From: a virus
Lineage: Duplodnaviria; Caudoviricetes
Virus record (IMG/VR): IMGVR_UViG_2508501066_000002
Span: 1-64,000 of that record
Strand: one strand, 5' to 3'
Length of the DNA stretch: 64,000 nucleotides
A program made the translations under genes and the position numbers. Each line of letters opens with the position of its first letter. Positions within the stretch are counted from its first letter, which is position 1. Under the pieces are notes generated by a model that saw only the letters and a list, made by a program, of their open reading frames with translations, did not search any database and had not been told where the DNA came from. Of the stretch, positions 1 to 64,000 are shown in pieces.

Positions 1-186
1 TTAGTTCTTGACTTCGACTTCGTTGCTTTCCATGAAGTTTTTGATCTTGGCCTCCGACCAATAGAGTCGACCGCCAATCTTCTTGGCCTTCGGAAAGAGA
101 TTTTGACGTTGCCACTTCCACAGCGTCGTGCGCGAAACCTTGAACGTCTTCATGATTTCTTTCTGGGTGAGCAATTTGTCGATCAT
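1..186 (-). CDS. AlpA/excisionase-like HTH regulator
   Basis: 61 aa, LLTQKEI..FKVSRTTLWKW...FPKAKKIGGRLYW matches the AlpA/MerR-like HTH pattern. Confidence 0.8.
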   Translation of the reverse strand: MIDKLLTQKEIMKTFKVSRTTLWKWQRQNLFPKAKKIGGRLYWSEAKIKNFMESNEVEVKN

Positions 187-342
187 GTCGACCGCCCCCC
201 GAGCTTAGCCAGCGACTTGATCAAAACGTGCCCCGAATTGCAATTCGGGTAACGCTTTGCGACATCTTCCTTGAACTTCATGTAACTTTCAGAATCCAGA
301 ATCGGCTGATAAACATATATCGTATTACTCACTTTATTTTCC

Positions 343-642
343 TTATCTCAAATCTCTACACGGAATCACTATGTTTCCAACAGCGCAAATTTCATCAACT
401 TGAGCATTGTTTTCTTTCTGTTGTTTGCTAAGCGAGCTTCGATGAAATTGAGCGCCATCCACGCATTCAACCAAATATACATTCGCTCCACTCATAAATG
501 GAAAAATAAACATTTTGTATTTATCCGGGCCATTATTCTTTACGCATAAATCCGCAATCCTTTGAATGTCTTTATTTTTAATAGAAACGTCACAGCCCGC
601 CAATAAAACACAGCACAGAATCACCGACAGTTTTGACCTCAT
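343..642 (-). CDS. small lipoprotein
   Basis: signal peptide with lipobox LLAGC; AT-rich relative to neighbours. Confidence 0.65.
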   Translation of the reverse strand: MRSKLSVILCCVLLAGCDVSIKNKDIQRIADLCVKNNGPDKYKMFIFPFMSGANVYLVECVDGAQFHRSSLSKQQKENNAQVDEICAVGNIVIPCRDLR

Positions 643-2024
643 TCTTTATCTCCGGTTAATGTGTCTCTGAAACGAGAAAATCTAGGATGCTGAAGAGACC
701 CGTCTTCAGTTTCTTCGTGATATTCGACCTCAATCAATCTGCCCAATACTCGACCTTTATACTCGGCGTGTCTTTCGCCAAGCACGACAGCCCTTTGCTT
801 TAGAAGCTTTTTCTTGACCCGAATCGACTTCTCTTTGAAATCGAGTTTCAGCTCCTTCAAATCCTCCAGAATTGCTTCCAGAAACTCGTCACGACTGTTG
901 CCGTCGCGCTTGACCGAATAACCGCCGCCGACCTTCACGACGACGCCGTTATAGTCGATCAAAAGACCGCCCAGCGTATTCTCGAACTGTTTCCCGAGAT
1001 CGCCGTAATAAGCCCCGATAACGCGCACGTCCGCCGTCTGTTCTTTCTTGACCTTCATCCATGAATAACTGCGTTTCTTTTCGTAAAGATGCAACGGATC
1101 TTTCACCATGATGCCTTCCTGACCCATATCCCACAGACGCTGCGCGTGCGCTTCGATTTCCTGAACCGAATTGGCCTTCCAGAGTGGCAATGAATAGATC
1201 GGGGTGCCCTTGAAGTGATCCCGAATCGTCTGTTCGAGCCGAAGCCGACGACGGGTGTAGGGCATCGGGCATCCATTGTTGAATTCGTCCAGTGTCATGA
1301 TTTCGAAGACGTGATATTCGGCATCCGTGACCTGCTCGTTCTTGCGCCGAAGCTCCGATGACGTCTTCTTGAAACTTCCGGTGATGACTTCGCCATCAAA
1401 TACCATTGGCAGATTGCCAAACGCAGATTCGACGCCCTTCAGAAGCGGCTGCTTCAACATGTCAAAAACCGTGAAGGGAATGCCTTCACGCGAGAGAAAA
1501 TCGACCTGCCGACTGCGCACGTCGATCTTGGCGACAACTCGAAATCCGTTCTTCTTGGGTTCCACCACGACCGGGAAGCGCTTCACACGCTTAGGATCGA
1601 AGGGGTGCGCAAGCATCACGCCGAAAGTCGGAATAAGCCCTTCCTTGAGATTGTTGACGCTGGCGATGCCAACGCCGCATCGAAGGTCTTTCTTTAAGAT
1701 GCGAATCAAGATTTGACCCGACTTGAGACTCAGTCTTTCGAGCTCGGCGCGAACGCTTTCGCGTGCGGCATTACCGGTGAGTCTCCGAGATTCAAGCGCA
1801 TCCAGAAGATCGTAGGTGTCGGTCGTGAAATGACCTTTGCCATAAGGTATCTCGTCAAGATCGGCCGTGTCGTCGATGCCATAGGTCTTGTACGGGTTCA
1901 GCGCGTAATCGACGACCTTTACGAAAGACTCGTTGTCGAGCAGCGGTCTTAACCGCTCAAGTTTGGCGTTCCCCGATACGCTCGCAAGATCCACAAGATG
2001 ATCAAAGATTTGATCCGAGTTCAT
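639..2024 (-). CDS. ATP-dependent DNA ligase
   Basis: motif I EPKKNGFR, FDGEV, EGIMVK, WMKVK, C-terminal OB fold ending SLQHPRF. Confidence 0.95.
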   Translation of the reverse strand: MNSDQIFDHLVDLASVSGNAKLERLRPLLDNESFVKVVDYALNPYKTYGIDDTADLDEIPYGKGHFTTDTYDLLDALESRRLTGNAARESVRAELERLSLKSGQILIRILKKDLRCGVGIASVNNLKEGLIPTFGVMLAHPFDPKRVKRFPVVVEPKKNGFRVVAKIDVRSRQVDFLSREGIPFTVFDMLKQPLLKGVESAFGNLPMVFDGEVITGSFKKTSSELRRKNEQVTDAEYHVFEIMTLDEFNNGCPMPYTRRRLRLEQTIRDHFKGTPIYSLPLWKANSVQEIEAHAQRLWDMGQEGIMVKDPLHLYEKKRSYSWMKVKKEQTADVRVIGAYYGDLGKQFENTLGGLLIDYNGVVVKVGGGYSVKRDGNSRDEFLEAILEDLKELKLDFKEKSIRVKKKLLKQRAVVLGERHAEYKGRVLGRLIEVEYHEETEDGSLQHPRFSRFRDTLTGDKE

Positions 2025-2049
2025 TATTGTTCTCCGATTGACAAACCAA

Positions 2050-2679
2050 TTAACCGATCGATGCCTGCTTGTTGATTTCCAACTGCCGGCGAATGAAGTT
2101 CAAAAGCGCGATCGCCTCTTTCTTCTTACCCTTAGCCGTCAGTTCGCGCACCTTCTGACTCAGTCGAGTCAGCTCGGCGTTGGAATAGGTTCTCGTCTTT
2201 TTGTTCACCAAATCGTTAACTGCGCTTGCCATGTCAACGCCCACGAATGACTCGGGCTGAGGCGTTTTCGAAACTGGTGCAATTCGCGGCGAGATAATGT
2301 CACGACTGACTGATTCTTTCGGATCGAGAAACGCAAAACCCCGGCGATAACTCGGGCTGCTCTTATCAATCCGAATCTCGGATTCGGGTTTTCTCGGGCG
2401 ATCGAGCGTGCCCTGACGCTGCAGGTAGTAGAGCGACCGACCCTTTTCGACCTCCTCCTGTCGCATTTTGAGCGCGAGGCAGGCGCTGCAGCCGCGCTTG
2501 ATCGCATTGGCACAGGATCGTTCGTCTGACGATTCGGCTTTGTATACTCCCGCTTTTGCCCGGGCGATGAGATAAAGACAGCTTCGATAATACCGGCGCT
2601 GTTCGTGAAAATCGCACCAAAACGTGTAGACGTTGTCTGTCTGTTCCGATCGCTCGATCGGTGCTGAAGCCTCTGTCAT
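2050..2679 (-). CDS. hypothetical Cys-containing protein
   Basis: open frame from ATG at 2679; C/H pairs (WCDFH, SCLY, SCANA, CSAC). Confidence 0.6.
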   Translation of the reverse strand: MTEASAPIERSEQTDNVYTFWCDFHEQRRYYRSCLYLIARAKAGVYKAESSDERSCANAIKRGCSACLALKMRQEEVEKGRSLYYLQRQGTLDRPRKPESEIRIDKSSPSYRRGFAFLDPKESVSRDIISPRIAPVSKTPQPESFVGVDMASAVNDLVNKKTRTYSNAELTRLSQKVRELTAKGKKKEAIALLNFIRRQLEINKQASIG

Positions 2680-2758
2680 GTGTATTCTCGCTTTTTGTTT
2701 GAGACGTGATGATAAAGCGCGAGTCTCGGGCACTGTTTGGGAAATCGCTTCTAAGTCC

Positions 2759-3250
2759 TTACCAGGTTCCGTAGTGCGCGGGTTTGTCCTTCTTGAGCCG
2801 ATTTGTCTTTTCCTCGAATTCGTCCGCCTTACGCACTTGTCCCTCGCGCCGCGCATTCGCCTGCTTTTCGGCTTCGATCGTGCGCATCTCCGCAATTAGA
2901 TCAAAGGCTGTAAAGCTGCTAAGCAGCTTCGCCCAACGATCACCTCCAAAATCCGCAATGAGTTGATCGAAGTTGGGGTCCGTCCCGCGAAACCCGATGC
3001 GATATGTCACGTCGGATATAGCCTCATAACCCCGATTCCTTCGATGATCGCTCAATTTCCTGAAAAGATTCTCCGCCTGAAGATCCTCCTCTACCGAGAC
3101 GTCGAACCGACCGACCAATCCAACCTTGCCCCATCGCCTTGCGATCAGCGATCGTCCATCGCCAATCGGAATGAGTATTAAGTGATAATTCTTCGTTTTG
3201 CCTTTGTGTTGAAAATAGGCCATTCGAACATTCAATATCGTCTCTTTCAT
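2759..3250 (-). CDS. WGR-domain protein
   Basis: KNYHL...RRWGKVG...RNRGY; GGAGG RBS before ATG at 3250. Confidence 0.75.
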   Translation of the reverse strand: MKETILNVRMAYFQHKGKTKNYHLILIPIGDGRSLIARRWGKVGLVGRFDVSVEEDLQAENLFRKLSDHRRNRGYEAISDVTYRIGFRGTDPNFDQLIADFGGDRWAKLLSSFTAFDLIAEMRTIEAEKQANARREGQVRKADEFEEKTNRLKKDKPAHYGTW

Positions 3251-3304
3251 AATCCCTCCTTTAATCAAAATCTCGTTCGAGCATAGCGTCGAAACGCTGG
3301 ATAC

Positions 3305-4372
3305 TCAGCGGACACTCAACAGAAACAGCGTGGCGCTTTTCGGCGTCATGACGATCGCCTGATCGATTGTCTGCAGTAAGGTATACGAATCGACTTCGTT
3401 CGGGTCTTTGTCGGCCGGCAGCCGCGCAACCTTTGTCGTAAGCCCGAGCTTTCGAACTTCGAGGGCTGCGGCGGTCGCATCTTTAAGAGCTTGAATCTCG
3501 CCATCCCATAAAAAGGTGATCTCCTCCAGACCCTCGCGCTTGAGCTGAAGCAGGGCGCCGAACTGATCGTCGCCTTGACCGATCGAAAGATGCTTACCAA
3601 AGGTTCCGACCACCGCGCGATCCCGAAATGCCGGATCGCTGTTCAAAGCAACCTGAGTCGCCATGACGTCGAACACCCCTTCGCAGACGATAAGGCGCTT
3701 CACGCGCCGGGCATTGTGGCCGTTATAGAGATATCGACCGGTCGAGGCGAAGCCGGGCGGAAAGAGATATTTCTTCTCGGCGGTGCCGGTAATGTCGCGT
3801 CCCTGAAACGACACCAGATTCCCGTCGAGATCCAAGACGGGGATAATGACTCGTTCGGCATAGGATTGAATTCGATCGAAACCATTCTGCCTGTAGCGAA
3901 AAATGCCGTTCTTTGAATAACGCAGATAAAAATACTGCGCCGTTTCGCCATCGATCCCGCGTTGTGTCAGATAGCGAAGATTCTTGCCTTGATAGGGCAG
4001 CTCGACCGATTCCGGCAAAATGAGATCGCTCGTTTCGAAAATCACATCCCGTGCGATCCTTTTTACCCGCCAGCCCATCGATTGCGCCAGTTTCTTGAGC
4101 ATGTCGAAAAACTCGCGCTTCGATAGCTGCGGGTAAATCGCCTGAATGAAACTGTATTTCGAGAACTTTGCCTCACAGCTTCCCGAAAAGCAGTTTCCCG
4201 CCCCGGTCTCGGCGTTCAGATAGACCTTCCACTTACTACCGCCGCAGACCGGACATTCCTTTACATTAAGCTGCTCGCCCGATCGCCCGGGCGTTAGCTT
4301 GTAATCGATGCCTTCCCAATCCAAAAACGCCTCCATGTCGATGGCATCGAGCCATTCTTGAACCGCGCTCAT
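3305..4372 (-). CDS. DNA primase (Zn finger + TOPRIM)
   Basis: CPVC...CFSGSC, FQGR, CEGVFD, WDGE, KDPNE. Confidence 0.92.
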   Translation of the reverse strand: MSAVQEWLDAIDMEAFLDWEGIDYKLTPGRSGEQLNVKECPVCGGSKWKVYLNAETGAGNCFSGSCEAKFSKYSFIQAIYPQLSKREFFDMLKKLAQSMGWRVKRIARDVIFETSDLILPESVELPYQGKNLRYLTQRGIDGETAQYFYLRYSKNGIFRYRQNGFDRIQSYAERVIIPVLDLDGNLVSFQGRDITGTAEKKYLFPPGFASTGRYLYNGHNARRVKRLIVCEGVFDVMATQVALNSDPAFRDRAVVGTFGKHLSIGQGDDQFGALLQLKREGLEEITFLWDGEIQALKDATAAALEVRKLGLTTKVARLPADKDPNEVDSYTLLQTIDQAIVMTPKSATLFLLSVR

Positions 4373-4474
4373 GTCACGTCACCACAAGGGATTCGAGAGC
4401 TCGATTAAAGGCGCATCGACGACCTCGACCGGGGCGGGAGCATATGCCCTTGATCGGGCCACTCAGAACAATTT

Positions 4475-5089
4475 TCATTCGTCCTCCTTCGCCAGCGCGG
4501 CATCGGCGATCTGGTAGATGTCTCCCAGCAGGGCGGTGAGTGCATACGGATTGGGATTCATCGCCAAATTCATCGTGCTTCGGCTCAGGACCTCTTCCAG
4601 CGCCTCTTTTAGTTGAGTAGCCCTCTCCGGCAGGTCGTGCCACGAATGCCAGACGCCGTCGGGCGGCTCTCCTTTCAAGGCCGCAGCAGTGCGCGTCAAG
4701 AGGTGGCTGAGCTTCTCGCGGATTTCGTCAGACTCCATGAGGTCAGCGTGCAGCCTTTTCACCTCAGCCCGCAGCGTCTCGATCTCTGCCTGCTGCGCGT
4801 CCCGTTCTTCCAACAGCGCCCGGATGGTGTCGGGGTCGCAGGCGGCGATGAGGGCGGCGTTGGCGCGGGCGTTTGGAAACGTCTGTAGGCGCTCGCCAAA
4901 TCCAACGTAGTCGTCTGGCGTGACATCCTCGTACAGCGTGCATATGATAGGATCATCCCAGCGGCGGCCCTCGTTTTCCGGCAGGGCGACAGTCACATAG
5001 GGATAGCTATCGCCGTCGATCACGCGCCTAGAGCCAGGCGTCGGCTCCATCGCCAGCGCGTCGCGGATTTCCTGGTAGCGGTCAGTCAT
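4475..5089 (-). CDS. Ead/Ea22-like accessory protein
   Basis: TPG..., ANAALIAACDPDTIRALLEE plus coiled coil. Confidence 0.65.
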   Translation of the reverse strand: MTDRYQEIRDALAMEPTPGSRRVIDGDSYPYVTVALPENEGRRWDDPIICTLYEDVTPDDYVGFGERLQTFPNARANAALIAACDPDTIRALLEERDAQQAEIETLRAEVKRLHADLMESDEIREKLSHLLTRTAAALKGEPPDGVWHSWHDLPERATQLKEALEEVLSRSTMNLAMNPNPYALTALLGDIYQIADAALAKEDE

Positions 5090-5490
5090 TACTTGCCCTC
5101 CTTGTGCATGGCGGCAGGGGCAGCATCACACTCGGGGAAAACACCGTACTCGCTCAGTGAGCCGCTTGGGTCATACCGGCGGCGCTTTGGCTGGACCTGG
5201 GTGATACTGAGCAGGCGCTTCTCGTAGATGCGCACCTCGACAGGCCCATCCGGGATGTACATCGCCGCGTAGTGGCGGGCCTCAGACTGGGCGGAGGCAT
5301 AGTCGGCTTCTCTGCCACCAGCCTGCAAAACTCCATCCTGCCACACCTCGTACTCGTACTCGGCCTCCGCCCGCAGCATGGCTTCTACGCGGGCTACACC
5401 ATCCACGATTCCCTCGCCGGGGGCCAACTGCGCGGCCGCCCATATTTCATGCGACAGCGCCTTGAGGTTTTTCTCGTAGCGGTCAGTCAT
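5089..5490 (-). CDS. hypothetical accessory protein
   Basis: translationally coupled ORF with AGGAG RBS. Confidence 0.55.
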   Translation of the reverse strand: MTDRYEKNLKALSHEIWAAAQLAPGEGIVDGVARVEAMLRAEAEYEYEVWQDGVLQAGGREADYASAQSEARHYAAMYIPDGPVEVRIYEKRLLSITQVQPKRRRYDPSGSLSEYGVFPECDAAPAAMHKEGK

Positions 5491-5854
5491 TGCTGTTCTC
5501 CTTTGACAGCGCGGCCTTCATCTTTCGCCGCATGTTCCAGTAATCGCACGTGCACACTCCGACCGAGTGGTCGCACGTGTCCATATCCTCATCGAGCCAA
5601 TCCAGTTCGTTGTCAGCGTCTTTCAGTGCTTCGCGTAGGCGCTCGTTCTCAGCCTTCAACGCTGCCAGCGCCTCGCGCAGCGCGTCCACCTCCGCCCGCA
5701 GCGCCTCGATCTCGGCGTCCACGTCTGCGGCCAGATAGTAGTCGCCGTCGTCAGCACGGACACACTCGGCTACGTATTCGCCAGTGCCGATATACACAGT
5801 GTCTGGCTCGTACCTTGCAAGCGTCTTGATGGACGCCACAGGTTTCTCACTCAT
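5483..5854 (-). CDS. hypothetical coiled-coil protein
   Basis: AGGAGG RBS, coupled to neighbours. Confidence 0.55.
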   Translation of the reverse strand: MSEKPVASIKTLARYEPDTVYIGTGEYVAECVRADDGDYYLAADVDAEIEALRAEVDALREALAALKAENERLREALKDADNELDWLDEDMDTCDHSVGVCTCDYWNMRRKMKAALSKENSND

Positions 5855-5864
5855 GGCTGGCCTC

Positions 5865-6398
5865 CTAATGAACATTCATTCGTGCGGCCAAGTCTTCGAT
5901 GGCAGCGGCACACTCGGCCCCGCACGCTAGCCTGTTTTCCTTCGCCAGCGCTTCATCATCCAAGTCCTTGCAAACCCGCGCCGCCTCTTTCAACACGTCG
6001 CGCATGTCATCTACATATTCTTGTGCAGCACGCCGGTTGCCATCCCACCGACGCTCGGTTTCTCGGCGCAACTCACGCATCAAGTCGCGGATGATGGCCG
6101 CAGCGTCCGTAAGCGCCACGAACAACACGGGATCGCTTTTGTACTGCTCCGCTAGCTTGGAGCAGATGTGCGCATGGTCGTCCGCCAGCCAGTCGCGCTC
6201 TAGCACGGCAGGCTGCTGCGCGACGGTCAACTGCGCCGCCAGCCGCTCGATCTCCCTCACCGCGCACTCGTAGTGCTTCGGGCCCCAGCCCCAGCATTCG
6301 TCTTCGCGGTCCTCCGGGCCCGCCAGAAGCATCAACCCTTTCGGCGTCTCGCCGTCGTTGAGGATCGGCCCCGGCGTGTGCTTTGCTTCTTTCTTCAT
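5865..6398 (-). CDS. hypothetical accessory protein
   Basis: KHTPGP N-terminus and AARVC...ECAAAI C-terminus typical of small phage early proteins. Confidence 0.55.
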   Translation of the reverse strand: MKKEAKHTPGPILNDGETPKGLMLLAGPEDREDECWGWGPKHYECAVREIERLAAQLTVAQQPAVLERDWLADDHAHICSKLAEQYKSDPVLFVALTDAAAIIRDLMRELRRETERRWDGNRRAAQEYVDDMRDVLKEAARVCKDLDDEALAKENRLACGAECAAAIEDLAARMNVH

Positions 6399-6430
6399 TG
6401 CTGCCTCCGCTCTGTCAGACGTATACAAAA

Positions 6431-6491
6431 CCGCTCTCCCTGGTCAACTTGAGCTTTTACAAGCTCCGGCCTTCAGGCCGGGGTGGTTGAC
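6431..6491 (-). mobile_element. truncated IscB/HEARO-type IS200/IS605 end (5' part of omegaRNA)
   Basis: minus strand GTCAACCACCCCGGCCTGAAGGCCGGAGCTTGTAAAAGCTCAAGTTGACCAGGGAGAGCGG; no iscB ORF follows. Confidence 0.7.
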
Positions 6492-6585
6492 ACTATCGAC
6501 ACACCCGAACCGAAGCACGATGCCTTCGAAGTCCTTCTCGTCAACACCCTGAAGCGCTAACCGCGCTTGAGTTCTTAAAGCCGCA

Positions 6586-7902
6586 TCATTCCCTCCCCAA
6601 AACCTTCTTTACGAACTGCATACATTCCATGTCCTGAGTCACCTTCAGCGAGAACTTGCCGCTCTGATTCCGACTGGACGCGAAGAAAAGCCGGGCTTCG
6701 TTTTTGGCGCGCTCTTCCTCCGTCGCGTTGATCGAAATCGTCAGGTCCGCGATACGAATGATGTTGAAGTCTTCGGCGACATTGATGTCATCCGCGACCG
6801 TCGCTTTTGCGCCGTCGCGATTCGTCTGCGCCGCAGACAACACGGCAGCATCCTCCTCTTGCGCAATGGCGCGAAGACCCAAATGAATTTGTTTTGAGTT
6901 TTCGATCTTGTCGGTCGTGTAGACTTCGGGCGCCATGATGCCGCCGTAGTCGGGCACGATCAGATCGAACTTGATTCCCTTTGCCTTGTAGCGTTCCAGA
7001 ATGCGCCTGAGTCCCGAACACTTGAGCGTGCCGGATGGATATTCCTCGATGTAGAACTTGCCGGGTTTCTTGGCTTTTGCGACGTTTCTCACTCGAATAT
7101 CGGTGTCGACGATGCGAGTCGGAATTTCCATTATCGGCACTTCCGCGATCGAGGCGTCGACGCGCTCGGAGACGATTTCGGTCGAGACTTCGAGCGTCAG
7201 CAGCAGAACATTGTGCCCCGCAAAAGCCGCATTGCGCGCAAAGAAGGAAAGAGCGGCCGATTTGCCCTTCTTGGCCGCGCCCATGATCATCGACAATTCG
7301 CCCCGGCCCCAGCCCCTGTGTTTCAGGCAACGATCGAGCTCGGGGATGCCGGTCGTGATGCCGCGCGGGGCGATCTTGCCGGCTGCGACATCCTTTCGAT
7401 ACTGGGTACGATTCTCGATCTGTTCGAAGTATTCGTACTCCTGCAGTGCTTCGGCGGCGCCAACCATACTGGCATTTTGAATCAGTTTCTCGATCTTCTG
7501 AAAATCGCCCTTTTCGAGATACTTGACCGATTCGATGATCGCGTTTTCGTAGGCCCTATGTCTTGCGAACTCAGCGACGCAATCGACAACATAAGGGCCA
7601 TCCGCAATATTAACTTCCTGAAGCTCCTTGAGCTTGTCTTTAATCTCGGGCACTAAATCGCTTCGAATTAGTTTCTTGGCGATTTTCTCTTTCAGAATAT
7701 TGACGAGCGATACGACATCCGGCACACGGCCATAGCGCGAATAAAAATCGATGCCGATATCGACGAGCGTTGCTTCCGCCGCGTTTTCGAAATAGTCGGG
7801 ACGAATGAGTCCCGACGTCCTTCTGTTGAAATCGACGTCTCGAATGATCAGTGCCGCTATTTTGGTCTGAAACTCGGCATCGAAATCATATTTCTTGGTC
7901 AT
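6586..7902 (-). CDS. dnaB: replicative DnaB-like helicase
   Basis: GITTGIPELD, Walker A GAAKKGKS, TLEVS, IVPDYG, AAQTNR. Confidence 0.93.
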   Translation of the reverse strand: MTKKYDFDAEFQTKIAALIIRDVDFNRRTSGLIRPDYFENAAEATLVDIGIDFYSRYGRVPDVVSLVNILKEKIAKKLIRSDLVPEIKDKLKELQEVNIADGPYVVDCVAEFARHRAYENAIIESVKYLEKGDFQKIEKLIQNASMVGAAEALQEYEYFEQIENRTQYRKDVAAGKIAPRGITTGIPELDRCLKHRGWGRGELSMIMGAAKKGKSAALSFFARNAAFAGHNVLLLTLEVSTEIVSERVDASIAEVPIMEIPTRIVDTDIRVRNVAKAKKPGKFYIEEYPSGTLKCSGLRRILERYKAKGIKFDLIVPDYGGIMAPEVYTTDKIENSKQIHLGLRAIAQEEDAAVLSAAQTNRDGAKATVADDINVAEDFNIIRIADLTISINATEEERAKNEARLFFASSRNQSGKFSLKVTQDMECMQFVKKVLGRE

Positions 7903-7930
7903 ATGGCGCGACGATTAAATATCGATGTCG

Positions 7931-8311
7931 TTAAATACCAAAACTGACATTATCGAAGTTGACTGCACTCGAATTCATATTCCCGGATTTGAAAAAACCG
8001 ATATCGTGCTTAAAAATGCACACGATATCGCCCTTAAACGTTTGAATTGTTATCGAATATTTGTCGTAATCCACCAATTGCGCTCGAACAAATCCGGTCT
8101 CGCAAATATTCACCGCATAAAATTCAATGAGCTTATTTTCCGAATCCAAAATCTTTTGAAGCACGGCTTCGTGGCCGGTTTTGACGACTTTTTGGGGAGG
8201 GTACTTAAGCTTTAGCTTTCGGCCGCGCTGTTCCTGCCGTTTGGCGAAGGTCCGCTGCAGATTGCGCTCGGCCTCGTCTGTCGAAATTGAGAATTTGCGA
8301 ATCTCATTCAT
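7931..8311 (-). CDS. Hfq/Sm-like protein
   Basis: LVDYDKYSITI...VCIFKHDIGFF resembles Hfq Sm1/Sm2 (xFDxFxILL...VYKHAIST). Confidence 0.65.
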   Translation of the reverse strand: MNEIRKFSISTDEAERNLQRTFAKRQEQRGRKLKLKYPPQKVVKTGHEAVLQKILDSENKLIEFYAVNICETGFVRAQLVDYDKYSITIQTFKGDIVCIFKHDIGFFKSGNMNSSAVNFDNVSFGI

Positions 8312-8398
8312 GACGTTCTCCTTTGTTTCTAACTGTCGAGTGCGTCTAGTCTAAATAAATCAGTAATGACTGACAATGCTTAACAAAGCATTCCCGAT

Positions 8399-9160
8399 TC
8401 AAAGCAGCGTTTCCCGATAAGCTCGCCTTAAGATCGCTTCGTCAAAATACTTTGCTGCCTCGCTCTCGGCGATCAGAGGCTTTCGGCTGAAGCCATAGAC
8501 GTAGTCGGCGAGCGCGAAGTGTGGGTTGGCACGAGTCCTGATGCGCCGACACAGCCAGCCCTGAAACAGCCGATGCAGCGGGTCGTCGAGCGATTCCGGC
8601 TCGATAAAGAAGGGGTGTTCCGGCAGTACAATGCCGCCTTGAAGCTGATCTTTCCAGGCTTTGAGCGTCGCCAGCTTGAACTCTTCGGTTCGCAGGTGAT
8701 TGGGTCTTGGCAAATAATGCTTCCACTTCGACGCATCGGCGTATCTGAACGCTGCGCGAAAGAAGAAGGAATAGGGCAGACCGAGTTCGTCGATCGTCTG
8801 TCTAAGATGTATGAAGGACGCCGCCTCGCGATGTTTAGCGAACGCCGCGAGCGAGTCGCAGCGATTCCCGAAACCCCGACGATATTTCGCCTCTTCGACA
8901 TCGTGGCGGCGTTTTAGCATGTCCTGATACGCGGCCCCGTAAGCCCGCACGCATTGAAGAGTCGCTTCGCCGGGATGCAAGAGTCGATTGTCCCACCATT
9001 TCTTGTCGAACAGCCGCGCTTCCTTTTCCCAATCGATTGCACCGCGCACCCGCTGCAGTTCGAGATCGAGCGATCGAACCATGTCCGCCTGTATTTCCAC
9101 CTGTAATCTCTCGTCATCAGCTAAAAGTGAATCAAGAGTATCGATGATTTTCACAGGCAC
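8399..9160 (-). CDS. hypothetical protein (replication cluster)
   Basis: 253-aa ORF upstream of Hfq-like and DnaB genes; LPRPNHL motif. Confidence 0.6.
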   Translation of the reverse strand: MPVKIIDTLDSLLADDERLQVEIQADMVRSLDLELQRVRGAIDWEKEARLFDKKWWDNRLLHPGEATLQCVRAYGAAYQDMLKRRHDVEEAKYRRGFGNRCDSLAAFAKHREAASFIHLRQTIDELGLPYSFFFRAAFRYADASKWKHYLPRPNHLRTEEFKLATLKAWKDQLQGGIVLPEHPFFIEPESLDDPLHRLFQGWLCRRIRTRANPHFALADYVYGFSRKPLIAESEAAKYFDEAILRRAYRETLL

Positions 9161-9226
9161 AGTAAGAGACTCAAAACAACTCCCGCGTGTAGGCTGCCTC
9201 TTGAACGAAAGTTATTTATGACTTAT

Positions 9227-10525
9227 TTGACTACTCCCCTCCCTAAAGGAAGGGGATTCCTAATTCATAGACCGCAGGACGACAACACCGAAATGCTATC
9301 GCCGCTTACGCAGTCTCCAAAGGCTAACACCGCCAGCCCGGCGGCTTTTATATTACACGCCGCGTTAACGTCGCGGTCGTGCTCTGTCTCGCATTCTGGA
9401 CAGGTCCACGACCGCACATCGAGCGGCATCGATTCAGAAACAAACCCGCAGCAATGGCAGCGTTTTGACGAAGGGAAGAATCGGTCAATCTCGACATACA
9501 CTCTACCGGCCCAATTAGCCTTGTATTCGAGTTGCCGGGTGAATTCTCCCCAACTTGCATCAGCGATATGCTTTGCCAATTTCGGGTTTTTAATCATGTT
9601 CTTCACGGCAAGGCTTTCAACACAAATAACTTGGTTCTCGTTAACTAATTTGTGGGACAACTTGTGCAAGTTATCCAACCGGCAATCGGAGATTTTGGCG
9701 TGAATACGGGCCACCTTGAGCTTTGCCTTTTGCCGGTTCTTGCTGCCGAGTTTTTTCTTGGCAAGGCGGCGCTGGTATTTGGCAAGCTTGGCGGCGTATT
9801 TAGCCGTATAGCGGGGATTGCCGGACTTGAAGCCATCGCTGGTGACGAACAAATCCTTGATGCCCACATCGATGCCGACCTTTTTATCATTGACCGGCAG
9901 CAACGTAGGCTCAAATTCGCACAGGCAGGACACGAAGTAGCGCCCGGCCTTATCTTTGGAAACGGTAACGGTGGTCGGATCGCTTGGCAATGGCCGGCTC
10001 CACTTGATATTAAGCGGATTTTTGCACTTGGCAAGCGTCAGTTGTCCGTTTTTGTAATTGAACGCGGTTTGTACAAAAGTCGCGCTCTGTTTATGTTTTT
10101 TGGATTTAAACACCGGGTATTTCGCCCGGCCCTCAAAGAAGTTTTTGAACGCGGCTTGCTGATTTCTCAGGCATTGCTGCAAAGGAACGCTGGATACTTC
10201 ATTGAGAAAAGCAAACTCAGGCTTTTGTTTGATCTCGGTCAGCTTGGCATTGGCGCCAATGTAACTAACCTTCTCCTTGGCCTGATAGTACGCATCCGTT
10301 CGGTATCTCAGGATGTAATTGTAGACAAAGCGCACACAACCAAACGTCTTAGCAAGCAGTTCTGCCTGTTCTTCGTCTGGATAGAATCTGTATTTGTATG
10401 CGCGTTTAACTTTCATGGTTTACATTATATCGCAAAAAATGTAAGTAAATATCATTTAATAATCAGCTCACGCCGATGCGCCTTATATCTCCGGCCTGAA
10501 GGACGAAGTTTTACGACGAATTCTG
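9227..10525 (-). mobile_element. IS200/IS605-family tnpB-only element
   Basis: left end follows TTAT (10529-10526) with subterminal hairpin; right end GGAATCCCCTTCCTTTAGGGAGGGGAGTAGTCAA ending TCAA; no tnpA. Confidence 0.88.
9265..10416 (-). CDS. tnpB: RNA-guided endonuclease TnpB
   Basis: AYKYRFYP HTH, RuvC GIDVG / VESL / DRDVNAA, Zn ribbon CHCC...CPEC. Confidence 0.95.
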   Translation of the reverse strand: MKVKRAYKYRFYPDEEQAELLAKTFGCVRFVYNYILRYRTDAYYQAKEKVSYIGANAKLTEIKQKPEFAFLNEVSSVPLQQCLRNQQAAFKNFFEGRAKYPVFKSKKHKQSATFVQTAFNYKNGQLTLAKCKNPLNIKWSRPLPSDPTTVTVSKDKAGRYFVSCLCEFEPTLLPVNDKKVGIDVGIKDLFVTSDGFKSGNPRYTAKYAAKLAKYQRRLAKKKLGSKNRQKAKLKVARIHAKISDCRLDNLHKLSHKLVNENQVICVESLAVKNMIKNPKLAKHIADASWGEFTRQLEYKANWAGRVYVEIDRFFPSSKRCHCCGFVSESMPLDVRSWTCPECETEHDRDVNAACNIKAAGLAVLAFGDCVSGDSISVLSSCGL

Positions 10526-10568
10526 ATAAAATATATTATATATATTAATTACAGGCGGGACTGGTGAC

Positions 10569-11297
10569 CTAACGCTGATAGGCTTCGATAATATCCTGAA
10601 CCAAATCGTGGCGGACGATATCGGATTTTTCAAACTTAACGACGCCGACCGATTTCAGGTGGCGGATGCGCCCGACGGCATCGGTGAGACCCGAGGGGCC
10701 TTGAATGTCCTTTTGCGACTCGTCGCCGTCGATGATGAGTCTTGCGCCGCGACCGAGACGAGTCAGAAACATCTTCATCTGTTCCGGCGTCGTGTTTTGA
10801 GCTTCGTCTAGGATAACGATTGCATTCTCGAAAGTTTCCCCGCGCATAAACCCAAGCGGAAGTGCCTGGATGCGCTCGCGACCCGGTTTCATCAGGTTTT
10901 CGAGATGGCTTTTGCCGAGGCGTTTGTTGAAGACGTGCCAGAACGGGCCGAGATAGGGCGCGTACTTTTCAATCAAAGTTCCCGGCATTTCGCCCCAGTC
11001 TTCATCCACCGTGGTTTTGGGACGGGTGATGATGATTCTTTCAATGCGTTTCGCCAAGAGTTCGTCGATCGCGAAAACACCGGCGACAAAGGTCTTGCCG
11101 GTGCCGGCAGGTCCCAGGGCGAACGTAATGGCATTGGATTTGAGTGACAGAATGTAATGTCCCTGTGCTTCGGTAAGCGCTTCGAGCGGGCGGGTGTTTT
11201 TATCGATCTGGGTCGGATCGTCGTCTACGTAGGCGGGTTCGCAATGGCAGCGTTTGAAAGATTCTGTGGGATAGGTTCTTGTTTTTTTCTTCGCCAC
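10569..11297 (-). CDS. phoH: PhoH-like ATPase
   Basis: GPAGTGKT, FMRGETF, ILDEAQNTT, FLTRLG, DIVRH. Confidence 0.95.
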   Translation of the reverse strand: MAKKKTRTYPTESFKRCHCEPAYVDDDPTQIDKNTRPLEALTEAQGHYILSLKSNAITFALGPAGTGKTFVAGVFAIDELLAKRIERIIITRPKTTVDEDWGEMPGTLIEKYAPYLGPFWHVFNKRLGKSHLENLMKPGRERIQALPLGFMRGETFENAIVILDEAQNTTPEQMKMFLTRLGRGARLIIDGDESQKDIQGPSGLTDAVGRIRHLKSVGVVKFEKSDIVRHDLVQDIIEAYQR

Positions 11298-11314
11298 GTT
11301 TGGCCTTTCGCTAG

Positions 11315-12301
11315 TTAAATGATCAGAGTTTCGTTTGGCATAATTTCTCGAATCCGCCCATTTACCAACACCAGAGGATTGCCCTCGCTGGCGACTCGCT
11401 GTTTAATTCTGCCCGCATCAAGAACCAAAGGCTTTTGTCCGGTGCCGACTTGAGCGTCGGTAATTTGTCGAATACGACCAGAATCGAGAATCAAGGCGCG
11501 GCGCGAAAGCCCCGAACCAAAAATAAAAATCGTGCGAGACCGCTCGGGTTCAAGCAGATCCCAAGGATTTTGGGTCCATTCGCGTAGTACAGCGTCGAGA
11601 TTGGTGCCTAGCGGCGGAATACCGCGAGCAACGAGCAGAATGTGGTCTGGGCTGTAATGTGCGAGAGTTCCGCGTTTTAGAGTCCCGATAGCCTCATGGA
11701 CAAACGTCCCTGAGCCGGATGCTTGAAGGGTGCCCCCTGTGGCCGTATACGACGTGCCATTTACCCATAGTTTGTTGTCGGCTGATGATGTTGACGACAC
11801 ATACCATGCGCAAGCATATAACTCACCTACCGTGGGGGCCGGGCCGGTCGCAGTATGTAGGGTGGAGTTATCAACGCTCCGGATTTGGGCCATGATCGGC
11901 GTCGTCGTATCCGACCCGTTTGAGATTCGGATATACGCGCTTGATCCAAACATCGCCGATCCTAGCGAATAGATTGTTTTCGGTGTCGCGCTGACAACAG
12001 TAGCCTCAAACACAGCCAGCATCAAATGCGGTCGGTAGCTCGATACGTTGATGCTGCGCGACAGATAGCCCGTGCTACCGTCCCCCTTAACTGCCGTTCC
12101 CGCTTTGCTGATCGATGGATCGATCGCGCCGACTTTGGCCCAACCCATCTGACCGCTAACGAGGTCGACCGGATTGGTGTCGTTCGGCAGGGTCAGGGAC
12201 GACAGATAGCCGGCGAGCGAATGATCCATTCGAATCCGGACAGGGAAATCCGGTTTGAAATCTCGCCGGATCTGCTGACGCTGAAGACGTGCGCCAATCA
12301 T
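11315..12301 (-). CDS. putative virion-associated beta-sandwich (lectin-like) protein
   Basis: S/T/G-rich beta-type sequence, QNPWDLL motif, three C-terminal LxLxxGRI repeats. Confidence 0.5.
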   Translation of the reverse strand: MIGARLQRQQIRRDFKPDFPVRIRMDHSLAGYLSSLTLPNDTNPVDLVSGQMGWAKVGAIDPSISKAGTAVKGDGSTGYLSRSINVSSYRPHLMLAVFEATVVSATPKTIYSLGSAMFGSSAYIRISNGSDTTTPIMAQIRSVDNSTLHTATGPAPTVGELYACAWYVSSTSSADNKLWVNGTSYTATGGTLQASGSGTFVHEAIGTLKRGTLAHYSPDHILLVARGIPPLGTNLDAVLREWTQNPWDLLEPERSRTIFIFGSGLSRRALILDSGRIRQITDAQVGTGQKPLVLDAGRIKQRVASEGNPLVLVNGRIREIMPNETLII

Positions 12302-12307
12302 CAGGTA

Positions 12308-12715
12308 TCAGGTATCAGAGTAATAACGCGGCTTGACGCTCAAGGAGGCCGTGAATCCGCGTAAGACGGCCTTCAACTTGAGCAGGCATTTTTGCGGAAC
12401 GTCCCAGATCATCACCGGGAACTTGCCGGTTTCGCCCGATCCGATTTCGAATGGCACGGTCGCAATTCGATACCCCTTCTGGTAGTCGCCGCCGTCGTGT
12501 TGCTCGGGCTCGCACCAAATCTCACAGATCGCAGACCCGCCCGATGGTCCTGTGGTTACATCGACCTCGCACTCGGCATGATCCGATCCATCGGCATTGC
12601 CGCCCGAAGTGGCATCCCAGGCTACAGGGTCACCTGTGGAAAGTGAGTCGGCGGTGATCGCAGCCGATGCCTGTGCAGTAAATGCGGTTCTGGTTCTCAG
12701 TTTGATGTCGGTCAT
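12308..12715 (-). CDS. putative virion accessory protein
   Basis: coupled ORF with GGAGG RBS in the late operon. Confidence 0.5.
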   Translation of the reverse strand: MTDIKLRTRTAFTAQASAAITADSLSTGDPVAWDATSGGNADGSDHAECEVDVTTGPSGGSAICEIWCEPEQHDGGDYQKGYRIATVPFEIGSGETGKFPVMIWDVPQKCLLKLKAVLRGFTASLSVKPRYYSDT

Positions 12716-13173
12716 TAGACCTCCCCTAGCACTTGTTTAATCTGCTCCAGTTGGACCGCCTCACCCCACAGCTCCTGAGCGCGGGATTTTCGGATCTCCC
12801 CAAGTCTTAATATTGCGTCTCGGGTTTCCGTTGAAAGCACTTCCGCCGCCGTCAGCGCTTCGACTTTTTGCCGCCATTTCGCACGAGTCATGTCGATGAC
12901 GCTGCATTGCTCAAGGTCGAACTTCAAGGCTTTTCCCTCGACGGTGTCGCTGTTCATCAGGTCAATCAGCTTGGCTTTTTCATCGTCCGTTAGGATTTCC
13001 AGGAAATGCCCCTTATCCATTGGGCGCGGCTGCGGCGATACAACCCAGTCATCTACCGACGCAGAGCCTTCGGCGTTGATCAACGCATAAATGACCGACG
13101 CCCCGGCGCCAGCATAACCGAGCGCCGTGGGGTCAGTCTGGATTTCCGTGAGGAGTTCGTTGTTGGGGATCAT
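12715..13173 (-). CDS. putative virion accessory protein
   Basis: LLTEIQTDPTALGY...SRAQELWG; coupled to downstream gene. Confidence 0.5.
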   Translation of the reverse strand: MIPNNELLTEIQTDPTALGYAGAGASVIYALINAEGSASVDDWVVSPQPRPMDKGHFLEILTDDEKAKLIDLMNSDTVEGKALKFDLEQCSVIDMTRAKWRQKVEALTAAEVLSTETRDAILRLGEIRKSRAQELWGEAVQLEQIKQVLGEV

Positions 13174-13198
13174 GCGATAAAACGTCAGTCGTGACTTA

Positions 13199-13711
13199 TT
13201 ACGCCAAGATAACGCCGTCTTCTTTCTCGAAGGAGATTTCGGTTGTGGAAATCGCCTTGCCGAGATATTGCACGACATTGCCCGAACCCGACGGCGAAGT
13301 GTCGGTGACGCCGCCTGCAGTAGTGCTCAGATAGTAGCGGCTGCCGGGGGTGAGCTCCGAGAGTTGCGTATTGGTGCCTTCAAAATAAACCGTCGCATTG
13401 CCGCCACTAGCAACGGCAGCCAACACAAAACCGTCGGCCTCTTTACCGGCAGTGGTGGCATCCGCCTTGCGGACCTTCGATGTGCCGCCGTCATTCCAGA
13501 TGTTGACGAAGTCGCCTGCGGCCAGCGCTTCCGACGCTTGAATGATTTTGGTATCCGCACCGATGCCTACCGGCATGACGGACTGATCGAGTTTTCCGGT
13601 AGGGTCCAGCGCCGGAATCTTGCCGTCATCGGCGGCCCCTGAACTGACGACGGTCGCCTGCACCTCTTGCAAGCGCCCATTGTTGAGAGACAAATATTTT
13701 TTCGCGGCCAT
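13199..13711 (-). CDS. putative decoration/fibre-base protein (beta-tulip-like)
   Basis: ASEALAAGDFV...KADA...GFVLAAVASG..ATV..G pattern. Confidence 0.55.
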   Translation of the reverse strand: MAAKKYLSLNNGRLQEVQATVVSSGAADDGKIPALDPTGKLDQSVMPVGIGADTKIIQASEALAAGDFVNIWNDGGTSKVRKADATTAGKEADGFVLAAVASGGNATVYFEGTNTQLSELTPGSRYYLSTTAGGVTDTSPSGSGNVVQYLGKAISTTEISFEKEDGVILA

Positions 13712-13720
13712 GAATTACCT

Positions 13721-14146
13721 CTATCGAAGAATGGCTTGTTTGATATCAAGGAATAACGTGTTGGAAGATGTCGGAAACCCCACCATCAGCACAAAGCCTG
13801 TTGCGGGGGGTGTTTGGGTCAGTTGACCCTGCGTACCCAAAAATACCGGCTGATTCAGCGCCCAATTCCAGGACGGCTCCGAGATTTCACCGCTGTTTTG
13901 CACGGTAACGAGCGCATCTTGAGCCGCTGCGCCGAGCGTCAGTCCCAACACCTTGTCGACGTGAGTCGGATCGCTCGAATCGGCATAAATCGCTTTCTGC
14001 TGCGCATTCAAAACCACCATACGATGTCCGCCCAGCGCTTCACCGGCGGTGTATTGCAGCGCGCTACCGCCCGCAGGCCCCGGCGGACCTTGCACGCCCG
14101 GCGGTCCCTGAATGCCTCTGACGATGACCTTGATCGCGTTGGTCAT
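13721..14146 (-). CDS. putative decoration/fibre-base protein with short collagen stretch
   Basis: GIQGPPGVQGPPGPAG then AGEALGGHRMV...VLGLTL; paralogous pattern to the adjacent gene. Confidence 0.55.
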   Translation of the reverse strand: MTNAIKVIVRGIQGPPGVQGPPGPAGGSALQYTAGEALGGHRMVVLNAQQKAIYADSSDPTHVDKVLGLTLGAAAQDALVTVQNSGEISEPSWNWALNQPVFLGTQGQLTQTPPATGFVLMVGFPTSSNTLFLDIKQAILR

Positions 14147-14505
14147 TGCGTAACCATGATTTTAGGGATGATCTTGCCTTCGAGAATCGGGAAACTGTCG
14201 CCGTTCGGGGCGATCAGCTTGAGGTCGTAGACAAAATTCTGCCCGGTTTGAAACTTGTTCTTAAGCGACAGCGTGGCCGCGCTGGAAATCAGGATTTCGA
14301 TCGTGCCGAGTGAACCGCCCAGCGTCAGCCCGCCATTTTCCGTGGTCAGCTCTAGTAGTTTTTGTTGATTGGGACGTTTTCGAATTTGAAGCGTCGCGTC
14401 GTATCCGTTCAATTTCACCAACGAGCCGGTTTCGTCATAGCATTCCAACTTCTCGCGAAAAGTCGCGCCGACATACAGCTCGAAGTCGAATTTCCCAGGT
14501 TTCAT
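14143..14505 (-). CDS. BppU-N-like fibre adaptor
   Basis: GATF...LNGYDATLQIR...LTTENGG...YDLKL...ILEGKI. Confidence 0.65.
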   Translation of the reverse strand: MKPGKFDFELYVGATFREKLECYDETGSLVKLNGYDATLQIRKRPNQQKLLELTTENGGLTLGGSLGTIEILISSAATLSLKNKFQTGQNFVYDLKLIAPNGDSFPILEGKIIPKIMVTQ

Positions 14506-14540
14506 GGGGGCGAATTATAACTCAGCGGTGACTTATTGTC

Positions 14541-14578
14541 CAGGCGAAAACACCGGCGTTCAGGCCGGGGTGGTTGAC
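14541..14578 (-). mobile_element. miniature IS200/IS605 end remnant
   Basis: 14553-14578 matches 6466-6491 at 25/26 nt (GTCAACCACCCCGGCCTGAA hairpin). Confidence 0.65.
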
Positions 14579-14925
14579 TGCTTGGTTTGAATATTGAGAG
14601 CCTTTGGAAGATCGATCTCCCAGGTATTCTCCACAGTCCCTTCTTCGATTATCGTGCCAAAGGGCATTCGATGTCGTTTGGCGCGTTTCATGCGCAAACG
14701 ACGAGCGCCGCGTCGATAGAGTTCCGCGAAAATCTTGAGCAGATTTTTTCGCCCAAAGATGCCATTGGCCCCATACAACAACGCGCAGTCGTCGGATTCC
14801 CAAAAGACCGATACCACGCCGTCGTAATCACTGCGTTCCTCGAACGATCCGTCGCCGGCATAAACATAGATTGTGGCCGATTTTTCACAGTAGGCGATGG
14901 TCGACATCAGTGTCTTCTCAGCCAT
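14560..14925 (-). CDS. hypothetical protein
   Basis: ORF overlapping the o-spanin end; its stop codon lies inside the IS remnant. Confidence 0.45.
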   Translation of the reverse strand: MAEKTLMSTIAYCEKSATIYVYAGDGSFEERSDYDGVVSVFWESDDCALLYGANGIFGRKNLLKIFAELYRRGARRLRMKRAKRHRMPFGTIIEEGTVENTWEIDLPKALNIQTKQSTTPA

Positions 14926-15161
14926 TCGATCAGATGATCGTGCTGCGTAGCCAGCTTGTTGTAGCGAACGGCGCAATCGATGTGTTCAGCGATCTCCTGC
15001 GCCTGCGTCATGGGAAACGACAGGCTCGGAAGCGGTTCGCTTTTCTGCATCAGATCGCCCGGCGGCAACTGCCGGGGTTCCTTGAGATACACCTTGTCGG
15101 GCGTCGTTGAGCAGCCCGACAGCGCCAGCAGTAAGATTGCAAGACTCGTTATCCGGCACAT
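14907..15161 (-). CDS. o-spanin (Rz1-like lipoprotein)
   Basis: lipobox LALSGC, Pro-rich, overlaps the i-spanin in another frame. Confidence 0.8.
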   Translation of the reverse strand: MCRITSLAILLLALSGCSTTPDKVYLKEPRQLPPGDLMQKSEPLPSLSFPMTQAQEIAEHIDCAVRYNKLATQHDHLIEWLRRH

Positions 15162-15471
15162 ACTTGACGATTTCCTTGGTGATCGTGGTTTGTTTGGCGT
15201 TCAGGGTATTAAGCGCCGTCTGGTAGGTGCTAATGAGCTGCTGATCGAGCTTTCGAAGTCTTTCCAGTTCGCGAAGCTGTTGGTTAAATTCTTCCTGTTT
15301 CGCGTCGAGTTGCGCCTTCAATTCCTTTTTGCTTTCCTCGACAACATCTTTTCGGCATTGGTTGTAACCCAACAAATAAGCGCTCGCCAAAATCGCCAGC
15401 GCCGCGATCCCGAGCACAATCTTTTGTCCGAGATCCTCGGCAATCTTGCCGCCTAGCAGCGCGGATAGCAT
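14986..15471 (-). CDS. i-spanin (Rz-like)
   Basis: N-terminal TM helix plus coiled coil, next to holin. Confidence 0.8.
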   Translation of the reverse strand: MLSALLGGKIAEDLGQKIVLGIAALAILASAYLLGYNQCRKDVVEESKKELKAQLDAKQEEFNQQLRELERLRKLDQQLISTYQTALNTLNAKQTTITKEIVKYVPDNESCNLTAGAVGLLNDARQGVSQGTPAVAAGRSDAEKRTASEPVVSHDAGAGDR

Positions 15472-15476
15472 CGCGA

Positions 15477-15809
15477 TTACCTCGGTGGGAGATTACCGCT
15501 CGATCTGACGGTATTCATGATCTTGAGACCCCATTCGATGGCACGAACGCCTCCCAATGCCGCAAGCCCGCCAATGAAGAAGATTTGCGCGGTGCTCATG
15601 CCTTGCATGAGTCCAAAGGACCACATGATGACGGCGCCGACAATGGATAGAAGAATTTCGCCGAGAAATCGGCGAGGATCGAAGGGTTCCGAGGACAAGA
15701 GGTTACGCGCGGCAGCACTCAACATAAAAAGTCCTATGATCGTCCACAAGACCTTATCTCTGAAATCGGGCGCGGCACCGACGGCGGCAAACTGAGCTTC
15801 GTCGCTCAT
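15477..15809 (-). CDS. holin
   Basis: 110 aa, three hydrophobic segments, upstream of spanins. Confidence 0.75.
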   Translation of the reverse strand: MSDEAQFAAVGAAPDFRDKVLWTIIGLFMLSAAARNLLSSEPFDPRRFLGEILLSIVGAVIMWSFGLMQGMSTAQIFFIGGLAALGGVRAIEWGLKIMNTVRSSGNLPPR

Positions 15810-15861
15810 TGGAACACCTGTAATTGAAGATATTACATCTTACTCCAAGACAGGCTCAAAT

Positions 15862-16122
15862 TCAAGTCACCGATGACTGATTTCCAGGGAGCAAAATTGA
15901 CGAAGGCAACTCCATTAACGAACCCTGTTCTTCTGAATAATGCTCAATCTCGCCAGTTTGCTTATTTAGCCTGAGATGTCGAGCATCCATAATGCCGCTC
16001 TGCAACGAGTGCTGAACAATATGTGGCCCGCCAGAGTTGACTCGAATCAGATTTTCATCCGACGCCTGCAATATTCCAATACATTCGCCGGTTTCTTCAT
16101 CAAAAAGAGCTATGTGATTCAT
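15862..16122 (-). CDS. hypothetical tail-fibre-associated protein
   Basis: coupled to the fibre-like gene. Confidence 0.45.
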   Translation of the reverse strand: MNHIALFDEETGECIGILQASDENLIRVNSGGPHIVQHSLQSGIMDARHLRLNKQTGEIEHYSEEQGSLMELPSSILLPGNQSSVT

Positions 16123-17114
16123 CGTTTTAAACCCACGAGAGTGATAGCGCGATCATCGGACGATACAGATACTCCCCAATTGGCATCTGAACGAGTTTTC
16201 GCCCATTCAAAATAAACATCATAAGTATAGCCAGCTTCAATTACCAACGGGATCGTGTAGTTAAACGGGTAACGATGGGAATAAAGCTGTGAGCCAACAA
16301 CGGTCAGTTCCATCAGAGTATGAATTCTTTGCAGAAGAATTGTGCTGGTTGTCAAGATATAATAGGGAACATCCGACTCAGAGCTCGCCGCATAATTTGT
16401 CGTCAGAGTAATCTGTGTGTCGGAATCCACAGACTGCACCATGTAGCGAGTGTTGGAGTAGACGAAAAAAACATCGCCTGCCGACACCGTGCTAAGCCAA
16501 TTGGTTCCAGAACCCGTCACTATTGGGGAGTTTTGAGTGACTGTTACGGTGCCCAATTTAACAAATGTGTTGCGAATGATGGATAGTCGCCCCAAAACAG
16601 AAGCGCCTCCCGTTGCGCCAATGGCAGAAATGACGGGTTTAAAATGATTCTGAATATGAATCAACGCATTGGTGTCTACGGTAGATTCCGAGAACAACGA
16701 CATCGAAATTTCCCACACGCCATAATTGACGATGCTTTGCGACACGAAACTCGACGCGCCAAGCATGACGGTTACAGCTTCTTGAGCGATGTCGTCTGTT
16801 TGCGCCGCCGCAGGGGTTGCGAAACCCTGAGTCAAGACCCCGTCGGTTCTGCCGTAAATATTACGAGAGCGAATCCAGTAATAGCGCAATACTCCAACTG
16901 GCGCGTTGACGTGAACGTAGGCGTTGTCCTTGATCTCATCAAGCTTCGTTGCCGTATTAAAGTCATCAACTTCGCTATGCCATATCTCGGTCGAAGCGTG
17001 AGTCGAATCAGCCGGAATGTCCCACTTTAACTGAACGCCTTTAATTGTCGGCGTGAGAACCAATCCGGTCAAAGTCGGCGCCGGGGTCGGGGTAATATCA
17101 AGCTGGGTTGGCAT
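16119..17114 (-). CDS. tail tip/fibre accessory protein
   Basis: FN3-like N-terminus (LKWDIP...YYWIRSRN) and GTVTVTQNSPIVTGSGTNW anchor motif. Confidence 0.65.
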   Translation of the reverse strand: MPTQLDITPTPAPTLTGLVLTPTIKGVQLKWDIPADSTHASTEIWHSEVDDFNTATKLDEIKDNAYVHVNAPVGVLRYYWIRSRNIYGRTDGVLTQGFATPAAAQTDDIAQEAVTVMLGASSFVSQSIVNYGVWEISMSLFSESTVDTNALIHIQNHFKPVISAIGATGGASVLGRLSIIRNTFVKLGTVTVTQNSPIVTGSGTNWLSTVSAGDVFFVYSNTRYMVQSVDSDTQITLTTNYAASSESDVPYYILTTSTILLQRIHTLMELTVVGSQLYSHRYPFNYTIPLVIEAGYTYDVYFEWAKTRSDANWGVSVSSDDRAITLVGLKR

Positions 17115-17607
17115 CGATGATGACCTCGTAATCGGCGTAACTTTGGGTTGAGACGCGAATCGAATATTGACCCGGAACGGTCGTGGTCATTCGAAATTCG
17201 CCATCAGTAACAGTCTGGACAGGCTGCTCGGGTATCCCCTGGTCCTCGGGAACCGTGACCGTAACGTAGGACGGATTGGGCAATCCAGAAATCGACGCAT
17301 AGTCGCTGCCGTCCGCGATGATGGTCGTCTTGTTTAAGATGTATTCGGGCTCTGTCAACACGACGACCGAAGGGCCGGCGATATAGGTCAGATCGGTCGC
17401 GGTATCTCCACTGTAGGGCTCGGTTAGAGTGAGCTGGTTGAAGGCGTCGACGTTCTCGATCAGATAGTGATTGGTCTCTTCGCCAAACAAAATCTTATCG
17501 CCGGGCTCCAATACGCCAGTCCAAATAACGCCGAGCCCCGTAACGACCTTGCTGCCATTCTCGACGCTGACGGTGCCGATGCTGTAATTGCCTCGCATAT
17601 CAGTCAC
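17098..17607 (-). CDS. tail tip accessory protein
   Basis: YSIGTVSVENGSKVVTGLGVIW anchor motif shared with the downstream gene. Confidence 0.6.
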   Translation of the reverse strand: MTDMRGNYSIGTVSVENGSKVVTGLGVIWTGVLEPGDKILFGEETNHYLIENVDAFNQLTLTEPYSGDTATDLTYIAGPSVVVLTEPEYILNKTTIIADGSDYASISGLPNPSYVTVTVPEDQGIPEQPVQTVTDGEFRMTTTVPGQYSIRVSTQSYADYEVIIDANPA

Positions 17608-20600
17608 CTATAGCCATCCAGTTCAAGCCGCCCTGAGCGAGCGCTGTGCCGCCTGCGAGGGTCCAGTCCACAGTATCTACATAGAAATTGTTGTAGGCAT
17701 TGGTGTCGCTCACCTTGAGGCGTTTGCGGGTGATTCTGGCGTAGCGATTGCGCGTGTAGGCATACGCCTGAATGTTGCCATCCGTGAAGTACCCGCCCTC
17801 CGCGGTAACGGTAATTCGACTTGGATTGAACTGTCCGCTGTCCGTTACGGACGCTGCCGCGTAACTGGTTTCAGGAGCAGCCCAATAAGTACCGTGCGGG
17901 AAATATACTTTCGTTAGTTGTCTATTGCTGATACCCTGTCTCTTTCTCCATTCGTAATAATAGGTTACAGAATGCCAGCTCCAGCCGCTGGGGAGAGTAT
18001 AGCCAGACAAGGGGTGGGTTTCCGTAACGGTCTGTGGAAAGAAGACTCCGCCGTCTGGCGTTGATTCCTCATTGGAGCTAACTGGGGTCTGATCTGTTGC
18101 ATACTCATACTGCCCGCTGCCCGCGCCTATGTAGTAGGCGCCGCCGCTATTGCCGGCCGTGAATGCTACATAAATCCGGTCATACTTCCCGGCCGGCGAA
18201 ATAGCGATGTTGACCGAATCGGAGATCGTTGCATCGTGCTCGGCGGCCGCAATGTTTCGCGTCTTGACGCTGAGTTGGTCCCACTGCGTCGGATTAGAGG
18301 CGACCCGTCCGTAAACTCGCCACGTAACCGATCGATAGTAGTAATAGTTGGAATCGGTCCCGACCCCTTTGCGCGATCTGAATCGCACGCGCACGGTGAT
18401 CTGGGATGTGTTATTGAACAGACTGATCTGATTCGAATTCCAGGAGTCGTTATTAGTCTGAGCAACCGACTGATTGACGCCGGTCGATCCGACATTCGAG
18501 GCGAACGTCAATTGAGCAATCGCATCAAATTTCCAAACCCCGGACCCGGGCGGCTCCTCACGAATATTGGTCGCAGCAAACGACAATGTTTGATCCTGCT
18601 GAGCCGCCGTTTTGTTGTAGCACTGGAGCGAGTAGGGGCTCACCATGATCTTCGGCTGCGCGTTCCAATACCCCGGCAGCGTGACCGTCGTGCCTGAATT
18701 GGCCTGCCCGGTCTCGACTCTTTTGACCGATTTGTGCTCGTAGTAAACGCCATTCCGATAACGCTGAAACGATAGATCGCCATTGGTTAATACCGCAAAA
18801 TCCGGGTTATTCGGATCGGGGCCGGTGTCGTAGACGAAAATGGCGCCCTGACCGTCTAACGCAATTCGCCCGTTGTTGAGCGTAATGCGCTGATCCGCTG
18901 CGATATCGCCGCTTCTAAGCTGATTCGCGGAGACGTGCCCCATAATATAGACGTTCGACTGCATCACGACGGTCGGTTGATCCTCGATCTCGACAATCGC
19001 GAACGGGATGACATTCTCGTCTTCGCTCAATCGGACGACGAATGCCTCGGTGTTGAACACGAGCTTATTGCCCGTCTCTGTGTCGTCGAGCGCTTCCTGA
19101 ACCGCTTCGAGCGTTTCCTGCGGCGTCGGTAGGTTTAGGCTTGTTATCGTCGCCTGGTATTCGTTCGTGCCGAAGTCGAGCCCGTCTATACCGAAGGTAT
19201 CGTAAGCCGCTAGCCTGAAATAGTAGGTAACGTCCTCGGTTAGATTGGGGATGACGATCGTTCGGTCGCCACCTCGGTAAACCTCGTTAACGCCTGGCTG
19301 CGGCGTGAATCCCTGCGTCGTGTCCATGCAAACGAGTACCCCCTCGAAGTCCAAATCTGCCGGCCGGTCGTAGGTGATCACGACGCTTTTGACCCCGGCG
19401 TAAACCGATACCCCGGTTAGGGGGCCTGGGGCTGGGTTTGAGAGCGTGATTTCGGCTGGAGATTCACTCTCGCCGAGCGAGCTGTTTGCCCAAACCTTGA
19501 AGGTCAGTGTGCGCCAGGGGCCGCCATCCTTCTTCACGTCCTCTGCGGTGTATTCATAACGAGGAACCGGAACACTGACCGAACGTCTCAAGACGCCCGC
19601 CGCCCAGATCTCGACGGTGTAATATTCGGCGCGCGGAGCTTCGTTCCACTTGATTTTGGCCTTGGTGCCGACGAATGTTTCTTCTGCTGCCAATCCAGTG
19701 ACATTGCCAGGTGGTGGCACTTGTCCCGCAACACCATTCCAAGTGACCCAATTACCCTGGGTTAAACCAACCGGCGCGACTCGAAGCCACACCGGGCCGG
19801 GTTCAACCGGCACGCTCGTGCTGGTTGAACTCACATCGGGCTGTCGAAGCCAATTGGCGTTATCGCGCGATATCTCGACAACATAGTGATCGGCATTGAC
19901 TGCCGGGGACCAGGACACCAAAAGAATGGGGTTGGCGCTCGTACCGCCCTGCGTCACCGACAACGCGCCCAAGACCGGCTTGGTGTTGCGTTTTGGCAGT
20001 TGCCAATTGACCGGAGTCCCGACGACGTAGCCGTTTTCGGCGGTGTGAACGGAAATATTTTCGTTGATCGCCTCCACTTCGACCTCAGCATTGCCGCGCG
20101 GAACCAGGCGAGTCACAATCGCCTGCATATACACCAGCCCCGCAGGGCCAAAGCTGAAGTAGGTGCGTTCTTCGTCGTGTCCGGTATAAGGCGTAAAGCC
20201 CAGCGGCACGATCGGGTTCAAGGTCACTTTCTTGGGATCGCCGCCCAGATCCGGCGCGACCTTCCACGAACCGACCACCGACCCGTCGCGCTTGCGAAGG
20301 GCGATGAAGTGCTCGGCGTCGGGCTTGAAGGTGACGGGTTCGCTCAGAGTAAATGTGGTTCCGTCGAAGGCCAGAATTTCGCCCGACTCGCCCCATGACG
20401 GCATTTCGTGCGAAATGGCGATGAGATCGCCGAAAACCGGCAGGTGCCCTTCGAGCTCGGTTCTAAACGTAATCTTGCGTCGCCGGTAGCGATTATTGGC
20501 GGCGGTATATAAACCTTCGCGGCCCGCTTGCTTCTCTTCCGTGCAGCCGAACAGTTTGACAGACCAAGGCTTTTCGGCCGTCGAACCGGGCAGCTTCGCG

Positions 20601-22339
20601 CGATAGGTCTTGGGCTTCAAAGAATCACGATCAAAATACTCAACGTCGACCGCGTCCGCCGTGGTCTCGTTCGGCATAATGTATTCGACCTTGAGCGAAT
20701 CCTTGACGATGTTTCGCATGGTGAACATCGCGGTCGGGATCGTTTGCTGCCGATCGCGAATGAAGCGAATGACGCCGCCCTGACGAATGGGCACGGTGCG
20801 CCCGCAACGTCCCGTTACGGACAGCGCCTCCCACACGTTGATGCGAGAGTCAAACACGGCGTCGAAATAATCGCCACGCGCATTCAGCTCGACCGACAGT
20901 TGCTCCAGATCCTCCAACAAGAAACGATTGGTGGTGAGTCTGCCGCCATACTGCGCTTCGCAAATATCCCTTAGTGCCGAAGCGATCGATCGGGTCGCGA
21001 TGTTCGTCGCGGACCAGGTGCCGGTATTGGGGTCGTAAACTTTGAGTTTGCGTGTGACCTTGAGATTGACGCGACGGCTGGAGGTTTGCGACAGATTGTT
21101 TGTCGCTCGCATTTTCATGGCAAGCATGGTAACGTTGCCGTAATTGCGAGACCCCTCGACAAAACCACGCGCCCCGGTCCACATCACATCATGGCCGGCG
21201 CGCATCGAGGTGTCTTTTGCGTCGATGCGCTTGGCGCGAATCATGTAGCGCCCCGGCGTCGGGACGTTGAATCTGAAGGTTTTGCGAATCGGTGTATTGG
21301 TTGCGCCACTGATGTTGGCAGTCGTTCCGCCAACCCAATCGCCGATGCGCTGACCGGCGTCGTTTGCCAAAGCCACTTCAAAGACAACCGAAACGCTTTT
21401 TCCCTCCGGCTCGCCCTCGTCATTCATATAGAACAGACCCTTGGGGCAAACCAGATCAACCGCGATCGAGGAGATCGAAGTGCCTGCCGAATTTGCCAGA
21501 AAGCCCTCGCTTGACGGCACGTATTGATTTGTCAAAAGCTCCTGACCCGACACCTCGTCGATCGTCTCGACGTTGGTCGGGAACATCGTGACCGTTTGAT
21601 TGGGTCCGTAAATCTCATACGTGATTTCGGAGAAATTCGAAATCGGGGTGTCTTCGATGCGAATTTGAGCCGGATCGATCTCGTATTCGCCCTGCCCGAT
21701 GCAGAAAAGCTGATAGAGATACTGTTCATTACCGGCAAATTCGGTATAAGGATCTGCCGCAAAATCGGGATAGATGCGGTGCTCGCCGTAAATAACCGGG
21801 ATCGGCTGACCAATACGCGCCTGATTGCCCTGTGCGCTAATGCTATAAACCGAACTCGGCGCCGCCATCTGTTTTTGACTGAGCGACGAAGGCGCTTTGG
21901 GCTGCGGAATCACCATATTGATCAAAGCAGAGCCCGCCGCCATCACGACGCCACCCGCGACGCCACCTATGACGCCCGCTGCGGTCGCAGAATATCCCGC
22001 CGCAGTCGCCGCAGCGCCCACATAAGCGCCGACGCCATACGTGACGACGGTTAAAACGATCATCGCCAGAATCATGAAGGGGTTCGAGCCACGACCGCCT
22101 TGCAGAACGGTCATGAAACCGACCACATCGCCATCCCCGACGATTTCGGTGTCCCAGCGATTGTCGGCTCTTAGAATGATCTCGCCGTTCTTGACGCAGA
22201 TCGTCGGAAGATTGAATACCAGCCCTTCCTGGGCGATGATCTGATTGATCGTCAGGCTCTCGGTGAGCTCAAGCTCGCGAATATCGCGGTCAATGTAGGG
22301 CTGAAGTGGGTTTTTAACGTGAACGACAACGGCTTTCAC
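17600..22339 (-). CDS. tail tip / host-specificity protein (gpI-gpJ-like fusion)
   Basis: ~1580 aa; GNQARIGQPIPVIYG, FN3 repeats, position after tail K/L genes. Confidence 0.9.
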   Translation of the reverse strand: MKAVVVHVKNPLQPYIDRDIRELELTESLTINQIIAQEGLVFNLPTICVKNGEIILRADNRWDTEIVGDGDVVGFMTVLQGGRGSNPFMILAMIVLTVVTYGVGAYVGAAATAAGYSATAAGVIGGVAGGVVMAAGSALINMVIPQPKAPSSLSQKQMAAPSSVYSISAQGNQARIGQPIPVIYGEHRIYPDFAADPYTEFAGNEQYLYQLFCIGQGEYEIDPAQIRIEDTPISNFSEITYEIYGPNQTVTMFPTNVETIDEVSGQELLTNQYVPSSEGFLANSAGTSISSIAVDLVCPKGLFYMNDEGEPEGKSVSVVFEVALANDAGQRIGDWVGGTTANISGATNTPIRKTFRFNVPTPGRYMIRAKRIDAKDTSMRAGHDVMWTGARGFVEGSRNYGNVTMLAMKMRATNNLSQTSSRRVNLKVTRKLKVYDPNTGTWSATNIATRSIASALRDICEAQYGGRLTTNRFLLEDLEQLSVELNARGDYFDAVFDSRINVWEALSVTGRCGRTVPIRQGGVIRFIRDRQQTIPTAMFTMRNIVKDSLKVEYIMPNETTADAVDVEYFDRDSLKPKTYRAKLPGSTAEKPWSVKLFGCTEEKQAGREGLYTAANNRYRRRKITFRTELEGHLPVFGDLIAISHEMPSWGESGEILAFDGTTFTLSEPVTFKPDAEHFIALRKRDGSVVGSWKVAPDLGGDPKKVTLNPIVPLGFTPYTGHDEERTYFSFGPAGLVYMQAIVTRLVPRGNAEVEVEAINENISVHTAENGYVVGTPVNWQLPKRNTKPVLGALSVTQGGTSANPILLVSWSPAVNADHYVVEISRDNANWLRQPDVSSTSTSVPVEPGPVWLRVAPVGLTQGNWVTWNGVAGQVPPPGNVTGLAAEETFVGTKAKIKWNEAPRAEYYTVEIWAAGVLRRSVSVPVPRYEYTAEDVKKDGGPWRTLTFKVWANSSLGESESPAEITLSNPAPGPLTGVSVYAGVKSVVITYDRPADLDFEGVLVCMDTTQGFTPQPGVNEVYRGGDRTIVIPNLTEDVTYYFRLAAYDTFGIDGLDFGTNEYQATITSLNLPTPQETLEAVQEALDDTETGNKLVFNTEAFVVRLSEDENVIPFAIVEIEDQPTVVMQSNVYIMGHVSANQLRSGDIAADQRITLNNGRIALDGQGAIFVYDTGPDPNNPDFAVLTNGDLSFQRYRNGVYYEHKSVKRVETGQANSGTTVTLPGYWNAQPKIMVSPYSLQCYNKTAAQQDQTLSFAATNIREEPPGSGVWKFDAIAQLTFASNVGSTGVNQSVAQTNNDSWNSNQISLFNNTSQITVRVRFRSRKGVGTDSNYYYYRSVTWRVYGRVASNPTQWDQLSVKTRNIAAAEHDATISDSVNIAISPAGKYDRIYVAFTAGNSGGAYYIGAGSGQYEYATDQTPVSSNEESTPDGGVFFPQTVTETHPLSGYTLPSGWSWHSVTYYYEWRKRQGISNRQLTKVYFPHGTYWAAPETSYAAASVTDSGQFNPSRITVTAEGGYFTDGNIQAYAYTRNRYARITRKRLKVSDTNAYNNFYVDTVDWTLAGGTALAQGGLNWMAIGD

Positions 22340-22758
22340 AGTTCGTCTCGGTGTCGATAAAACTCGATGCGGCCCCAGCCGGAATTTCGAAGCGACTGAC
22401 GGTCGGAAAAGACAACTCCCATGCCGTAGACGCAATGCAGCACGCCGCCTCGATTCGCCTCAATCCACATGCCGATATGCGAGGGAAATCGCGCGTGCGC
22501 CATTTCGACCAGATCGCCCTCTTTCGGATGGCGAAAATCGACGTCGCCCATGTAAACCCAGTTGGCCCGTTCCGGGCTGTCTCTGAACGCACGACCAACG
22601 GCGAGAATGTCGTTGGCGTCGACATTCACCAGCGGCAATTCGCGGCCAAAGCGCTCCTTCTGAAGATGACGAACCAGAGTGAAGCAGTCATAGGCATCCG
22701 GCCCCATCGCGCCGGACTCCCAGCGTTTGCCAATATATGATCCCGCCCAATGCGTCAT
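22336..22758 (-). CDS. NlpC/P60 tail assembly protein (gpK-like)
   Basis: YIGKRW..G.MGPDAYDCF...SHIGMW...VLHC. Confidence 0.88.
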   Translation of the reverse strand: MTHWAGSYIGKRWESGAMGPDAYDCFTLVRHLQKERFGRELPLVNVDANDILAVGRAFRDSPERANWVYMGDVDFRHPKEGDLVEMAHARFPSHIGMWIEANRGGVLHCVYGMGVVFSDRQSLRNSGWGRIEFYRHRDEL

Positions 22759-23312
22759 CCGAGTCCAGGGAAACGTTCGAGGGTGTAGTCTTCGCTCGGG
22801 AACGGCATGTTGGCGAAATCGCCATAGCCACACCGAGCCGTCACTTTGTATACGTCAGCGGTGACTGAATTTACGTTCAAATGAATCGGCGGATTCATGT
22901 GCGGCCCATTGAGACGGCCCGACTCGTCCACGTCGTTCGACAGAAACGGGCGATAGGTCACTTCGATCGTGTGGGGGCTTTCCGAGGCGAGTTCCAGATT
23001 GTCGCTAATGAGTTTCGAGACGTTGTCCATCGAAATCACGATCTCGGGATTGGCCCCTTTCTCGATCGGCGCCAATTGAATGTCGAAGAACATCTTGACG
23101 AAGGTGACGTATTGGCCAGCATCAAGCGGCGCATCGGCTTCGAGCTTCGCCGTCCAATCGCGGTTGTCGAGCACGACGCGAATGGCGGTCGGGTTGCCGT
23201 TTTCGTCAATGAAGTCGGGATGGCGAAACTCCAGCGTATCGAGCCGAACCACGTCGACCGGGCAAGCGGCGTAGGCTTCCTTGATGGCCTGTGAAAGAAG
23301 GGAGTTGGGCAT
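22755..23312 (-). CDS. minor tail protein (DUF1833/gpL-like)
   Basis: AIKEAYA..P...LDTLEFRHP...FP.EDYT.ERFPGL. Confidence 0.85.
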   Translation of the reverse strand: MPNSLLSQAIKEAYAACPVDVVRLDTLEFRHPDFIDENGNPTAIRVVLDNRDWTAKLEADAPLDAGQYVTFVKMFFDIQLAPIEKGANPEIVISMDNVSKLISDNLELASESPHTIEVTYRPFLSNDVDESGRLNGPHMNPPIHLNVNSVTADVYKVTARCGYGDFANMPFPSEDYTLERFPGLG

Positions 23313-23349
23313 AGGGCAATATTAAGTCACGACTAATTTATTATATCGG

Positions 23350-23733
23350 CTAAGTCGGAAGCTGTCTAGCCTCGACTTCCAGTCTCGCCTTTACCACCCA
23401 TCCTCGTCCTTTTGCGACCGATACGGCCTCGGGCGGCTCGTTGGCATCGAACCGCGCCGTATAGGTCTTCTCGCCGACACCATTGACCAATTTGATCTCA
23501 AACCATCGTTCACCGTGCAAAAGATCCTGTTCCCAGAACTTTTCAAAGATGCCGAACTGCTCCAGCGTGAAGTCGAACCGCACGTTGATCATGCTCGGCA
23601 CTTGGGTGTAGCGCCGTCGTTGACGCGCCGGCCCCGACTCCATCTCGGTGCGAATGACCGCCTTGCCGAACTTGATGGAGTAATCGGTCATGGTAGGGTT
23701 TGGAAGTGTCGAAGGCCAAACGGGTGTAGTCAC
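23350..23733 (-). CDS. distal tail protein
   Basis: WPSTLP...IRTEMESGPARQRRR, directly after tape measure. Confidence 0.8.
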   Translation of the reverse strand: MTTPVWPSTLPNPTMTDYSIKFGKAVIRTEMESGPARQRRRYTQVPSMINVRFDFTLEQFGIFEKFWEQDLLHGERWFEIKLVNGVGEKTYTARFDANEPPEAVSVAKGRGWVVKARLEVEARQLPT

Positions 23734-23751
23734 GATTTACCTCTTCTTCAC

Positions 23752-23789
23752 GAAAGGCCCCGTCCCTTCAGGGCGGGGGAGGATGTCAA
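23752..23789 (+). mobile_element. solo IS605-type right end
   Basis: GAAAGGCCCCGTCCCTTCAGGGCGGGGGAGGATGTCAA hairpin ending TCAA, between TMP and distal tail genes. Confidence 0.65.
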
Positions 23790-23790
23790 C

Positions 23791-26700
23791 TTAATAACGT
23801 CCGCCGGTGCGGTTAAGCCCATAAGTGGATTCCATCGCGCTCGGGAGCGCCCCGGACCCCGAAGCGATATTGCCTGCCAGGCGATGCTCGATCTGCTCGA
23901 TCATGATGTCGATTTGAAAATCGCCATTCTGGTTGGTTTGATGATTCACTCTGGAGCGCGTTCCGGGCGCTTCGTGAACGTTGATGATGACGTTCGCGAC
24001 ACTGCCGCCGCCCAGAGTCTCGATCGGCTCTTTCAGGGTCACCGGGATCGAGCGGCCGTCCGGCAGGGGCACGAACGCCTCGGGCATCGAGCCCTCGCCA
24101 AACAGGGCGAGTTGCGGCGAGTAGGCGATGCCGCCCCGCGCGTATTTTCTGAGCTCCACTTCGCCCGCACTCGTCATAATGCCGCCGTTTGCAAGCGAAG
24201 CGCCGGGGTACAGAATGCCCGCGACACCGCCGCCCATATCGGGCGCGGTCGGGTTGACGCCCGTGAAGCCGCCGCTGAACAGATTGCCGAAGAAATCGTC
24301 CATGTTGTTCGTCAGCCACTTCACGAGCGGGCTCAATTTCTCCTGCATCTGAAGTCGCATCAAATCCTTGATGATCGAGTTGACGAGATCGGTGAAGTTG
24401 GCCTTGCCGGTCGTCACGAAATCGGCGAGACGCGAAGCCGTGTCTTCGAGCCAGCCCGCGGCCGCCTCCTTCATTCGGGAGGTCATATCGCCCCAGCGAT
24501 CCGCAAGTTCGAGCAGCGGCCGGTTCGAGATTTCGGCGATGCGCTTCAGTTCCGCCTCCTGCCAGTCATGAAATTGCTCCATGAATTCCTTCTTCTTCTC
24601 GTCCGAGAATCGCTGCTTGTACTCCTGACTATCCAAAAAGCGCTGAAACTCGACGAGCTGTTCCTGATACTCGGCTTTGACGATCTCGGTTTCGTTGATC
24701 AGCAGCGCCTTGCGAGCTTCAATCGCCTTCTGCCGCATGTTGGTAATCTTGTCTTCGGCGAACTCGGCGTTTTCAATGCGTCTTTGCTCGTCAAACAAGG
24801 ACTGATAGCGCCCCACCGCCTGTTTGAACGCTTCGACGCGCTCGGCGCTGTGCTTGGTCGGATCTCCGAAATCGCCCTGTGCAAGCCGCGCAAACAGATT
24901 CATTTCCTTGTTGGTTTGATGAAGCTGTTCTTCGAGCTGACGCGAGGCGTTATTGAGCCGATCGATCTCGTCCTGCAGCTTGTTGTCGGCGGAAAGCTGC
25001 TCGATCTCATTGCCCAAGGCGCGAATCTGATTCTTGTAAAGCTCAGGAATATCCTTGCGAGCCGCGAGATTCTTGATTTTTTGATCGAGCCCGTCCAAGA
25101 ACCCTATGCTGCCGCGCTGTTCGAGCTGGGCGCGAAGCTGGGCGGCTTTCTCCTTGAGCTGATCGAGCAGCGTGATGTAGGCGGGGGTGGGTATTTTGTC
25201 CTTCTTGTTCTCGCCCGACTTCTTGCCCGACATAAGAATTTCGTCGGGGTTGTCGTAATTCCGCAAAATTTCGGCACGACGCTCCTTGAACTCCATCAAG
25301 GTCTTATTGAGCGCGGCAAGCTGGGCCTGAATAATTTCCCGGTCTTCGCCGGTCTTCGATGCGAGGGCGCTTTCAAGACGCCCGCGCTGAGTTTCGAGCA
25401 TTTGAATGTTGGCATCCATGACCTCGTTCATGGCGTTGCGTAGATCGCCGCGCAATTTAGTGGCAAGTTTTACATTGCCATCCTTTTCGGCGGCCGTGAT
25501 CTCGTCGAACAGCTTTTCCCGTTTGCTGCGATAGATCGACGAGATGCCGTCCAGCTCTTTGTCGAGCAGGGTTCGAAATTCCGCGAGCTCCTGATCGATC
25601 TTGTTGTTTTTGACGACGCTCTTGCTGATGGAGAGATTGAATTCGGCGTTTTCAATCTCGTCCTGAAGCGCATCTGCTTCCTTCTTGAGCGTTTCAATCT
25701 CTTTTGTGAGTTTTTCCCTTTTTCCGATGTTCAGATAGGTGCGATTCGCGGGCTTTTCGAGCTCGGCCAATCTCGATTGTTTGGACGCAAGCTGACCCAT
25801 GAGACTATCCAACGTCTTGATGCGCTCCCTAAGCCCGGCTTCCGCCTCTTCGACTTCTTCCTGAGTTTGCAGCTTCCCTTTGCTCTTTGCGATGCGATCA
25901 TAAGCCTTAGAGCCCGCTTCGCCAAACGCCCACCACGCCGCCGCAGCGGTGCCAAGCAGAGTGATCAGCCCGCCGATGGGCCCGGACAGGGCTCGAATCC
26001 CAAGGCCCAGAACGCGCAAGGCGCCGCCAAGACGCCCCAGCGAAGCAGCCGCAGCCCCCGCCATGCCGCCGAGCAGTCCCAGACCCGATGCGGAGATCGA
26101 GCGACCGAGTGCTACCATCAAGACGCCGAGCATACGCACTTCGCGACTCAGGCCGACCAGAGCGGCACGAACCAACGATGTGCCCTTCCAGGCCAACATG
26201 AAGAGCCCGACGGCCTTGGTCGTCGCCAGCACCTCTTCGCGATGCTTGATCGTCCAGCCGATCAGATCCTTGACGTCCGCAACGATCTCGACCAAAGCTT
26301 CACCGAGATCGCGCGCGAACGCCTTGGTATCTGCGCTTTCCAAAAGCTGAATGAGCTCCTGAAGACTTTGTTTGGCGAGCGCAAAATAACCATTTTGATC
26401 GTTCTGACCGCCGACGTTGTTCAAGAATTGCATCCAGGCGGTCTTGAGTCGCCCGATCAGGCCATCCCAAGTCTGCATCATGCGATTGCCGGAGCCCGCG
26501 AACGACAGCTCCATCTGGTCCATCATGCGCTGAATGGCGGGCCGCGCATCGACCATGCCCTTTGAGATTTGCTCGACCAATTTGGCGACGGTCATCTGCG
26601 TGCCGGTCGCCATGAGTTGAATCGCGCTCGGTACAGCTTCGCCGAGCTGTTGTCTCAGCTCTTCCATTGAGACGACGCCCTTCGACGCCATCTGCTGAAT

Positions 26701-27231
26701 GGCGATCGTCGCGCGGTGAAGAATCTCGTCTGTACCGCCGAAATTGGCGATGGCGTCCGTCAGAATCTTGACTTGACGAATAGGATTCTCGATGTTAACG
26801 GAAGAGAATTTGACGAACGAGTTCGTCATCTCCTGCATCGAGAAAGGCGCTTCCTTGGACAGATCGATCAACGCCCTGACGTTCGCCTGCGCTTCTTTGA
26901 GACGATCGGCGTCGGTCGCGGCGTGCGACATGCCTTTCAAAAGCTGCGTCATGCGCTCGATCTGGGCGTTGGCGCCGATGATGCCGGACTGCCAATCCCA
27001 AATGGTCGCTCTGAGACCGTGAAAGACGGTCTTTACCGACATGCCGATGATGGCAAGATCGCGCATCTTGCCGAACAGTTTGTTGAACGAGACCTCGGCG
27101 GCCCTGACGGTACGATCTGCCCCGCCGACTTCGCGCGTGAACTGACGAATGACGTTGCCGGCATTCCTCATCTGCACGTTGAATCTCGTGCCATTAACCT
27201 CAAGCTCGATCGTCAGTGCGCCTAATGCCAT
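23791..27231 (-). CDS. tape measure protein
   Basis: 1146 aa, QMASKGVVSMEELRQQLGE tape-measure domain, long helical stretches. Confidence 0.95.
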   Translation of the reverse strand: MALGALTIELEVNGTRFNVQMRNAGNVIRQFTREVGGADRTVRAAEVSFNKLFGKMRDLAIIGMSVKTVFHGLRATIWDWQSGIIGANAQIERMTQLLKGMSHAATDADRLKEAQANVRALIDLSKEAPFSMQEMTNSFVKFSSVNIENPIRQVKILTDAIANFGGTDEILHRATIAIQQMASKGVVSMEELRQQLGEAVPSAIQLMATGTQMTVAKLVEQISKGMVDARPAIQRMMDQMELSFAGSGNRMMQTWDGLIGRLKTAWMQFLNNVGGQNDQNGYFALAKQSLQELIQLLESADTKAFARDLGEALVEIVADVKDLIGWTIKHREEVLATTKAVGLFMLAWKGTSLVRAALVGLSREVRMLGVLMVALGRSISASGLGLLGGMAGAAAASLGRLGGALRVLGLGIRALSGPIGGLITLLGTAAAAWWAFGEAGSKAYDRIAKSKGKLQTQEEVEEAEAGLRERIKTLDSLMGQLASKQSRLAELEKPANRTYLNIGKREKLTKEIETLKKEADALQDEIENAEFNLSISKSVVKNNKIDQELAEFRTLLDKELDGISSIYRSKREKLFDEITAAEKDGNVKLATKLRGDLRNAMNEVMDANIQMLETQRGRLESALASKTGEDREIIQAQLAALNKTLMEFKERRAEILRNYDNPDEILMSGKKSGENKKDKIPTPAYITLLDQLKEKAAQLRAQLEQRGSIGFLDGLDQKIKNLAARKDIPELYKNQIRALGNEIEQLSADNKLQDEIDRLNNASRQLEEQLHQTNKEMNLFARLAQGDFGDPTKHSAERVEAFKQAVGRYQSLFDEQRRIENAEFAEDKITNMRQKAIEARKALLINETEIVKAEYQEQLVEFQRFLDSQEYKQRFSDEKKKEFMEQFHDWQEAELKRIAEISNRPLLELADRWGDMTSRMKEAAAGWLEDTASRLADFVTTGKANFTDLVNSIIKDLMRLQMQEKLSPLVKWLTNNMDDFFGNLFSGGFTGVNPTAPDMGGGVAGILYPGASLANGGIMTSAGEVELRKYARGGIAYSPQLALFGEGSMPEAFVPLPDGRSIPVTLKEPIETLGGGSVANVIINVHEAPGTRSRVNHQTNQNGDFQIDIMIEQIEHRLAGNIASGSGALPSAMESTYGLNRTGGRY

Positions 27232-27256
27232 CGTGCCGCATTAACTCAGAAATGAC

Positions 27257-27903
27257 TTAACCTTGCAATTGTCGTAATCGTTCCAAACCTTCTCTGTCCA
27301 ACGTGTCGTAAATCACCGCGATCGTCCCGATCTGTTCCGTCAGCTTCGCCTCGTAATCTTTGCGATCTTCCGGCTTCGCCCTGGCCGCCAGTATCACCGT
27401 CAGAAGCCTCAAATCCCTCTGCGCCTCGATCCTTTGAATCATCCCGCTCAATAGCCAAAAGCGACGAAGCGGCATTTTTAAGACCTCTTCGTCGCTTAAA
27501 CGGTAAAACTCCATGACTCTGGCGAAGACGAAGCCAAAGTCGAGAAGCTTCAGGTCTTTTTTTTCGCGTCCTTACCGTCGTCTTCCGGTCCCTCTTCCAG
27601 CGCATCCCGCGCGAACTGCCAAATCGCCATGACTTGCTCCAGCGACAGCCCTTTCAAGGTCTCGTCAGTCATCGTCGGGAAGGCGTCCCGAATCTGGTTG
27701 ACAAACCACTCGATACGCTCCGCTTCGGTCTTCTTCTGAAAACGATCCTGTTCCTCCTGAGATTCGCCTCGCTTCAAGACCTCGATGAATTCGCCCACAC
27801 TGAAGTGACGCATCTCGTGCTCTTCGCCCTTGAGCCGAATGATCTTCCGAGGCGGCGCAATTTCGTCGAGATTGAGATATTTCGTCTGATTCGATTCGCT
27901 CAT
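27257..27903 (-). CDS. tail assembly chaperones G (27550-27903) and GT via -1 frameshift
   Basis: slippery GCG AAA AAA AAG just before the G stop; the -1 frame reads DLKLLDFGFVFARV into ORF 27257-27514. Confidence 0.85.
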
Positions 27904-27923
27904 AACAATGGTCCCAGGTAGTC

Positions 27924-27946
27924 AGCCCCGCATCGACTGCGGGGCT
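27924..27946. terminator. GC hairpin after major tail gene
   Basis: AGCCCCGCA-TCGAC-TGCGGGGCT. Confidence 0.5.
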
Positions 27947-27982
27947 TAGAATTGAATTACCAAAAAGTCACGAATGACTTAT

Positions 27983-28831
27983 TTATGCCGCCGCCGGATC
28001 TCCAACACTATACAGCTTCTTGGTAATCGGATCCGGGTAGCCCTTGAACTCGGCGTTGTAAATGCGCTCCTGATCATGCTTGTAGGCGAAGTTCAGAGCG
28101 CCCGCCGTGGCCGCCTTGTGAATGATGAAATCATCCTTCGGGTCGTTGCCGTTCTCGACCGGGCGCAGACGCAGTTCTTTCGCGATCGAGAGCAGGTTGG
28201 TGCCGACTGCGTTGGTGACATCGACCCGCGCCGCCGTGGGGTCCAAACCGCCCGTCAGAGCCACACCGGAAATGGTCATGCCCGAGCTGCCCGCGCCCAA
28301 CGTGAAGTTGTTACCCTCAACGCCCTTGGTCTTGTAGGTAATACTGATTGTCGCGTCGGCGCCGGCATAGGTCGCGCAAATCAGCTCCTTGCGGTAGGAA
28401 GTATTCAGGAAAGCCCTGAGATTCGTCGCCGTGTCGTTCGCGGTGATCCCGATCGCGACCTCGTCTTTCTTCGCATCCGCATCGAATTCCTTAAACGTGA
28501 TGACTACGCCATTGACGACGATGGTTTCGCCGTCGTCGGGCTGAGTCACCGTGATCGAGCCGGTTGCCGCAGCGCCGCCCGTCTCGATCAGCGTCGCGCC
28601 CGGCATGATGTTGACCATGTTCCGCAACGTGGTTTCGGCCAAGGGAATCTTGGCAACGACGTTGCGTTCCATGATGTATTCGTTGATGGTGGATTCGCCG
28701 AACTGATCGGCCTTGACCGGATGCGTGTTGGTGGTCACGTCCACTTCAACGCCGCCCTTGGTGTAACCGAGGTCATTGCCATCGAAGAAGATGTTGCAAA
28801 CCCCGAGTCGAATATTGTTTGTGTCGGACAT
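27983..28831 (-). CDS. major tail protein
   Basis: NIRLGVC...DLGYTKGGVEV...DQFGES; precedes chaperones. Confidence 0.85.
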   Translation of the reverse strand: MSDTNNIRLGVCNIFFDGNDLGYTKGGVEVDVTTNTHPVKADQFGESTINEYIMERNVVAKIPLAETTLRNMVNIMPGATLIETGGAAATGSITVTQPDDGETIVVNGVVITFKEFDADAKKDEVAIGITANDTATNLRAFLNTSYRKELICATYAGADATISITYKTKGVEGNNFTLGAGSSGMTISGVALTGGLDPTAARVDVTNAVGTNLLSIAKELRLRPVENGNDPKDDFIIHKAATAGALNFAYKHDQERIYNAEFKGYPDPITKKLYSVGDPAAA

Positions 28832-28843
28832 GATGTACTCCCG

Positions 28844-29224
28844 TTAAGATTCGTCGACGAAATGGATACGGAATTCGACGGCAAACTCGATGTAATCCCC
28901 CGCCGTCTCGGGGTAGGGAATGGGATCGCGAAGCGGCACGCACTGCATGACCTTGAAAGTCCGATCAAGCGCTCTCGGGCCGCGCCAAGTCAAAAGTTTT
29001 GCGATCTCGGACGCCAACCTGTAACCCTTGCCGGGATCGGCGTCTCGAATCACCATCAAAAAATCGCCGCGCCGATAGTTTGGAATCTCCGGATAACACT
29101 TGGCGCCGGGTAGATCGATCCTTAAGAGAACGCCCGTTTCGACGGTCTCCGGCATGTGATGCACAAAGATCGGCAGCATTGGGTATTGAAGCTTCAGATA
29201 ATCGGCAATCGGCAACAGATTCAT
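28844..29224 (-). CDS. tail terminator/minor capsid-type connector
   Basis: position and size. Confidence 0.6.
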   Translation of the reverse strand: MNLLPIADYLKLQYPMLPIFVHHMPETVETGVLLRIDLPGAKCYPEIPNYRRGDFLMVIRDADPGKGYRLASEIAKLLTWRGPRALDRTFKVMQCVPLRDPIPYPETAGDYIEFAVEFRIHFVDES

Positions 29225-29667
29225 CAGTGGCCGATCCCTTTCAAAAGATTGGCTTCGACATCGAAGCGAATCTCGTCTTCGAGATCTTCCGCCGCGCGTT
29301 CGAGATATTTGTTGCCGACGCGATAGCGTGAAGCAGCCTGCTTACGTTTCGATTCTTCGCCGAGCTCGTAGTCGGTTTCGTGGCGAATTTCGGCATAGTC
29401 GCCGACCTTCTTCGTGCCGTCTTTTCCGGCGGCATGATCCCTATCAATGCCGACTCTAAAAGCGACGCGATGACGTTCGTCCCGAAACTTCTCGACCACG
29501 ATGGCGTCTTCGAGATTGCCGTATTTCCGGGGCGCCTGTTCCGCCGCGCGTTCGGCGATCTTGTGCGCGCCTCGCTCCAATGCTTCGCGCGCACCCCTCG
29601 ATGCACGTTCGGCGACGTTCTGAAGCGCTTGAATCAGAGCGCCGGCATTTCGGACCAAAACACCCAT
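29224..29667 (-). CDS. HK97 gp10-like tail completion protein
   Basis: AP.KYGNLEDAI...YAEIRHE...VGNKYLERA. Confidence 0.75.
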   Translation of the reverse strand: MGVLVRNAGALIQALQNVAERASRGAREALERGAHKIAERAAEQAPRKYGNLEDAIVVEKFRDERHRVAFRVGIDRDHAAGKDGTKKVGDYAEIRHETDYELGEESKRKQAASRYRVGNKYLERAAEDLEDEIRFDVEANLLKGIGH

Positions 29668-30020
29668 TACGCCATTGCCTTGCTGATGGAGCAGTCAACC
29701 TCGACGTGATCGACCTTGCCATGAACGGTGAAACGACGCGTGATGGATTCAACCTTCAGCGTGTGACCCGCGACCACGATTTGAGCGCCGATCTTCAGCG
29801 CAAAATGCTCTTTCATGAGCAATCGGGCATCGTGGGCGACTTCGTGCGCATTGGCACTCGAACCCGACGCATCGGTACGAATCGACGTGCGTTCGCGATT
29901 CGCTCTGAGCCTGACGATCGCGCACAACCATTCGTACCGAGCTTCGGACAGCTTTCGCCGCCCATAGATGTCGTATTCATCCAGCGGCGTGATCGTGCAA
30001 GGAATCGTAGGATGCAGCAT
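29667..30020 (-). CDS. head-tail joining (stopper) protein
   Basis: DIYGR N-terminus, beta-rich, position. Confidence 0.6.
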   Translation of the reverse strand: MLHPTIPCTITPLDEYDIYGRRKLSEARYEWLCAIVRLRANRERTSIRTDASGSSANAHEVAHDARLLMKEHFALKIGAQIVVAGHTLKVESITRRFTVHGKVDHVEVDCSISKAMA

Positions 30021-30057
30021 GCGCGAATTATACCAAAAAAGTTAGCTCACCGCTAAC

Positions 30058-30768
30058 TTATTTTTGGATGCGAATCAGACGCTTGCTGTTGGGGTGGAAG
30101 AGCTTGTTGCGCGCATTGGCATAGTCAAGTGCCGTGAAGACATCGCCCTGATCGGTCTCGAACCGAGCGAACCCGAGATACTGCGCCGCAAACACGAAGG
30201 TGTCGGCGTAGACGGAACGGTAATGCCCGCGCAGCAGCAAGCTCAACGCCTTCGAAGCGTCAATTCGGCGGCCGGCGCGATTGATCACCTTATCGGGCGA
30301 TTCGCTGATCTTAACGAAACGAGCGCCGCGTTCCAGCGAGGTGTCGAACTTTGAGGCGGCGATCGCCGATCGAATCGCGAAATAACGAATCTGTTCCTCA
30401 AGCGCACGCGCATCGCGAAGAGCCTGATGATAAAAATCGTCCGCCACGCCGCGAGCGTGCGATTCGGCCAATTTGATCAAATTGCCGCGCACTTCGTCGT
30501 CGAGCGTGAGTCCCGTATCGAGCTCGACGGCATTCAGGGCTTCGAGCGTCAACGCGCGCGTACCGAGCATTACCTGAGCCTTGAAGCCTCCTCGAGAAAC
30601 GTTGATCAGATAGCGCAACGTTCGATGAAGCTGCCGGCGCGTCGCAGGCGAAGGGGTTAAAGATGCCGCCTGCTGAGTGCTCGCGACCAGAGTCGTGCGC
30701 AGGGCGCGATAATGATGAACGCCCTGCTCGGCGAGCCGGTCGATACGATCAATCAAAGCGTCGCTCAT
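30058..30768 (-). CDS. hypothetical head-associated protein
   Basis: C-terminal FHPNS recalls the HPNC motif of minor head proteins; coupled to adaptor. Confidence 0.5.
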   Translation of the reverse strand: MSDALIDRIDRLAEQGVHHYRALRTTLVASTQQAASLTPSPATRRQLHRTLRYLINVSRGGFKAQVMLGTRALTLEALNAVELDTGLTLDDEVRGNLIKLAESHARGVADDFYHQALRDARALEEQIRYFAIRSAIAASKFDTSLERGARFVKISESPDKVINRAGRRIDASKALSLLLRGHYRSVYADTFVFAAQYLGFARFETDQGDVFTALDYANARNKLFHPNSKRLIRIQK

Positions 30769-31577
30769 GCGCGTCCCGCAATCATCCGATAATCGAGATA
30801 GTCGCTCAGCGCTTCGAGCGCCCGACGCGACATCTGCCACATGATCGGCGTGCCCGGACGATACATATTGGACGATTCGCCGACCGTTTCCGACATGAGT
30901 CCTGCTTTACGGCGTTCCTGAATGGGATCAGCCCCCAGGATATCGTCCGCCTGCAGCACCTGTGCCCGATAGAGCGCCGACAGGAACTTCTCGGGCAACG
31001 CCAAAAACTCGTCGACGGAGAACGTCGAAAGATCGATTCTGCCGAGCGATTCGTTTTCGATAACATGTCCGCTCTGCGCGATGACGGCGCCATTGCCCGA
31101 GAGATTCTTGAAGCGAACCTTGATGAGCCGCGCGTAGGCATCGATCAGAGCGATCTTGCGTTGGCGATCGGTCGCGATATGCCAGTGGCCCGAAAGCTGC
31201 GGCAAATCGTCCGCAACCATCATGGCGCTCGCATAGCTTTGAAAGCTGTTGACCAGAATCGATGGTTCCGACACGTTGCCGATCGCGTAGAGAATCGACT
31301 TCTGAATCAAAGCGCCGCTCGGGAGCGTCAGTTCATAGCGCAATTCTCTGGCGGCGCGAGGTTGCCCCGCGTCAAGCTGGTTCAGTTCCGCCGCCAGGGT
31401 CACGCAGACCTCGACATCGCCGTCTTGAATGACCAACGGCGTCCAGTCGAGCAACACCATCCCGATGCCGTCGAGCAACTGATAACGCCCCGATATCGGC
31501 GTCGCGTCGACCTCGGCATCCGACCAAAAGGGGATTTTGAGCGTGACGGCGGCGCTATGAGCGTAGTAAGGCAGCAT
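30765..31577 (-). CDS. head-tail adaptor
   Basis: VNSF.SY..A...ALIDAY...AQVLQA...SETVGESS. Confidence 0.7.
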   Translation of the reverse strand: MLPYYAHSAAVTLKIPFWSDAEVDATPISGRYQLLDGIGMVLLDWTPLVIQDGDVEVCVTLAAELNQLDAGQPRAARELRYELTLPSGALIQKSILYAIGNVSEPSILVNSFQSYASAMMVADDLPQLSGHWHIATDRQRKIALIDAYARLIKVRFKNLSGNGAVIAQSGHVIENESLGRIDLSTFSVDEFLALPEKFLSALYRAQVLQADDILGADPIQERRKAGLMSETVGESSNMYRPGTPIMWQMSRRALEALSDYLDYRMIAGRA

Positions 31578-31625
31578 GGCTTAGTGGGCTTGTTTGGTCA
31601 AAATCTCATCGATCAGCTCGACGAT
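31550..31625 (+). repeat. 76-bp direct repeat, copy 1
   Basis: 74/76 identical to 33504-33579. Confidence 0.95.
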
Positions 31626-31645
31626 GGCGGTGCGAATAGATGAGG

Positions 31646-33022
31646 TCATTGCATACCCAGTTCGCGTAGATTCCAGATCCCGACATTCGCGATCGATAGC
31701 GAGGCAGGCGTGGCAATGCCGCCGTTGGCTGTACACGCGATGTAAAACTCAACGATGCCGGCTGGGGTCGAGCCGTCGAAATTCAACTCCGGGAAAATGC
31801 GCTCCATATAGATTTGTCCGCAGTCGATCAGCCCGGGATCGATATGCTCCTTTGCCGGCGTATTTTCTGCAACCTGCGCCCATTTATAAGTCATTAGACT
31901 TGTTCCAGGTGACGCTCTATCGCTGATACCAACTTGAAATTGTCCATTCCCGGTGGGGCCTGCCCCACCGGGGCGATGTGCGAAGTTGATAGAAAACGCT
32001 ATGCGATCGCCAGGCTGGAATCCAGTGAGACGCAATTCGGGCGCGGTGAAGCGGCTGTTAACGTTAAAACTTCCCCCGGCTGGCACGTCGAAACGCCATA
32101 CATTGCTGTTACCGTATGCGCCGACATTCGGGTCTGCGGTCGCCTGGTCCTGAATGGTCTGTGTGGCTCCGCCGTTCAGCGTGACCGTGCCTTGCCAGTA
32201 GGACCCACTTACGTCTGCGGTCGATCCGGTTGTGTTTATTGTTCCGGTATAGGTATTGAAGAGCCCGTTGATCGCCTTTTGATCGGTATTGTTGACCGGA
32301 GACGTTTTCATTGCCAGCCGAAGCTGGCCGTGTGCATCGTCCCCGACCAGCGGCTGCAACGCTTTACGCAGGGCATTCCCCGCGTGCCAACTGCCTACGC
32401 TGCTTAAATGTACGTTGTCTATAAAATACCCTGCTTTGAAGGCCATCCCCGCGCCATACGTATAATCAACGCACTCTTCGAATATGTCGGCGCACGGCAG
32501 GCCGTATATCGCAGCAAATCGGCGAATCGCATTATTCAAATTGCAGGTGCGTGAAATAATCGCCGTGTCAGCCGTGTTCCGCGGCGGGATTGTCGCCGCT
32601 ATCGGCGTTTTCCCCTTGGCATCGATCCTATCCCAGGCGCGTCGAATATCGTCAATGGTTTTCGCAGTCGCAACCCCTTGCCCGACATCGTTTGTTCCAC
32701 CGAGAAACATGACGTGTGTGACGGCCCTGTCATTCAACGGCACGCGATTTTCCAATGCAGGGTAAATTGGCGGATTTCCTTCCAATAGCTGATCAACCCT
32801 TAGCCCACCGGTGCCATCGTTAGGACCGGCCAGGAATGAATAATTAGCCTGTCGAGCCGCAGCAAGAACAATCGACTTCGTCCCGTGGGCATAATAATTC
32901 GCGGAAATTTGCCCCCCATAAATGAGTGAATCGCCGACGGCACCGACCATCACGGGCACCCGGCCTCGAGCGACGTCCTGACATCTGATTTTCCCCAACA
33001 ATGGATCGAAAACAATGTCCAC
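31646..33022 (-). CDS. SGNH/GDSL hydrolase-domain protein (moron)
   Basis: GDSL, GG, GTND, DNVH catalytic blocks plus C-terminal beta domain. Confidence 0.85.
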   Translation of the reverse strand: MDIVFDPLLGKIRCQDVARGRVPVMVGAVGDSLIYGGQISANYYAHGTKSIVLAAARQANYSFLAGPNDGTGGLRVDQLLEGNPPIYPALENRVPLNDRAVTHVMFLGGTNDVGQGVATAKTIDDIRRAWDRIDAKGKTPIAATIPPRNTADTAIISRTCNLNNAIRRFAAIYGLPCADIFEECVDYTYGAGMAFKAGYFIDNVHLSSVGSWHAGNALRKALQPLVGDDAHGQLRLAMKTSPVNNTDQKAINGLFNTYTGTINTTGSTADVSGSYWQGTVTLNGGATQTIQDQATADPNVGAYGNSNVWRFDVPAGGSFNVNSRFTAPELRLTGFQPGDRIAFSINFAHRPGGAGPTGNGQFQVGISDRASPGTSLMTYKWAQVAENTPAKEHIDPGLIDCGQIYMERIFPELNFDGSTPAGIVEFYIACTANGGIATPASLSIANVGIWNLRELGMQ

Positions 33023-33024
33023 GG

Positions 33025-33390
33025 TTACACTCCGAATGCAGCGACGACGAGATCCGACGAACTAGCCGATCTAGCCCACAACTCGACAGATTGCAGTAGC
33101 GCAACATTGAAATACATCAACACACTCGCATCGGCCGCCAGCCTGCCCGGTTCGCCCGAGGTGAACAGCACATGGAAATCCGGGACGATAAAACCCGAGT
33201 CCTTCAGTACTGGGGGGGCTTGATACGAATCTTTTACCCCCGAACCGCGCAGCTCGAACGCATTGAGTGCGCCAGGACCTATGTTGGTCATTTGTACGAC
33301 CAACACATTGGTCCCTTCGACGTCATAATCAGCAATGAGCGCAAGCGCTCCGCCCACGGTGATATTCTTTTCGAGGTAATTGGTCGACAT
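33025..33390 (-). CDS. hypothetical beta-rich protein (moron)
   Basis: AGGAGG RBS, adjacent to the SGNH gene. Confidence 0.6.
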   Translation of the reverse strand: MSTNYLEKNITVGGALALIADYDVEGTNVLVVQMTNIGPGALNAFELRGSGVKDSYQAPPVLKDSGFIVPDFHVLFTSGEPGRLAADASVLMYFNVALLQSVELWARSASSSDLVVAAFGV

Positions 33391-33503
33391 CTATCCTCCT
33401 AGTTGCTGGACGATCCGCCGCAGGGCTCGATCGAAAATGGTTTGAACTTGCGCCCGCTGGGCTTGTAACGTGTTGCCGAACATGTGCGCCCCCCTTTGTG
33501 CCC

Positions 33504-33579
33504 CGGCGCTATGGGCGTAGTAAGGCAGCATGGCTTAGTGAGCTTGTTTGGTCAAAATCTCATCGATCAGCTCGACGAT
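33504..33579 (+). repeat. 76-bp direct repeat, copy 2
   Basis: 74/76 identical to 31550-31625. Confidence 0.95.
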
Positions 33580-33981
33580 CGAGCGGCCCTTGATGCCGAG
33601 CGGATCGGCGATTTCGCGAATTCCGGCGATGCCCTTTTGATCGGCGATCGCTTCGAGCTGTTCGCGGGTGTAGATGTTGGTGGGGGTCGACGCTGATGAG
33701 GCAAGTTCATTCGGAACGCTCGGCGGCGTCTCGGCGAGCGCCTTCGGGTCAATCTCGCTCAGGGTGTGGGCCTTGTACGCAATGATGCTCTCGGCGACGC
33801 TGATGGCCTGGCCGGTCGCGTTGCCCTCGTCGTCGACCGCCTCGCAGCGAATGTTGCAGGAGATCTGGTTAACCTCGCGTTTTGACAAGTTTTCGACCGA
33901 GACGCCATCGACGAATTCTGCACCGCCGAAATTGCCGGTAAAGCTTTCAAAGCCCGGTTCAATGAGACGAATTTTGGGCAT
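33535..33981 (-). CDS. hypothetical head-cluster protein
   Basis: FTGNFGGAEFVDGVS; C-terminal small helical (HeH-like) domain. Confidence 0.6.
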   Translation of the reverse strand: MPKIRLIEPGFESFTGNFGGAEFVDGVSVENLSKREVNQISCNIRCEAVDDEGNATGQAISVAESIIAYKAHTLSEIDPKALAETPPSVPNELASSASTPTNIYTREQLEAIADQKGIAGIREIADPLGIKGRSIVELIDEILTKQAH

Positions 33982-34105
33982 GACGACAAACTCCAAAATG
34001 AATAAGTAACTCTTGACTTATTCTATCAGGTCAGAAACCATATGCAACAAGACAACAAAAAGAAAGGCGAGTTTTTCCCGCCTTTCTAACAAAGTCACGA
34101 ATGAC

Positions 34106-35008
34106 TTAGATATTGGTGATGCCTTTGATCCGGGCCAGACTCTTGGTGGACTTCAACGCGATGCCGCAGTACCACTTAAGCCTCGTCCGTCTCGCGTCTT
34201 TATTTTGGACCAAACCGACATCCTCGATACGGATACCGAGCTCCGGGCCACCGTAGAGACCGTGAAGACCGTCGGCGACATTGAGCCGCATCGCGTAGAT
34301 CGAGCAGCACGCGCTGGAGTTGCCCTGTACCTCGTCGGCCGGCAGGAAGTCGTTGACGATGATCGGCACGCCGTTGTGCGCCGGGATCGGGCCGTATTCG
34401 CCCTGAACCACGTTGTCGACCGAGGTACCGCCCAGGGACCGAAGCAATGCGCGATGAGCACGCAAGGTGCCGGCACGCATCATGATGACGTCGGCACCAT
34501 ACGGCACGGCGTCCAGAAGCTCGTCCAGCATCGACAAGGTCAGCGCAGCGCCGTTGGTGCCGGCGGTGATGGTCTGACCGGCGGTGACCAATTTGGCAAC
34601 GCCGTTGAATTCTTTCGGGTTGGAGGTGGCGTCACCGATCGCCAGCGTGCGACGGAATTTGCGTGCCATTCCTTTGGCCTTGGCCGCGATCTGCGTCTCG
34701 AACTGATTGTTGGTGTCGCTCATCGTTTCCCGCAGGAAGTTGTCGACATCGACGTCGCCGATCAGAACCTTCAGCGTTTCGGTCACGCTTTCGAAGGTCG
34801 CGGCGCCTTCCGGCACGGTATCGGTCACCGGATCGATGAAGTCCGCTTCGGACAGCGTCTTCTCGCGGTTGTAGACGTAAGCCTTGCTATTGACCTGCTC
34901 GAACGGGAGCAGAGAGAACAGTTCGTCGCGATCGATGAGTTCTTCAACGATGCCCTGAACCAGCGTGTTATTGGACAGCTTTTCAGCGTCCGCGCGAAGC
35001 AAACCCAT
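34106..35008 (-). CDS. major capsid protein
   Basis: 300 aa after scaffold; LLPF..V...YVYNRE, GDVDVDNF, KEFNG, GVPIIVNDF. Confidence 0.9.
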   Translation of the reverse strand: MGLLRADAEKLSNNTLVQGIVEELIDRDELFSLLPFEQVNSKAYVYNREKTLSEADFIDPVTDTVPEGAATFESVTETLKVLIGDVDVDNFLRETMSDTNNQFETQIAAKAKGMARKFRRTLAIGDATSNPKEFNGVAKLVTAGQTITAGTNGAALTLSMLDELLDAVPYGADVIMMRAGTLRAHRALLRSLGGTSVDNVVQGEYGPIPAHNGVPIIVNDFLPADEVQGNSSACCSIYAMRLNVADGLHGLYGGPELGIRIEDVGLVQNKDARRTRLKWYCGIALKSTKSLARIKGITNI

Positions 35009-35162
35009 GATTAACCCTCATTCAGCAGTGAGTTACAAAAGAAAACCGATTTCTCGCCTTCTTCGAAGCTCTCTTATCGAATGAAGGTGTTATTCACGAG
35101 ACGTTCTCTTGCCCCGTGAATAACTCAGTCATGACTTATTATAGGCGAAATGACGCCACCTG

Positions 35163-36023
35163 TCAACCAGTTTGCTTGGCGCGTTCCCTCAAACCGATGC
35201 GAATCTTGTCGATGCCGCGCAATTCGGCCTTATCGGGATTGTCCGGCGCCTTACGCGAGAGCGTCGTGCCGGAGCCGGCACCGGGCTGCATCTTGGACCT
35301 CAGAATAGCGTCCTTCTCGGGGTCTAATTCGATGATCTTCTCAATGGCATCCTCGAACGACAGCGCATTGCCCGAAGCGTCGATCAAGGGCGTCCGGCCC
35401 TGAGCGCCGCGCGGCTTGTCATAGGGTATGACTTGGCCGTTTTCGACCTCGAAATAATTGCCGTAGAAAACACGTGCCTTTGTCGGGGTTAAAAACGTCT
35501 TTTCTTTGATGTAGATGGAGTTGTCAAAGGCGTGACCCACGGTCAAATTATCGATCGTCGTCTTGAGCTCGGCGATCTGAGCGTCACGCGCCGCAAGCTG
35601 ACTCTTGAGCTCCTTCTCTTTTACCTGATGCTGTGTCACAAGCTGCTCCTTCAGCTTGTCCCACTCGCCCTTGGCTTCGAGCTGCTTTCGCTCGGCTTCT
35701 TTCTTTTCCTCGATCAGCGTCTTGACCTGTTCGAGATCAATGCCATCGAACGCCTTGAGCTTGGCTTCGAGATCCGCGATCTGAGCGGTCAGTTCGCCGA
35801 TCTTGGCCTTTTTCTGCATGTTTTCCTTGATGAGTTCGGCCTCGCGGTCGGAAATGCCCGACTTGCCCTTGCCGTCGTCGCTTTTGCCGGTCTTTCCACC
35901 CTGGGTCGCCCCGCCGTTGTCGACGTTATCTCCGGTTCCGCCGCCCGCCGACGTGCCGTCGTCGCCGGCTTTGTCCCAATAACCGCGTACCACTGACATG
36001 CGTTGTAAGTCTCTGAAATTCAT
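35163..36023 (-). CDS. capsid scaffolding protein
   Basis: G/D-rich N-terminus, coiled coil, PGAGSG near the C-terminus. Confidence 0.8.
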   Translation of the reverse strand: MNFRDLQRMSVVRGYWDKAGDDGTSAGGGTGDNVDNGGATQGGKTGKSDDGKGKSGISDREAELIKENMQKKAKIGELTAQIADLEAKLKAFDGIDLEQVKTLIEEKKEAERKQLEAKGEWDKLKEQLVTQHQVKEKELKSQLAARDAQIAELKTTIDNLTVGHAFDNSIYIKEKTFLTPTKARVFYGNYFEVENGQVIPYDKPRGAQGRTPLIDASGNALSFEDAIEKIIELDPEKDAILRSKMQPGAGSGTTLSRKAPDNPDKAELRGIDKIRIGLRERAKQTG

Positions 36024-36044
36024 AAACTATCCTCTAACATTGAA

Positions 36045-37550
36045 TTAAGTCGTTTCTTCCGATAATTTCTCGATGCCACTCGCGGGCATTTCCGGCGCGT
36101 CATCCCAGTTTTGAATCTCGACGCTCAACTTCTCGCGAAGATCCTTCTTGAGCTTTGGGAAGATCTTGTCGACCAGAATCTGCATCTGCTCGCGCTTGAC
36201 CCCCATCGGGGCGTTCAGCATCGAAAGATTGAGGGCGATATCGAACTCGTCCGCGAGACCCCGAACGTCGAAGGTTTCGGGGTATCGCACCCATTTCTCG
36301 GGGGTGAAGTCGTCGTCGTCGACATTGATGCCATTCCAACGACCGACCAGTCTCAACATGCCGTGTTCGAGCCGCGCCAAAGAAGCGGCTTTCGAAGTCA
36401 GCAGCGCGTTGATGCGCTCGAAATCGTAGGCTTTCGCAACCCCGGACGAATTGTCGATGCCGACCGCGTTGTCCTGCTTGGTTCGTTCGCCCGCCATGCC
36501 CACCGTATGATAGATCTCATTGATGATCTGCTTGATCACGGTAACGATGAGCTCGGCCTGACGCGGGTCCGGCGACAAGAAAAAGGGCTTTGCGCCATTT
36601 TCGCCATCATAGATGAAGATCCGCTTGGTGCCGACTTCCAACAGCTTGTTGTAGGCGTCGTCACCCGGTAGGATGCCCTGAGCCGGCATCGCGAGCTGAG
36701 AGAATGTCTGATCCTGAATGATGGCATCGAGATTGCTGAGGTAATTGGCAACCGCCCGATCGAGATAGGCGATGTCGCCAATCAGGGAAGGGGCGACATA
36801 GAGATTGTCGATGCCGTCGATGTGATCGTGCGCCAACACCGGCACAACCCCGGTCGGATTAATGCCGTTGTCGACCTCGACGACGATCTCTTTTCCGAGT
36901 CGATTCTTTTGAACCTCGAACAGTCGCCATTCGGTGCGAGTCCACAGACGATAGCGACTCCTCAAATCGCCCGAAGACGTAAAGGGATCGTCATCGTCGC
37001 GAAACGTCTCATGCAGCAAGATCCATTCGAACTCGTCGTGATCGTTAAAGCCCATGTCAAGCACGTCGACCGGCGAAACGACATAAGCGTAGACCCTTGC
37101 GCCGAGGCGCTTTTCTTCGGCCCTACTGATCAGCGCCATCGTCTTTGGCATATTGTTGTCGACCACGACGTAGACCCGTCCGAGCACCGAGGACTTCAGC
37201 GAGGCATAGCGCATGAAGGTATCGATCGGCAACCCGTTTCCACGTCCGGTGTTGGCCCAGAACTGATTGACGATGTCGGGCGCGTTCGCGACATCGCGAA
37301 CGATCTTCGGCCTGAAGATGTACTTGTTAACGAGATCCACCACTTCCCGTGTGTGATTGAACCGATAGGCACGCTTGACGCGATCGGGATATTCCTTGTC
37401 ACCCTCTTTGTGATAGCGAAAAATGTTATCGTCGAACCAGCCTCGCCCCCCTTCGTAGGTCTGCTCCATGAAGCGCCATTGAGGCAACATGGCTTCGTAC
37501 TCGGGGTGGCGTCGTGAGATGAATTTCTTGAGTTGTTTCTGGGTCAGCAT
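36045..37550 (-). CDS. portal protein
   Basis: 501 aa between terminase and scaffold; G.VP, SSGVAKAYD. Confidence 0.85.
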   Translation of the reverse strand: MLTQKQLKKFISRRHPEYEAMLPQWRFMEQTYEGGRGWFDDNIFRYHKEGDKEYPDRVKRAYRFNHTREVVDLVNKYIFRPKIVRDVANAPDIVNQFWANTGRGNGLPIDTFMRYASLKSSVLGRVYVVVDNNMPKTMALISRAEEKRLGARVYAYVVSPVDVLDMGFNDHDEFEWILLHETFRDDDDPFTSSGDLRSRYRLWTRTEWRLFEVQKNRLGKEIVVEVDNGINPTGVVPVLAHDHIDGIDNLYVAPSLIGDIAYLDRAVANYLSNLDAIIQDQTFSQLAMPAQGILPGDDAYNKLLEVGTKRIFIYDGENGAKPFFLSPDPRQAELIVTVIKQIINEIYHTVGMAGERTKQDNAVGIDNSSGVAKAYDFERINALLTSKAASLARLEHGMLRLVGRWNGINVDDDDFTPEKWVRYPETFDVRGLADEFDIALNLSMLNAPMGVKREQMQILVDKIFPKLKKDLREKLSVEIQNWDDAPEMPASGIEKLSEETT

Positions 37551-37579
37551 TATTTAGTCACCAATAACTTATTATTGCG

Positions 37580-40214
37580 CTAATACGACAAACCTGCAAC
37601 CTCGACCTTCCGCGTGGGGAATTCGAATTCGATCGGGTAGCCCAAGGCGTCGCTGGAATGCTCAACCCCCATTTCCTTGTCGATCTCTTTCGAACCGTCA
37701 TCCTTGTAGAGCGTCTGTTCCAACGACTGAATGAGATATCGACACGACTTGTCGATGCGAAGACGAACCGTACCATCGGCGGCCCGAAGCTGCCGATTCA
37801 CGGCGTTCACCCGATCCTGAACGAAGGGATGCTTCTTCCGATACTTAATGCGCTTGAAGCCTTTCTCGCGAAAGACGTCGAGCGAGGATTCGCCGCGCGC
37901 GTGCTGCTTGTTGCCGCCGGCGGGGTCGGGGTAGATCGTGACGCGATTGTGATAGCGCCAATAGCGACGCTCGATCTCCTCCGAGACTTCGACCACGTTC
38001 GAGTCGTACTTGACGATCTCGTCGACTACCCATAGTTCGCCGTTTCGCTGCGGCTGCAGCACGACCGACGACATCGGGTTGATGTTGAAGTCCTGTCCAA
38101 TCCAAATCGGCAAATCCGGGTTGAAGGGATAATCGCCGACATGCACGTTGCGATCGAAGGGGTAGTAGACCCGACCGCTCGAACTTTCGAACGAGTTAAA
38201 GTTGTTGGCGCCGGACGCCAGCAGATAACTGTGATCTGGACTATCGACCGTGAGGTTCCACACGGTCTCCTGTACGGGGCGGATGATACGCCGGATCACC
38301 TTGATCCGTAGCAGGCCCAGCTCCTCGATCCAGCGCTCGCCGATCCAGGCATCGAAGTGCGGGAAGGCGTATCCGGCGGTATTGGTCTTGCCGCGATCTA
38401 CATCTCCCAGGAAGCGATGAGCGGCGCCAGAGGTTATGCCCATTGCCTTGCCGATCTCCTTGTAGGTGGCGCCCTCCTCGCGCATCCGAAGGGCAGTCTT
38501 ACGTCGCTGGTCGGCGGCGGTGCGGTAGGCACGCAGATACTTCGCCCACTGCCAGGCAAGCGTCGCCTTGTGCTTGCAGTACAGATACCCCACGTCCTCA
38601 AAAAACCGGATCAGGTTGTCGGCCCCGGACGCAACCCGCAACCAGTACGTCCGGTACTCGCGACCGGTCACGGTAACGCTGGATTCGACACCGAGGTCCA
38701 GCAAAAGACTCTGCAACTGTCTAAAGTAACGAAGCCCGTCAACCCCCTCGCGCTTGCACATGCACAATACGGGCTGTCGTGGAAGGCGGCTCTTGCTGGA
38801 TTTGTCCTTGACGGGGGCCGTGCCTTCCGCACCGAAAAGCGCCGCGATATAGGCGCGCTTTTCGGCGCGCTCCCCGTCCAATATCCATTGCGGCACGCCG
38901 AACTCGATCCTCGTCTTGGCCCCAATGGGCGCGCCGGCGGCCATCATCGCCTCGCAGGCCCGCTTGCCGATCTGCAGTTGGTAGCCGTCATCCCGCCCGG
39001 GGATGTTTTTCTTGCGGCGCACCTGCGCCTTGACCACCAAGCCGAGCAGCGTGCAGTCCTCGAGGATAACCTTCAAATCAGCCTCGACATTGCTGTAGAA
39101 CGCACCCTGCAGGCGCTCGTAGATACTGACCTCGCCCGAGCGCCGCCGATAGCGCTCTTCTTTTCTGACGATGACCCCGTCGCCAGTCAAGTAGCCGACT
39201 AGCGCAGCGAGGCGCTCGTCGTCCGTCGTTAGCCTCTGGTCGGGCGGGGAGAACTCCAAAAAATCAGCGTCGCAGAGTAGAACCGCTTCAGACTTCACAG
39301 TGCACCTTAAACCTATGATGAGCGCTGGCGGAAATGACTTCGCCGGTCTCGAGTGTAACGTCGCAAATGTCTTTCTTGCCGGTTTCGCCAACCGCCTGCA
39401 CTTTGGTCGGCACGCGCTTACCCTCCTCCGTCACATGCACCAGAAGATCGCCGACAAGGACATCGGAAATTTTCTTGGTGCGACCGTTCCACAACAGCAC
39501 GAGTGTGTCGGGAAGATGGCAAGCCATAAATTCCTGACGAAACGATTTCTCATCCATGTCCGCACGCGCCTGCTCGATTTCTTCCAGCGGCACGAAGGGC
39601 GAGGTGGTGGTCGGAAATTGCCAGGAATGCCAGCGCCGATTGCGCCGATTGGTTTCGTTCTGCCCCAGAAGCCAGAGCTTGTAAAGCAGATTGAAGCCCT
39701 TCGGGGAGCCGATAAAGATCGCGTGCCCGCCCGTGGTGGCAAGCGTCGGGCGCAAGACTTTCGTCCAGACCTCTTCCCGCATGTCCTGCACTTCGTCCAG
39801 AACGATGAAGTGCAAACCGACGCCTCTCAGCGTATCCGGACTGTCCGCGCCTTTGAGCTCGATCGTTGTTCCGTTGATCAGCCACAAAGTCATCGTGGTC
39901 TCGTTCGGCTGCCGACGCATCCAACGTCTCGGGATGGTGTCGAGCATGTCGTACCACATGATCTGCTTCGCCATCCGATAGGTGGGCGCCACGTACCAAA
40001 TCTTCCGCCTAGGAAGATGCGCCTTGTCGATGATGGCGGCCTTCGACACGGTCGATTTTCCCCAGCGTCGGCCGGCTGCGACTACCCGAAATCGCGCCGG
40101 ATTGGAAAAGACCTCGAATTGACCGGGATGCAGACGAATCGGCACGCGCTCGGCGTAGGGGCTGACGATCTTGCGTTCGGGAATCTGGATCTTGAGATCC
40201 GACGGCAAAATCAC
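37580..40214 (-). CDS. terL: terminase large subunit with intein, split over two frames (39288-40214 and 37580-39298)
   Basis: AGRRWGKS, LRG, LDEVQD, GSPKG in ORF1; GQDFN, YPDPAG, HSSDALGY in ORF2. Confidence 0.92.
38195..39521 (-). mobile_element. intein with LAGLIDADG endonuclease in terL
   Basis: EFMA|CHLPDT...ASAHHRF; GYLTGDG and AALFGAEG; VWNLTV...NNFN|SFES; 1327 nt (3n+1). Confidence 0.9.
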
Positions 40215-40888
40215 GCAGAAAGATCTCCGTCGTTCGGGTCGGCGCTGTCGTCGAGAGCGGGCTTGGTTTCAACGAGATCGAACGTCTCGGCTTCGAGCCG
40301 CTGCTGCTCGCGCACTGCCTCGACCTGTTCGGGCGTCAGCTTCTCGACGGTCAGAACCGGCAGATCGCTTTGCGCGTCGTATTCGTAGTCGCGCACCCCT
40401 AGTGCCAAAAGCCGTCCGTGCGTACAGAGCCTCAAGGTTTCCGCCATCTTGTTGAGCGCCTTCATGTCCTTCTCGCAGGCGGCGATGACGCCCGGCGACA
40501 CAACGCCGCCGGCATCGTGTACGGCCTTGGTGATGACCGCCATGCCCGCGCGCTGCAGCGCCTCGAAATTCTTGTAGGAGTCCTCGCGCGTCTGTCGAAG
40601 CTTTTGGGCGATCTCGATCTCGTCGAAGGCGATGTTCCGACGCGCTTCGAGCCGTTTTAATTCCTGCTCCGCAGCGAGTTCGGCAACCCGCTCGGCAATG
40701 ATGCCCTGCACCTTGTCGCGCATTTTCTCGATGCGCTCTTCGATTGCCTTGGGGTCGATTTGATAGGTCTCCGCGACCTTTTCGAGATCGAAGTTCTCAA
40801 CCAGGATGAGCTGGCAGATTTGATCGAAGACTTCGACCGAGATGGCGTTTTTGCCGGATTTTTTGGATTTGGTGGATTTCGCGGCCAC
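40211..40888 (-). CDS. probable terminase small subunit
   Basis: overlaps the terL start; N-terminal HTH-like and helical body. Confidence 0.6.
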   Translation of the reverse strand: MAAKSTKSKKSGKNAISVEVFDQICQLILVENFDLEKVAETYQIDPKAIEERIEKMRDKVQGIIAERVAELAAEQELKRLEARRNIAFDEIEIAQKLRQTREDSYKNFEALQRAGMAVITKAVHDAGGVVSPGVIAACEKDMKALNKMAETLRLCTHGRLLALGVRDYEYDAQSDLPVLTVEKLTPEQVEAVREQQRLEAETFDLVETKPALDDSADPNDGDLSA

Positions 40889-41040
40889 GGATTTCACGCC
40901 GCCTGAAAAATCGGGGCGGAAAAGGAGGAAAACCGCCCCATCCGAGTGCGAGGTAAACAAACAAGAACAAAATCTGCGTTCATTATAGGCCGCCTTATCG
41001 AAAAAATCAAGTCACCGACGATTTATATTTCCCTCTTGAC

Positions 41041-41120
41041 GGTTGCCTGCGTCACGTGTAGTTAATTTAATAATATATATTTATATAACTTGAAATTAAC
41101 TACAGGTGAACGAGGCAACC
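41041..41120. repeat. 80-bp imperfect inverted repeat with AT-rich centre
   Basis: GGTTGCCT..TCAC.TGTAGTTAATTT...AAATTAACTACA.GTGA..AGGCAACC. Confidence 0.8.
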
Positions 41121-41125
41121 TAAAG

Positions 41126-41410
41126 TCAGAACTGAATCATTCTGATCGAGCGGTAGCCTTTCGGAGTTAAGCAAAAAGTGATTCGTTTGGCGCCGCGTCG
41201 GATTTCCAAGCCCTTCTTTTCGATCAAGCCTCGTTTTATGAGCGCGCGGATCGAAAACTGCATCGACTGTTTCGAGGGTCGGTAACTCAAGCGCTCCAAA
41301 AGCTGATCGAGATCGATGAACGATTCGTCCGGATTGCCGCGACGGATCAGTCTCAAAATCTCCATCTGCTTCGCGGTGAGTCTGAGTTCGTCAGAAGCAA
41401 AACGGTCCAT
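41126..41410 (-). CDS. winged-helix DNA-binding protein
   Basis: LTAKQMEIL...SIRALIKRGLIEK...LTPKG. Confidence 0.8.
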   Translation of the reverse strand: MDRFASDELRLTAKQMEILRLIRRGNPDESFIDLDQLLERLSYRPSKQSMQFSIRALIKRGLIEKKGLEIRRGAKRITFCLTPKGYRSIRMIQF

Positions 41411-41551
41411 TGTCTCCCTCGTCACGAATCACGTTGCGGCACTCGCGGACGATGTAAAACACCAGCCCGATCAGGGCCGCGATCATCAAAGTGTCTCCAA
41501 AACGCATCAGAAGCTCTGTAACGCTCGGGTTGTAAATTGGGCTATCTGTCA

Positions 41552-42838
41552 TCATGTTTTTCGTTTTCGTGTCTTCTTGACGCTCTCAGACGTCTTGGCA
41601 GCGTCTTTTTGAAGTGCTGAAAGCGTGTCTTTTTCTGCTTTCTTCAAAGCGCGTTTCCAAAGACGTTCTTGAGCGCGTTCTTCCGGGGTTTTCGCCGGTC
41701 GCTCGGGTTTGGGCTTTCGTCCCTTCTTCGGCTTGACGTAAGGCTCCACTGGCGGCAGCGGCGAACCATCGCCGACGTACTCGAACGACGCCGTCGCGCG
41801 GGCCGCGGAGGTCATGAGCTTGCCGTTCTTGCCCTTGGTCGGGACTCGGCCGGGCGGCCGGATGGTGACCCACTTGGGCGAACGCGTGCGGTGGGCGATC
41901 ATCGCCGGGTGCGAGGTCACGCTTGAATAGCGCTTGCCTTGCGCCAGAAAGTAATCGCCGACCGCCTCCGAAATCGCGTTGCCAAGTCCGATTCCCTGAT
42001 AATCCGGCAATACCACGGTGCGATGACCGCGCCACATATTCTTGACGTGCGGATGGGGAAACGGCATGGCGGCGCAAAATCCCACCGGCGTTCCGTCGAG
42101 AAGCGCCACGAAACAGGTTGCCGATCGGTTGCAGTCGGCGCTCAAATAGTGATGACCCTTGAATAAGTGCCAAGCCTTTGGATGTACGCGGCATAATTCG
42201 ATTTCGATCGGAGGTCGCCGAAGACGCCCCCGTTTGAAGTCCCCGGTATCGACGTGGTAAACCCAGTCGGGCTCCAGCCAGTCGATGATGTCGTCATGAC
42301 AGGAGATCGCCACCAGGCGCTTCTTTTGGCGGCGAACGAGTTTTTGGACGGCGGCCGAGCAGATCTTGGCGACCTGGCGATCGACCACCGACGTGAATTC
42401 GTCGATCAGGACGAGCTCTTTGGATTCGAGAATCAGTCTGGCGACAGTGGCTCTGAATTTCTGTCCGTTGGAAAGAGCGGAATAGGGCAGAAGCCAGGAG
42501 GGGGCCGAGGAAAAGCCGACCTGCGACAAAGCGCCGGTGATTTCGGTCACCGTCAGAGATTCCGCGAAGTCGTCGACCAGGGACGGCGCCGACCAGCTCA
42601 ACCCCTGAAGCCCGTCGAAATAGGCGGCGTTCGGAAAGGCGCGTTTCGCGATCGTGGTTTTCCCGGACCCGGACGGCCCGACGATGAGGCCGATCTCCCA
42701 ATCGAAGTCCTCGATCGGCAGATTGACGTCCCAGGTCTTTCTGAGCTTTTCCGAGACCGGCACGTCGAACATGCCGGCCACCGCCTCGGTGCGGAAGCTC
42801 GGGACGTATCGAGTCTCGACGGTATGCTGGAAGCGCAT
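41552..42838 (-). CDS. ABC-type ATPase fused to GNAT acetyltransferase
   Basis: GPSGSGKT, LSNGQ, IDEFTS, SCH; then HHYL...RTVVLPDYQGIGLG. Confidence 0.88.
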   Translation of the reverse strand: MRFQHTVETRYVPSFRTEAVAGMFDVPVSEKLRKTWDVNLPIEDFDWEIGLIVGPSGSGKTTIAKRAFPNAAYFDGLQGLSWSAPSLVDDFAESLTVTEITGALSQVGFSSAPSWLLPYSALSNGQKFRATVARLILESKELVLIDEFTSVVDRQVAKICSAAVQKLVRRQKKRLVAISCHDDIIDWLEPDWVYHVDTGDFKRGRLRRPPIEIELCRVHPKAWHLFKGHHYLSADCNRSATCFVALLDGTPVGFCAAMPFPHPHVKNMWRGHRTVVLPDYQGIGLGNAISEAVGDYFLAQGKRYSSVTSHPAMIAHRTRSPKWVTIRPPGRVPTKGKNGKLMTSAARATASFEYVGDGSPLPPVEPYVKPKKGRKPKPERPAKTPEERAQERLWKRALKKAEKDTLSALQKDAAKTSESVKKTRKRKT

Positions 42839-43212
42839 TAGCCGAATAGGTTCTTGACGAACGGCAAACCCACTACCCAGCGCTCGACCGGACTCATCTG
42901 CGACTTGGCGTGTTCGATGACGGTTCTGACGTACCACTCGTAGCACACGAATTGAGCAAAAGCGTGATCGTAGGCTCGGCTTTCGAGGCTGGGCAGTTCG
43001 TTACACTCTTCGCCATTCGGGAAGTCGACGGTGTGCGAGAACCCGGTAAACACAGCGCCGTTGTCGATTTCCAGAATACAGACGACCATCGGGCGTTCGG
43101 TGCCGTCGACGTCATGGGTCAAGGTTTCGGTTTTGAAGCGGGTCGCGACGATCTTTTTGCGAACTTCGTCGGTGAATTCTTTCGGGATGACTTTAAATTT
43201 ATGATGACTCAT
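42838..43212 (-). CDS. phage gp49/gp66-like protein
   Basis: VVCILEIDNGAVFTGFS...RAYDHAF...YEWY. Confidence 0.55.
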   Translation of the reverse strand: MSHHKFKVIPKEFTDEVRKKIVATRFKTETLTHDVDGTERPMVVCILEIDNGAVFTGFSHTVDFPNGEECNELPSLESRAYDHAFAQFVCYEWYVRTVIEHAKSQMSPVERWVVGLPFVKNLFG

Positions 43213-43220
43213 GGTATTTC

Positions 43221-43874
43221 CTAGATGGTTTGAACGCGGCATTCGTAGCCATCCTGCGTAATGCGTTCGTAGACTGCCCGCTGATCGTCTTCGTCCTTGC
43301 ACATGACGACGATTTGATAGATCGGTTTATATTCCTTATCGCGAGCTTTGATTTCGTCGATCGTCGGCGTCTTGGCGAGCTCCTTTTCTGGCTCGGCAGT
43401 GCTTTCGGCAGGCGTTTCGTCGAGTTTCAGATTCGTATCGAGATTGCCGAACGTCTTCATCCAGGCGTCGGCTTCGGTCTCGGAAAAGCCGAGATCGGAC
43501 AGCGAGATATTGGCCTGGGTGAGCTCCAGAATCTGGGCGTTCAGAAGATCCTCGTCGTAAGAACCGCGGGCCGCGATCTTGTTGTCGAAGATGCGGAGCT
43601 CCTGCTTCTGCTCTTCGGTGAGACCCCGCAGAACCAGGACGCGAACTTGTTTTAAGCCCGCCTTGATCGCTGCGAGACGCCGGCAGTGACCGCCGATGAT
43701 GACGCCGTTCTCGTCGATCTTGATGGGGTCTTGGAAGCCATTCTTCTTGATCTTCTCGGCAAGCGCCGCGACTTTTTCTTCGTCGTGGATCTTGGCGTTC
43801 TTTTCGTATGGAATGATCTTGTCGAGCGGCCAAAGCTCGATTTGTTCGTCAACAATGGTGATTTGATCGCTCAT
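43221..43874 (-). CDS. ParB/Srx N-terminal-domain protein
   Basis: IPYEKNAKIH...GFQDPI...IIGGHCRRLAA...RIFDNK. Confidence 0.88.
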   Translation of the reverse strand: MSDQITIVDEQIELWPLDKIIPYEKNAKIHDEEKVAALAEKIKKNGFQDPIKIDENGVIIGGHCRRLAAIKAGLKQVRVLVLRGLTEEQKQELRIFDNKIAARGSYDEDLLNAQILELTQANISLSDLGFSETEADAWMKTFGNLDTNLKLDETPAESTAEPEKELAKTPTIDEIKARDKEYKPIYQIVVMCKDEDDQRAVYERITQDGYECRVQTI

Positions 43875-44038
43875 GCAGCGTGCCTCGTGAAATGCAGGGG
43901 TTTTTCGGCGTCCCGGCAGACGGTCTCCAGATCGAGGTCGAATTCCTTCTCCTCGAACAATTCGCCACAGTCGCAGTCTTCGCAGGTATCAGTGCGGCGA
44001 TGGGCGCAATCTCGGCATTCGTCAAACTTGTCTGTCAC
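43871..44038 (-). CDS. small Cys-rich protein (55 aa, below ORF-track cutoff)
   Basis: VTDKFDECRDCAHRRTDTCEDCDCGELF..., overlaps both ParB-N genes. Confidence 0.55.
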   Translation of the reverse strand: MTDKFDECRDCAHRRTDTCEDCDCGELFEEKEFDLDLETVCRDAEKPLHFTRHAA

Positions 44039-44690
44039 GGCGCTCTCGGCAAATCAGAATCAGGGCATCCCCGGCATTGGTCTGCGAGTCGGACCCGGTA
44101 AGGCCCTTTGCCACCATGACCTCCTGAATGACGTCCTCGATCAGTTGGGCGTCCTCGATCGGCACCTTGAATCGCAAGACGCGATAGGCGCTTTTGTTGG
44201 GCTCTTTGGGCAGTTTCGGGAGATCTTCGTCGAGCTTCAGGGGCAGATCTTCGTCGAGCTCTTTGAGGTCGACCTTGGCGGATGCCAGGAAAACGTCGAT
44301 CTCGGTGTCGCTGTAGGGTAGAAAGGAGGTCAGGACGCGAGGGTCGGGCAGGGAGCTAAAAAGATCCGACAGCTTGACCGCGTCATCGAAGCCATAACGA
44401 CCGTTGTCGGCCAAGGAGATTTCCTTCGCCTTTTCGTCGTCGATGCGCCCCAAATTGATGATCGGAACGGTTTCGAAACCCTTACGCTGAGCGATCTTGG
44501 CGCGATGGGCGCCGCCTAGGATTTCCAGCGTGCCGTCGTCGAGCTCGCGAACGACGATGGGCCTGAAGAAATCGAGACGTTCGAGCGAGGCTTCAAGCTT
44601 GGCCTCGTTCTCGGGCGATACATAGTTGGGATTCCAGTTATTGGGCTTTAGAAGCCCTGGCGAAACGTGTTCAAGCTGTAGCGTATCCAT
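44022..44690 (-). CDS. ParB/Srx N-terminal-domain protein
   Basis: PNNWNPN...PIVVR...ILGGAHR...LADNGRYG. Confidence 0.88.
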   Translation of the reverse strand: MDTLQLEHVSPGLLKPNNWNPNYVSPENEAKLEASLERLDFFRPIVVRELDDGTLEILGGAHRAKIAQRKGFETVPIINLGRIDDEKAKEISLADNGRYGFDDAVKLSDLFSSLPDPRVLTSFLPYSDTEIDVFLASAKVDLKELDEDLPLKLDEDLPKLPKEPNKSAYRVLRFKVPIEDAQLIEDVIQEVMVAKGLTGSDSQTNAGDALILICRERRDRQV

Positions 44691-44776
44691 TAAAAGTTGT
44701 GTATTGTAAGACTTATAAATAAGTAATTGGTGACTGACAATAGCTATACCTGAATTTTGAGCATTTGGCAAGCCCT

Positions 44777-47389
44777 ATGTCGTCTATCGTTCAGATTTTA
44801 CACAACCCGGTCGTCGCGAAGCTGAAGCATGCCGACCGTGAAGCGCAACTTGCAGTATCTGAACTTCTAAGCTACGTCGTATCGGGGGCCGAGTTCACCA
44901 ATCGCTTTCGGGATCGCAATTGGGACGGACGGCAGACGCTGTTCGACTTCGCGACCGGCAAATTTCCCGCAGGCTTCGTGCCGCGCGTGATGCACCATCT
45001 GCAAAAGCTCGGCTACACGGTGCAGTCTCTGTGCGCACCTCTGCCGGCCCCTCTGGGGCTCGAAGGCGACGCGCTCGAAAATTTCGACGGACTGGGCGGC
45101 GATACACGCTACGAATATCAGAAAAGAACCGTCGATGAGTTGGAAAAACGCGGGCGGCTGATCGCGATGCTCGCCACCGGCTGTCACGCCAAAGGCACAA
45201 AGATTTTGATGTTTGACGGATCGTTAAAAAACGTCGAAGACATCAAAGTTGGCGATGTATTGATGGGTCCGGACAGCAAATCCAGAAACGTACTGCGTCT
45301 TTATCGCGGCAGGGAAGAAATGTTCAAAATTATTCCCACGAAGGGCGATTCGTATGTCGTCAATCGATCACACGTTTTATCGCTTCGTATGACGGGTCTT
45401 AGGGGGCGCAAAGTCGACGGATATGAAGATGGGGAAATCGTAAACATTTCAGTAAACGATTATTTGCAAAAGGGAAAAACATTCAAACATTGCGCAAAAG
45501 GATGGCGAACGGGTGTCGAATTCCCACACGTTGATCTTCCGAAAGCTCTTTCACCCTATCAGCTCGGTGTTTGGCTTGGAGACGAAAGTAAAGACGCTTC
45601 TGCCATTACGTCGATCGACAAAGGAAAGGTTCCAAATCATGTTCTTCGCGAATTAAAAAATCAAAATTTATTGTTCAACAAGCACATACCAAGCATCTAC
45701 AAGGTCAACTCCAGTCAGAATCGACTGGAACTCTTAGCGGGACTCATTGATACGGATGGCTATCTTCATCATGGGTTTGTTGAAATCGTTACCAAATACG
45801 AAGTATTAGCAAACGATATTGCGTTTTTAGCAAGATCGCTTGGCTTTGCCGCCTACATAAAGCAAACAAAGAAGAGCATCAAATCAACGGGCTTTTGCGG
45901 GAATTACTGGAGAATCAGCATTTTCGGCGATCTTGATCAAATCCCATGCCGAGTCAAACGTCATCAAGCTCAAGAAAGACGGCAAGTCAAAAATGTTCTA
46001 AACGTTGGAATTCGTGTTGAATCTGTAGGAGAGGGTGATTACTACGGATTTGAAGTTGATGGGGATCATTTGTACGTCATGGGTGATTTTACCGTCACGC
46101 ACAACTCCGGCAAATCGCGCGTAGCGTCAATGGCTTACGCACGCATCAAACGCCCGACGCTGTTTTTGACCACTCGGAGCGTTCTGATGTATCAGATCAA
46201 GAAACGTTTCGAAAAAGATCATAACATTCGCGTTGGCGTACTTGGCGACGGTGAATGGAGCCCAACAAATGAAATAAATGTCGGTATGGTTCAAACACTC
46301 GCGCCTTTGCTGACCCCGCTCGATGTCGAGGTCGAAATCGCGCGCTGGAATCGATCCTGGAAAGATGGCATTGTCAAAAAGCTCGCCGAGCGGCGCGACG
46401 CGCTCATCAAAGCCAAGATGATGCCGGCCGAGGTTGAGAAGATTCTGGCTAAAGAGCTAAAAGCCTATCGGGATCAAAAGCCCGATCCGGATCAAATTCG
46501 AAGGTCTGTCACGGCCCGCGTCGAGCAGCACAACAAGCGGCATCGGCAGACGCTCGACCTGCTTTCGAAATTTGAATTCGTGATCGGCGAAGAAGCGCAC
46601 GAAGCGGGCGGCGATGGCTATTACAACGTCATTCAGGCGTGCAAGAACGCTTATTATCGATTGGCACTGACCGCGACCCCCTTCATGCGGTCGGATGGCG
46701 AAGACAACATGCGGCTGATGGCGGCGTTCGGCGAGATCGGCATTCGGGTCACCGAAAAGCGGTTGATCGACGCCGGCATTCTGGCAAAGCCCTATTTCAA
46801 ATACGTCGACACCGAGCGCCCCAAGAATCTCTACAGAACCACCGGCTGGCAGCGAGCCTACAAATACGGCATCGTCGAAAATCCGCACCGCAACGGCGTC
46901 ATCATCAACGAAGCGCTACGGGCCAAGCAATACGGTCTTCCGACTTTAATTCTGGTTCAGCACACGCGGCATGGCGAGCTCTTGAAGAAAGCTTTGAAAC
47001 AAGCCGGGGCGACGGTGGAGTTCATTCACGGCGCACACGAGCAGAGGGAACGCGAGCATTGTCTGAATGCACTCGCCTGCCGCAAGCTCGACATTCTGAT
47101 CGGGTCCACCATACTTGACGTGGGTGTCGACGTACCGGCTGTCGGCGTCATCATTCTGGCCGGCGGCGGCAAGGCCGAAGTCGCCTTGAGACAGCGGATC
47201 GGGCGAGGTCTTCGTGCCAAGAAAAACGGCCCCAACGTTGCGTTCATCTTGGATTTCGTCGATTCCGAAAACGAACATCTCCGGAATCACGGCAAGCAAC
47301 GTCGCGCCATCGTTCAGCAAACGCCCGGGTTCGCCGAGGGCATCCTGGCGCCGGGTCAGGATTTCGATTATTCCATTTTTGGGAAATAG
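44777..47389 (+). CDS. SF2 (DEAH-like) helicase with intein
   Basis: YEYQ, ATG|SGKS, EEAHE, LTATP, GVDVP, QRIGRGLR. Confidence 0.92.
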   Translation: MSSIVQILHNPVVAKLKHADREAQLAVSELLSYVVSGAEFTNRFRDRNWDGRQTLFDFATGKFPAGFVPRVMHHLQKLGYTVQSLCAPLPAPLGLEGDALENFDGLGGDTRYEYQKRTVDELEKRGRLIAMLATGCHAKGTKILMFDGSLKNVEDIKVGDVLMGPDSKSRNVLRLYRGREEMFKIIPTKGDSYVVNRSHVLSLRMTGLRGRKVDGYEDGEIVNISVNDYLQKGKTFKHCAKGWRTGVEFPHVDLPKALSPYQLGVWLGDESKDASAITSIDKGKVPNHVLRELKNQNLLFNKHIPSIYKVNSSQNRLELLAGLIDTDGYLHHGFVEIVTKYEVLANDIAFLARSLGFAAYIKQTKKSIKSTGFCGNYWRISIFGDLDQIPCRVKRHQAQERRQVKNVLNVGIRVESVGEGDYYGFEVDGDHLYVMGDFTVTHNSGKSRVASMAYARIKRPTLFLTTRSVLMYQIKKRFEKDHNIRVGVLGDGEWSPTNEINVGMVQTLAPLLTPLDVEVEIARWNRSWKDGIVKKLAERRDALIKAKMMPAEVEKILAKELKAYRDQKPDPDQIRRSVTARVEQHNKRHRQTLDLLSKFEFVIGEEAHEAGGDGYYNVIQACKNAYYRLALTATPFMRSDGEDNMRLMAAFGEIGIRVTEKRLIDAGILAKPYFKYVDTERPKNLYRTTGWQRAYKYGIVENPHRNGVIINEALRAKQYGLPTLILVQHTRHGELLKKALKQAGATVEFIHGAHEQREREHCLNALACRKLDILIGSTILDVGVDVPAVGVIILAGGGKAEVALRQRIGRGLRAKKNGPNVAFILDFVDSENEHLRNHGKQRRAIVQQTPGFAEGILAPGQDFDYSIFGK
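45182..46105 (+). mobile_element. intein (308 aa) in helicase Walker A
   Basis: G|CHAKGT...NRSH...LAGLIDTDG...YYGFEV...VTHN|S; lower GC than the host gene. Confidence 0.92.
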
Positions 47390-47391
47390 CC

Positions 47392-47631
47392 ATGCACGAT
47401 CTAAATATCACGACGCAAGACATTTTGATGGGACTGATGATTATCGGATTCATTGTCCACAGTATCTATACGACGTGCAGTCTCAAATCGTTGACCGTCG
47501 CGATTATCGACGTGCTCGCGGAACCGGTGAATGAATCGGGTCAGAATGAATCGGGTCAGTCCGAGCCGAGTTCGATCGGGAGTGAATACGGCGACACACA
47601 AGCGGGATTTGTTGTTGACGGCGATGTATAG
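47392..47631 (+). CDS. small membrane protein
   Basis: one TM segment, acidic tail. Confidence 0.45.
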   Translation: MHDLNITTQDILMGLMIIGFIVHSIYTTCSLKSLTVAIIDVLAEPVNESGQNESGQSEPSSIGSEYGDTQAGFVVDGDV

Positions 47632-47703
47632 TCACGAATGACTTGTTATTGTATACTATTGTATACTATATGCTGATATTCGATACAAGCGTAGGGGTGC
47701 AAT

Positions 47704-48042
47704 ATGAGTGAAAACAAAAGCAAAACGGTTGTCAAACCGGGCTATAAGCGGATGACTTACGAACTGTCTGAAAAGGCGCTTGCAAAAGTGCGTGCATTGG
47801 GCAGCAAAATCGATCTTGCCAATTCAGACGTTGTGGATGCGGCGATTCTGTCGCTGAATACTCAGGATCAAGGTTTCTTGGCAGAGGTCAGTCGCATCAA
47901 AAACGAACGAGAGGTAGCCCGGCGCAATGCCGGAAGACTTCGCGCGGATCTTCTGGAAATCTCGCCGCAGCTCGCAAAGCTTTCGGGCGACGAACTGTTG
48001 CGATTGATCGAAATGGTCAAGGGACAAAGCGTTTCGCCTTGA
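47704..48042 (+). CDS. putative ribbon-helix-helix-like protein
   Basis: KRMTYELSEKA strand-helix-helix pattern; TATACT boxes and operator upstream. Confidence 0.5.
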   Translation: MSENKSKTVVKPGYKRMTYELSEKALAKVRALGSKIDLANSDVVDAAILSLNTQDQGFLAEVSRIKNEREVARRNAGRLRADLLEISPQLAKLSGDELLRLIEMVKGQSVSP

Positions 48043-48112
48043 TCTCGGGGACGTCGATATCGCGCTTGATGCCCCGTGTGTCAAGCGCGATACTTAGTCA
48101 GAAATAAATTAA

Positions 48113-48517
48113 TTGAAAGGGGAAATCGTGGATTTAGACAATTCTCATGACGACGCTATGTTGCGAGGAAAGATTGAGAACAAACGCATTGAGCATTACA
48201 AGAAATATCTAACAGAGAAGTACCGTCCGCCAAGTAAAGGTGGAAACACAAGCGCGCGCCACGCGCACGTTCTGATCATTGACGGCGAGAAATACAGTTT
48301 CCTTGCACTTGGAGCCCAGCAATGGGCTTATAAATCGGACACGGTCTCGTTTGAATACGAGATCACAAAGGAAGGATACAGAAACATCATTAAGGAAACC
48401 TTTGTTGCTCGGACAAAGGACGGCGTCGAAGTCGTTCGTGGAAATCGCGGATTTAAGTCACGGCTACGAACAGCAAAAACGCGCATGCCCGCAAGTCGCC
48501 GTGAGTGGCGCGATTAA
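48113..48517 (+). CDS. hypothetical basic protein
   Basis: 134-aa ORF. Confidence 0.55.
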   Translation: MKGEIVDLDNSHDDAMLRGKIENKRIEHYKKYLTEKYRPPSKGGNTSARHAHVLIIDGEKYSFLALGAQQWAYKSDTVSFEYEITKEGYRNIIKETFVARTKDGVEVVRGNRGFKSRLRTAKTRMPASRREWRD

Positions 48518-48633
48518 CTGCCAATAGCCGCAGGACGCGCCATTGAGGGAAAGCCGCCGTTCAATGCTGTGGTGGTTGAGCAGGACTGGCCGGAATTTGA
48601 ACCGACGTGGGAAGCCATCGAGGCGCGGATGAC

Positions 48634-48693
48634 GGCTAACGTCTGAATTAAGCCGCGCCACGAAGTGGCGTCGGCTTGAATGAAATATTAGCG
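48634..48693 (-). other. integron attC site (R'' AAC mutated to AAT)
   Basis: minus: CGCTAATATTTCATTCAAGCCGACGCCACTTCGTGGCGCGGCTTAATTCAGACGTTAGCC, closely resembling the aadA/aadB-type attC as I recall it. Confidence 0.85.
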
Positions 48694-48891
48694 GGAAAGC
48701 CCGCCGAAGACGATGATGACATTTGACCAATGGTGGGACAAGGAAACAGAAGCGGTCGGGAGAAAAGGCATGGGACGAAATGGTGTGTTTATCAGCTTGC
48801 GAAACGCGCATGGGTAGCGGCAGAGATGAATGAACGGGAAGCGTGCGCGAAAGTCTGCGAATCTTTCGGTGGAAGACGAAGGAGACATGAC

Positions 48892-49134
48892 GTGACGAAC
48901 GAACAGAACCAAAACGAAGACGCAGAAGGCCGGTCGAACTCTAAGGCGTTGTTATGCGCGGATATCCCGAAAGGCTGGATTCCGCTGATTGAAGCGGTGG
49001 ATTTCGTGAACAAGAACATAATGTCGAAGAACCCGCGATTTGTGCTCGACAACTGGGACCACAAGTACACGCATATTCGCGTGGACATGCGTACCGGATT
49101 GGCAATCATCCTGCCTGGAAACAAGAGCGCCTAA
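48892..49134 (+). CDS. hypothetical cassette-like protein
   Basis: AGGAG RBS + GTG; contains GTTATGCGC and stops in GCGCCTAAC. Confidence 0.55.
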   Translation: MTNEQNQNEDAEGRSNSKALLCADIPKGWIPLIEAVDFVNKNIMSKNPRFVLDNWDHKYTHIRVDMRTGLAIILPGNKSA

Positions 49135-49228
49135 CTTAGATTTAGACACCACTTTAGGCGCCTAATCCTGTAACAGCCGACAAATACACCCGCCACGAAG
49201 TGGCGTCGGCTTGAATGAATTGTTAGTT
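49129..49228 (-). other. composite/degenerate attC site
   Basis: GCCTAAC at 49129; 49191-49218 repeats 48656-48683; ends GTTAGTT. Confidence 0.75.
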
Positions 49229-49248
49229 GGCATATTGGAGAACAAACA

Positions 49249-49653
49249 ATGAGAACGATAATTGCAGGAAGCCGAAGCTGCGTTGACATGCGACACCTTC
49301 TTGCGGCAATTGAAGCTTGTGGTTGGATTCCAACACAGGTTGTAAGCGGAACGGCTGCTGGGGCCGACAGACTTGGCGAGCAGTGGGCCGAAGTCGCTGG
49401 CGTGCCGTGTGTGAGGTTTCCCGCGGACTGGAATACGCACGGAAAGCGCGCCGGGTTTCTGCGAAACGAACAGATGGCGGATAACGCCGATGCTCTAATT
49501 GCCCTGTGGGACGGCGAAAGTCGCGGCACGAAACACATGATCGACATAGCAAAGCGAAAAGGACTCGTTGTGTATGTCCACATGATAGCTAACGCTTCGC
49601 CTGAGGGGCGCGGCACTGTGAAGTCTGAACAGGGAAAGAAGCTTCGATATTGA
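49249..49653 (+). CDS. YspA/SLOG-family (DUF2493-like) protein
   Basis: IIAGSR, VSGTAAGADRLG, FPADW, AGFLRN.QM, WDGESRGTKHMI. Confidence 0.85.
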   Translation: MRTIIAGSRSCVDMRHLLAAIEACGWIPTQVVSGTAAGADRLGEQWAEVAGVPCVRFPADWNTHGKRAGFLRNEQMADNADALIALWDGESRGTKHMIDIAKRKGLVVYVHMIANASPEGRGTVKSEQGKKLRY

Positions 49654-49657
49654 GAAG

Positions 49658-49984
49658 TTAATCCAGACACTTCACCTTCATGATCCAGGTGATGGCATCA
49701 TCCCCAAACATATACGTGCCGGTCTTGAAAGGCTTCTGATCGATCACTTCGAACGACCGGCACGCCCCATCCAATTTCGTTGCGATCATTTCTCGTCGAT
49801 CTTCCTCTTTGTTGCCGTCCCAGCCGATATCGTGGGCGTTCTTGATCAGGAATTTGTAGTCGTAGCTCGAATCGTCGGGTGGATCGACTCTTAAAATCCC
49901 GTGCGCCTCGGACGCGGCAACGTACATCTTCGTTCCGGCGCATCCCGTCAGGAGTAACAAAGTTAAGGACAAGATCAGTTTCAT
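49658..49984 (-). CDS. lipoprotein
   Basis: MKLILSLTLLLLTGC lipobox, AAGGAG RBS. Confidence 0.75.
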   Translation of the reverse strand: MKLILSLTLLLLTGCAGTKMYVAASEAHGILRVDPPDDSSYDYKFLIKNAHDIGWDGNKEEDRREMIATKLDGACRSFEVIDQKPFKTGTYMFGDDAITWIMKVKCLD

Positions 49985-50075
49985 CGAAATCTCCTTAAGT
50001 TCGTTCCGGATATTATTGGGCATGGAACAAGGCATGTTAGTGGGTTGAACAAGTTTAGTCTAGACGTGGTTTAAT

Positions 50076-50354
50076 GTGCGTTTTAAAGGAGGATGCGTGA
50101 GGCGTATCGACGACGAAATCGTGATCTGGGCGATCGAGGACGCAGCGAAGGCCGCAGTCGAACGACTCGATCAGACGTTTGAGCCGAAGCTGTCGGGAGA
50201 ATTTAGAGCGCATCTTGAGCGGGTATTGGGGGATATGCTTAAGGGGCGTGATCCCTATTTCGTCAAGCGAAAAGAGGCAGTCGGGCTAAGAGTGTATGTA
50301 TTGGGGAAAGAGCGGTTGGTTTTGAATAAGAACGATTTCGATGTTCGGGGGTAG
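50076..50354 (+). CDS. hypothetical protein
   Basis: ORF with AGGAGG before an internal GTG. Confidence 0.5.
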   Translation: MRFKGGCVRRIDDEIVIWAIEDAAKAAVERLDQTFEPKLSGEFRAHLERVLGDMLKGRDPYFVKRKEAVGLRVYVLGKERLVLNKNDFDVRG

Positions 50355-50481
50355 GGTTATGGAGTATAAGGATTGCGGAGGTTTGAGGGGCGGCTATGGG
50401 TGTAAGGGCTCGGAACCTGGAGAGGGGTGATTTTGGAGGGACCATCCTCAGCTCGACGCGCTCTGTTCTAAGACATTCGTT

Positions 50482-50560
50482 TGCAAGTACCATGCCAAGC
50501 AAGTTGGCATGGTACTTGCTGAGCAAGCTTCATGCCAAACAAATCGGCATGAAGCTTGCT
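50482..50560. promoter_or_regulatory. four sigma54-like -24/-12 boxes in two inverted pairs
   Basis: TGGCAT-N5-TTGCW at 50482-97(-), 50505-20(+), 50522-37(-); CGGCAT variant 50545-60(+). Confidence 0.6.
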
Positions 50561-50567
50561 GGGCAAG

Positions 50568-51242
50568 TTATACTAACTTGCCCAAAATTTCCTTTCCTTC
50601 ATCTGTTAGTTCGAAGCTTGTGCCTCGAAAGCTTGTGACTAGATTCCCGTCCACATTATGACTTGCTCTAGCCAAGCCTAGCCATACAAACGCTCTAAGA
50701 GCGTTTCTAATGGCTGATAGACTTCCACTATTGCCAGTTATACTGGCAATAGTCTCACTTGTCAAAGACTGCGAAGCTCTTTTCATGCCGTTAAAGGCAT
50801 GAATTGCCGGCATTGGCAACTTGCCGTTGCCAATAACAGCATCGGCCACTTGCCGCATTCTAAGCAACGACTTTGCGTTGCTTGGATTGGCCAAGTATTC
50901 TTTCATTCTCGGAGTTACTGCATGTTGCAGTAGAAGCTCTTGAGCGCTTTTAGCGCTCACAAAAGCGCTCAAGACTTTTTCTCTTGTGGCGCCGGCGCTT
51001 GCTTTGCCGCCGGCTTGTTGATTGGCTTGCCTCCATGCTTTAATACGCTCGATCGAAGCTTGCAATGCAACAGGCAGGCTGTTTATGTTTATGTCGTCGA
51101 CTTGGTCTAACACCAAGTCGACGGCTTGCTCTTGCGCCGGCGTTGACGCGCCGGCGCTTATGCTTGCTTCTAGCGCGTCAATCAGACGCGCTAGTTCATC
51201 TTGATTGAGTTCTTGATTGAGTTCTTGCTTTTTATTAGCCAT
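50568..51242 (-). CDS. hypothetical protein with C-terminal winged helix; hairpin-tiled CDS
   Basis: GAGGTG RBS; ...LRAFVWLGLA...FELTDEGKEIL wing signature. Confidence 0.65.
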   Translation of the reverse strand: MANKKQELNQELNQDELARLIDALEASISAGASTPAQEQAVDLVLDQVDDININSLPVALQASIERIKAWRQANQQAGGKASAGATREKVLSAFVSAKSAQELLLQHAVTPRMKEYLANPSNAKSLLRMRQVADAVIGNGKLPMPAIHAFNGMKRASQSLTSETIASITGNSGSLSAIRNALRAFVWLGLARASHNVDGNLVTSFRGTSFELTDEGKEILGKLV

Positions 51243-51492
51243 TTTTCACCTCAGCTTGTACATTTTGTTGAATCCTAAACCCTAGCAAGCTTAACGCTTG
51301 CCGTTGCGATCCTTGCAACTTGCAAACAAGTTTACTCACTTGTGACTTACTTTGCAAGCATAAAAAACTAAGCAATGCGTATATTTTTTGTGAAAGAAAT
51401 TGTTTCTGAAAAGCAAACAATCATGGCACAATTATTATCGATACAAGAATCATTCCATAAACATACACTAATGAATACCACAAGAAATTGTT

Positions 51493-51567
51493 TGGTATCA
51501 CTTGTGCATGTACAAAAATTATGCCAAGCAATATGGCACAAGTATTGCTAAAGCAAGCTTCATGCCA
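51493..51567. promoter_or_regulatory. second cluster of sigma54-like boxes
   Basis: TGGCACAAGTATTGCT 51534-49(+), TGGCATGAAGCTTGCT 51552-67(-), two weaker copies 51493-51526. Confidence 0.6.
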
Positions 51568-51569
51568 TT

Positions 51570-51615
51570 GATAATGATAATCATTCTCACTTGTAAATGA
51601 GAATCACTTGCATTT
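51570..51615. promoter_or_regulatory. tandem Fur-box-like sites
   Basis: GATAATGATAATCATTCTC (18/19 to the E. coli consensus) then AAATGAGAATCACTTGCATTT. Confidence 0.7.
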
Positions 51616-51881
51616 GTAAATACTTGTCATTCTCACTCCCGCGCCCGCGTCCATGCCGAATCCACGCCGTTCGCCCGCCGTTCGCCCGCCCAAGGGCGCC
51701 CTTGGCTGTGGTCAGACCCAGCCGTTCGGTTATGGTTACCGAGGGCCGTTCGGTGGGTCCGAGCCGCGGGATTGGTCAAGTCCAGCCGTTCGGTTACGGT
51801 AAACTCAAGCCGTTTGGCTGCCCATGGGTGAACCTTGGGCCTGGTAGAGTGAGGAAAAAGGCGCATCCTTGCGCCGCTATC

Positions 51882-52187
51882 TCAGTACAGAATAACTCGG
51901 TGACTCTCGCAACAGCATTCGCAGCGTATCTCGACCCGACCCGACTCAGGGCCACCATAGCTCTCGTCGACCCACTGATGTCCTTTCCATGCGCACACGA
52001 GCATGGCGAATGACATCTGAATGAGATAGATCGCGATAAAACAGGCGTATTCGAGATCCGTCTGCTGCTTCTTCCCATCTTCCGGCGCAAAGGCGCTGTG
52101 ATTGTGATTGAAATCCTGGATCTCCGACCGGGTCATCATCGCAACGTCTCGAGCCCATTTCTTAAGTCTTTGTGCCCTGGTTTTCAT
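51882..52187 (-). CDS. hypothetical protein with C-terminal Zn-ribbon-like motif
   Basis: GAGGA RBS, upstream phage promoter; CAWKGH...CECC. Confidence 0.6.
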   Translation of the reverse strand: MKTRAQRLKKWARDVAMMTRSEIQDFNHNHSAFAPEDGKKQQTDLEYACFIAIYLIQMSFAMLVCAWKGHQWVDESYGGPESGRVEIRCECCCESHRVILY

Positions 52188-52548
52188 GTTTTATCCTCGT
52201 TGTGTTGTGCGTTCTTGTTTAGGGCGCATACAGTCTGACGAGGCATATCAGGGATGTGTCTGGAAATATTTCTGGCACCGAGCCGCCAAACCCTTGGCAC
52301 AGGAAGGCCCTTGGGAGCCTCATGGCGGCACGAAATCGGTAAACGGATGTCTATCTAGCCCCAAGGGCAAAAACGGCTCTCCTTGGGCCGGAGAATGGCT
52401 CGGTAAACCCATGGCTGTGGCTGGCTGTGGATTTACCGAGGGCCGTTCGGTCGGTCCAAGCCGTGGGTGTGGGAACCTTGGGCCGTTCGGTTCCCATGAT
52501 TGATTCTTGAGCATTTTTGAAGGGCGCATCCGTGCGCCCTTGATCGTC

Positions 52549-52878
52549 TTATGCCGCCACAAGACGGGTGACGGCAACGATCTGCCCGGACTCGTTGCGC
52601 ACCGCCGTCGGTCCGGTGTCCGGAGCATAGACACCGGCTCGGCCTGGCACTGCACTCAGTACCAATGACGATACAAGACAAGGTACGCCCTCCTCCGGTA
52701 GGCCGGTTACCTCGCCGAACCGGCGTCGAACGATCGGTGCCCCGGTGATGGGGCACGTGCCGACCACCTCATCGGTGGTCGATACCCGAGCCACCGTCCC
52801 GCTAGGCGGGATAGTGGTCTCGGTGCCATCCTGGCACCGAATAACAATTGGGTGGGGAGTCAGGTTGATAATCTTCAT
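52549..52878 (-). CDS. hypothetical phage protein
   Basis: MKIINLTPH...PSG.VARV...IVRR.FG...LP...VSSLV...APDTG..VRN..GQI. Confidence 0.7.
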   Translation of the reverse strand: MKIINLTPHPIVIRCQDGTETTIPPSGTVARVSTTDEVVGTCPITGAPIVRRRFGEVTGLPEEGVPCLVSSLVLSAVPGRAGVYAPDTGPTAVRNESGQIVAVTRLVAA

Positions 52879-53147
52879 TGTTTTTCTCCTTTCAGAAAAA
52901 ACCGCCCGGGAGTGCCGGGATTCCCCGGGATGTGGACGAATTCATTTGCGAACTCGTCCGGTAAGTAGAAGCTTTCATAGCCTGGTTTGTCCCGGCCCAG
53001 GCGCAACGACACGCCAAGCTCGGCGAGGCGGGTCTTAGCGGCGGGAGATACGCGGACGTATCCCCCTACCAAAGTGCGGCCGTCGCCGCGAAAATTCGTG
53101 ATCATAAAATACTCCAATTTAGAATGATAAAAGTCTAAATAAGGCAC
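52875..53147 (-). CDS. hypothetical protein
   Basis: coupled to the downstream gene; start uncertain. Confidence 0.45.
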   Translation of the reverse strand: MPYLDFYHSKLEYFMITNFRGDGRTLVGGYVRVSPAAKTRLAELGVSLRLGRDKPGYESFYLPDEFANEFVHIPGNPGTPGRFFLKGEKQ

Positions 53148-53177
53148 ATCCTTGTGCCGTGTTCCGTCAGCCGCTTT

Positions 53178-53468
53178 TTACACGCGGCGGTCAGCATGCC
53201 GGACCCAATCCGGTATGAGTTGGGGCAGACCCGTCCTTGCGGCGGCAAGCAGGCTCGCCCGGGCGTACATAGCTCCGTTCGAGCTCTTTCCGCGCAGATG
53301 CGGCAGCGTCGCTTTCACGGCGCGAAGGACCGCTTTCTTGCGGCCCTCTTCCAAGATGGCAAGAGCTTCAAAGATATCGTCCTTGATATCGCACGCCCGA
53401 GCATACGCTCGGCGCGCGCTGTACAGGTCGTCACGAAGTTGACGGGCTATCAAAATAAGGTCTTTCAT
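53178..53468 (-). CDS. hypothetical protein
   Basis: GAGGA RBS, upstream phage promoter. Confidence 0.55.
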   Translation of the reverse strand: MKDLILIARQLRDDLYSARRAYARACDIKDDIFEALAILEEGRKKAVLRAVKATLPHLRGKSSNGAMYARASLLAAARTGLPQLIPDWVRHADRRV

Positions 53469-53590
53469 TTTTCTTCCTCTCTTGTTGTGCGTTGCGAGTA
53501 TATTGTCGTTTGTAGAATGTGGAAGAACATCGGGAATCTGTCAAAACCCGCAAGCTTGCCGTGGTCGGCGGGAATAAAGAAAAGGGCGCT

Positions 53591-53800
53591 TCATGCGCCC
53601 TTAAGATGAACCTCCTTGTAGATATATTTTCCCTCGTTAGCCAATTTCAGGCTCTCGGCCCACTCGATGCCATCTGGCTTTTGGAGTCGCCGATCGCTCC
53701 AAATCCAGATTTCTTCAACCATGTTCGCCCGAACACGGATGTCGGCATTCGGGTTTAAAGATATAATGGTGAAGAGGGCCTTTCCGTCAATTTCGAACAT
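53591..53800 (-). CDS. hypothetical protein
   Basis: AGGAG RBS before ATG at 53800. Confidence 0.5.
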   Translation of the reverse strand: MFEIDGKALFTIISLNPNADIRVRANMVEEIWIWSDRRLQKPDGIEWAESLKLANEGKYIYKEVHLKGA

Positions 53801-53819
53801 TTTTTCTCCTGTGTTGAAA

Positions 53820-54011
53820 TTAGTGTTCGGGTACGTAGTCGTCCGGAACGATCCGAACGCCCACCGGTGCGCAGCAAGCACCGCCCCCATATAACCCATA
53901 CCCGGACGTACATTCAATCCAGGCCGGGAACTTATCCGCTTCCTGCGGAGAGATGGGAACGACATAAGCGGGCGTGTCGCAGTAGGGACACGCGTCGATT
54001 AGAGCCTTCAT
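53820..54011 (-). CDS. Lar-like (restriction alleviation) Zn-finger protein
   Basis: CPYC...AWIEC...CC pattern. Confidence 0.5.
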   Translation of the reverse strand: MKALIDACPYCDTPAYVVPISPQEADKFPAWIECTSGYGLYGGGACCAPVGVRIVPDDYVPEH

Positions 54012-54621
54012 TTCTTTATCTCGCTTCGTTTTGTTCTCAATCAGAACGATGAAAAGTCTAATGAAATGTTTCAGGAGAATATGCGGGAATTTTGAAAACC
54101 CGTGGGCCGCCCATGGTTTCTCTTCTTTGGCTCTTTAACTCACGACTTATTGACTTTTCCGAGGATTTCTGATAAGCTTCGCCTGCCTCGCACGCAATGC
54201 GCGAGACGAGGCAGGCGAAACCCCCTCGGGACGCAAAAATCTCGTCTCTGTATCTCTCCATCTCTTCACCTCTCCGTCGACCCTTGGCTGTGGTCAAACC
54301 CAGCCGCTTGGTGATCTACCTCCAACCATTCGCCACTGTGTTAACCCATGGTCAAACCCAGCCGCTCGGGTCTATTTGCCCGAGCAAAACGCAAAATCGT
54401 CGAAATAGCACTTTGGGAATGCGTCTAGAAGCGATTCTAAGGCTCGTAGACGCGCGTTTTTAATCGAAGCTATGTTAGGGTAGCGGGGTCTTTAAAAACG
54501 TGTCGTTTTGAGGCTCTGAGACGCATTGGAAAGCATGTTTTCAAAACGGGCCGCCCGTGGACTTCAAGTTTCCAAAAAATGGGCATCAAAGATGCCCAAA
54601 GTTGGAGGTAACAACAAGGTT

Positions 54622-54861
54622 TTAAATCGCTCTCACTTCCGCGAGAGCGTTTCGATACATTCTTGGAGACAAAGAAATCCAGTTTTCAGAAGTGTTGATC
54701 AATCTTGGTAACCGATCCGCGAGTTCTTGAGCCTCTTCTTTCGAGACTCCGAAGAACTCTTTCACTCTTCCGGTCTGTGGATTGAAAAGAATTTCGACGT
54801 AGATGTTCCGAACGTCGGAAGAAACTTCTCTGTAACGATGGGTTGCTAAAACCTGCATCAT
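54622..54861 (-). CDS. hypothetical protein
   Basis: GAGGTG RBS, upstream phage promoter. Confidence 0.55.
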   Translation of the reverse strand: MMQVLATHRYREVSSDVRNIYVEILFNPQTGRVKEFFGVSKEEAQELADRLPRLINTSENWISLSPRMYRNALAEVRAI

Positions 54862-55429
54862 GTTTCACCTCTTGTTTCATGACTCATTCAAGATGAGTAC
54901 AGTCTGACGAGGCAAAGAAGGGATGTGTTAGGGAATTCAGCGGTGACTTGATTTAAGACGATTTAAGACGGGTTTTGAGCTGACCCGCTACCCTTGGGTC
55001 AGTTTGCTACAAACATGGCTTAAAATCGATTCTAGACGGCTTCCTGACGCTTTTTCTCGGGCTGTTTGACACGGTTTCGAACAAATTAACTTAAAACTCA
55101 CCGGAAGCTTCAAAAACACCCGGAACGCGAAGTGCCGCCCGGCGAGCGAAGCGAGCGTTGGGAGGCACGCAGCGTTCCGGCCGCGCCGAAGGCGCGCTTG
55201 TTCTCTTGATTCCGAGGTTCGGATTGTTTACTGTCGGGAAGATTGAGTTGCCTGTCTGGCGGTAGGCTTAATTGTATTACTACGTAATACAATTAAACCG
55301 AACATCAAAGATTTAAGTCAGTGGCGATTTTACTCTGAACTCGCGGAAGTTTTAAACCTTCCGGCGCGCGCGGAGGCCAAGCCTTGAAGGCGAGCGAAGC
55401 GAGCTCAAGGCTTGGCCGTAGCGTCGCGC

Positions 55430-55467
55430 GTGGTTTCCCCTAGGTATATATACCTAGGGGAAACCAC
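55430..55467. repeat. perfect 38-bp palindrome
   Basis: GTGGTTTCCCCTAGGTATA|TATACCTAGGGGAAACCAC. Confidence 0.95.
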
Positions 55468-55810
55468 TTGCTAATTTCATAACTATAAGTATAAGTATAA
55501 GTATAAATATAAATATATAAATATAAATAAATATATATCGCGTGCGCGCGCGCGCGCGTGCCAGAAATTTCAAGGTTTGTCAAGTCATCCGTGACTGATT
55601 ACCAGCTCGGCCCTTGGTTGCCTTACCATGGATGTTAACCATGGATGTTTTTGGTAAACCTCACCATGGACCCGGCTATGGCAACCTTTAATCGTTCTGG
55701 TGGACATTTCCATGGACCCAGCCATGGCAACCTCTAGCCGTTCGCCCGAACACACCCCACGGATCGGTTCATGGATGACCCCAGCCGTTCGGTTCCCGCC
55801 CCAAGGCTTA

Positions 55811-55884
55811 GCCCGTGGAAATCTCTATAGCCGAACCCAGCCGTTCGCCCATGGAAATCTCTATAGCCGAACCCAGCCGTTCGC
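55811..55884 (+). repeat. 36-bp tandem duplication
   Basis: TGGAAATCTCTATAGCCGAACCCAGCCGTTCGC at 55816 and 55852. Confidence 0.9.
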
Positions 55885-56122
55885 AGCCCGGCCCGATCAG
55901 TCATCAAAAACTGACTCAAAAACATCGTCGGTAATCGTTTTTTATCAAGCTTTAAGACGAGTAGCGCGCACAAACTGATCGAAGTAGTATGTGAGTAGCG
56001 CTTTGATAGAAACGTGTCTCAAATCAAGCGAGAATGCGATTCAGAAACGCAAAGCATTCCCAAACACATTCCGTCATCGATGACTTATACTTGACCCATC
56101 TTTAACGCTGAAGGAGAACATC

Positions 56123-56425
56123 ATGACTGAGAACGCGGAAAAACTGTCGCCTCTGGAAAAGGGAAGAAAACGTTGGGAAGAACTTCGCGCCAAAGGAGAG
56201 GTTAAAAGACTTGATCCTATCGAGAAGGCAAGGCTTGATCCCAAATCACTCAGGAAAGCCATCAATGGTAAATGCTGGGATTGCATCGGTGCCGGCGCAG
56301 ACCCCAACCCAAGGGGTGCCATTGCAAACTGCCACATCACCCTATGTACCTTATGGCCGGTCAGACCCTATCAACACATAGCGGGGAAAGCAGAAACGGA
56401 TGAAACGGACGAGACCGACAATTAA
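56123..56425 (+). CDS. hypothetical Cys-containing protein
   Basis: AAGGAG RBS; KAINGKCWDC...C...CTLWPVRPY. Confidence 0.7.
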   Translation: MTENAEKLSPLEKGRKRWEELRAKGEVKRLDPIEKARLDPKSLRKAINGKCWDCIGAGADPNPRGAIANCHITLCTLWPVRPYQHIAGKAETDETDETDN

Positions 56426-56899
56426 ACATCGTCGGTAATCTTTTCTACACGGACTTCCCGCTTAGTACGAGAACAAAACTGAGCGGGAATATGCCGGACT
56501 AGCGGGCAGAATAAAAACGTGCGGATTTTAGCTAAAAATCATTGATGTCGAGGTCGTAGTCCTTCTCGGCGGCGGGAAGTTCGTAAACGGGATTTTGGGC
56601 AGGTTCGAAGAGTCTCGGGTTCTTGGTCTTCATTCGACGAAGAACGTGTTCTAGGCGTTTTTCCTCATGGTAGTCGCAAATCGACCAGGAATGAGGTTTG
56701 GAGAGAATGCGGTTGCATTTCGTTCTGGAGTAGGTGTCGGGAGGGACCGGGTAGTCTTGGGCGTGGGAGAGAGCAGGGAGGAGAAAGAAGGGAAGTAGGA
56801 GAAGGGGTTTGTGAAGTTGGGACTTGGTTCGTGGAACCTGGCGAGGAGGGGTGTTGGCGGGTGCCCGGCCAACCCTTACATTTTCAAAATCTTTAAATT

Positions 56900-57052
56900 C
56901 AAAACCTTCAAACACATCCTCAAAACTTCCACACTCATCATCTACGTCCTCAAAACCTTCACACTCATCATCTACGCCTTCAAAACTTCCACACCCACAC
57001 TCACACTCATCATCTACGCCTTCAAAACCTTCAAACACATCTTCAAAATTCC
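56900..57052 (+). repeat. degenerate C/A-rich tandem repeats
   Basis: recurring CAAAACCTTC/CAAAACTTCC and CACACTCATCATCTACG x3; almost no G on the + strand. Confidence 0.8.
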
Positions 57053-57209
57053 CACGCCTATCACCTATATCTCTACCATTAACATTCAAGTTCTTACCCA
57101 TGTCGATTCTTGCCTCTCTCAACTTTTCATCAATCCATCGGCCGGAAAATAGAGTTTGATTTTCATGCTGGGCTCTCTCAAAGGTCGCCCTACTGAGCGG
57201 CATATAGAT

Positions 57210-57563
57210 TTACTCGGTTGAGCCGAAGGCTTCGTCTAAGGCTTGATTGACGTTCGCTGCGTGGTCTTCCAGATCAACGCTACCTGCCGCATGGATAACC
57301 TCGTAGACCTTTTCTGAGCCATGCTCTTGTACAAGGTCATGAATACGATCATTCAGTTTTTGATTGGCTGTTACCACAGCGCTCCACCAGTCAAACGTAT
57401 CTTGGTCGCAAACATAAGCATCACGATCTTCGTCCCATTCAAACTGACCGTCGATCAATGCGCCTGTGTTGCCGATGAAGTCAGAGATATAGTCAACCCC
57501 AGATTTAGGGTCGATGATGGAAAGGGTTTCAATTGCGGAGGTTTCTTTGATGATGATTTTCAT
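57210..57563 (-). CDS. acidic hypothetical protein
   Basis: 117 aa, D/E-rich. Confidence 0.65.
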   Translation of the reverse strand: MKIIIKETSAIETLSIIDPKSGVDYISDFIGNTGALIDGQFEWDEDRDAYVCDQDTFDWWSAVVTANQKLNDRIHDLVQEHGSEKVYEVIHAAGSVDLEDHAANVNQALDEAFGSTE

Positions 57564-57568
57564 GATTT

Positions 57569-57802
57569 CTATCCTGCATCAAGTTCGGCGGCTGCCTGTC
57601 TCACAGCTTCAACGTTATGCCCCGTAGAGTTAGTCGTCACGGTGCGGTAAATCGGCATGTAGTTTTCACACTCCACGCCGCGCGTCGAGATTGTGTAACT
57701 GAACGTTGCCATACTTTGCCAGTCGCTTGCCTTCGCCTGCACTCGATAGCAATGCGCTGCGTTCGGGCAAAATGTTTGCGTGCACATCGTAATGTCAGCC
57801 AT
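57569..57802 (-). CDS. Cys-rich cassette-like protein
   Basis: MADITMC...CP....CYR; bounded by GTTATGC...GCATAAC. Confidence 0.65.
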   Translation of the reverse strand: MADITMCTQTFCPNAAHCYRVQAKASDWQSMATFSYTISTRGVECENYMPIYRTVTTNSTGHNVEAVRQAAAELDAG

Positions 57803-58130
57803 GTTTGTTACCTCGTCGCATAACTGTGCCTTCAACTCGGACGCCTTCGGCGCCGGTTAAGGCGTCGTTATGCCTCAGTCGCCTTCCAGTAATCCGGGTC
57901 AACGTCATCGCCCCGGCCTCCTTGCGCACGGCGATGTCATCCACCGGAGTAAATCTGCGATAGAACTCGTACAGCGGTAATGCCCACACGCGCCCTAGAT
58001 CGTCTTGAAACACGGCAGTCATAGGACACTTATCCCTGTCAACCGCGCCCTCGTTGGCGATTAGTACCACCGTAAAGCGGTTACCGCTGTAGTGCTCCCA
58101 TACCTGTCCAGGCTGAGGGATCGTATTCAT
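57795..58130 (-). CDS. DUF1653-like protein reading through attC
   Basis: PGQVWEHYSGNRFTV...VWALPL.EF..RF. Confidence 0.6.
   Translation of the reverse strand: MNTIPQPGQVWEHYSGNRFTVVLIANEGAVDRDKCPMTAVFQDDLGRVWALPLYEFYRRFTPVDDIAVRKEAGAMTLTRITGRRLRHNDALTGAEGVRVEGTVMRRGNKHG
57818..57873 (+). other. integron attC site (complete)
   Basis: GCATAAC-TGTGC-CTT(C)AAC-TCGG(A)CGCC..GGCGCCG-GTTAAG-GCGTC-GTTATGC with both extrahelical bases. Confidence 0.88.
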
Positions 58131-58483
58131 TGCCCGTCCTCCTTTCTCATTGCGTCGTCGATGGCGGCGGCCAGTCTGCGCAACCGCTTGTAGCACGCTT
58201 CGTCAATGGCGTGGTTGTCGTCTCGGTCTTTTTTTAATTCTTCGATCAATTCTTTGTCTGTCATGTGTGCTCCTATGCACTGATGCGAGCACGAGGCATC
58301 AATGCTTTCTGGCGGCTCTCCGTCAATCCAATCTGAAGTTGAGCGATTTCGGCACAACACGTGACCATCACAATCAAGCTCGTACAGATAGCCATCGAAA
58401 TTACACGCATCAAAAAACATCACTCTGGCTCTGAGCTGTTCATTTGCAGGCAGACACACAAATGGAAGTCTTTTGCTCATCAC
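58127..58483 (-). CDS. hypothetical protein (possibly two fused ORFs)
   Basis: internal AGGAG-ATG at 58264. Confidence 0.4.
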   Translation of the reverse strand: MMSKRLPFVCLPANEQLRARVMFFDACNFDGYLYELDCDGHVLCRNRSTSDWIDGEPPESIDASCSHQCIGAHMTDKELIEELKKDRDDNHAIDEACYKRLRRLAAAIDDAMRKEDGQ

Positions 58484-58583
58484 AGCTTCTCACCTCGAAT
58501 ATCAATCAACAAACATGAATTGTCGTGTGGAAATGATTGTTGAGCGTGTATTAGAACACGCTCAACGTGGGACTTATTCGGAA

Positions 58584-59051
58584 TTATGCGAATCTTTCTG
58601 TTAATGCGTCAAATTCTTTCTCTGTGATCAAACCCGATTTCATAGCGACTTTTTTGGCTATTTCGACAATTTCATCGTCTTGTTCGAAAATCATTTGTTC
58701 GATTGCGGCGATTCTTGGGTTTTCGCTCTGTGACCCATAAGAATCGTCACAGTCATATTTCGTGGAAATATTCAAACGTTCGAGTAAGTGGACGAATCTG
58801 CTCAGCAAAAACGCTGCTTGGGAAAGGTCTTCGTCATTGTCGAACGAACGATTGTGAAAGTTGAATTCGTTGAATTCCCAGAGCAGAATCGCGCCGGGCA
58901 TTGTATATTCGTTTGCAGCTTCTTTGATGGGAATGCCTGCGGGAGCGTCGTTGTGCGACATCGTGGTTTCGATCTCGAAGAGGTCTTCTTTGGTGATGTC
59001 TTCGAGATTGTGAGACGTATTGAGACGGTCGAAGAGTTCTTGCATTTTCAT
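58584..59051 (-). CDS. acidic hypothetical protein
   Basis: GAGGA RBS, upstream phage promoter, downstream hairpin 58539-58566. Confidence 0.65.
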   Translation of the reverse strand: MKMQELFDRLNTSHNLEDITKEDLFEIETTMSHNDAPAGIPIKEAANEYTMPGAILLWEFNEFNFHNRSFDNDEDLSQAAFLLSRFVHLLERLNISTKYDCDDSYGSQSENPRIAAIEQMIFEQDDEIVEIAKKVAMKSGLITEKEFDALTERFA

Positions 59052-59226
59052 TTGCGTTCCTCGTTAGTTGAAAGCGTGCTCAATTAGCACGCTGTTAGTA
59101 TCGATCGGTGTTTTAGGGGTGTGTTAGGAAATCTCGCTTTCTTTAAAGATTTTCTTAATAACGATCTCGACTTCGAGCGCCTTGACTTTCTCGAAGTCGG
59201 AAATCTCGGCAGCTCGCTTCTTTCGC

Positions 59227-59430
59227 TCATTCGTATTCGCCGCTCAGATCCCAAAGCGTCGTGCAATCGATAACATCTTCGTCGCCTTCGATGAATTCCG
59301 CGATTTCTTCCCATCTATTCGCGGTCACGATTGCGTGCCGAATGTCGCTGTCAGATTGAAGGCGATAGGTGATTTTGACGCCAATCTGAGCGTCATCTTG
59401 TCGAACTGTTGCCTGAATGATTGCTGCCAT
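59227..59430 (-). CDS. small acidic protein
   Basis: 67-aa ORF from ATG at 59430. Confidence 0.45.
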   Translation of the reverse strand: MAAIIQATVRQDDAQIGVKITYRLQSDSDIRHAIVTANRWEEIAEFIEGDEDVIDCTTLWDLSGEYE

Positions 59431-59823
59431 GATTCTCTCTAAATTATGAATGCCTGATCGTCGAGTTCGCCGGTTTCGACGATTCTTTCGAGATAGACTC
59501 GAATAGAGCCTCCATAAATGAGTCTTTGCAGGGCGTCGAAGAATCACATCGAAACGGGCGATTCGATGGACTGAACAACGAGCCCATTTATCGAATATCG
59601 TTTTCGTTGCCGTTCCAGCAGCACAGGTTGAAGCTGATCGTGCCGACACGAACTTCCTCTTTTCTGCCGGGCGAAGTGATTTTGGCGTGCAGGGTGTGAA
59701 TTTCTACGCCCTTTTGAGTGTGTGTGATGGTCAGATACATGATGTGCCTTTTTTTGATTTGATGGTGAGCCCGCTCTCAGCACAAGCGTATGATCGCGCG
59801 CTGAGAGCGGGCGCCGTTCGGGA

Positions 59824-60039
59824 TTATTCGCTGCTGACGTACAGCATTTCGTGCGGCCAGTACCTGAATGTCGCTTTGTCGTCTCTGTAGCGATGGTGAT
59901 GACGAATCATCCCATCGGACGTTTTTTCGATTCGTTCGACGACGTAGTCGAAGACGTAGTCGAATCGAGCGGTGAGAAACACCACTCGATCGCCTACACG
60001 AATCTCGCTTGCCTTTATTGATCTCGTGTTGACTCGCAT
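59824..60039 (-). CDS. small SH3-like beta protein
   Basis: IKASEIRVGDRV motif. Confidence 0.5.
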   Translation of the reverse strand: MRVNTRSIKASEIRVGDRVVFLTARFDYVFDYVVERIEKTSDGMIRHHHRYRDDKATFRYWPHEMLYVSSE

Positions 60040-60041
60040 TG

Positions 60042-60308
60042 TCAAAACCCCAAAATCTCTTTCATTGCCCAGCAGGTCTCTTCTTGCTGACGGATCAGAA
60101 TCGCTTCGGCCTCCTCGATCTCTTCGAAGGCGTCGGTCACGGAATGTGCTGGCGAACGACCGTAAAACGAATGCTCGCTATAGTAATCGAAATTCGCGCC
60201 GTCTGTAGCAGAGCCTTGAGCGACATGCTCCCAAGCGGCATTTCGCTCGCAAGCAAAGCTCTTCAAAATGGTGTCGATGGTCGTTGCACGGCTAACTAAG
60301 TTTGCCAT
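60042..60308 (-). CDS. hypothetical acidic protein
   Basis: AAGGAG RBS, upstream promoter and operator. Confidence 0.55.
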   Translation of the reverse strand: MANLVSRATTIDTILKSFACERNAAWEHVAQGSATDGANFDYYSEHSFYGRSPAHSVTDAFEEIEEAEAILIRQQEETCWAMKEILGF

Positions 60309-60955
60309 GTTTTTTTCTCCTTTTGTTGAGTCACTACTGAGTTAACAGCATTGACAGTCTAATGAGATGAATTCGGCAGATATTAGGGAACGAATTGTCT
60401 GTCGAGTGTTGCGCCGTAGACATTTTCAAGCGCGCGACGAAGAGCCGCGCGCAGCTCAGGATTGTCTTTGATGTTCATTAAATTACCTTATTTGTGAGTT
60501 ATCGGAGCGCGCCATGCACGCTCCGAAGATCCGTTATGCGAACCGACTCAAAACCTCGCGCTTCGAAAGATAGGTTTCGATTTCCTTATTGTCGAAGACA
60601 GCGACTACGAGGTCGTTGATCTCCTTCAGCATGCCTTCGAGCGTCTGGGCGCTGTAGTATCTCGCGCGTTCCTCGTTTGAAACGTCCAGCGCATCGAGCA
60701 GTTCAAGCTTGACGCGCAAGGCGCACTGTATGGCTTCGCGGGTCGTGAGTTCGTGTGCCGCGCGCACCTTCGTGCGTCTGAAGTTTCCTTCTTTGTCGAT
60801 GTATCTCCGCGTTTCAGTGGGTGCAACGACGTGCATCAGAACTTTGTTTAAGTTCAGCAATACACTTTCTCGGATCATTTTTAATCTCGCTCTGTCAATG
60901 CGCTTAATTAGCGCAGCGATAGTGTCGCGAGGTCTTTCAGGGTGAAGTTCGGGAA

Positions 60956-61222
60956 CTAAACGGGAATGATCTTGTTGTTTTCGTCGACCCAGACCGTTTT
61001 CTGGCGTGGCATCGGTGTATTGAAGATGCACTTCAGCCAGGCTCGGCCCTTGTCGGTGAGTACATAGCAGCCCCGGCCCTTTTTGTCGCTCTCCTTGAGA
61101 ACTTCGTTTTCGAGGAATTCGGCGATGGAGCGGCAAACGCTCATCGAATCGATTTCGGGGTGTGGATCAAACGACATATGATAATGAAGCAAAATCTGAA
61201 GACCGAGTGGCGTTAATTGCAT
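60956..61222 (-). CDS. winged-helix-like small protein
   Basis: LTPLGLQILL...YVLTDKGRAWL; GGAGG RBS. Confidence 0.55.
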   Translation of the reverse strand: MQLTPLGLQILLHYHMSFDPHPEIDSMSVCRSIAEFLENEVLKESDKKGRGCYVLTDKGRAWLKCIFNTPMPRQKTVWVDENNKIIPV

Positions 61223-61684
61223 ATCAACCTCCCAAGAATTTATCGAGCAAAGTAATCATGACCGTACCAATCAAAGCGATCATCATTGCCGTCGATATCA
61301 GACCTAGCAATCGACCGCTGGGTTGCGAGCACGGCGCAAACGTGCGCCAATCGTTTTGTTTGAAGTCTTTCATCGTTTTTGCGCGAGAAATGGAGGTGAC
61401 TGCCGAAACAGTCACCCCTGAGTTATTATCGAGCTTGCGCGAAAATCCGATATGTCGGCATCGATGCGTTCAAACCGACAGCTCGCAATCGCTTCGCTTC
61501 GCGCGTCGCCCGGTTGAACCCCGCCAGCGCCTCTTTGAACTCCGAATATTTGACGCGATGAGAAATCGCCGCAACCTGATCGAGTCTGTAGATCGATTTA
61601 CGCGGGTTCGGCTTCACGATGTAGAACTTCCTCATTTTCTTTACCTTTGCTTGTCGTGCGTGCTCAATCAGCACGATGACAGTA

Positions 61685-62347
61685 TCAAGCGGCATTTGCG
61701 GGCTGTATTTGGGATTCTTCAGGCTTTAGATAAGACGCAAGATTTTCGTAAAGCAGGCTGTTGTCGGGAATCGGCATTTCTTCCAGTACGAAGGCTTGAT
61801 GCGCGATAACAAAACGTTTTTTCCACAGTGCCGGTATTTCAAGCGCGTCGGGGCCGGCAATCGCCAACGTCTTTTCGCAGATCCTTTTCCAGTCCGCCTC
61901 CCCCTGCGGCCCGAGCGTTGGGTTGAGTCGACCGGTTGTCGCCAAGTGCCGAAGTTCGTCGATGCGCGCGCAAAAGCGCGTCATCCAATTCATCAATTCG
62001 TCAATGTTTTCGCACATGAACGGCGGCGGCAAACTGATCATCAACGTGTCTTTGCACTGCCGTTCGATCCGATCGAACGTCAGAAGAATCGCCAATGCCA
62101 ACGCCTGAAAGTCCGAAACTGTCGCCTTACCGTGAATGGTTTGATAGATAAAGGAAATCTTGCATCCGTCAGCGGTAAAGCCGACTCCGTCGTTGTCGTT
62201 CCAGGAGATTGGTTGCTTGATGTGAGATTCGATAATCGACTTGATACTTTCGAAGTCGACAAAACCTTCGAGATCGATAAGTCTGTGTTCGTCATCAATC
62301 AAGATGGTCGTGAGTCGCGTGATGGACTCTTTAGTTTGCTCTGTCAT
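61685..62347 (-). CDS. hypothetical protein
   Basis: AAGGAG RBS, 220 aa. Confidence 0.6.
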   Translation of the reverse strand: MTEQTKESITRLTTILIDDEHRLIDLEGFVDFESIKSIIESHIKQPISWNDNDGVGFTADGCKISFIYQTIHGKATVSDFQALALAILLTFDRIERQCKDTLMISLPPPFMCENIDELMNWMTRFCARIDELRHLATTGRLNPTLGPQGEADWKRICEKTLAIAGPDALEIPALWKKRFVIAHQAFVLEEMPIPDNSLLYENLASYLKPEESQIQPANAA

Positions 62348-62560
62348 GAGTGCTCCTTTCTTTGTGAAAATAAATCATTGGTTATTTATTGCCGTTGCGC
62401 AAGCTCTGTCAAAAAATAGCCCCGGCGAACCGGGGCAACAAGCACTAACAAGGCGCGCACAACAAAATCTTTAACTCATTTATGAGTTATTTATTTGATG
62501 CGCATAGTGTACGCAAAGCGATTCGGGATGTGCTCGGGGAAAAACGTTAGATGTCTTTCA

Positions 62561-62830
62561 TTACCAATTGCCATAATTCTTCTCCTTTCGAGATTGCTGT
62601 TTACGCTGCTCTTCGGCTTCGATGTGACGTCTGTATGCGATTGACCGGGCGGCGGCGATCAGATCGTCTTTGTAGGACTTTCGAAATTTAGCAAGAAAGG
62701 GGCTGTCTCGAAGTTCTTCGAGACCTTCCACATCGCAGATGCCGTAAATTTCCGCGACGCTTTTTTCCATTTCGACGATCTTTTGAGCAATCAGACGATC
62801 GGCGTGTTCATCTATTTCCGCGTGAGCCAT
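62561..62830 (-). CDS. hypothetical protein ending YGNW
   Basis: 89-aa ORF. Confidence 0.5.
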   Translation of the reverse strand: MAHAEIDEHADRLIAQKIVEMEKSVAEIYGICDVEGLEELRDSPFLAKFRKSYKDDLIAAARSIAYRRHIEAEEQRKQQSRKEKNYGNW

Positions 62831-63223
62831 GTCACTCTTCAAAAGCGTCTAAGCCGAACTTTCCGAATCGTTTCATGCTAACTATAAGTTTTCACTATAA
62901 GTTTTGAGAAAGTAGCGAGGTCTTTAAAAAGACTTTTGACTTCCCGTTTTCAACCTTATACTTAGGATTTTTTCGTCTTATACTTATGCCAAACCCCTGA
63001 TTTCAAAGGAGAATTTGGAAATTTCCCGAAATTCCGAAAATACCTCGAAACTTATACTCGATCTCAGCGCCGACCGTACTTTTCTGCCGCATGAACGGTC
63101 GAAAGCCCCGCAATCAGCATCAACGATCCAACAAATTGCAGAATTGGATTGACCTTAAAAAACCAATACAGTCCGATTCCGATCAGAAATAATCGACCCA
63201 GGTTAATAATGAGCGTCAGCATG

Positions 63224-64000
63224 TCACCAAGTCCCGTAATTGGGATTGACTTTTCGCGTTCGAATTTTCGGAATTTGTTCGAGTTTCGACGGGTCGATTT
63301 GGCTCAGAACGACTCGCGCGAGTCGTTCGGGATCTTTTTCACCGATTCTGCCTTTTTCGACGAGATTGAGATATCGCGCCCTGGAACCGTATGGTATTTC
63401 TGCGGTAACGGAATCGAATGCCCTGCCGAATCTCAAAATAGGGACTAATAGATCCTCGTTGAAGTTGAAGTCGAACACGATATCGCCTCGACTGATGGTT
63501 TCGCTGTCGAACTCCAAAATCTTTACATTCTGATCGGGCAAATAATGCGGGAATATCAAGAATTGATTCGGCGGCAAATCGTAATCGATGATGATTTCTT
63601 CGTTTTCAGGATTGTCGTTACAAACACCAAGCGTGTAGTCGAGACCAATATATTCAAGAATCGCGAGCCGCAAGAGTCTGGATTTTTTGTCGAAGAAATC
63701 GACCAAAGCGACCTCGTTTTTTTCGTTCTTAAACGCTGCAAGACTCTCGGGCGTGTATACCGGCACGAGTCGACTTTCGGGAATGATCTCCCAGCAGTGG
63801 CGATCGACGTTGTCGCAGGAACGAATGAGTTCGCCCGATCTGAGTTTCAGCAGCGGTAAAACGGTGTATAGTTTTTTGCCCAAGATGGTTGTTGCACACT
63901 CTTCCAAAATACCGCCATACCACGAGCGGGCCGGGTCGCTCGGCTCCAATACCAAACAAACGGTTCCGGGCTGCATGGCGTCGTCACCCGTTGAACTCAT
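63224..64000 (-). CDS. hypothetical protein ending YGTW (may extend beyond the window)
   Basis: 258-aa open frame to the window edge. Confidence 0.6.
   Translation of the reverse strand: MSSTGDDAMQPGTVCLVLEPSDPARSWYGGILEECATTILGKKLYTVLPLLKLRSGELIRSCDNVDRHCWEIIPESRLVPVYTPESLAAFKNEKNEVALVDFFDKKSRLLRLAILEYIGLDYTLGVCNDNPENEEIIIDYDLPPNQFLIFPHYLPDQNVKILEFDSETISRGDIVFDFNFNEDLLVPILRFGRAFDSVTAEIPYGSRARYLNLVEKGRIGEKDPERLARVVLSQIDPSKLEQIPKIRTRKVNPNYGTW

Follow-up and report, generated by a model that had tools for sequence, protein, structure and literature searches.

A variable block between two conserved phage genes

We analyzed a 64,000-nt stretch of DNA, hereafter the window, which is the first 64 kb of a metagenome-derived provirus record of 102,110 bp. 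A variable block sits in it between two conserved phage genes. On the left, outside the array, a plus-strand gene of 134 aa (48113..48517) has 304 homologues at E ≤ 0.01 and is covered at high identity by contigs of relatives; on the right lies a convergent minus-strand gene from the ORF list (49658..50035), covered by X1, X3, X7, and X11 contigs. The relatives were Logan contigs from four independent metagenome studies (X1, X3, X7, and X11), placed at 88% likeness, together with one JGI contig (L181). By eye, the N-terminus encoded at 49658..50035 resembles a lipoprotein signal. The nearest related phage (L052) has a helicase 52% identical to that of the window; no homologues were found in L052 within 7 kb downstream of the helicase, where synteny ends.

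The block opens with the 3' remnant of a bottom-strand ORF (48529..48633, plus strand; ...EARMTANV, then stop), recognized from the sequence, which runs through the first R' box and terminates at a TGA (48643-48645) in the attC spacer. This remnant is not part of the 134-aa gene: the homologues listed span about two-thirds of the read-through query, and 7/7 fetched sequences end ...SRRExxD. Next comes a broken small gene of the MTFDQWWDKE... family (48713..48890, plus strand), with a frameshift near 48787 and its 3' end missing. Homologues of 74-78 aa are 83-90% identical over this part only and continue ...NGSGYIDDDWAAMC..., which is absent from the window. One low-depth X7 contig carries one additional letter behind 48787. 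The following gene (48892..49134, plus strand) encodes 80 aa, with an RBS (AGGAGA, 48880-48885), a GTG start, and an 80-aa homologue at 86% identity; its TAA stop (49132-49134) falls within the next R' core. The protein had no Pfam, PHROG, or NCBIfam match and no relative in viral contigs.

The last gene (49249..49653, plus strand) belongs to the SLOG/YspA family (Pfam PF10686, E 2e-12; phrog_289, E 6e-30), as had been proposed for one of the accessory genes. Its conserved part ends at about 49587, and the final 21 codons come from the flank. Alignments of 44 viral SLOG relatives cover residues 1 to ~99-123, mostly ending at 106-113, and 0/44 reach the last 11 residues; the L181 copy is 96.4% identical over 391 nt and has a different tail. 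When 16 window ORFs were compared by tblastn with the collected loci, matches were confined to SLOG relatives, save one 15-residue match in L051.

attC sites in the window

At 48634..48693 on the plus strand, which is the attC bottom strand, lies a 60-nt attC site of the XL/aadA type (site 1), identified by homology to class 1 attCs and by a covariance model, R1. Its boxes are R' GGCTAAC (48634-48640) and R'' ATTAGCG (48687-48693); T and G are extrahelical, and the L arms and central stem are present. R'' reads ATT where 140/141 aligned viral sites have GTT, site 1 alone having A at the first GTT position. The reference for homology was MH445380, a public P1 record bearing a class 1 integron, and BLAST returned identities of 40/42, 37/39, and 31/33 to three attCs of its annotated aadA/cmlA cassette array. 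Both differences between site 1 and the class 1 attC make up one compensatory change, G:C to A:T, in the central stem. Two copies of the 29-nt core CGCCACGAAGTGGCGTCGGCTTGAATGAA are present in the window (48656 and 49191), where 100 shuffles give an expectation of 0, and the full 102,110-bp record contains no others.

R1 was built from 4 of the P1 attCs and 7 sites from other viral contigs, with the window left out. Under this model, site 1 scored 75.4 bits (E 2e-18) and its reverse strand merely 17.7 bits. Three sites in the window scored 75.4, 34.8, and 30.8 bits, and the remaining 14 of the 17 matches at E ≤ 10 scored 17.7 bits or less; the rest of the record gave no R1 match at E ≤ 0.1. 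The near-complete attC claimed at 48634-48693 was thus borne out, apart from the flaw in R'', by its 40/42 identity and its R1 score, and the covariance-model search suggested as a check returned significant matches, site 1 being the best. No Rfam family reached its gathering score across the whole window, and none was credible at E ≤ 10 in 48000-50200; we take this to mean that Rfam holds no attC model. Weak Rfam matches to mir-122 and RNase P were dismissed as chance.

The second site (49129..49228, plus strand) is composite. Its R' core GCCTAAC (49129-49135) sits in a separate 8-bp palindrome (49126-49163), and 49175-49228 is the 3' half of an XL attC, with the central stem, both extrahelical bases, the spacer, and R'' GTTAGTT (49222-49228) intact; the canonical 5' arm is missing. 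This half scored 30.8 bits under R1 (E 9e-6) and is 33/36 identical to three class 1 attCs. The composite site originally described therefore holds for its 3' half and not as a full site, since 49126-49163 forms a palindrome of its own. T and G are bulged on the plus strand both in site 1 and in this 3' half; extrahelical bases and an unpaired spacer reportedly mark the recombining bottom strand of an attC.

A lone R' core, AGCTAAC (49587..49593, plus strand), forms the right boundary of the SLOG unit, and relatives diverge just after 49593. No attC follows this core in the window and R1 is silent there, so that the left half-site claimed at 49587 lacks a model match and is nevertheless a true boundary, after which the X1 and L181 contigs diverge. 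The pairing of GTTAGTT with AGCTAAC around the SLOG gene was correct, with 6/7 positions for the unit's own ends versus 5/7 for the pair in situ. A right half-site claimed at 48921-48957 (ending GTTATGC) was dropped: it has no R1 match at E ≤ 10 and lies inside the coding sequence of the 80-aa gene, which keeps its length in the 86%-identical homologue, and no breakpoint was seen there. Its complementarity to GCGCCTAAC is 8/9, a level that we estimate chance to reach in about 4% of such stretches and judged insufficient. The core pair GTTATGCGC...GCGCCTAAC depends on this unreal half-site and falls with it; the first unit runs instead from 48640 to 49134.

A third attC-like site, absent from the original prediction, lies at 57818..57873 with its bottom strand on minus (R1, 34.8 bits, E 6e-7). 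Its R' GCATAAC is fully complementary to its R'' GTTATGC, and it stands among minus-strand ORFs, so that the bottom strand is again the coding strand; 0/6 neighbouring ORFs have a Pfam match. Sites 1 and 3 have the palindrome of outer AAC/GTT boxes, flawed at one point in site 1; site 2, as a whole site, does not.

Integrase and host

The integron integrase model TIGR02249 had no match at E ≤ 1 in the whole 102-kb record. This search of the full genome, advised at the outset, agrees with the claim that no integrase is present; a complete integron has intI, attI, and Pc beside its array, and intI is absent from the record. The only tyrosine recombinase of the record, at 95.4 kb, is a P4-type phage integrase 46 kb away. 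Nor was IntI found in any of four further viral records bearing such arrays, of which two are 100% complete. Among genomes with bacterial XL arrays, IntI scored above the curated cut-off in 2/3 tested.

The left-flank DNA, compared with 401 genomes from the order of a Luteimonas genome, gave one weak match of 68% identity, and eight ORFs at the record end (host flank) yielded just a weak CobT-like match. No tRNA was found in the record.

Gene content of relatives changes at R' cores

The original prediction had advised comparing related phages for breakpoints at AAC cores. Such breakpoints were found: the gene content of relatives changes at 48641, 49131, and 49593, which correspond to the R' cores GGCTAAC, GCCTAAC, and AGCTAAC. 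One X1 contig (1149 nt) aligns with 48499-48641 and 49131-49593, with 1 and 3 differences, and has 543 other letters in between. X1, X7, and X11 contigs lose the match at 48641, and X1, X3, X7, and X11 contigs begin matching at 49131, ahead of which at least three different sequences are found. The X1 contig and L181 depart from the window right after 49593, where the L181 sequence resembles the beginning of a further attC-like site, itself truncated.

Because the breakpoints fall at the three R' cores, the attC behind a core remains linked to the gene downstream. Such a core-exact switch is the prediction of a crossover between AA and C, unlike a crossover anywhere within the repeat. Judging from these contigs, the SLOG gene and its upstream attC travel as one unit, and the order of the mobile unit, originally given as gene then attC, is corrected to attC then gene. 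L181 shares the SLOG unit with the window from 49203 on, inside the attC, and the 5' attC parts differ; a pure IntI model would not explain a start at this position. In the X3 contig, 49 other letters stand in place of 48529-49648. Its joint (48528/49649) is not at the cores and counts against core-exact exchange, the right side of the joint being weak, at merely 30 letters. Across the four studies, 48915-49116 has no contig cover and 48713-48914 is covered by one 151-nt X7 contig, which says nothing on absence.

Joints at 48659>49202 (X7) and 49226>48645 (X11) were considered as circles or deletions and rejected; we ascribe them to generic attC copies able to fit either site. GCTAAC is repeated at 48635-48640 and 49588-49593, and the ORF pieces on either side share a reading frame. 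An insertion of the block at a secondary site, between AA and C, in a small phage ORF was nonetheless dropped because the X3 contig without the block also lacks both flank pieces and the 134-aa gene needs no such tail to be complete.

XL-type attC sites in viral contigs and bacterial arrays

From their sequence, the attC sites of the window can be assigned to the Xanthomonadales-like (XL) type, to which the aadA sites found in clinical class 1 integrons also belong. The exact 24-nt core was found in 115 genome stretches, as long arrays and, among the matches listed, mostly in Lysobacterales/Xanthomonadales. The XL/aadA type is also common in viral contigs, with at least 120 stretches, and complete viral genomes, one with terminal repeats, bear at least 10 such attC sites. 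In an alignment of 141 viral sites fitted to the model, the bases of AAC are kept in 140, 137, and 139 sites and those of GTT in 140, 139, and 138; the extrahelical T is present in 139 and the G in 130. Paired cells make up 90.5% versus 79.9% in shuffles (0/500 reach 90.5%), and 17/22 pairs show changes on both sides. Among the cargo of the viral loci, DNA methyltransferases account for 8/20 PHROG-annotated ORFs. The genes of the block were not found in the 115 bacterial array loci, and R1, at E ≤ 0.1 with default filters, detected no site near the 44 SLOG loci or three further loci (47 in total).

In the P1 locus, the cassette genes lie on the strand opposite to the matched sequence; therefore, the plus strand of the window is the attC bottom strand. 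The true genes (SLOG) are also on plus, and the reversed polarity originally proposed is correct. The arrangement of a canonical cassette, with the ORF on the top strand and its own attC after it (customary, though not a strict definition), is absent: the ORFs are on the bottom strand and attC is upstream of the gene. Viral contigs gave 120 bottom-strand versus 11 top-strand calls, which are counts of sites and not independent events. Among 866 sites in bacterial arrays, 597 were decided, 535 as top-strand and 62 as bottom-strand. Of 75 viral sites, 56 have an ORF of ≥ 50 aa on the same strand whose stop falls at the R' box, and a top-strand ORF stops at R'' in 405/542 sites of bacterial arrays. 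The near-throughout reversal in viral contigs points to a rule and not to accidental pick-up, and we infer that the mirrored polarity is selected. The coding strand of the window sites is not intrinsic-terminator-like, and the opposite strand is weakly so. The bottom-strand ORFs of bacterial arrays were considered as banked phage genes; this was rejected, as 0/56 match PHROGs at E ≤ 1e-6.

Discussion

Accessory genes seem to pass between phages by means of a bacterial gene-capture system. The 1.1 kb at 48529-49648 is probably a small integron-type cassette array (CALIN) that lacks an integrase and is decaying, located in a prophage accessory region; its units are most likely swapped by a host IntI acting in trans. 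The block holds two R1 matches 482 nt apart, the second being half a site, and TIGR02249 is silent over 102 kb; the CALIN class itself is defined by IntegronFinder calls, and our own model was used here. Decay is evident in the mutated R'' (ATT), the half site, the broken gene, and the last core standing alone. At least two of the three window sites may now be poor substrates, given the ATT in place of GTT in site 1 and the missing canonical 5' arm of site 2. The model matches and the breakpoints in relatives support the idea that this phage carries integron-type cassettes whose genes run antisense to the canonical attC and whose content is shuffled at AAC cores. As to the array first described, site 1, its polarity, the missing integrase, and the boundary at 49593 have held, the composite site has held in part, and the half-site at 48921-48957 has not.

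Integron integrases cut the folded bottom strand of attC. At this locus, the bottom strand is the coding strand, and hence the mobile unit consists of attC, RBS, gene, and six bases from the start of the R' core that follows, the gene stopping in, or just behind, that core. A host-encoded IntI supplied in trans would cut R' cores between AA and C and so exchange units among phage genomes. We infer this action from the positions of the breakpoints in the contigs.

Much of the wear in the window would also suit a history in which attC-bearing DNA was picked up once and its sites are inert, relatives differing by phage mosaicism that uses the repeats of ~60 nt as short homology, without an integron integrase. 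The decayed sites (ATT in 1/141, the half site, the pseudogene) agree with such a history, as do the missing intI, the L181 homology beginning within attC, the X3 joint off the cores, and the loss of synteny with L052 directly behind the helicase, as expected of any variable phage region. Recombination in a shared repeat, however, would put the switch inside or behind the site, whereas the three breakpoints, seen in several studies, lie at the first bases of the sites, with different attCs after the same upstream flank. Nor would inert relics keep IntI-specific features (AAC/GTT and the extrahelical bases) near-invariant in 141 viral sites. We therefore consider this history unlikely.

The differences between relatives exactly between AA and C would also be left unexplained if the element acted in phage RNA or DNA (in processing, translation, or transcription control), were merely homologous to attC, and owed its strand bias to that function. 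Such a regulatory hairpin would fit the strong coding-strand bias at gene ends in viral contigs and the same-strand ORF stops at the R' box, and the weak terminator-like calls on the opposite strand make a polarity effect on transcripts conceivable. It would not account for the conserved unpaired spacers and extrahelical bases, which resemble those of proven IntI substrates in the text of PMC9892861, and the same exact core fills bacterial integron arrays; we hold it to be quite improbable. As the record is metagenome-derived and attC copies abound in such samples (depth spikes at attC bins), chance palindromes or an assembly chimera of phage and integron DNA were also weighed. With 0 matches expected by chance, a model E-value of 2e-18, the same junctions of phage flank and site in independent contigs from four studies, and at least 10 such sites in complete viral genomes, either origin is extremely improbable.

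Integrons are bacterial gene-capture devices and drivers of antibiotic resistance. Clusters of attC in phages were first reported in 2023, as rare finds, in the text of Qi, Rajabal, Ghaly, Tetu, and Gillings (2023, Front Microbiol; PMC9892861), which describes CALINs without intI in temperate and virulent phage genomes, proposes a host IntI in trans, and reports that IntI1 recombined 5/6 tested phage attCs. DNA methyltransferases are named there among the cargo, and the P1 record that served here as the reference is described. Like those CALINs, the present locus has attC and cassettes in a phage without intI, and methyltransferase cargo recurs in the present viral loci; unlike the CALINs as described in that text, it has bottom-strand genes and XL-type sites, and its close relatives differ at the cores. 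The text of PMC9892861 has no statement on genes antisense to attC, and its supplementary tables, outside this search, may hold orientation data. According to the main text of Ghaly et al. (2021, Commun Biol; PMC8352920), the XL clade, with which the distribution of the 24-nt core agrees, contains aadA1a, aadA2, and aadA7, and 99.4% of XL sites are in Xanthomonadales chromosomes; the word 'phage' does not appear in that main text. The window sites resemble the XL attCs of sedentary chromosomal integrons in their identical cores of 24 nt and longer, the 60-nt architecture, and the extrahelical T and G; unlike bacterial XL arrays, with genes on the top strand, the viral contigs are reversed. We did not find either the mirrored polarity or core-exact turnover in print.

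Tentatively, phages of XL-integron bacteria may keep a mirror-image cassette pool of their own, shuffled between phage genomes by host IntI. An attC with the phage coding strand as its recombining strand would then stand before each of the phage genes, among them those for DNA methyltransferases and SLOG proteins and many small early genes. This polarity would spare phage transcripts hairpin termination or expose hairpins on the non-template strand. Phage units captured at a host attI would point against Pc, just as host cassettes carried by a phage would lie antisense to phage transcription; the two pools would be mutually silent, and integrons would be a recombination service shared by two separate gene pools. 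Host integron integrases would be a source of phage mosaicism, phages a vehicle for attC-bounded genes, and the polarity a testable natural contrast for long-open questions of cassette origin and polarity. Beyond the 2023 work, the present data show that the aadA-type attC is common in viral contigs, that its polarity to the genes is nearly always reversed there, and that whole-unit differences are cut at the integrase crossover point. Unit differences between close relatives in different samples are the first kind of evidence wanted for ongoing integrase-driven shuffling of phage genes.

Cassette insertion by an integrase at a secondary site leaves a lone core site. AGCTAAC (49587-49593), a core without the remainder of a site at the array end, resembles the product of such an insertion; an origin by truncation from a longer array is no less likely. 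In the hyperplastic regions of T4-type phages, promoter-stem-loop 'PeSL' cassettes carry promoters and are thought to use the phage's own recombination. The present units are like these in being small accessory phage genes bounded by a conserved stem-loop and shuffled among relatives; unlike them, they have true integron attCs as their boundaries, which show the features recognized by IntI and junctions exact to the core.

attC sites in the window

Within the 102,110-bp record, a GC-rich core of 29 nt is present at 48656 and 49191 only. In a distant BLAST search of 44.5–52 kb against 50,697 phage records, 43 matches were obtained; the helicase drew nearly all of the 30 listed, and one 65-nt match (84.6%, E 1e-9) lay in a P1 record between annotated class 1 integron cassettes. 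Local alignment of 48634–48693 (+) with three attCs of this P1-borne array gave 40/42, 37/39 and 31/33 identities, and the separate 3′ half-site at 49191–49226 gave 33/36 with three attCs. The sole stem differences between the window sites and the P1-array attCs were one compensatory pair.

Because Rfam provided no usable match for the attC sites of the window, a covariance model (R1) with the textbook structure was built from four integron attCs of the P1 array plus seven sites on two further viral contigs, with the window left out. In the window R1 returned 17 matches at E ≤ 10, which included three separate sites: 48634–48693 (+; 75.4 bits, E 2e-18), 57818–57873 (−; 34.8 bits, E 6e-7) and 49175–49228 (+; 30.8 bits, E 9e-6). 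The remainder scored ≤17.7 bits, and the record outside the window gave no match at E ≤ 0.1. The near-complete attC originally predicted at 48634–48693 was confirmed by both alignment and model. This site is complete except for its R″ box, which reads ATT; G occupies that position in 140 of 141 aligned viral sites. The composite site proposed at 49129–49228 held up in its 3′ half (49175–49228); its canonical 5′ arm is lost, and an 8-bp palindrome around the core GCCTAAC precedes it. R1 found nothing at 48921–48957, 49126–49166 or 49587, and the supposed right half-site at 48921–48957 proved to be codons 10–22 of an 80-aa gene.

The cassette genes of the P1 locus are encoded opposite to the matching strand, so the R1 model strand is the bottom strand of attC, where the extrahelical T and G reside. 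This strand is + at 48.6–49.2 kb and − at 57.8 kb, the gene strand in both places: the SLOG gene on + matched PF10686 (E 2e-12) and phrog_289 (E 6e-30), antisense ORFs of the block gave no family matches, and the ORFs near 57.8 kb are on −. The prediction that genes run antisense to canonical attC polarity was therefore borne out.

Turnover among relatives at the R′ cores

Parts of 47400–50400 were found in 20 public runs from 10 studies, with ≤52% of sampled words in any run. Logan contigs (assembled contigs, not reads) of four runs from four studies (X1, X3, X7 and X11) were aligned to this region at 88% similarity. An X1 contig (1149 nt, depth 33) matched 48499–48641 with one difference, continued with 543 other letters, and resumed at 49131–49593 with three differences; the first unit is thus replaced there and the SLOG unit retained. 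Contigs from X7 (2130 nt) and X11 (354 nt) shared the left flank to 48641 and were dissimilar beyond it, and contigs from X3 (745 nt), X7 (1101 nt) and X11 became similar at 49131, the stretches ahead of that point being of at least three kinds. Behind 49593, one X1 contig carried 255 dissimilar letters; by eye, the first 30 of these look like a further attC running from its spacer through the left arm into the beginning of the stem. The JGI contig L181 matched 49203–49593 at 96.4% and diverged exactly at 49593; its SLOG gene has a complete attC in front (42.7 bits, E 2e-10) and a truncated attC-like stretch behind.

The breakpoints 48641, 49131 and 49593 coincide with the R′ cores 48634–48640, 49129–49135 and 49587–49593. 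Integron integrases cut between AA and C of the R′ core. Junction sequencing of integrase crossover at this point is described in section 3.4 of PMC9892861. Past the cut, the few shared letters (CTAA, C, G) belong to the consensus, and the attC 3′ of a core changes along with the downstream gene. The expectation that gene-content breakpoints in relatives would fall at the AAC cores thus held at three R′ cores. One is the proposed left half-site AGCTAAC at 49587, which, lacking an R1 match, was confirmed as a boundary by the divergence of relatives' contigs (X1, L181) at 49593.

L181 also carries a second family of small hairpins (1780–1815 and 2300–2340, −), in which AACCTA and an RBS come after a GC stem, recurring ahead of successive small genes; one copy sits immediately behind the AGCTAAC core that follows SLOG.

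Mirrored polarity in viral loci

An exact-core search identified two viral contigs, L006 with 10 sites and L005 with four, all on the coding strand; PHROG matches, including a Mom-like protein and phrog_322, fell on same-strand ORFs only. With 59,189 bp, terminal repeats and 100% completeness, L006 is an entire phage genome, and no integron integrase was found in it. Its 10 Xanthomonadales-like (XL) attCs occupy 3.7 kb (6391–10049, −) between small early-region genes adjoining the DNA polymerase, making it a much better specimen of such an array than the window. Integron integrase (IntI) was found in none of four viral records searched.

A degenerate two-arm pattern yielded at least 120 further viral stretches, of which 118 were analyzed; 141 viral sites retain attC structure and strand-specific features in an alignment fitted to the model. 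By codon-position GC, viral sites were bottom-strand in 120, top-strand in 11 and undecided in 48 of 179, against 62, 535 and 269 of 866 bacterial sites, these tallies being of sites rather than independent events, on contigs without dereplication and with heuristic gene calls. Per locus, 63 of 88 viral loci were bottom-majority and 10 top-majority (15 ties), against 9 and 94 of 115 bacterial loci (12 ties). ORFs of ≥50 aa ended at R′ on the bottom strand in 56/75 viral and 166/542 bacterial cases, and at R″ on the top strand in 28/75 and 405/542. The longest-ORF test, applied to 665 bacterial inter-site intervals, gave 439 top, 57 bottom, 120 ambiguous and 49 without an ORF. Bottom-strand viral ORFs ending at a box matched PHROGs (E ≤ 1e-6) in 20 of 68 cases, eight of them DNA methyltransferases and others including RNA ligase, DHH phosphoesterase and portal protein. 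Only 2/28 top-strand ORFs did so, and as both are QacE, those loci are ordinary class 1 integrons. Mirrored polarity is general in viral contigs.

Viral loci L197, L219, L233, L267, L269 and L292 are among those where DNA methyltransferase genes end directly at a bottom-strand attC, echoing the methyltransferase cargo also reported for phage CALINs (attC clusters without an integron integrase).

Origin of the attC type and probable mechanism of exchange

An exact 24-nt core was found in 115 genome stretches, most among the matches listed belonging to Luteimonas, Thermomonas, Stenotrophomonas, Pseudoxanthomonas, Lysobacter, Xanthomonas and their kin, where it forms arrays spaced by ~300–600 nt. 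IntI scored above the curated cut-off in two of three such genomes tested. This attC type is that of the Xanthomonadales-like clade described in PMC8352920, to which aadA1a, aadA2 and aadA7 also belong.

In the best-supported account, a host integron integrase would exchange units of an attC and its downstream gene between phage genomes at R′ cores, and the window shows a worn example of this. Joint change of an attC and its downstream gene is expected of crossover at the core, not inside the shared repeat. Against this, the attC preceding SLOG in L181 departs from that of the window over its 5′ two thirds, one X3 contig joins 48528 to 49649 via 49 other letters, off any core, with a right side of only 30 letters, and all the core-exact breakpoints come from contigs, not reads. 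A rival reading, in which the sites are now inert and ordinary recombination does the shuffling, is unlikely. A phage regulatory hairpin is less probable still, and an artefact is very improbable. Two points may bear on the mirrored polarity: the window sites gave no terminator-like call on the coding strand and a weak one on the opposite strand, and during transcription the non-template strand would be available for folding.

Phage CALINs, recombination of phage attCs by IntI1 (PMC9892861) and the XL attC type (PMC8352920) are already published. Full-text searches and a term search of PMC9892861 turned up no account of phage arrays that code on the bottom strand, or of turnover between related phages that is exact to the core, details that supplements may hold.

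Prophage setting and genes of the block

The parent record (102,110 bp, 94% complete) is classed as a provirus in IMG/VR, and the window is its first 64 kb. Among the window's products are tail-sized and other phage-sized proteins, a ParB-like protein and an intein-split helicase of the UvsW type; the record has a P4-type integrase at 95.4 kb. The 80-aa protein is also recorded on a 2.65-Mb contig, which fits an integrated prophage. The attC block lies 1.2 kb downstream of the helicase. No homologues were found within 7 kb downstream of the helicase gene in L052, the nearest relative fetched (helicase 52% identical), so the block sits in a variable accessory region of the prophage.

Upstream of the block, the conserved gene 48113–48517 is complete (304 homologues); listed homologues span roughly two thirds of the query with read-through, with the same end motif in 7/7 fetched. 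Within this 134-aa gene, 13 letters at 48336 are absent in relatives' contigs (X1, X7), which would shift the frame; this reflects either genuine variation or a mistake in the contigs. A 3′ ORF remnant (48529–48645) terminates at a TGA within the attC spacer. It is followed by a frameshifted, 3′-truncated copy of a 74–78-aa family (48713–48890), with an extra letter behind 48787 in one low-depth relative, and by the 80-aa gene (48892–49134), which has an equal-length homologue (86%) and a TAA stop inside GCCTAAC. Homology between the SLOG protein and its 44 viral relatives mostly stops at residues 106–113, close to the AGCTAAC core, and in none extends into the final 11 residues; the final 21 codons of the gene are flank sequence.

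Elsewhere, long ORFs are scarce at 51250–56100, where neither tRNA nor Rfam family was found and G+C falls to 0.42 at 51.0–51.5 kb. ORF 56532–57203 (−), with no Pfam match, encodes a highly acidic Cys-containing repeat of FEGVDDECE-like units. The helicase (44765–47389, +; UvsW/ResIII-type) carries Hint and LAGLIDADG homing-endonuclease domains in its intein (~residues 140–440), and the 520-aa L052 helicase is intein-free. An exact 15-nt tandem duplication at 47529–47558 (GAATGAATCGGGTCA x2) in ORF 47392–47631 repeats NESGQ in the protein. Just behind gene 47704–48042, two perfectly matched 12-bp inverted arms enclose an 11-nt loop (48058–48092); this element may be a terminator or operator and was the source of a chance mir-122 match in Rfam.

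What the first reader, a model, noticed from the sequence alone, without database searches (positions are those of the whole stretch)
50483..51301. A protein-coding gene tiled with perfect DNA hairpins
Seen: perfect stems of 7-16 bp at 50483-519, 50522-560, 50561-583 (three back to back at the stop), 50688-706, 50727-753, 50782-803, 50812-834, 50916-932, 50941-959, 51095-123, 51134-157 and 51170-194, plus a 6-bp stem at 51285-301. Nine lie wholly inside the 224-aa ORF, which also shows distinct word usage (GCTT/CAAG). I saw no comparable density in other genes. Inference: the segment is selected for ssDNA/cruciform or RNA structure, e.g. first-entering or terminal DNA, a single-strand initiation region or a dual-function RNA.
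Basis: partly seen in the sequence, partly recalled or inferred. Interest (0 to 1): 0.8.

Follow-up and report, generated by a model that had tools for sequence, protein, structure and literature searches.

The report
Phage genes tiled with perfect hairpins
Two real protein-coding genes in the anti-defence region of a prophage are packed with short perfect DNA hairpins far beyond chance, a rare "coding palindrome" pattern that also turns up in two unrelated phages and whose purpose is still open.

Summary
The 224-aa ORF (50568-51242, minus) holds 12 perfect stems of at least 7 bp, against 1.6 in synonymous-codon shuffles (0 of 1000 reach it). Of the 35 stems of at least 9 bp in the 102-kb provirus, 10 lie in 50483-51194. 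The ORF is a true gene: three homologues share 70-79% identity, it is an orphan family, and its C-terminus looks like a winged helix.

It is not unique. A gene 1.3 kb away (52549-52878) has 6 stems against 0.33 expected, and I identify it as a Crn4b-type ring nuclease, a likely anti-CRISPR. Its distant homologues lack the stems. Near relatives in four metagenome runs vary in loops and between stems but hardly in the stem arms.

Only long perfect stems are in excess, with no surplus of 4-6 bp or imperfect stems. Neither strand folds better than the other.

Unrelated phage contigs show the same tiling: two ORFs in L055, and the Crn4b gene in L063. Seven Crn4b genes of catalogued phages do not.

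Best reading (0.4): fold-back (template-switch) copies that are kept by selection on nucleic-acid structure, most likely in the transcripts. I found nothing that points to terminal DNA or an origin. The closest precedent is the coding palindromes of hairworm mitochondria.

The parts
50568..51242 (-). Gene 1: a 224-aa orphan protein with a GAGGTG ribosome-binding site upstream. The N-terminal half is variable and the C-terminal ~90 residues look like a winged helix. Its codon usage is foreign to the rest of the genome.
   Evidence: ORF and translation. Three homologues at 79, 76 and 70% identity with in-frame indels. Only one 50% cluster among 1.84 billion representatives. No Pfam, PHROG or NCBIfam family. 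Atlas structure rows resembling MarR/PadR winged-helix proteins over residues 133-224, a lead only. Codon usage CAA 13:1, AGA 7 of 12 Arg, non-stem GC3 0.38.
50688..51194 (.). Twelve perfect in-ORF stems (stem bp / loop nt): 50688-706 (9/1), 50727-753 (12/3), 50782-803 (8/6), 50812-834 (9/5), 50862-883 (8/6), 50916-932 (7/3), 50938-974 (14/9), nested 50941-959 (8/3), 50991-51014 (7/10), 51095-123 (12/5), 51134-157 (9/6), 51170-194 (10/5).
   Evidence: The stems fall in all three codon phases. They use rare codons (CTA, AGA, ATA) and, in the variable N-terminal half, lineage-specific amino acids.
50483..50519 (.). Hairpin H1: 16-bp stem, 5-nt loop, downstream of gene 1 where it meets the convergent plus-strand operon.
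   Evidence: In the relatives only the loop and the innermost pair change (sites 50498, 50501, 50503).
50522..50560 (.). Hairpin H2: 15-bp stem, 9-nt loop.
   Evidence: The relatives differ only in the loop (50539, 50543).
50560..50584 (.). Hairpin H3: 11-bp stem that includes the stop codon of gene 1. It scores as terminator-like on the plus strand.
   Evidence: One arm variant, 50576 A>G, is seen in two runs.
51512..51569 (.). Third copy of the ~50-nt repeat that makes up H1/H2, about 270 bp upstream of the gene 1 start. It scores as terminator-like on the minus strand.
   Evidence: Direct-repeat families D2 and D7. 6 of the 8 GGCAY-N5-TTGCW matches in the genome lie in these three copies. 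Terminator scan.
51285..51301 (.).
52549..52878 (-). Gene 2: a 109-aa Crn4b-type ring nuclease, a likely anti-type III CRISPR or anti-CBASS enzyme. It is the second hairpin-tiled gene.
   Evidence: phmmer against PDB entry 9r7b 'Crn4b', E 5e-5. AlphaFold pLDDT 96.7, and the top 7 Foldseek hits are all Crn4 structures (TM 0.71, next hit E>1). T7, H9 and R94 are conserved. Matches phrog_30542.
52574..52840 (.). Six perfect in-ORF stems of gene 2: 52574-598 (7/11), 52613-637 (8/9), 52702-724 (7/9), 52737-756 (7/6), 52761-781 (8/5), 52820-840 (9/3).
   Evidence: 6 observed against 0.33 +/- 0.58 (0 of 500 shuffles). RNA MFE z -5.4. Absent from the homologues in L048 and L049.
52520..52541 (.). 9-bp hairpin just downstream of gene 2. 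It belongs to a repeated hairpin family with further copies at 51859 and 53142.
   Evidence: (families D1, D4).

Best explanation
These are 'coding palindromes': short (7-16 bp) perfect inverted repeats written into the reading frames of two real genes of an anti-defence gene cluster. The two genes are an orphan protein with a winged-helix-like C-terminus and a Crn4b-type ring nuclease. The repeats were made possible by synonymous codon choice and, where the protein tolerates it, by amino-acid changes.

Inferred origin: fold-back (template-switch) copying, which makes one arm the exact complement of the other in a single event.

Shown: the excess is far beyond what the proteins demand. It is lineage-specific. 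In near relatives the arms are conserved while the loops and the sequence between stems drift.

Inferred function: the stems are kept because of the structure they give to the single-stranded nucleic acid. The most likely place is the mRNAs of these genes, which would fold into a chain of stable hairpins with little free single strand. That would change their decay, their translation, or their accessibility to single-strand-specific nucleases or guide RNAs. Nothing found here marks a genome end or an origin.
For: - Excess over synonymous shuffles in gene 1 (12 against 1.63, 0 of 1000; MFE z -8.6) and in gene 2 (6 against 0.33, 0 of 500; z -5.4).
- Both are true genes.
- The stems are confined to particular genes. 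The 101-aa gene between them and 48.5-50.5 kb have none, and the other 127 ORFs of the genome sit near a median of 0.88 per kb.
- Only long perfect stems are in excess. Stems of 4-6 bp number 18, 9 and 2 against 17, 6.4 and 1.7 expected. Complementarity beyond the first mismatch is 24 of 72 and 11 of 36, near the 25% expected. That is what a copying event produces.
- In gene 2, 4 of the 6 stems differ from the outgroups mainly in the arm that lies in the variable peptide.
- Maintenance: of the 32 listed sites (50483-51041) where relatives differ, 4 lie in arms, which make up 44% of the bases (p 1.5e-4). Of 18 third-codon sites, 0 lie in arms where 37% was expected (p 2.7e-4).
- Stem codons are richer in GC3 than non-stem codons (0.59 against 0.38, and 0.88 against 0.58).
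- The same tiling recurs in unrelated phage contigs: L055 ORFs with 12 against 1.27 and 7 against 0.54 (0 of 500 each), and the L063 Crn4b gene with 6 against 0.64 (0 of 300).
Against: - There is no strand signal. Sense MFE is -277.2 and antisense -268.8, and in shuffles the difference is 0.9 +/- 5.9. Only 16 of 218 predicted pairs are G-U.
- The three arm variants in the main stems that were seen in relatives (50576, 50917, 50918) give G-T on the plus strand, which is a C-A mismatch in the sense mRNA of gene 1.
- The all-perfect pattern fits a neutral copying or conversion process equally well.
- Stems are not conserved in the distant homologues of gene 2: 36-38% of stem bases differ against 29-36% outside stems.
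- Six of the 12 gene 1 stems lie in stretches too diverged to lay in most relatives (50881-50992 and 51041-51240).
- The variant test uses only the 42 best-supported of 491 differing sites, and those sites are not independent.
- Seven Crn4b genes of catalogued phages show no excess (3 against 2.47).
- No expression or probing data exist.
Confidence: 0.4

Rival explanations
1. Non-adaptive coding palindromes. In this reading the stems are by-products of frequent template switching or intrastrand conversion, which creates and re-perfects inverted repeats wherever the protein tolerates them. They have no function of their own. This is the reading proposed for hairworm mitochondria.
For: The excess has a binary character, with only long perfect stems over-represented and sharp borders. 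There is no strand asymmetry. Stems are gained and lost between homologues. There are hyper-diverged patches, such as 9 differences in 29 nt at 50890-50918 and same-length diverged replacements. The Discussion of PMC6649704 argues this way, and PMC8794818 (abstract) shows that template switching can create and maintain stems.
Against: The rest of the genome is replicated by the same machinery and sits at baseline. Neutral conversion should let arms diverge in pairs, yet 0 of 18 listed third-position differences are in arms. Stem codons are GC-enriched. All six ORFs with at least 6 stems and 0 of 200 shuffles lie in G000, L055 or L063 (none among 987 ORFs of the control loci). Three of the six lie within 4 kb of a Crn4b gene and two are Crn4b genes themselves.
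Confidence: 0.3
2. DNA-level function. Here the hairpins would form in single-stranded or supercoiled DNA and serve as a replication or priming signal, a recombination or break hot spot (the phage encodes SbcC/SbcD-like nucleases), or a signal in first-entering or terminal DNA.
For: The stems are pure Watson-Crick pairs and both strands fold equally well. Iteron-like repeats and an AT-rich stretch lie between the two genes. SbcC- and SbcD-like genes lie at 78563-81618. In T5 the injection-stop region is rich in palindromes (bioRxiv 10.1101/866236, passages read).
Against: The stems sit in two separate genes and skip the DNA between them. They all differ in sequence, so no common protein site exists. 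Most are too short (7-12 bp) to extrude as cruciforms (general knowledge). The T5 region is non-coding, is conserved in order across T5-like phages and carries DnaA boxes, so it is unlike this one. The record is an integrated provirus whose ends lie elsewhere.
Confidence: 0.12
3. Plus-strand function. The hairpins would act in the antisense direction of gene 1, either as a series of terminators or insulators that stop read-through from the convergent operon (44765-50354), or as a structured antisense RNA.
For: 5 of the 11 terminator-like sites in 50000-53600 are plus-strand hairpins inside or at the end of gene 1 (shuffles give 4.3 +/- 1.7 sites in all). All three arm variants in the main stems keep G-T pairing on the plus strand.
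Against: The T-tracts are weak. Gene 2 has no such tails and no convergent operon facing it. Three of three variants has a chance probability of 0.125. The antisense MFE is no better than the sense MFE.
Confidence: 0.08

Closest known systems
[quoted passage not shown]
   Same: Perfect inverted repeats embedded in functional protein-coding genes, built by using codon degeneracy. The repeats are perfect or absent, with no excess of imperfect ones. They are gained and lost between relatives, and their function is unknown. Template switching or conversion is the proposed origin.
   Different: The hairworm repeats reach 284 bp and are spread across the mitochondrial genome. Here the stems are 7-16 bp and confined to two genes (plus flanking hairpins) of a 102-kb phage, and they lie in an anti-defence gene cluster.
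Template-switch mutations that create and maintain hairpins (PMC8794818, abstract read; PMC8604942, search listing only)
   Same: A single replication event can write a perfect reverse-complement copy next to its template. This explains perfect stems with sharp borders and clustered substitutions in one arm.
   Different: Those studies describe RNA genes and yeast coding genes as scattered single events. They do not report a dozen stems in one 675-nt gene.
Palindrome-rich injection-stop region of phage T5 (bioRxiv 10.1101/866236, passages read)
   Same: A phage segment of 1-2 kb crowded with palindromes and inverted repeats whose function is unknown.
   Different: The T5 region is untranslated, mixes direct repeats with DnaA boxes, lies in a terminal repeat and is conserved in order across T5-like phages. 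Here the stems are inside ORFs, are unique in sequence and are not conserved in distant homologues.
Crn4b ring nucleases (PMC12830947, passages read; PDB 9r7b)
   Same: Gene 2 shares their sequence motif (INLTPH), fold, size and conserved Thr/His/Arg. The paper reports phage and plasmid members as likely anti-CRISPRs.
   Different: Nothing about nucleic-acid structure in crn4 genes appears in the passages I read. Enzymatic activity was not tested here.
Rickettsia palindromic elements and other in-frame palindromic insertions (recalled; mentioned in the Discussion of PMC6649704)
   Same: Palindromic DNA residing inside intact protein-coding genes.
   Different: Those are copies of a mobile repeat family, inserted as extra residues and decaying with time. 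Here every stem has its own sequence, and gene 2 has the same length as the aligned part of its homologues (109 codons, no gaps). The stems therefore arose by substitution, not insertion.

Membership tests
Coding palindromes (Nematomorpha type) | Perfect inverted repeats lying inside functional protein-coding sequence | tested here: met
   12 stems in gene 1 and 6 in gene 2. Both genes have conserved homologues.
Coding palindromes (Nematomorpha type) | Binary identity: an excess of perfect repeats with no excess of imperfect ones | tested here: met
   There is no excess of 4-6 bp stems. Complementarity beyond the first mismatch is 24 of 72 and 11 of 36.
Coding palindromes (Nematomorpha type) | Dynamic gain and loss between related genes | tested here: met
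   The gene 2 homologues in L048 and L049 have 1 stem each, and the stem sites are not conserved.
Coding palindromes (Nematomorpha type) | Long arms (tens to hundreds of bp), spread over many genes of the genome | tested here: not met
   The longest in-ORF stem is 14 bp. Only 2 of about 129 ORFs are affected.
Crn4b ring nuclease (gene 2 only) | Sequence and fold similarity to solved Crn4 structures | tested here: met
   phmmer E 5e-5 to 9r7b. The top 7 Foldseek hits are all Crn4, TM 0.71, with the next hit at E>1.
Crn4b ring nuclease (gene 2 only) | Conserved catalytic Thr/His and Arg | tested here: met
   T7 and H9 are invariant and R94 nearly invariant among 18 homologues. R94 aligns with the arginine of the solved chain. 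The residues named in PMC12830947 come from passages read.
Crn4b ring nuclease (gene 2 only) | Degrades cyclic oligoadenylates | not testable with these tools
   This needs an enzyme assay.
T5-type injection-stop or terminal repeat region | Non-coding, in a terminal repeat, with direct repeats and DnaA boxes conserved in order | tested here: not met
   The stems are in ORFs and the record is an integrated provirus. I did not scan for DnaA boxes.
Known structured RNA family (Rfam) | Match to a covariance model | tested here: not met
   No match at the gathering threshold across the window. The only sub-threshold match in 50300-53400 is mir-9, at 28 bits against a 58.6 gathering score, which I take as chance.
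Single-strand hairpin promoters (phage N4 type; recalled) | Several hairpins sharing a conserved stem and loop sequence | tested here: not met
   All in-ORF stems and loops differ in sequence.
Intrinsic terminators (H1-H3 only) | GC-rich stem followed by a T-run | tested here: inconclusive
   H3 scores on the plus strand, and the upstream repeat copy scores on the minus strand. H1 and H2 have no T-run.

The most novel reading that the evidence does not exclude
The hairpin tiling could be a counter-defence trait of early anti-defence transcripts. Each stem would arise from a template-switch event that rewrites 7-16 nt at once and buries that stretch in a helix. The mRNAs of the ring nuclease and its neighbours would then escape RNA-guided recognition (type III or type VI CRISPR, which tolerate point mismatches) and/or cutting by the single-strand RNases that cyclic-oligoadenylate signalling switches on. 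The phage could then still make its ring nuclease in a cell whose alarm is already sounding.
Probability: 0.12. Interest if true: 0.85.

Novelty: new variant of a known kind. Interest (0 to 1): 0.68.

Why it matters
Inverted repeats are normally rare inside genes, because they constrain the protein and destabilise DNA. A phage gene with a dozen perfect stems, a ring-nuclease gene beside it with six, and the same tiling in two unrelated phage contigs all say that something writes structure into selected phage genes and keeps it there.

If the cause is mutational, this is a compact microbial system for studying template-switch mutation and "parasitic" palindromes. Such a system would be far easier to work with than hairworm mitochondria. 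If the cause is selection on the transcripts of anti-defence genes, it would be a new, nucleic-acid-level layer of the arms race between phages and RNA-sensing immunity, and it can be tested by synonymous recoding.

The work also annotates a prophage Crn4b homologue, and it shows that scanning for hairpin density can flag such loci.

Tried and rejected
**Homologue DNA for gene 1.**
- The search for related loci found none in viral, metagenome or genome contigs.
- tblastn found none in the 73 fetched loci or in the phage collection.
- DNA-level covariation for gene 1 could therefore only be approached through read laying.

**Protein-only test.** I asked whether the homologues' peptides allow more perfect stems than residue-shuffled peptides do. 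The test was too weak to decide. P0001 gave 30 against 15.2 +/- 5.9 (0 of 60), P0002 25 against 16.7 (6 of 60), P0003 27 against 18.3 (5 of 60) and P0004 23 against 20.8 (23 of 60).

**Gene 1 structure.** The AlphaFold model from 4 sequences was poor (pLDDT 50), so no fold search was run on it. A PDB sequence search gave nothing.

**Sigma-54 idea.** The arms of H1 and H2 and the upstream copy match GGCAY-N5-TTGCW (6 of the 8 matches in the genome). They occur as inverted, overlapping pairs, so I treat them as one repeated hairpin or terminator unit, not as promoters. This was not tested further.

**Crn4b family trait.** I asked whether hairpin enrichment is a trait of Crn4b genes.
- 24 non-redundant IMG/VR homologues gave 28 stems against 8.4 expected.
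- The background ratio of observed to expected for other ORFs is 1.36-1.46.
- An independent set of 7 catalogued phages gave 3 against 2.47.
- I reject it as a family-wide trait. It holds for a subset (L063, L062, L065, L054, L059).

**5' ends of the tiled genes.** I asked whether the translation start region is kept free of stems. In 3 of 5 genes the first 48-78 nt are free (P 0.03-0.33 each). In the other 2 a stem sits over the ribosome-binding site. This is inconclusive.

**Other checks.**
- tblastx of L054, L055, L059, L062, L063, L065 and L071 against the genome found nothing at E 1e-8.
- L048 and L049 share only gene 2 with the window.
- No RNA holder was listed among the sequencing runs, and contigs cannot show molecule ends. 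Expression and virion termini are therefore untested.
- An alignment-based scan for more Crn4b loci was not possible. The motif scan returned the same contigs plus one truncated gene.
- Assembly artefact is rejected, because contigs from four separate studies carry the stems.

**Literature.** Searches for phage coding palindromes found none in the held library. Supplementary files were not consulted. The supplementary figures of the Crn4 paper may list phage orthologues that I did not see.

Full report
**What the window is.** The window is the first 64 kb of a 102,110-bp IMG/VR provirus record. A protein identical to gene 1 is on record on a 2.65-Mb contig. It is a large tailed phage. It has a tape-measure protein, an intein-bearing UvsW-like helicase and ParB-like proteins. 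It also has a DNA polymerase, ribonucleotide reductase, SbcC- and SbcD-like nucleases and an integrase. The finding lies where a plus-strand operon (44765-50354) meets a run of small minus-strand genes.

- The 675-nt CDS 50568-51242 (minus) holds 12 perfect stems of at least 7 bp with loops of at most 12 nt.
- 1000 shuffles that keep the protein and the codon pool give 1.63 +/- 1.15, and none reaches 12.
- Seven stems have at least 9 bp, against 0.19 expected.
- The RNA MFE lies 8.6 sd below the shuffles.
- As ssDNA, 50483-51301 lies 15 sd below dinucleotide shuffles.
- 10 of the 35 stems of at least 9 bp in the whole genome lie in 50483-51194.
- The stems are not an assembly artefact, because contigs from four studies carry them.

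**Gene 1 is a real gene.**
- It has a ribosome-binding site.
- It has three homologues at 79, 76 and 70% identity, with in-frame indels and an invariant C-terminal half.
- The family is tiny. An exhaustive profile search of 1.84 billion representatives finds only its own cluster.
- No Pfam, PHROG or NCBIfam family matches.
- My model was poor. The Atlas model's nearest structures over residues 133-224 are MarR/PadR-type winged-helix proteins, which is a lead only.
- Its codon usage is foreign to the genome even outside the stems.
- It is bracketed by three copies of a ~50-nt hairpin unit, two after the stop codon (H1, H2) and one about 270 bp upstream of the start.

**It is not the only such gene.**
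- Gene 2 (52549-52878, minus) has 6 perfect stems against 0.33 +/- 0.58 (0 of 500) and an MFE z of -5.4.
- The 101-aa gene between the two, and 48.5-50.5 kb, have no stems.
- Gene 2 is a Crn4b-type ring nuclease. phmmer matches PDB 9r7b at E 5e-5 with the INLTPH motif.
- An AlphaFold model with pLDDT 96.7 has all seven top Foldseek hits in Crn4 structures, and nothing else below E 1.
- Thr7, His9 and Arg94 are conserved among 18 homologues.
- The Crn4 paper (passages read) reports broad cyclic-oligoadenylate degradation, and phage and plasmid Crn4b genes as likely anti-CRISPRs.
- In Bacillus phages Shbh1 and Mgbh1 the homologue sits beside Ocr-like and ArdA-like genes.
- The hairpin-tiled genes therefore lie in an anti-defence neighbourhood.

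**Character of the stems.**
- They all differ in sequence and loop, and they fall in all three codon phases.
- In the invariant C-terminal half of gene 1 they are made purely by codon choice, including rare codons. In variable parts they are made by lineage-specific residues.
- Only long perfect stems are in excess. Stems of 4-6 bp are at shuffle level, and complementarity stops at the first mismatch.
- Sense and antisense strands fold equally well, and G-U pairs are few.
- Stem codons are GC3-richer than non-stem codons.

**History.**
- Homologues of gene 2 at 80% and 64% amino-acid identity have one stem each, which is chance, and the stem sites are as diverged as the rest.
- In 4 of the 6 stems the changes sit mainly in the arm that encodes a variable peptide, while the arm in a conserved peptide matches the outgroups.
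- Relatives at roughly 85-95% identity in four metagenome runs cover the locus.
- Of the 32 listed sites in 50483-51041 where the relatives differ, 4 fall in arms, which make up 44% of the bases. Of 18 third-codon sites, none falls in arms, where 37% was expected.
- Loops are hit repeatedly (50539, 50543, 50697, 51000, 52624).
- Caveats: only 42 of 491 differing sites were listed, and the sites are linked. Two stretches holding half of gene 1's stems were too diverged to lay.
- The three arm changes in the main stems all give G-T on the plus strand, which is a mismatch in the sense mRNA.

**Recurrence elsewhere.** I scanned 73 IMG/VR loci (965 kb), fetched through homologues of two neighbouring genes.
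- L055 has 29 different perfect stems of at least 8 bp in 4053-6096. They tile two orphan ORFs: 12 against 1.27 and 7 against 0.54 (0 of 500 each).
- In L063 the Crn4b gene itself has 6 against 0.64 (0 of 300).
- Among 1,668 ORFs, the six with at least 6 stems and 0 of 200 shuffles all lie in G000, L055 or L063. None lies among the 987 ORFs of the control loci.
- 24 non-redundant Crn4b genes sum to 28 stems against 8.4 expected. The background observed-to-expected ratio is 1.36-1.46.
- Seven Crn4b genes of catalogued phages show 3 against 2.47.
- The trait is therefore recurrent but patchy, and it is not a property of the family.

**Interpretation.** The pattern has three features: a perfect-or-nothing excess, rapid turnover, and one arm rewritten to match the other. 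This is the pattern described for the coding palindromes of hairworm mitochondria, where template switching or conversion was proposed. It also fits what template-switch mutation produces.

The sparing of arms in near relatives, the GC-rich stems, and the restriction to particular genes in a genome otherwise at baseline all argue that the stems are retained for their structure. Gene-specificity points to the transcripts more than to the DNA. The lack of any strand signal keeps that step an inference.

I put 0.4 on "template-switch origin, kept for transcript structure". I put 0.3 on a non-adaptive conversion by-product, 0.12 on a DNA-level role and 0.08 on a plus-strand role. Nothing supports terminal or first-entering DNA.

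**Novelty.** My literature searches found coding palindromes only in mitochondria, and nothing on hairpin-tiled phage or anti-defence genes within the held library.

Noticed in passing
window 52549-52878 (-): An unannotated Crn4b-type ring nuclease (likely anti-type III CRISPR or anti-CBASS) in a prophage. PHROGs lists its family (phrog_30542) as of unknown function.
   Followed up: yes
L055 4053-6096 (IMG/VR contig, 34% GC): A 2-kb stretch with 29 different perfect stems of at least 8 bp. It covers intergenic DNA and two orphan ORFs (4732-5265 and 5256-5558) and lies 2 kb upstream of that phage's Crn4b homologue. It is denser than the stretch in the window.
   Followed up: partly
L063 7573-8125: The Crn4b homologue of an unrelated 53% GC contig carries six perfect stems, roughly at the same protein positions as three of the window's stems but with different sequences. 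The next gene carries three or four more.
   Followed up: partly
window 51570-51588: A sequence matching 18 of 19 positions of the Fur-box consensus as I recall it, inside an AT-rich stretch. 51575-51638 is the only part of 49-53 kb with DNA similarity (about 79%) to catalogued phages, namely phi92-like Escherichia phages, where it is unannotated.
   Followed up: no
window 51640-51830 and 52430-52500: Two blocks of iteron-like GCCGTTCGG-containing repeats (60-nt copies 80% alike) flank a 101-aa gene (51882-52187, minus). Each block adjoins a hairpin of a repeated family (51859, 52522, 53142). In the relatives one block carries a 16-nt deletion and an alternative 591-nt replacement. This could be an origin or a set of regulatory RNAs.
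   Followed up: no
window 55430-55467 and 55268-55296: A 38-bp perfect palindrome with no loop, and a 13-bp stem 130 bp upstream of it, both in an intergenic region.
   Followed up: no
window 50483-50562 and 51512-51569: Three copies of a ~50-nt unit whose arms match the sigma-54 promoter pattern GGCAY-N5-TTGCW (6 of the 8 matches in the genome). They are arranged as inverted, overlapping pairs that bracket gene 1.
   Followed up: partly
window 44765-47389, 37580-39391; G000 73512-77837: Intein or homing-endonuclease domains (Hint, LAGLIDADG) lie inside the UvsW-like helicase and inside a 603-aa ORF. The ribonucleotide reductase large subunit is 1441 aa with split matches, which suggests inteins there too.
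   Followed up: no
G000 95293-96597 and 101133-102110: An integrase gene lies near the right end of the record, and a second major-head-protein gene runs off that end. The provirus boundary may include part of another element.
   Followed up: no
L074 3355-3571, L075 386-548: Dense arrays of a 9-11-nt unit (ACGGTTCCC) in both orientations, iteron-like, about 4.5 kb from the Crn4b homologues of those contigs. This is a different kind of palindrome cluster, because one sequence is repeated.
   Followed up: no
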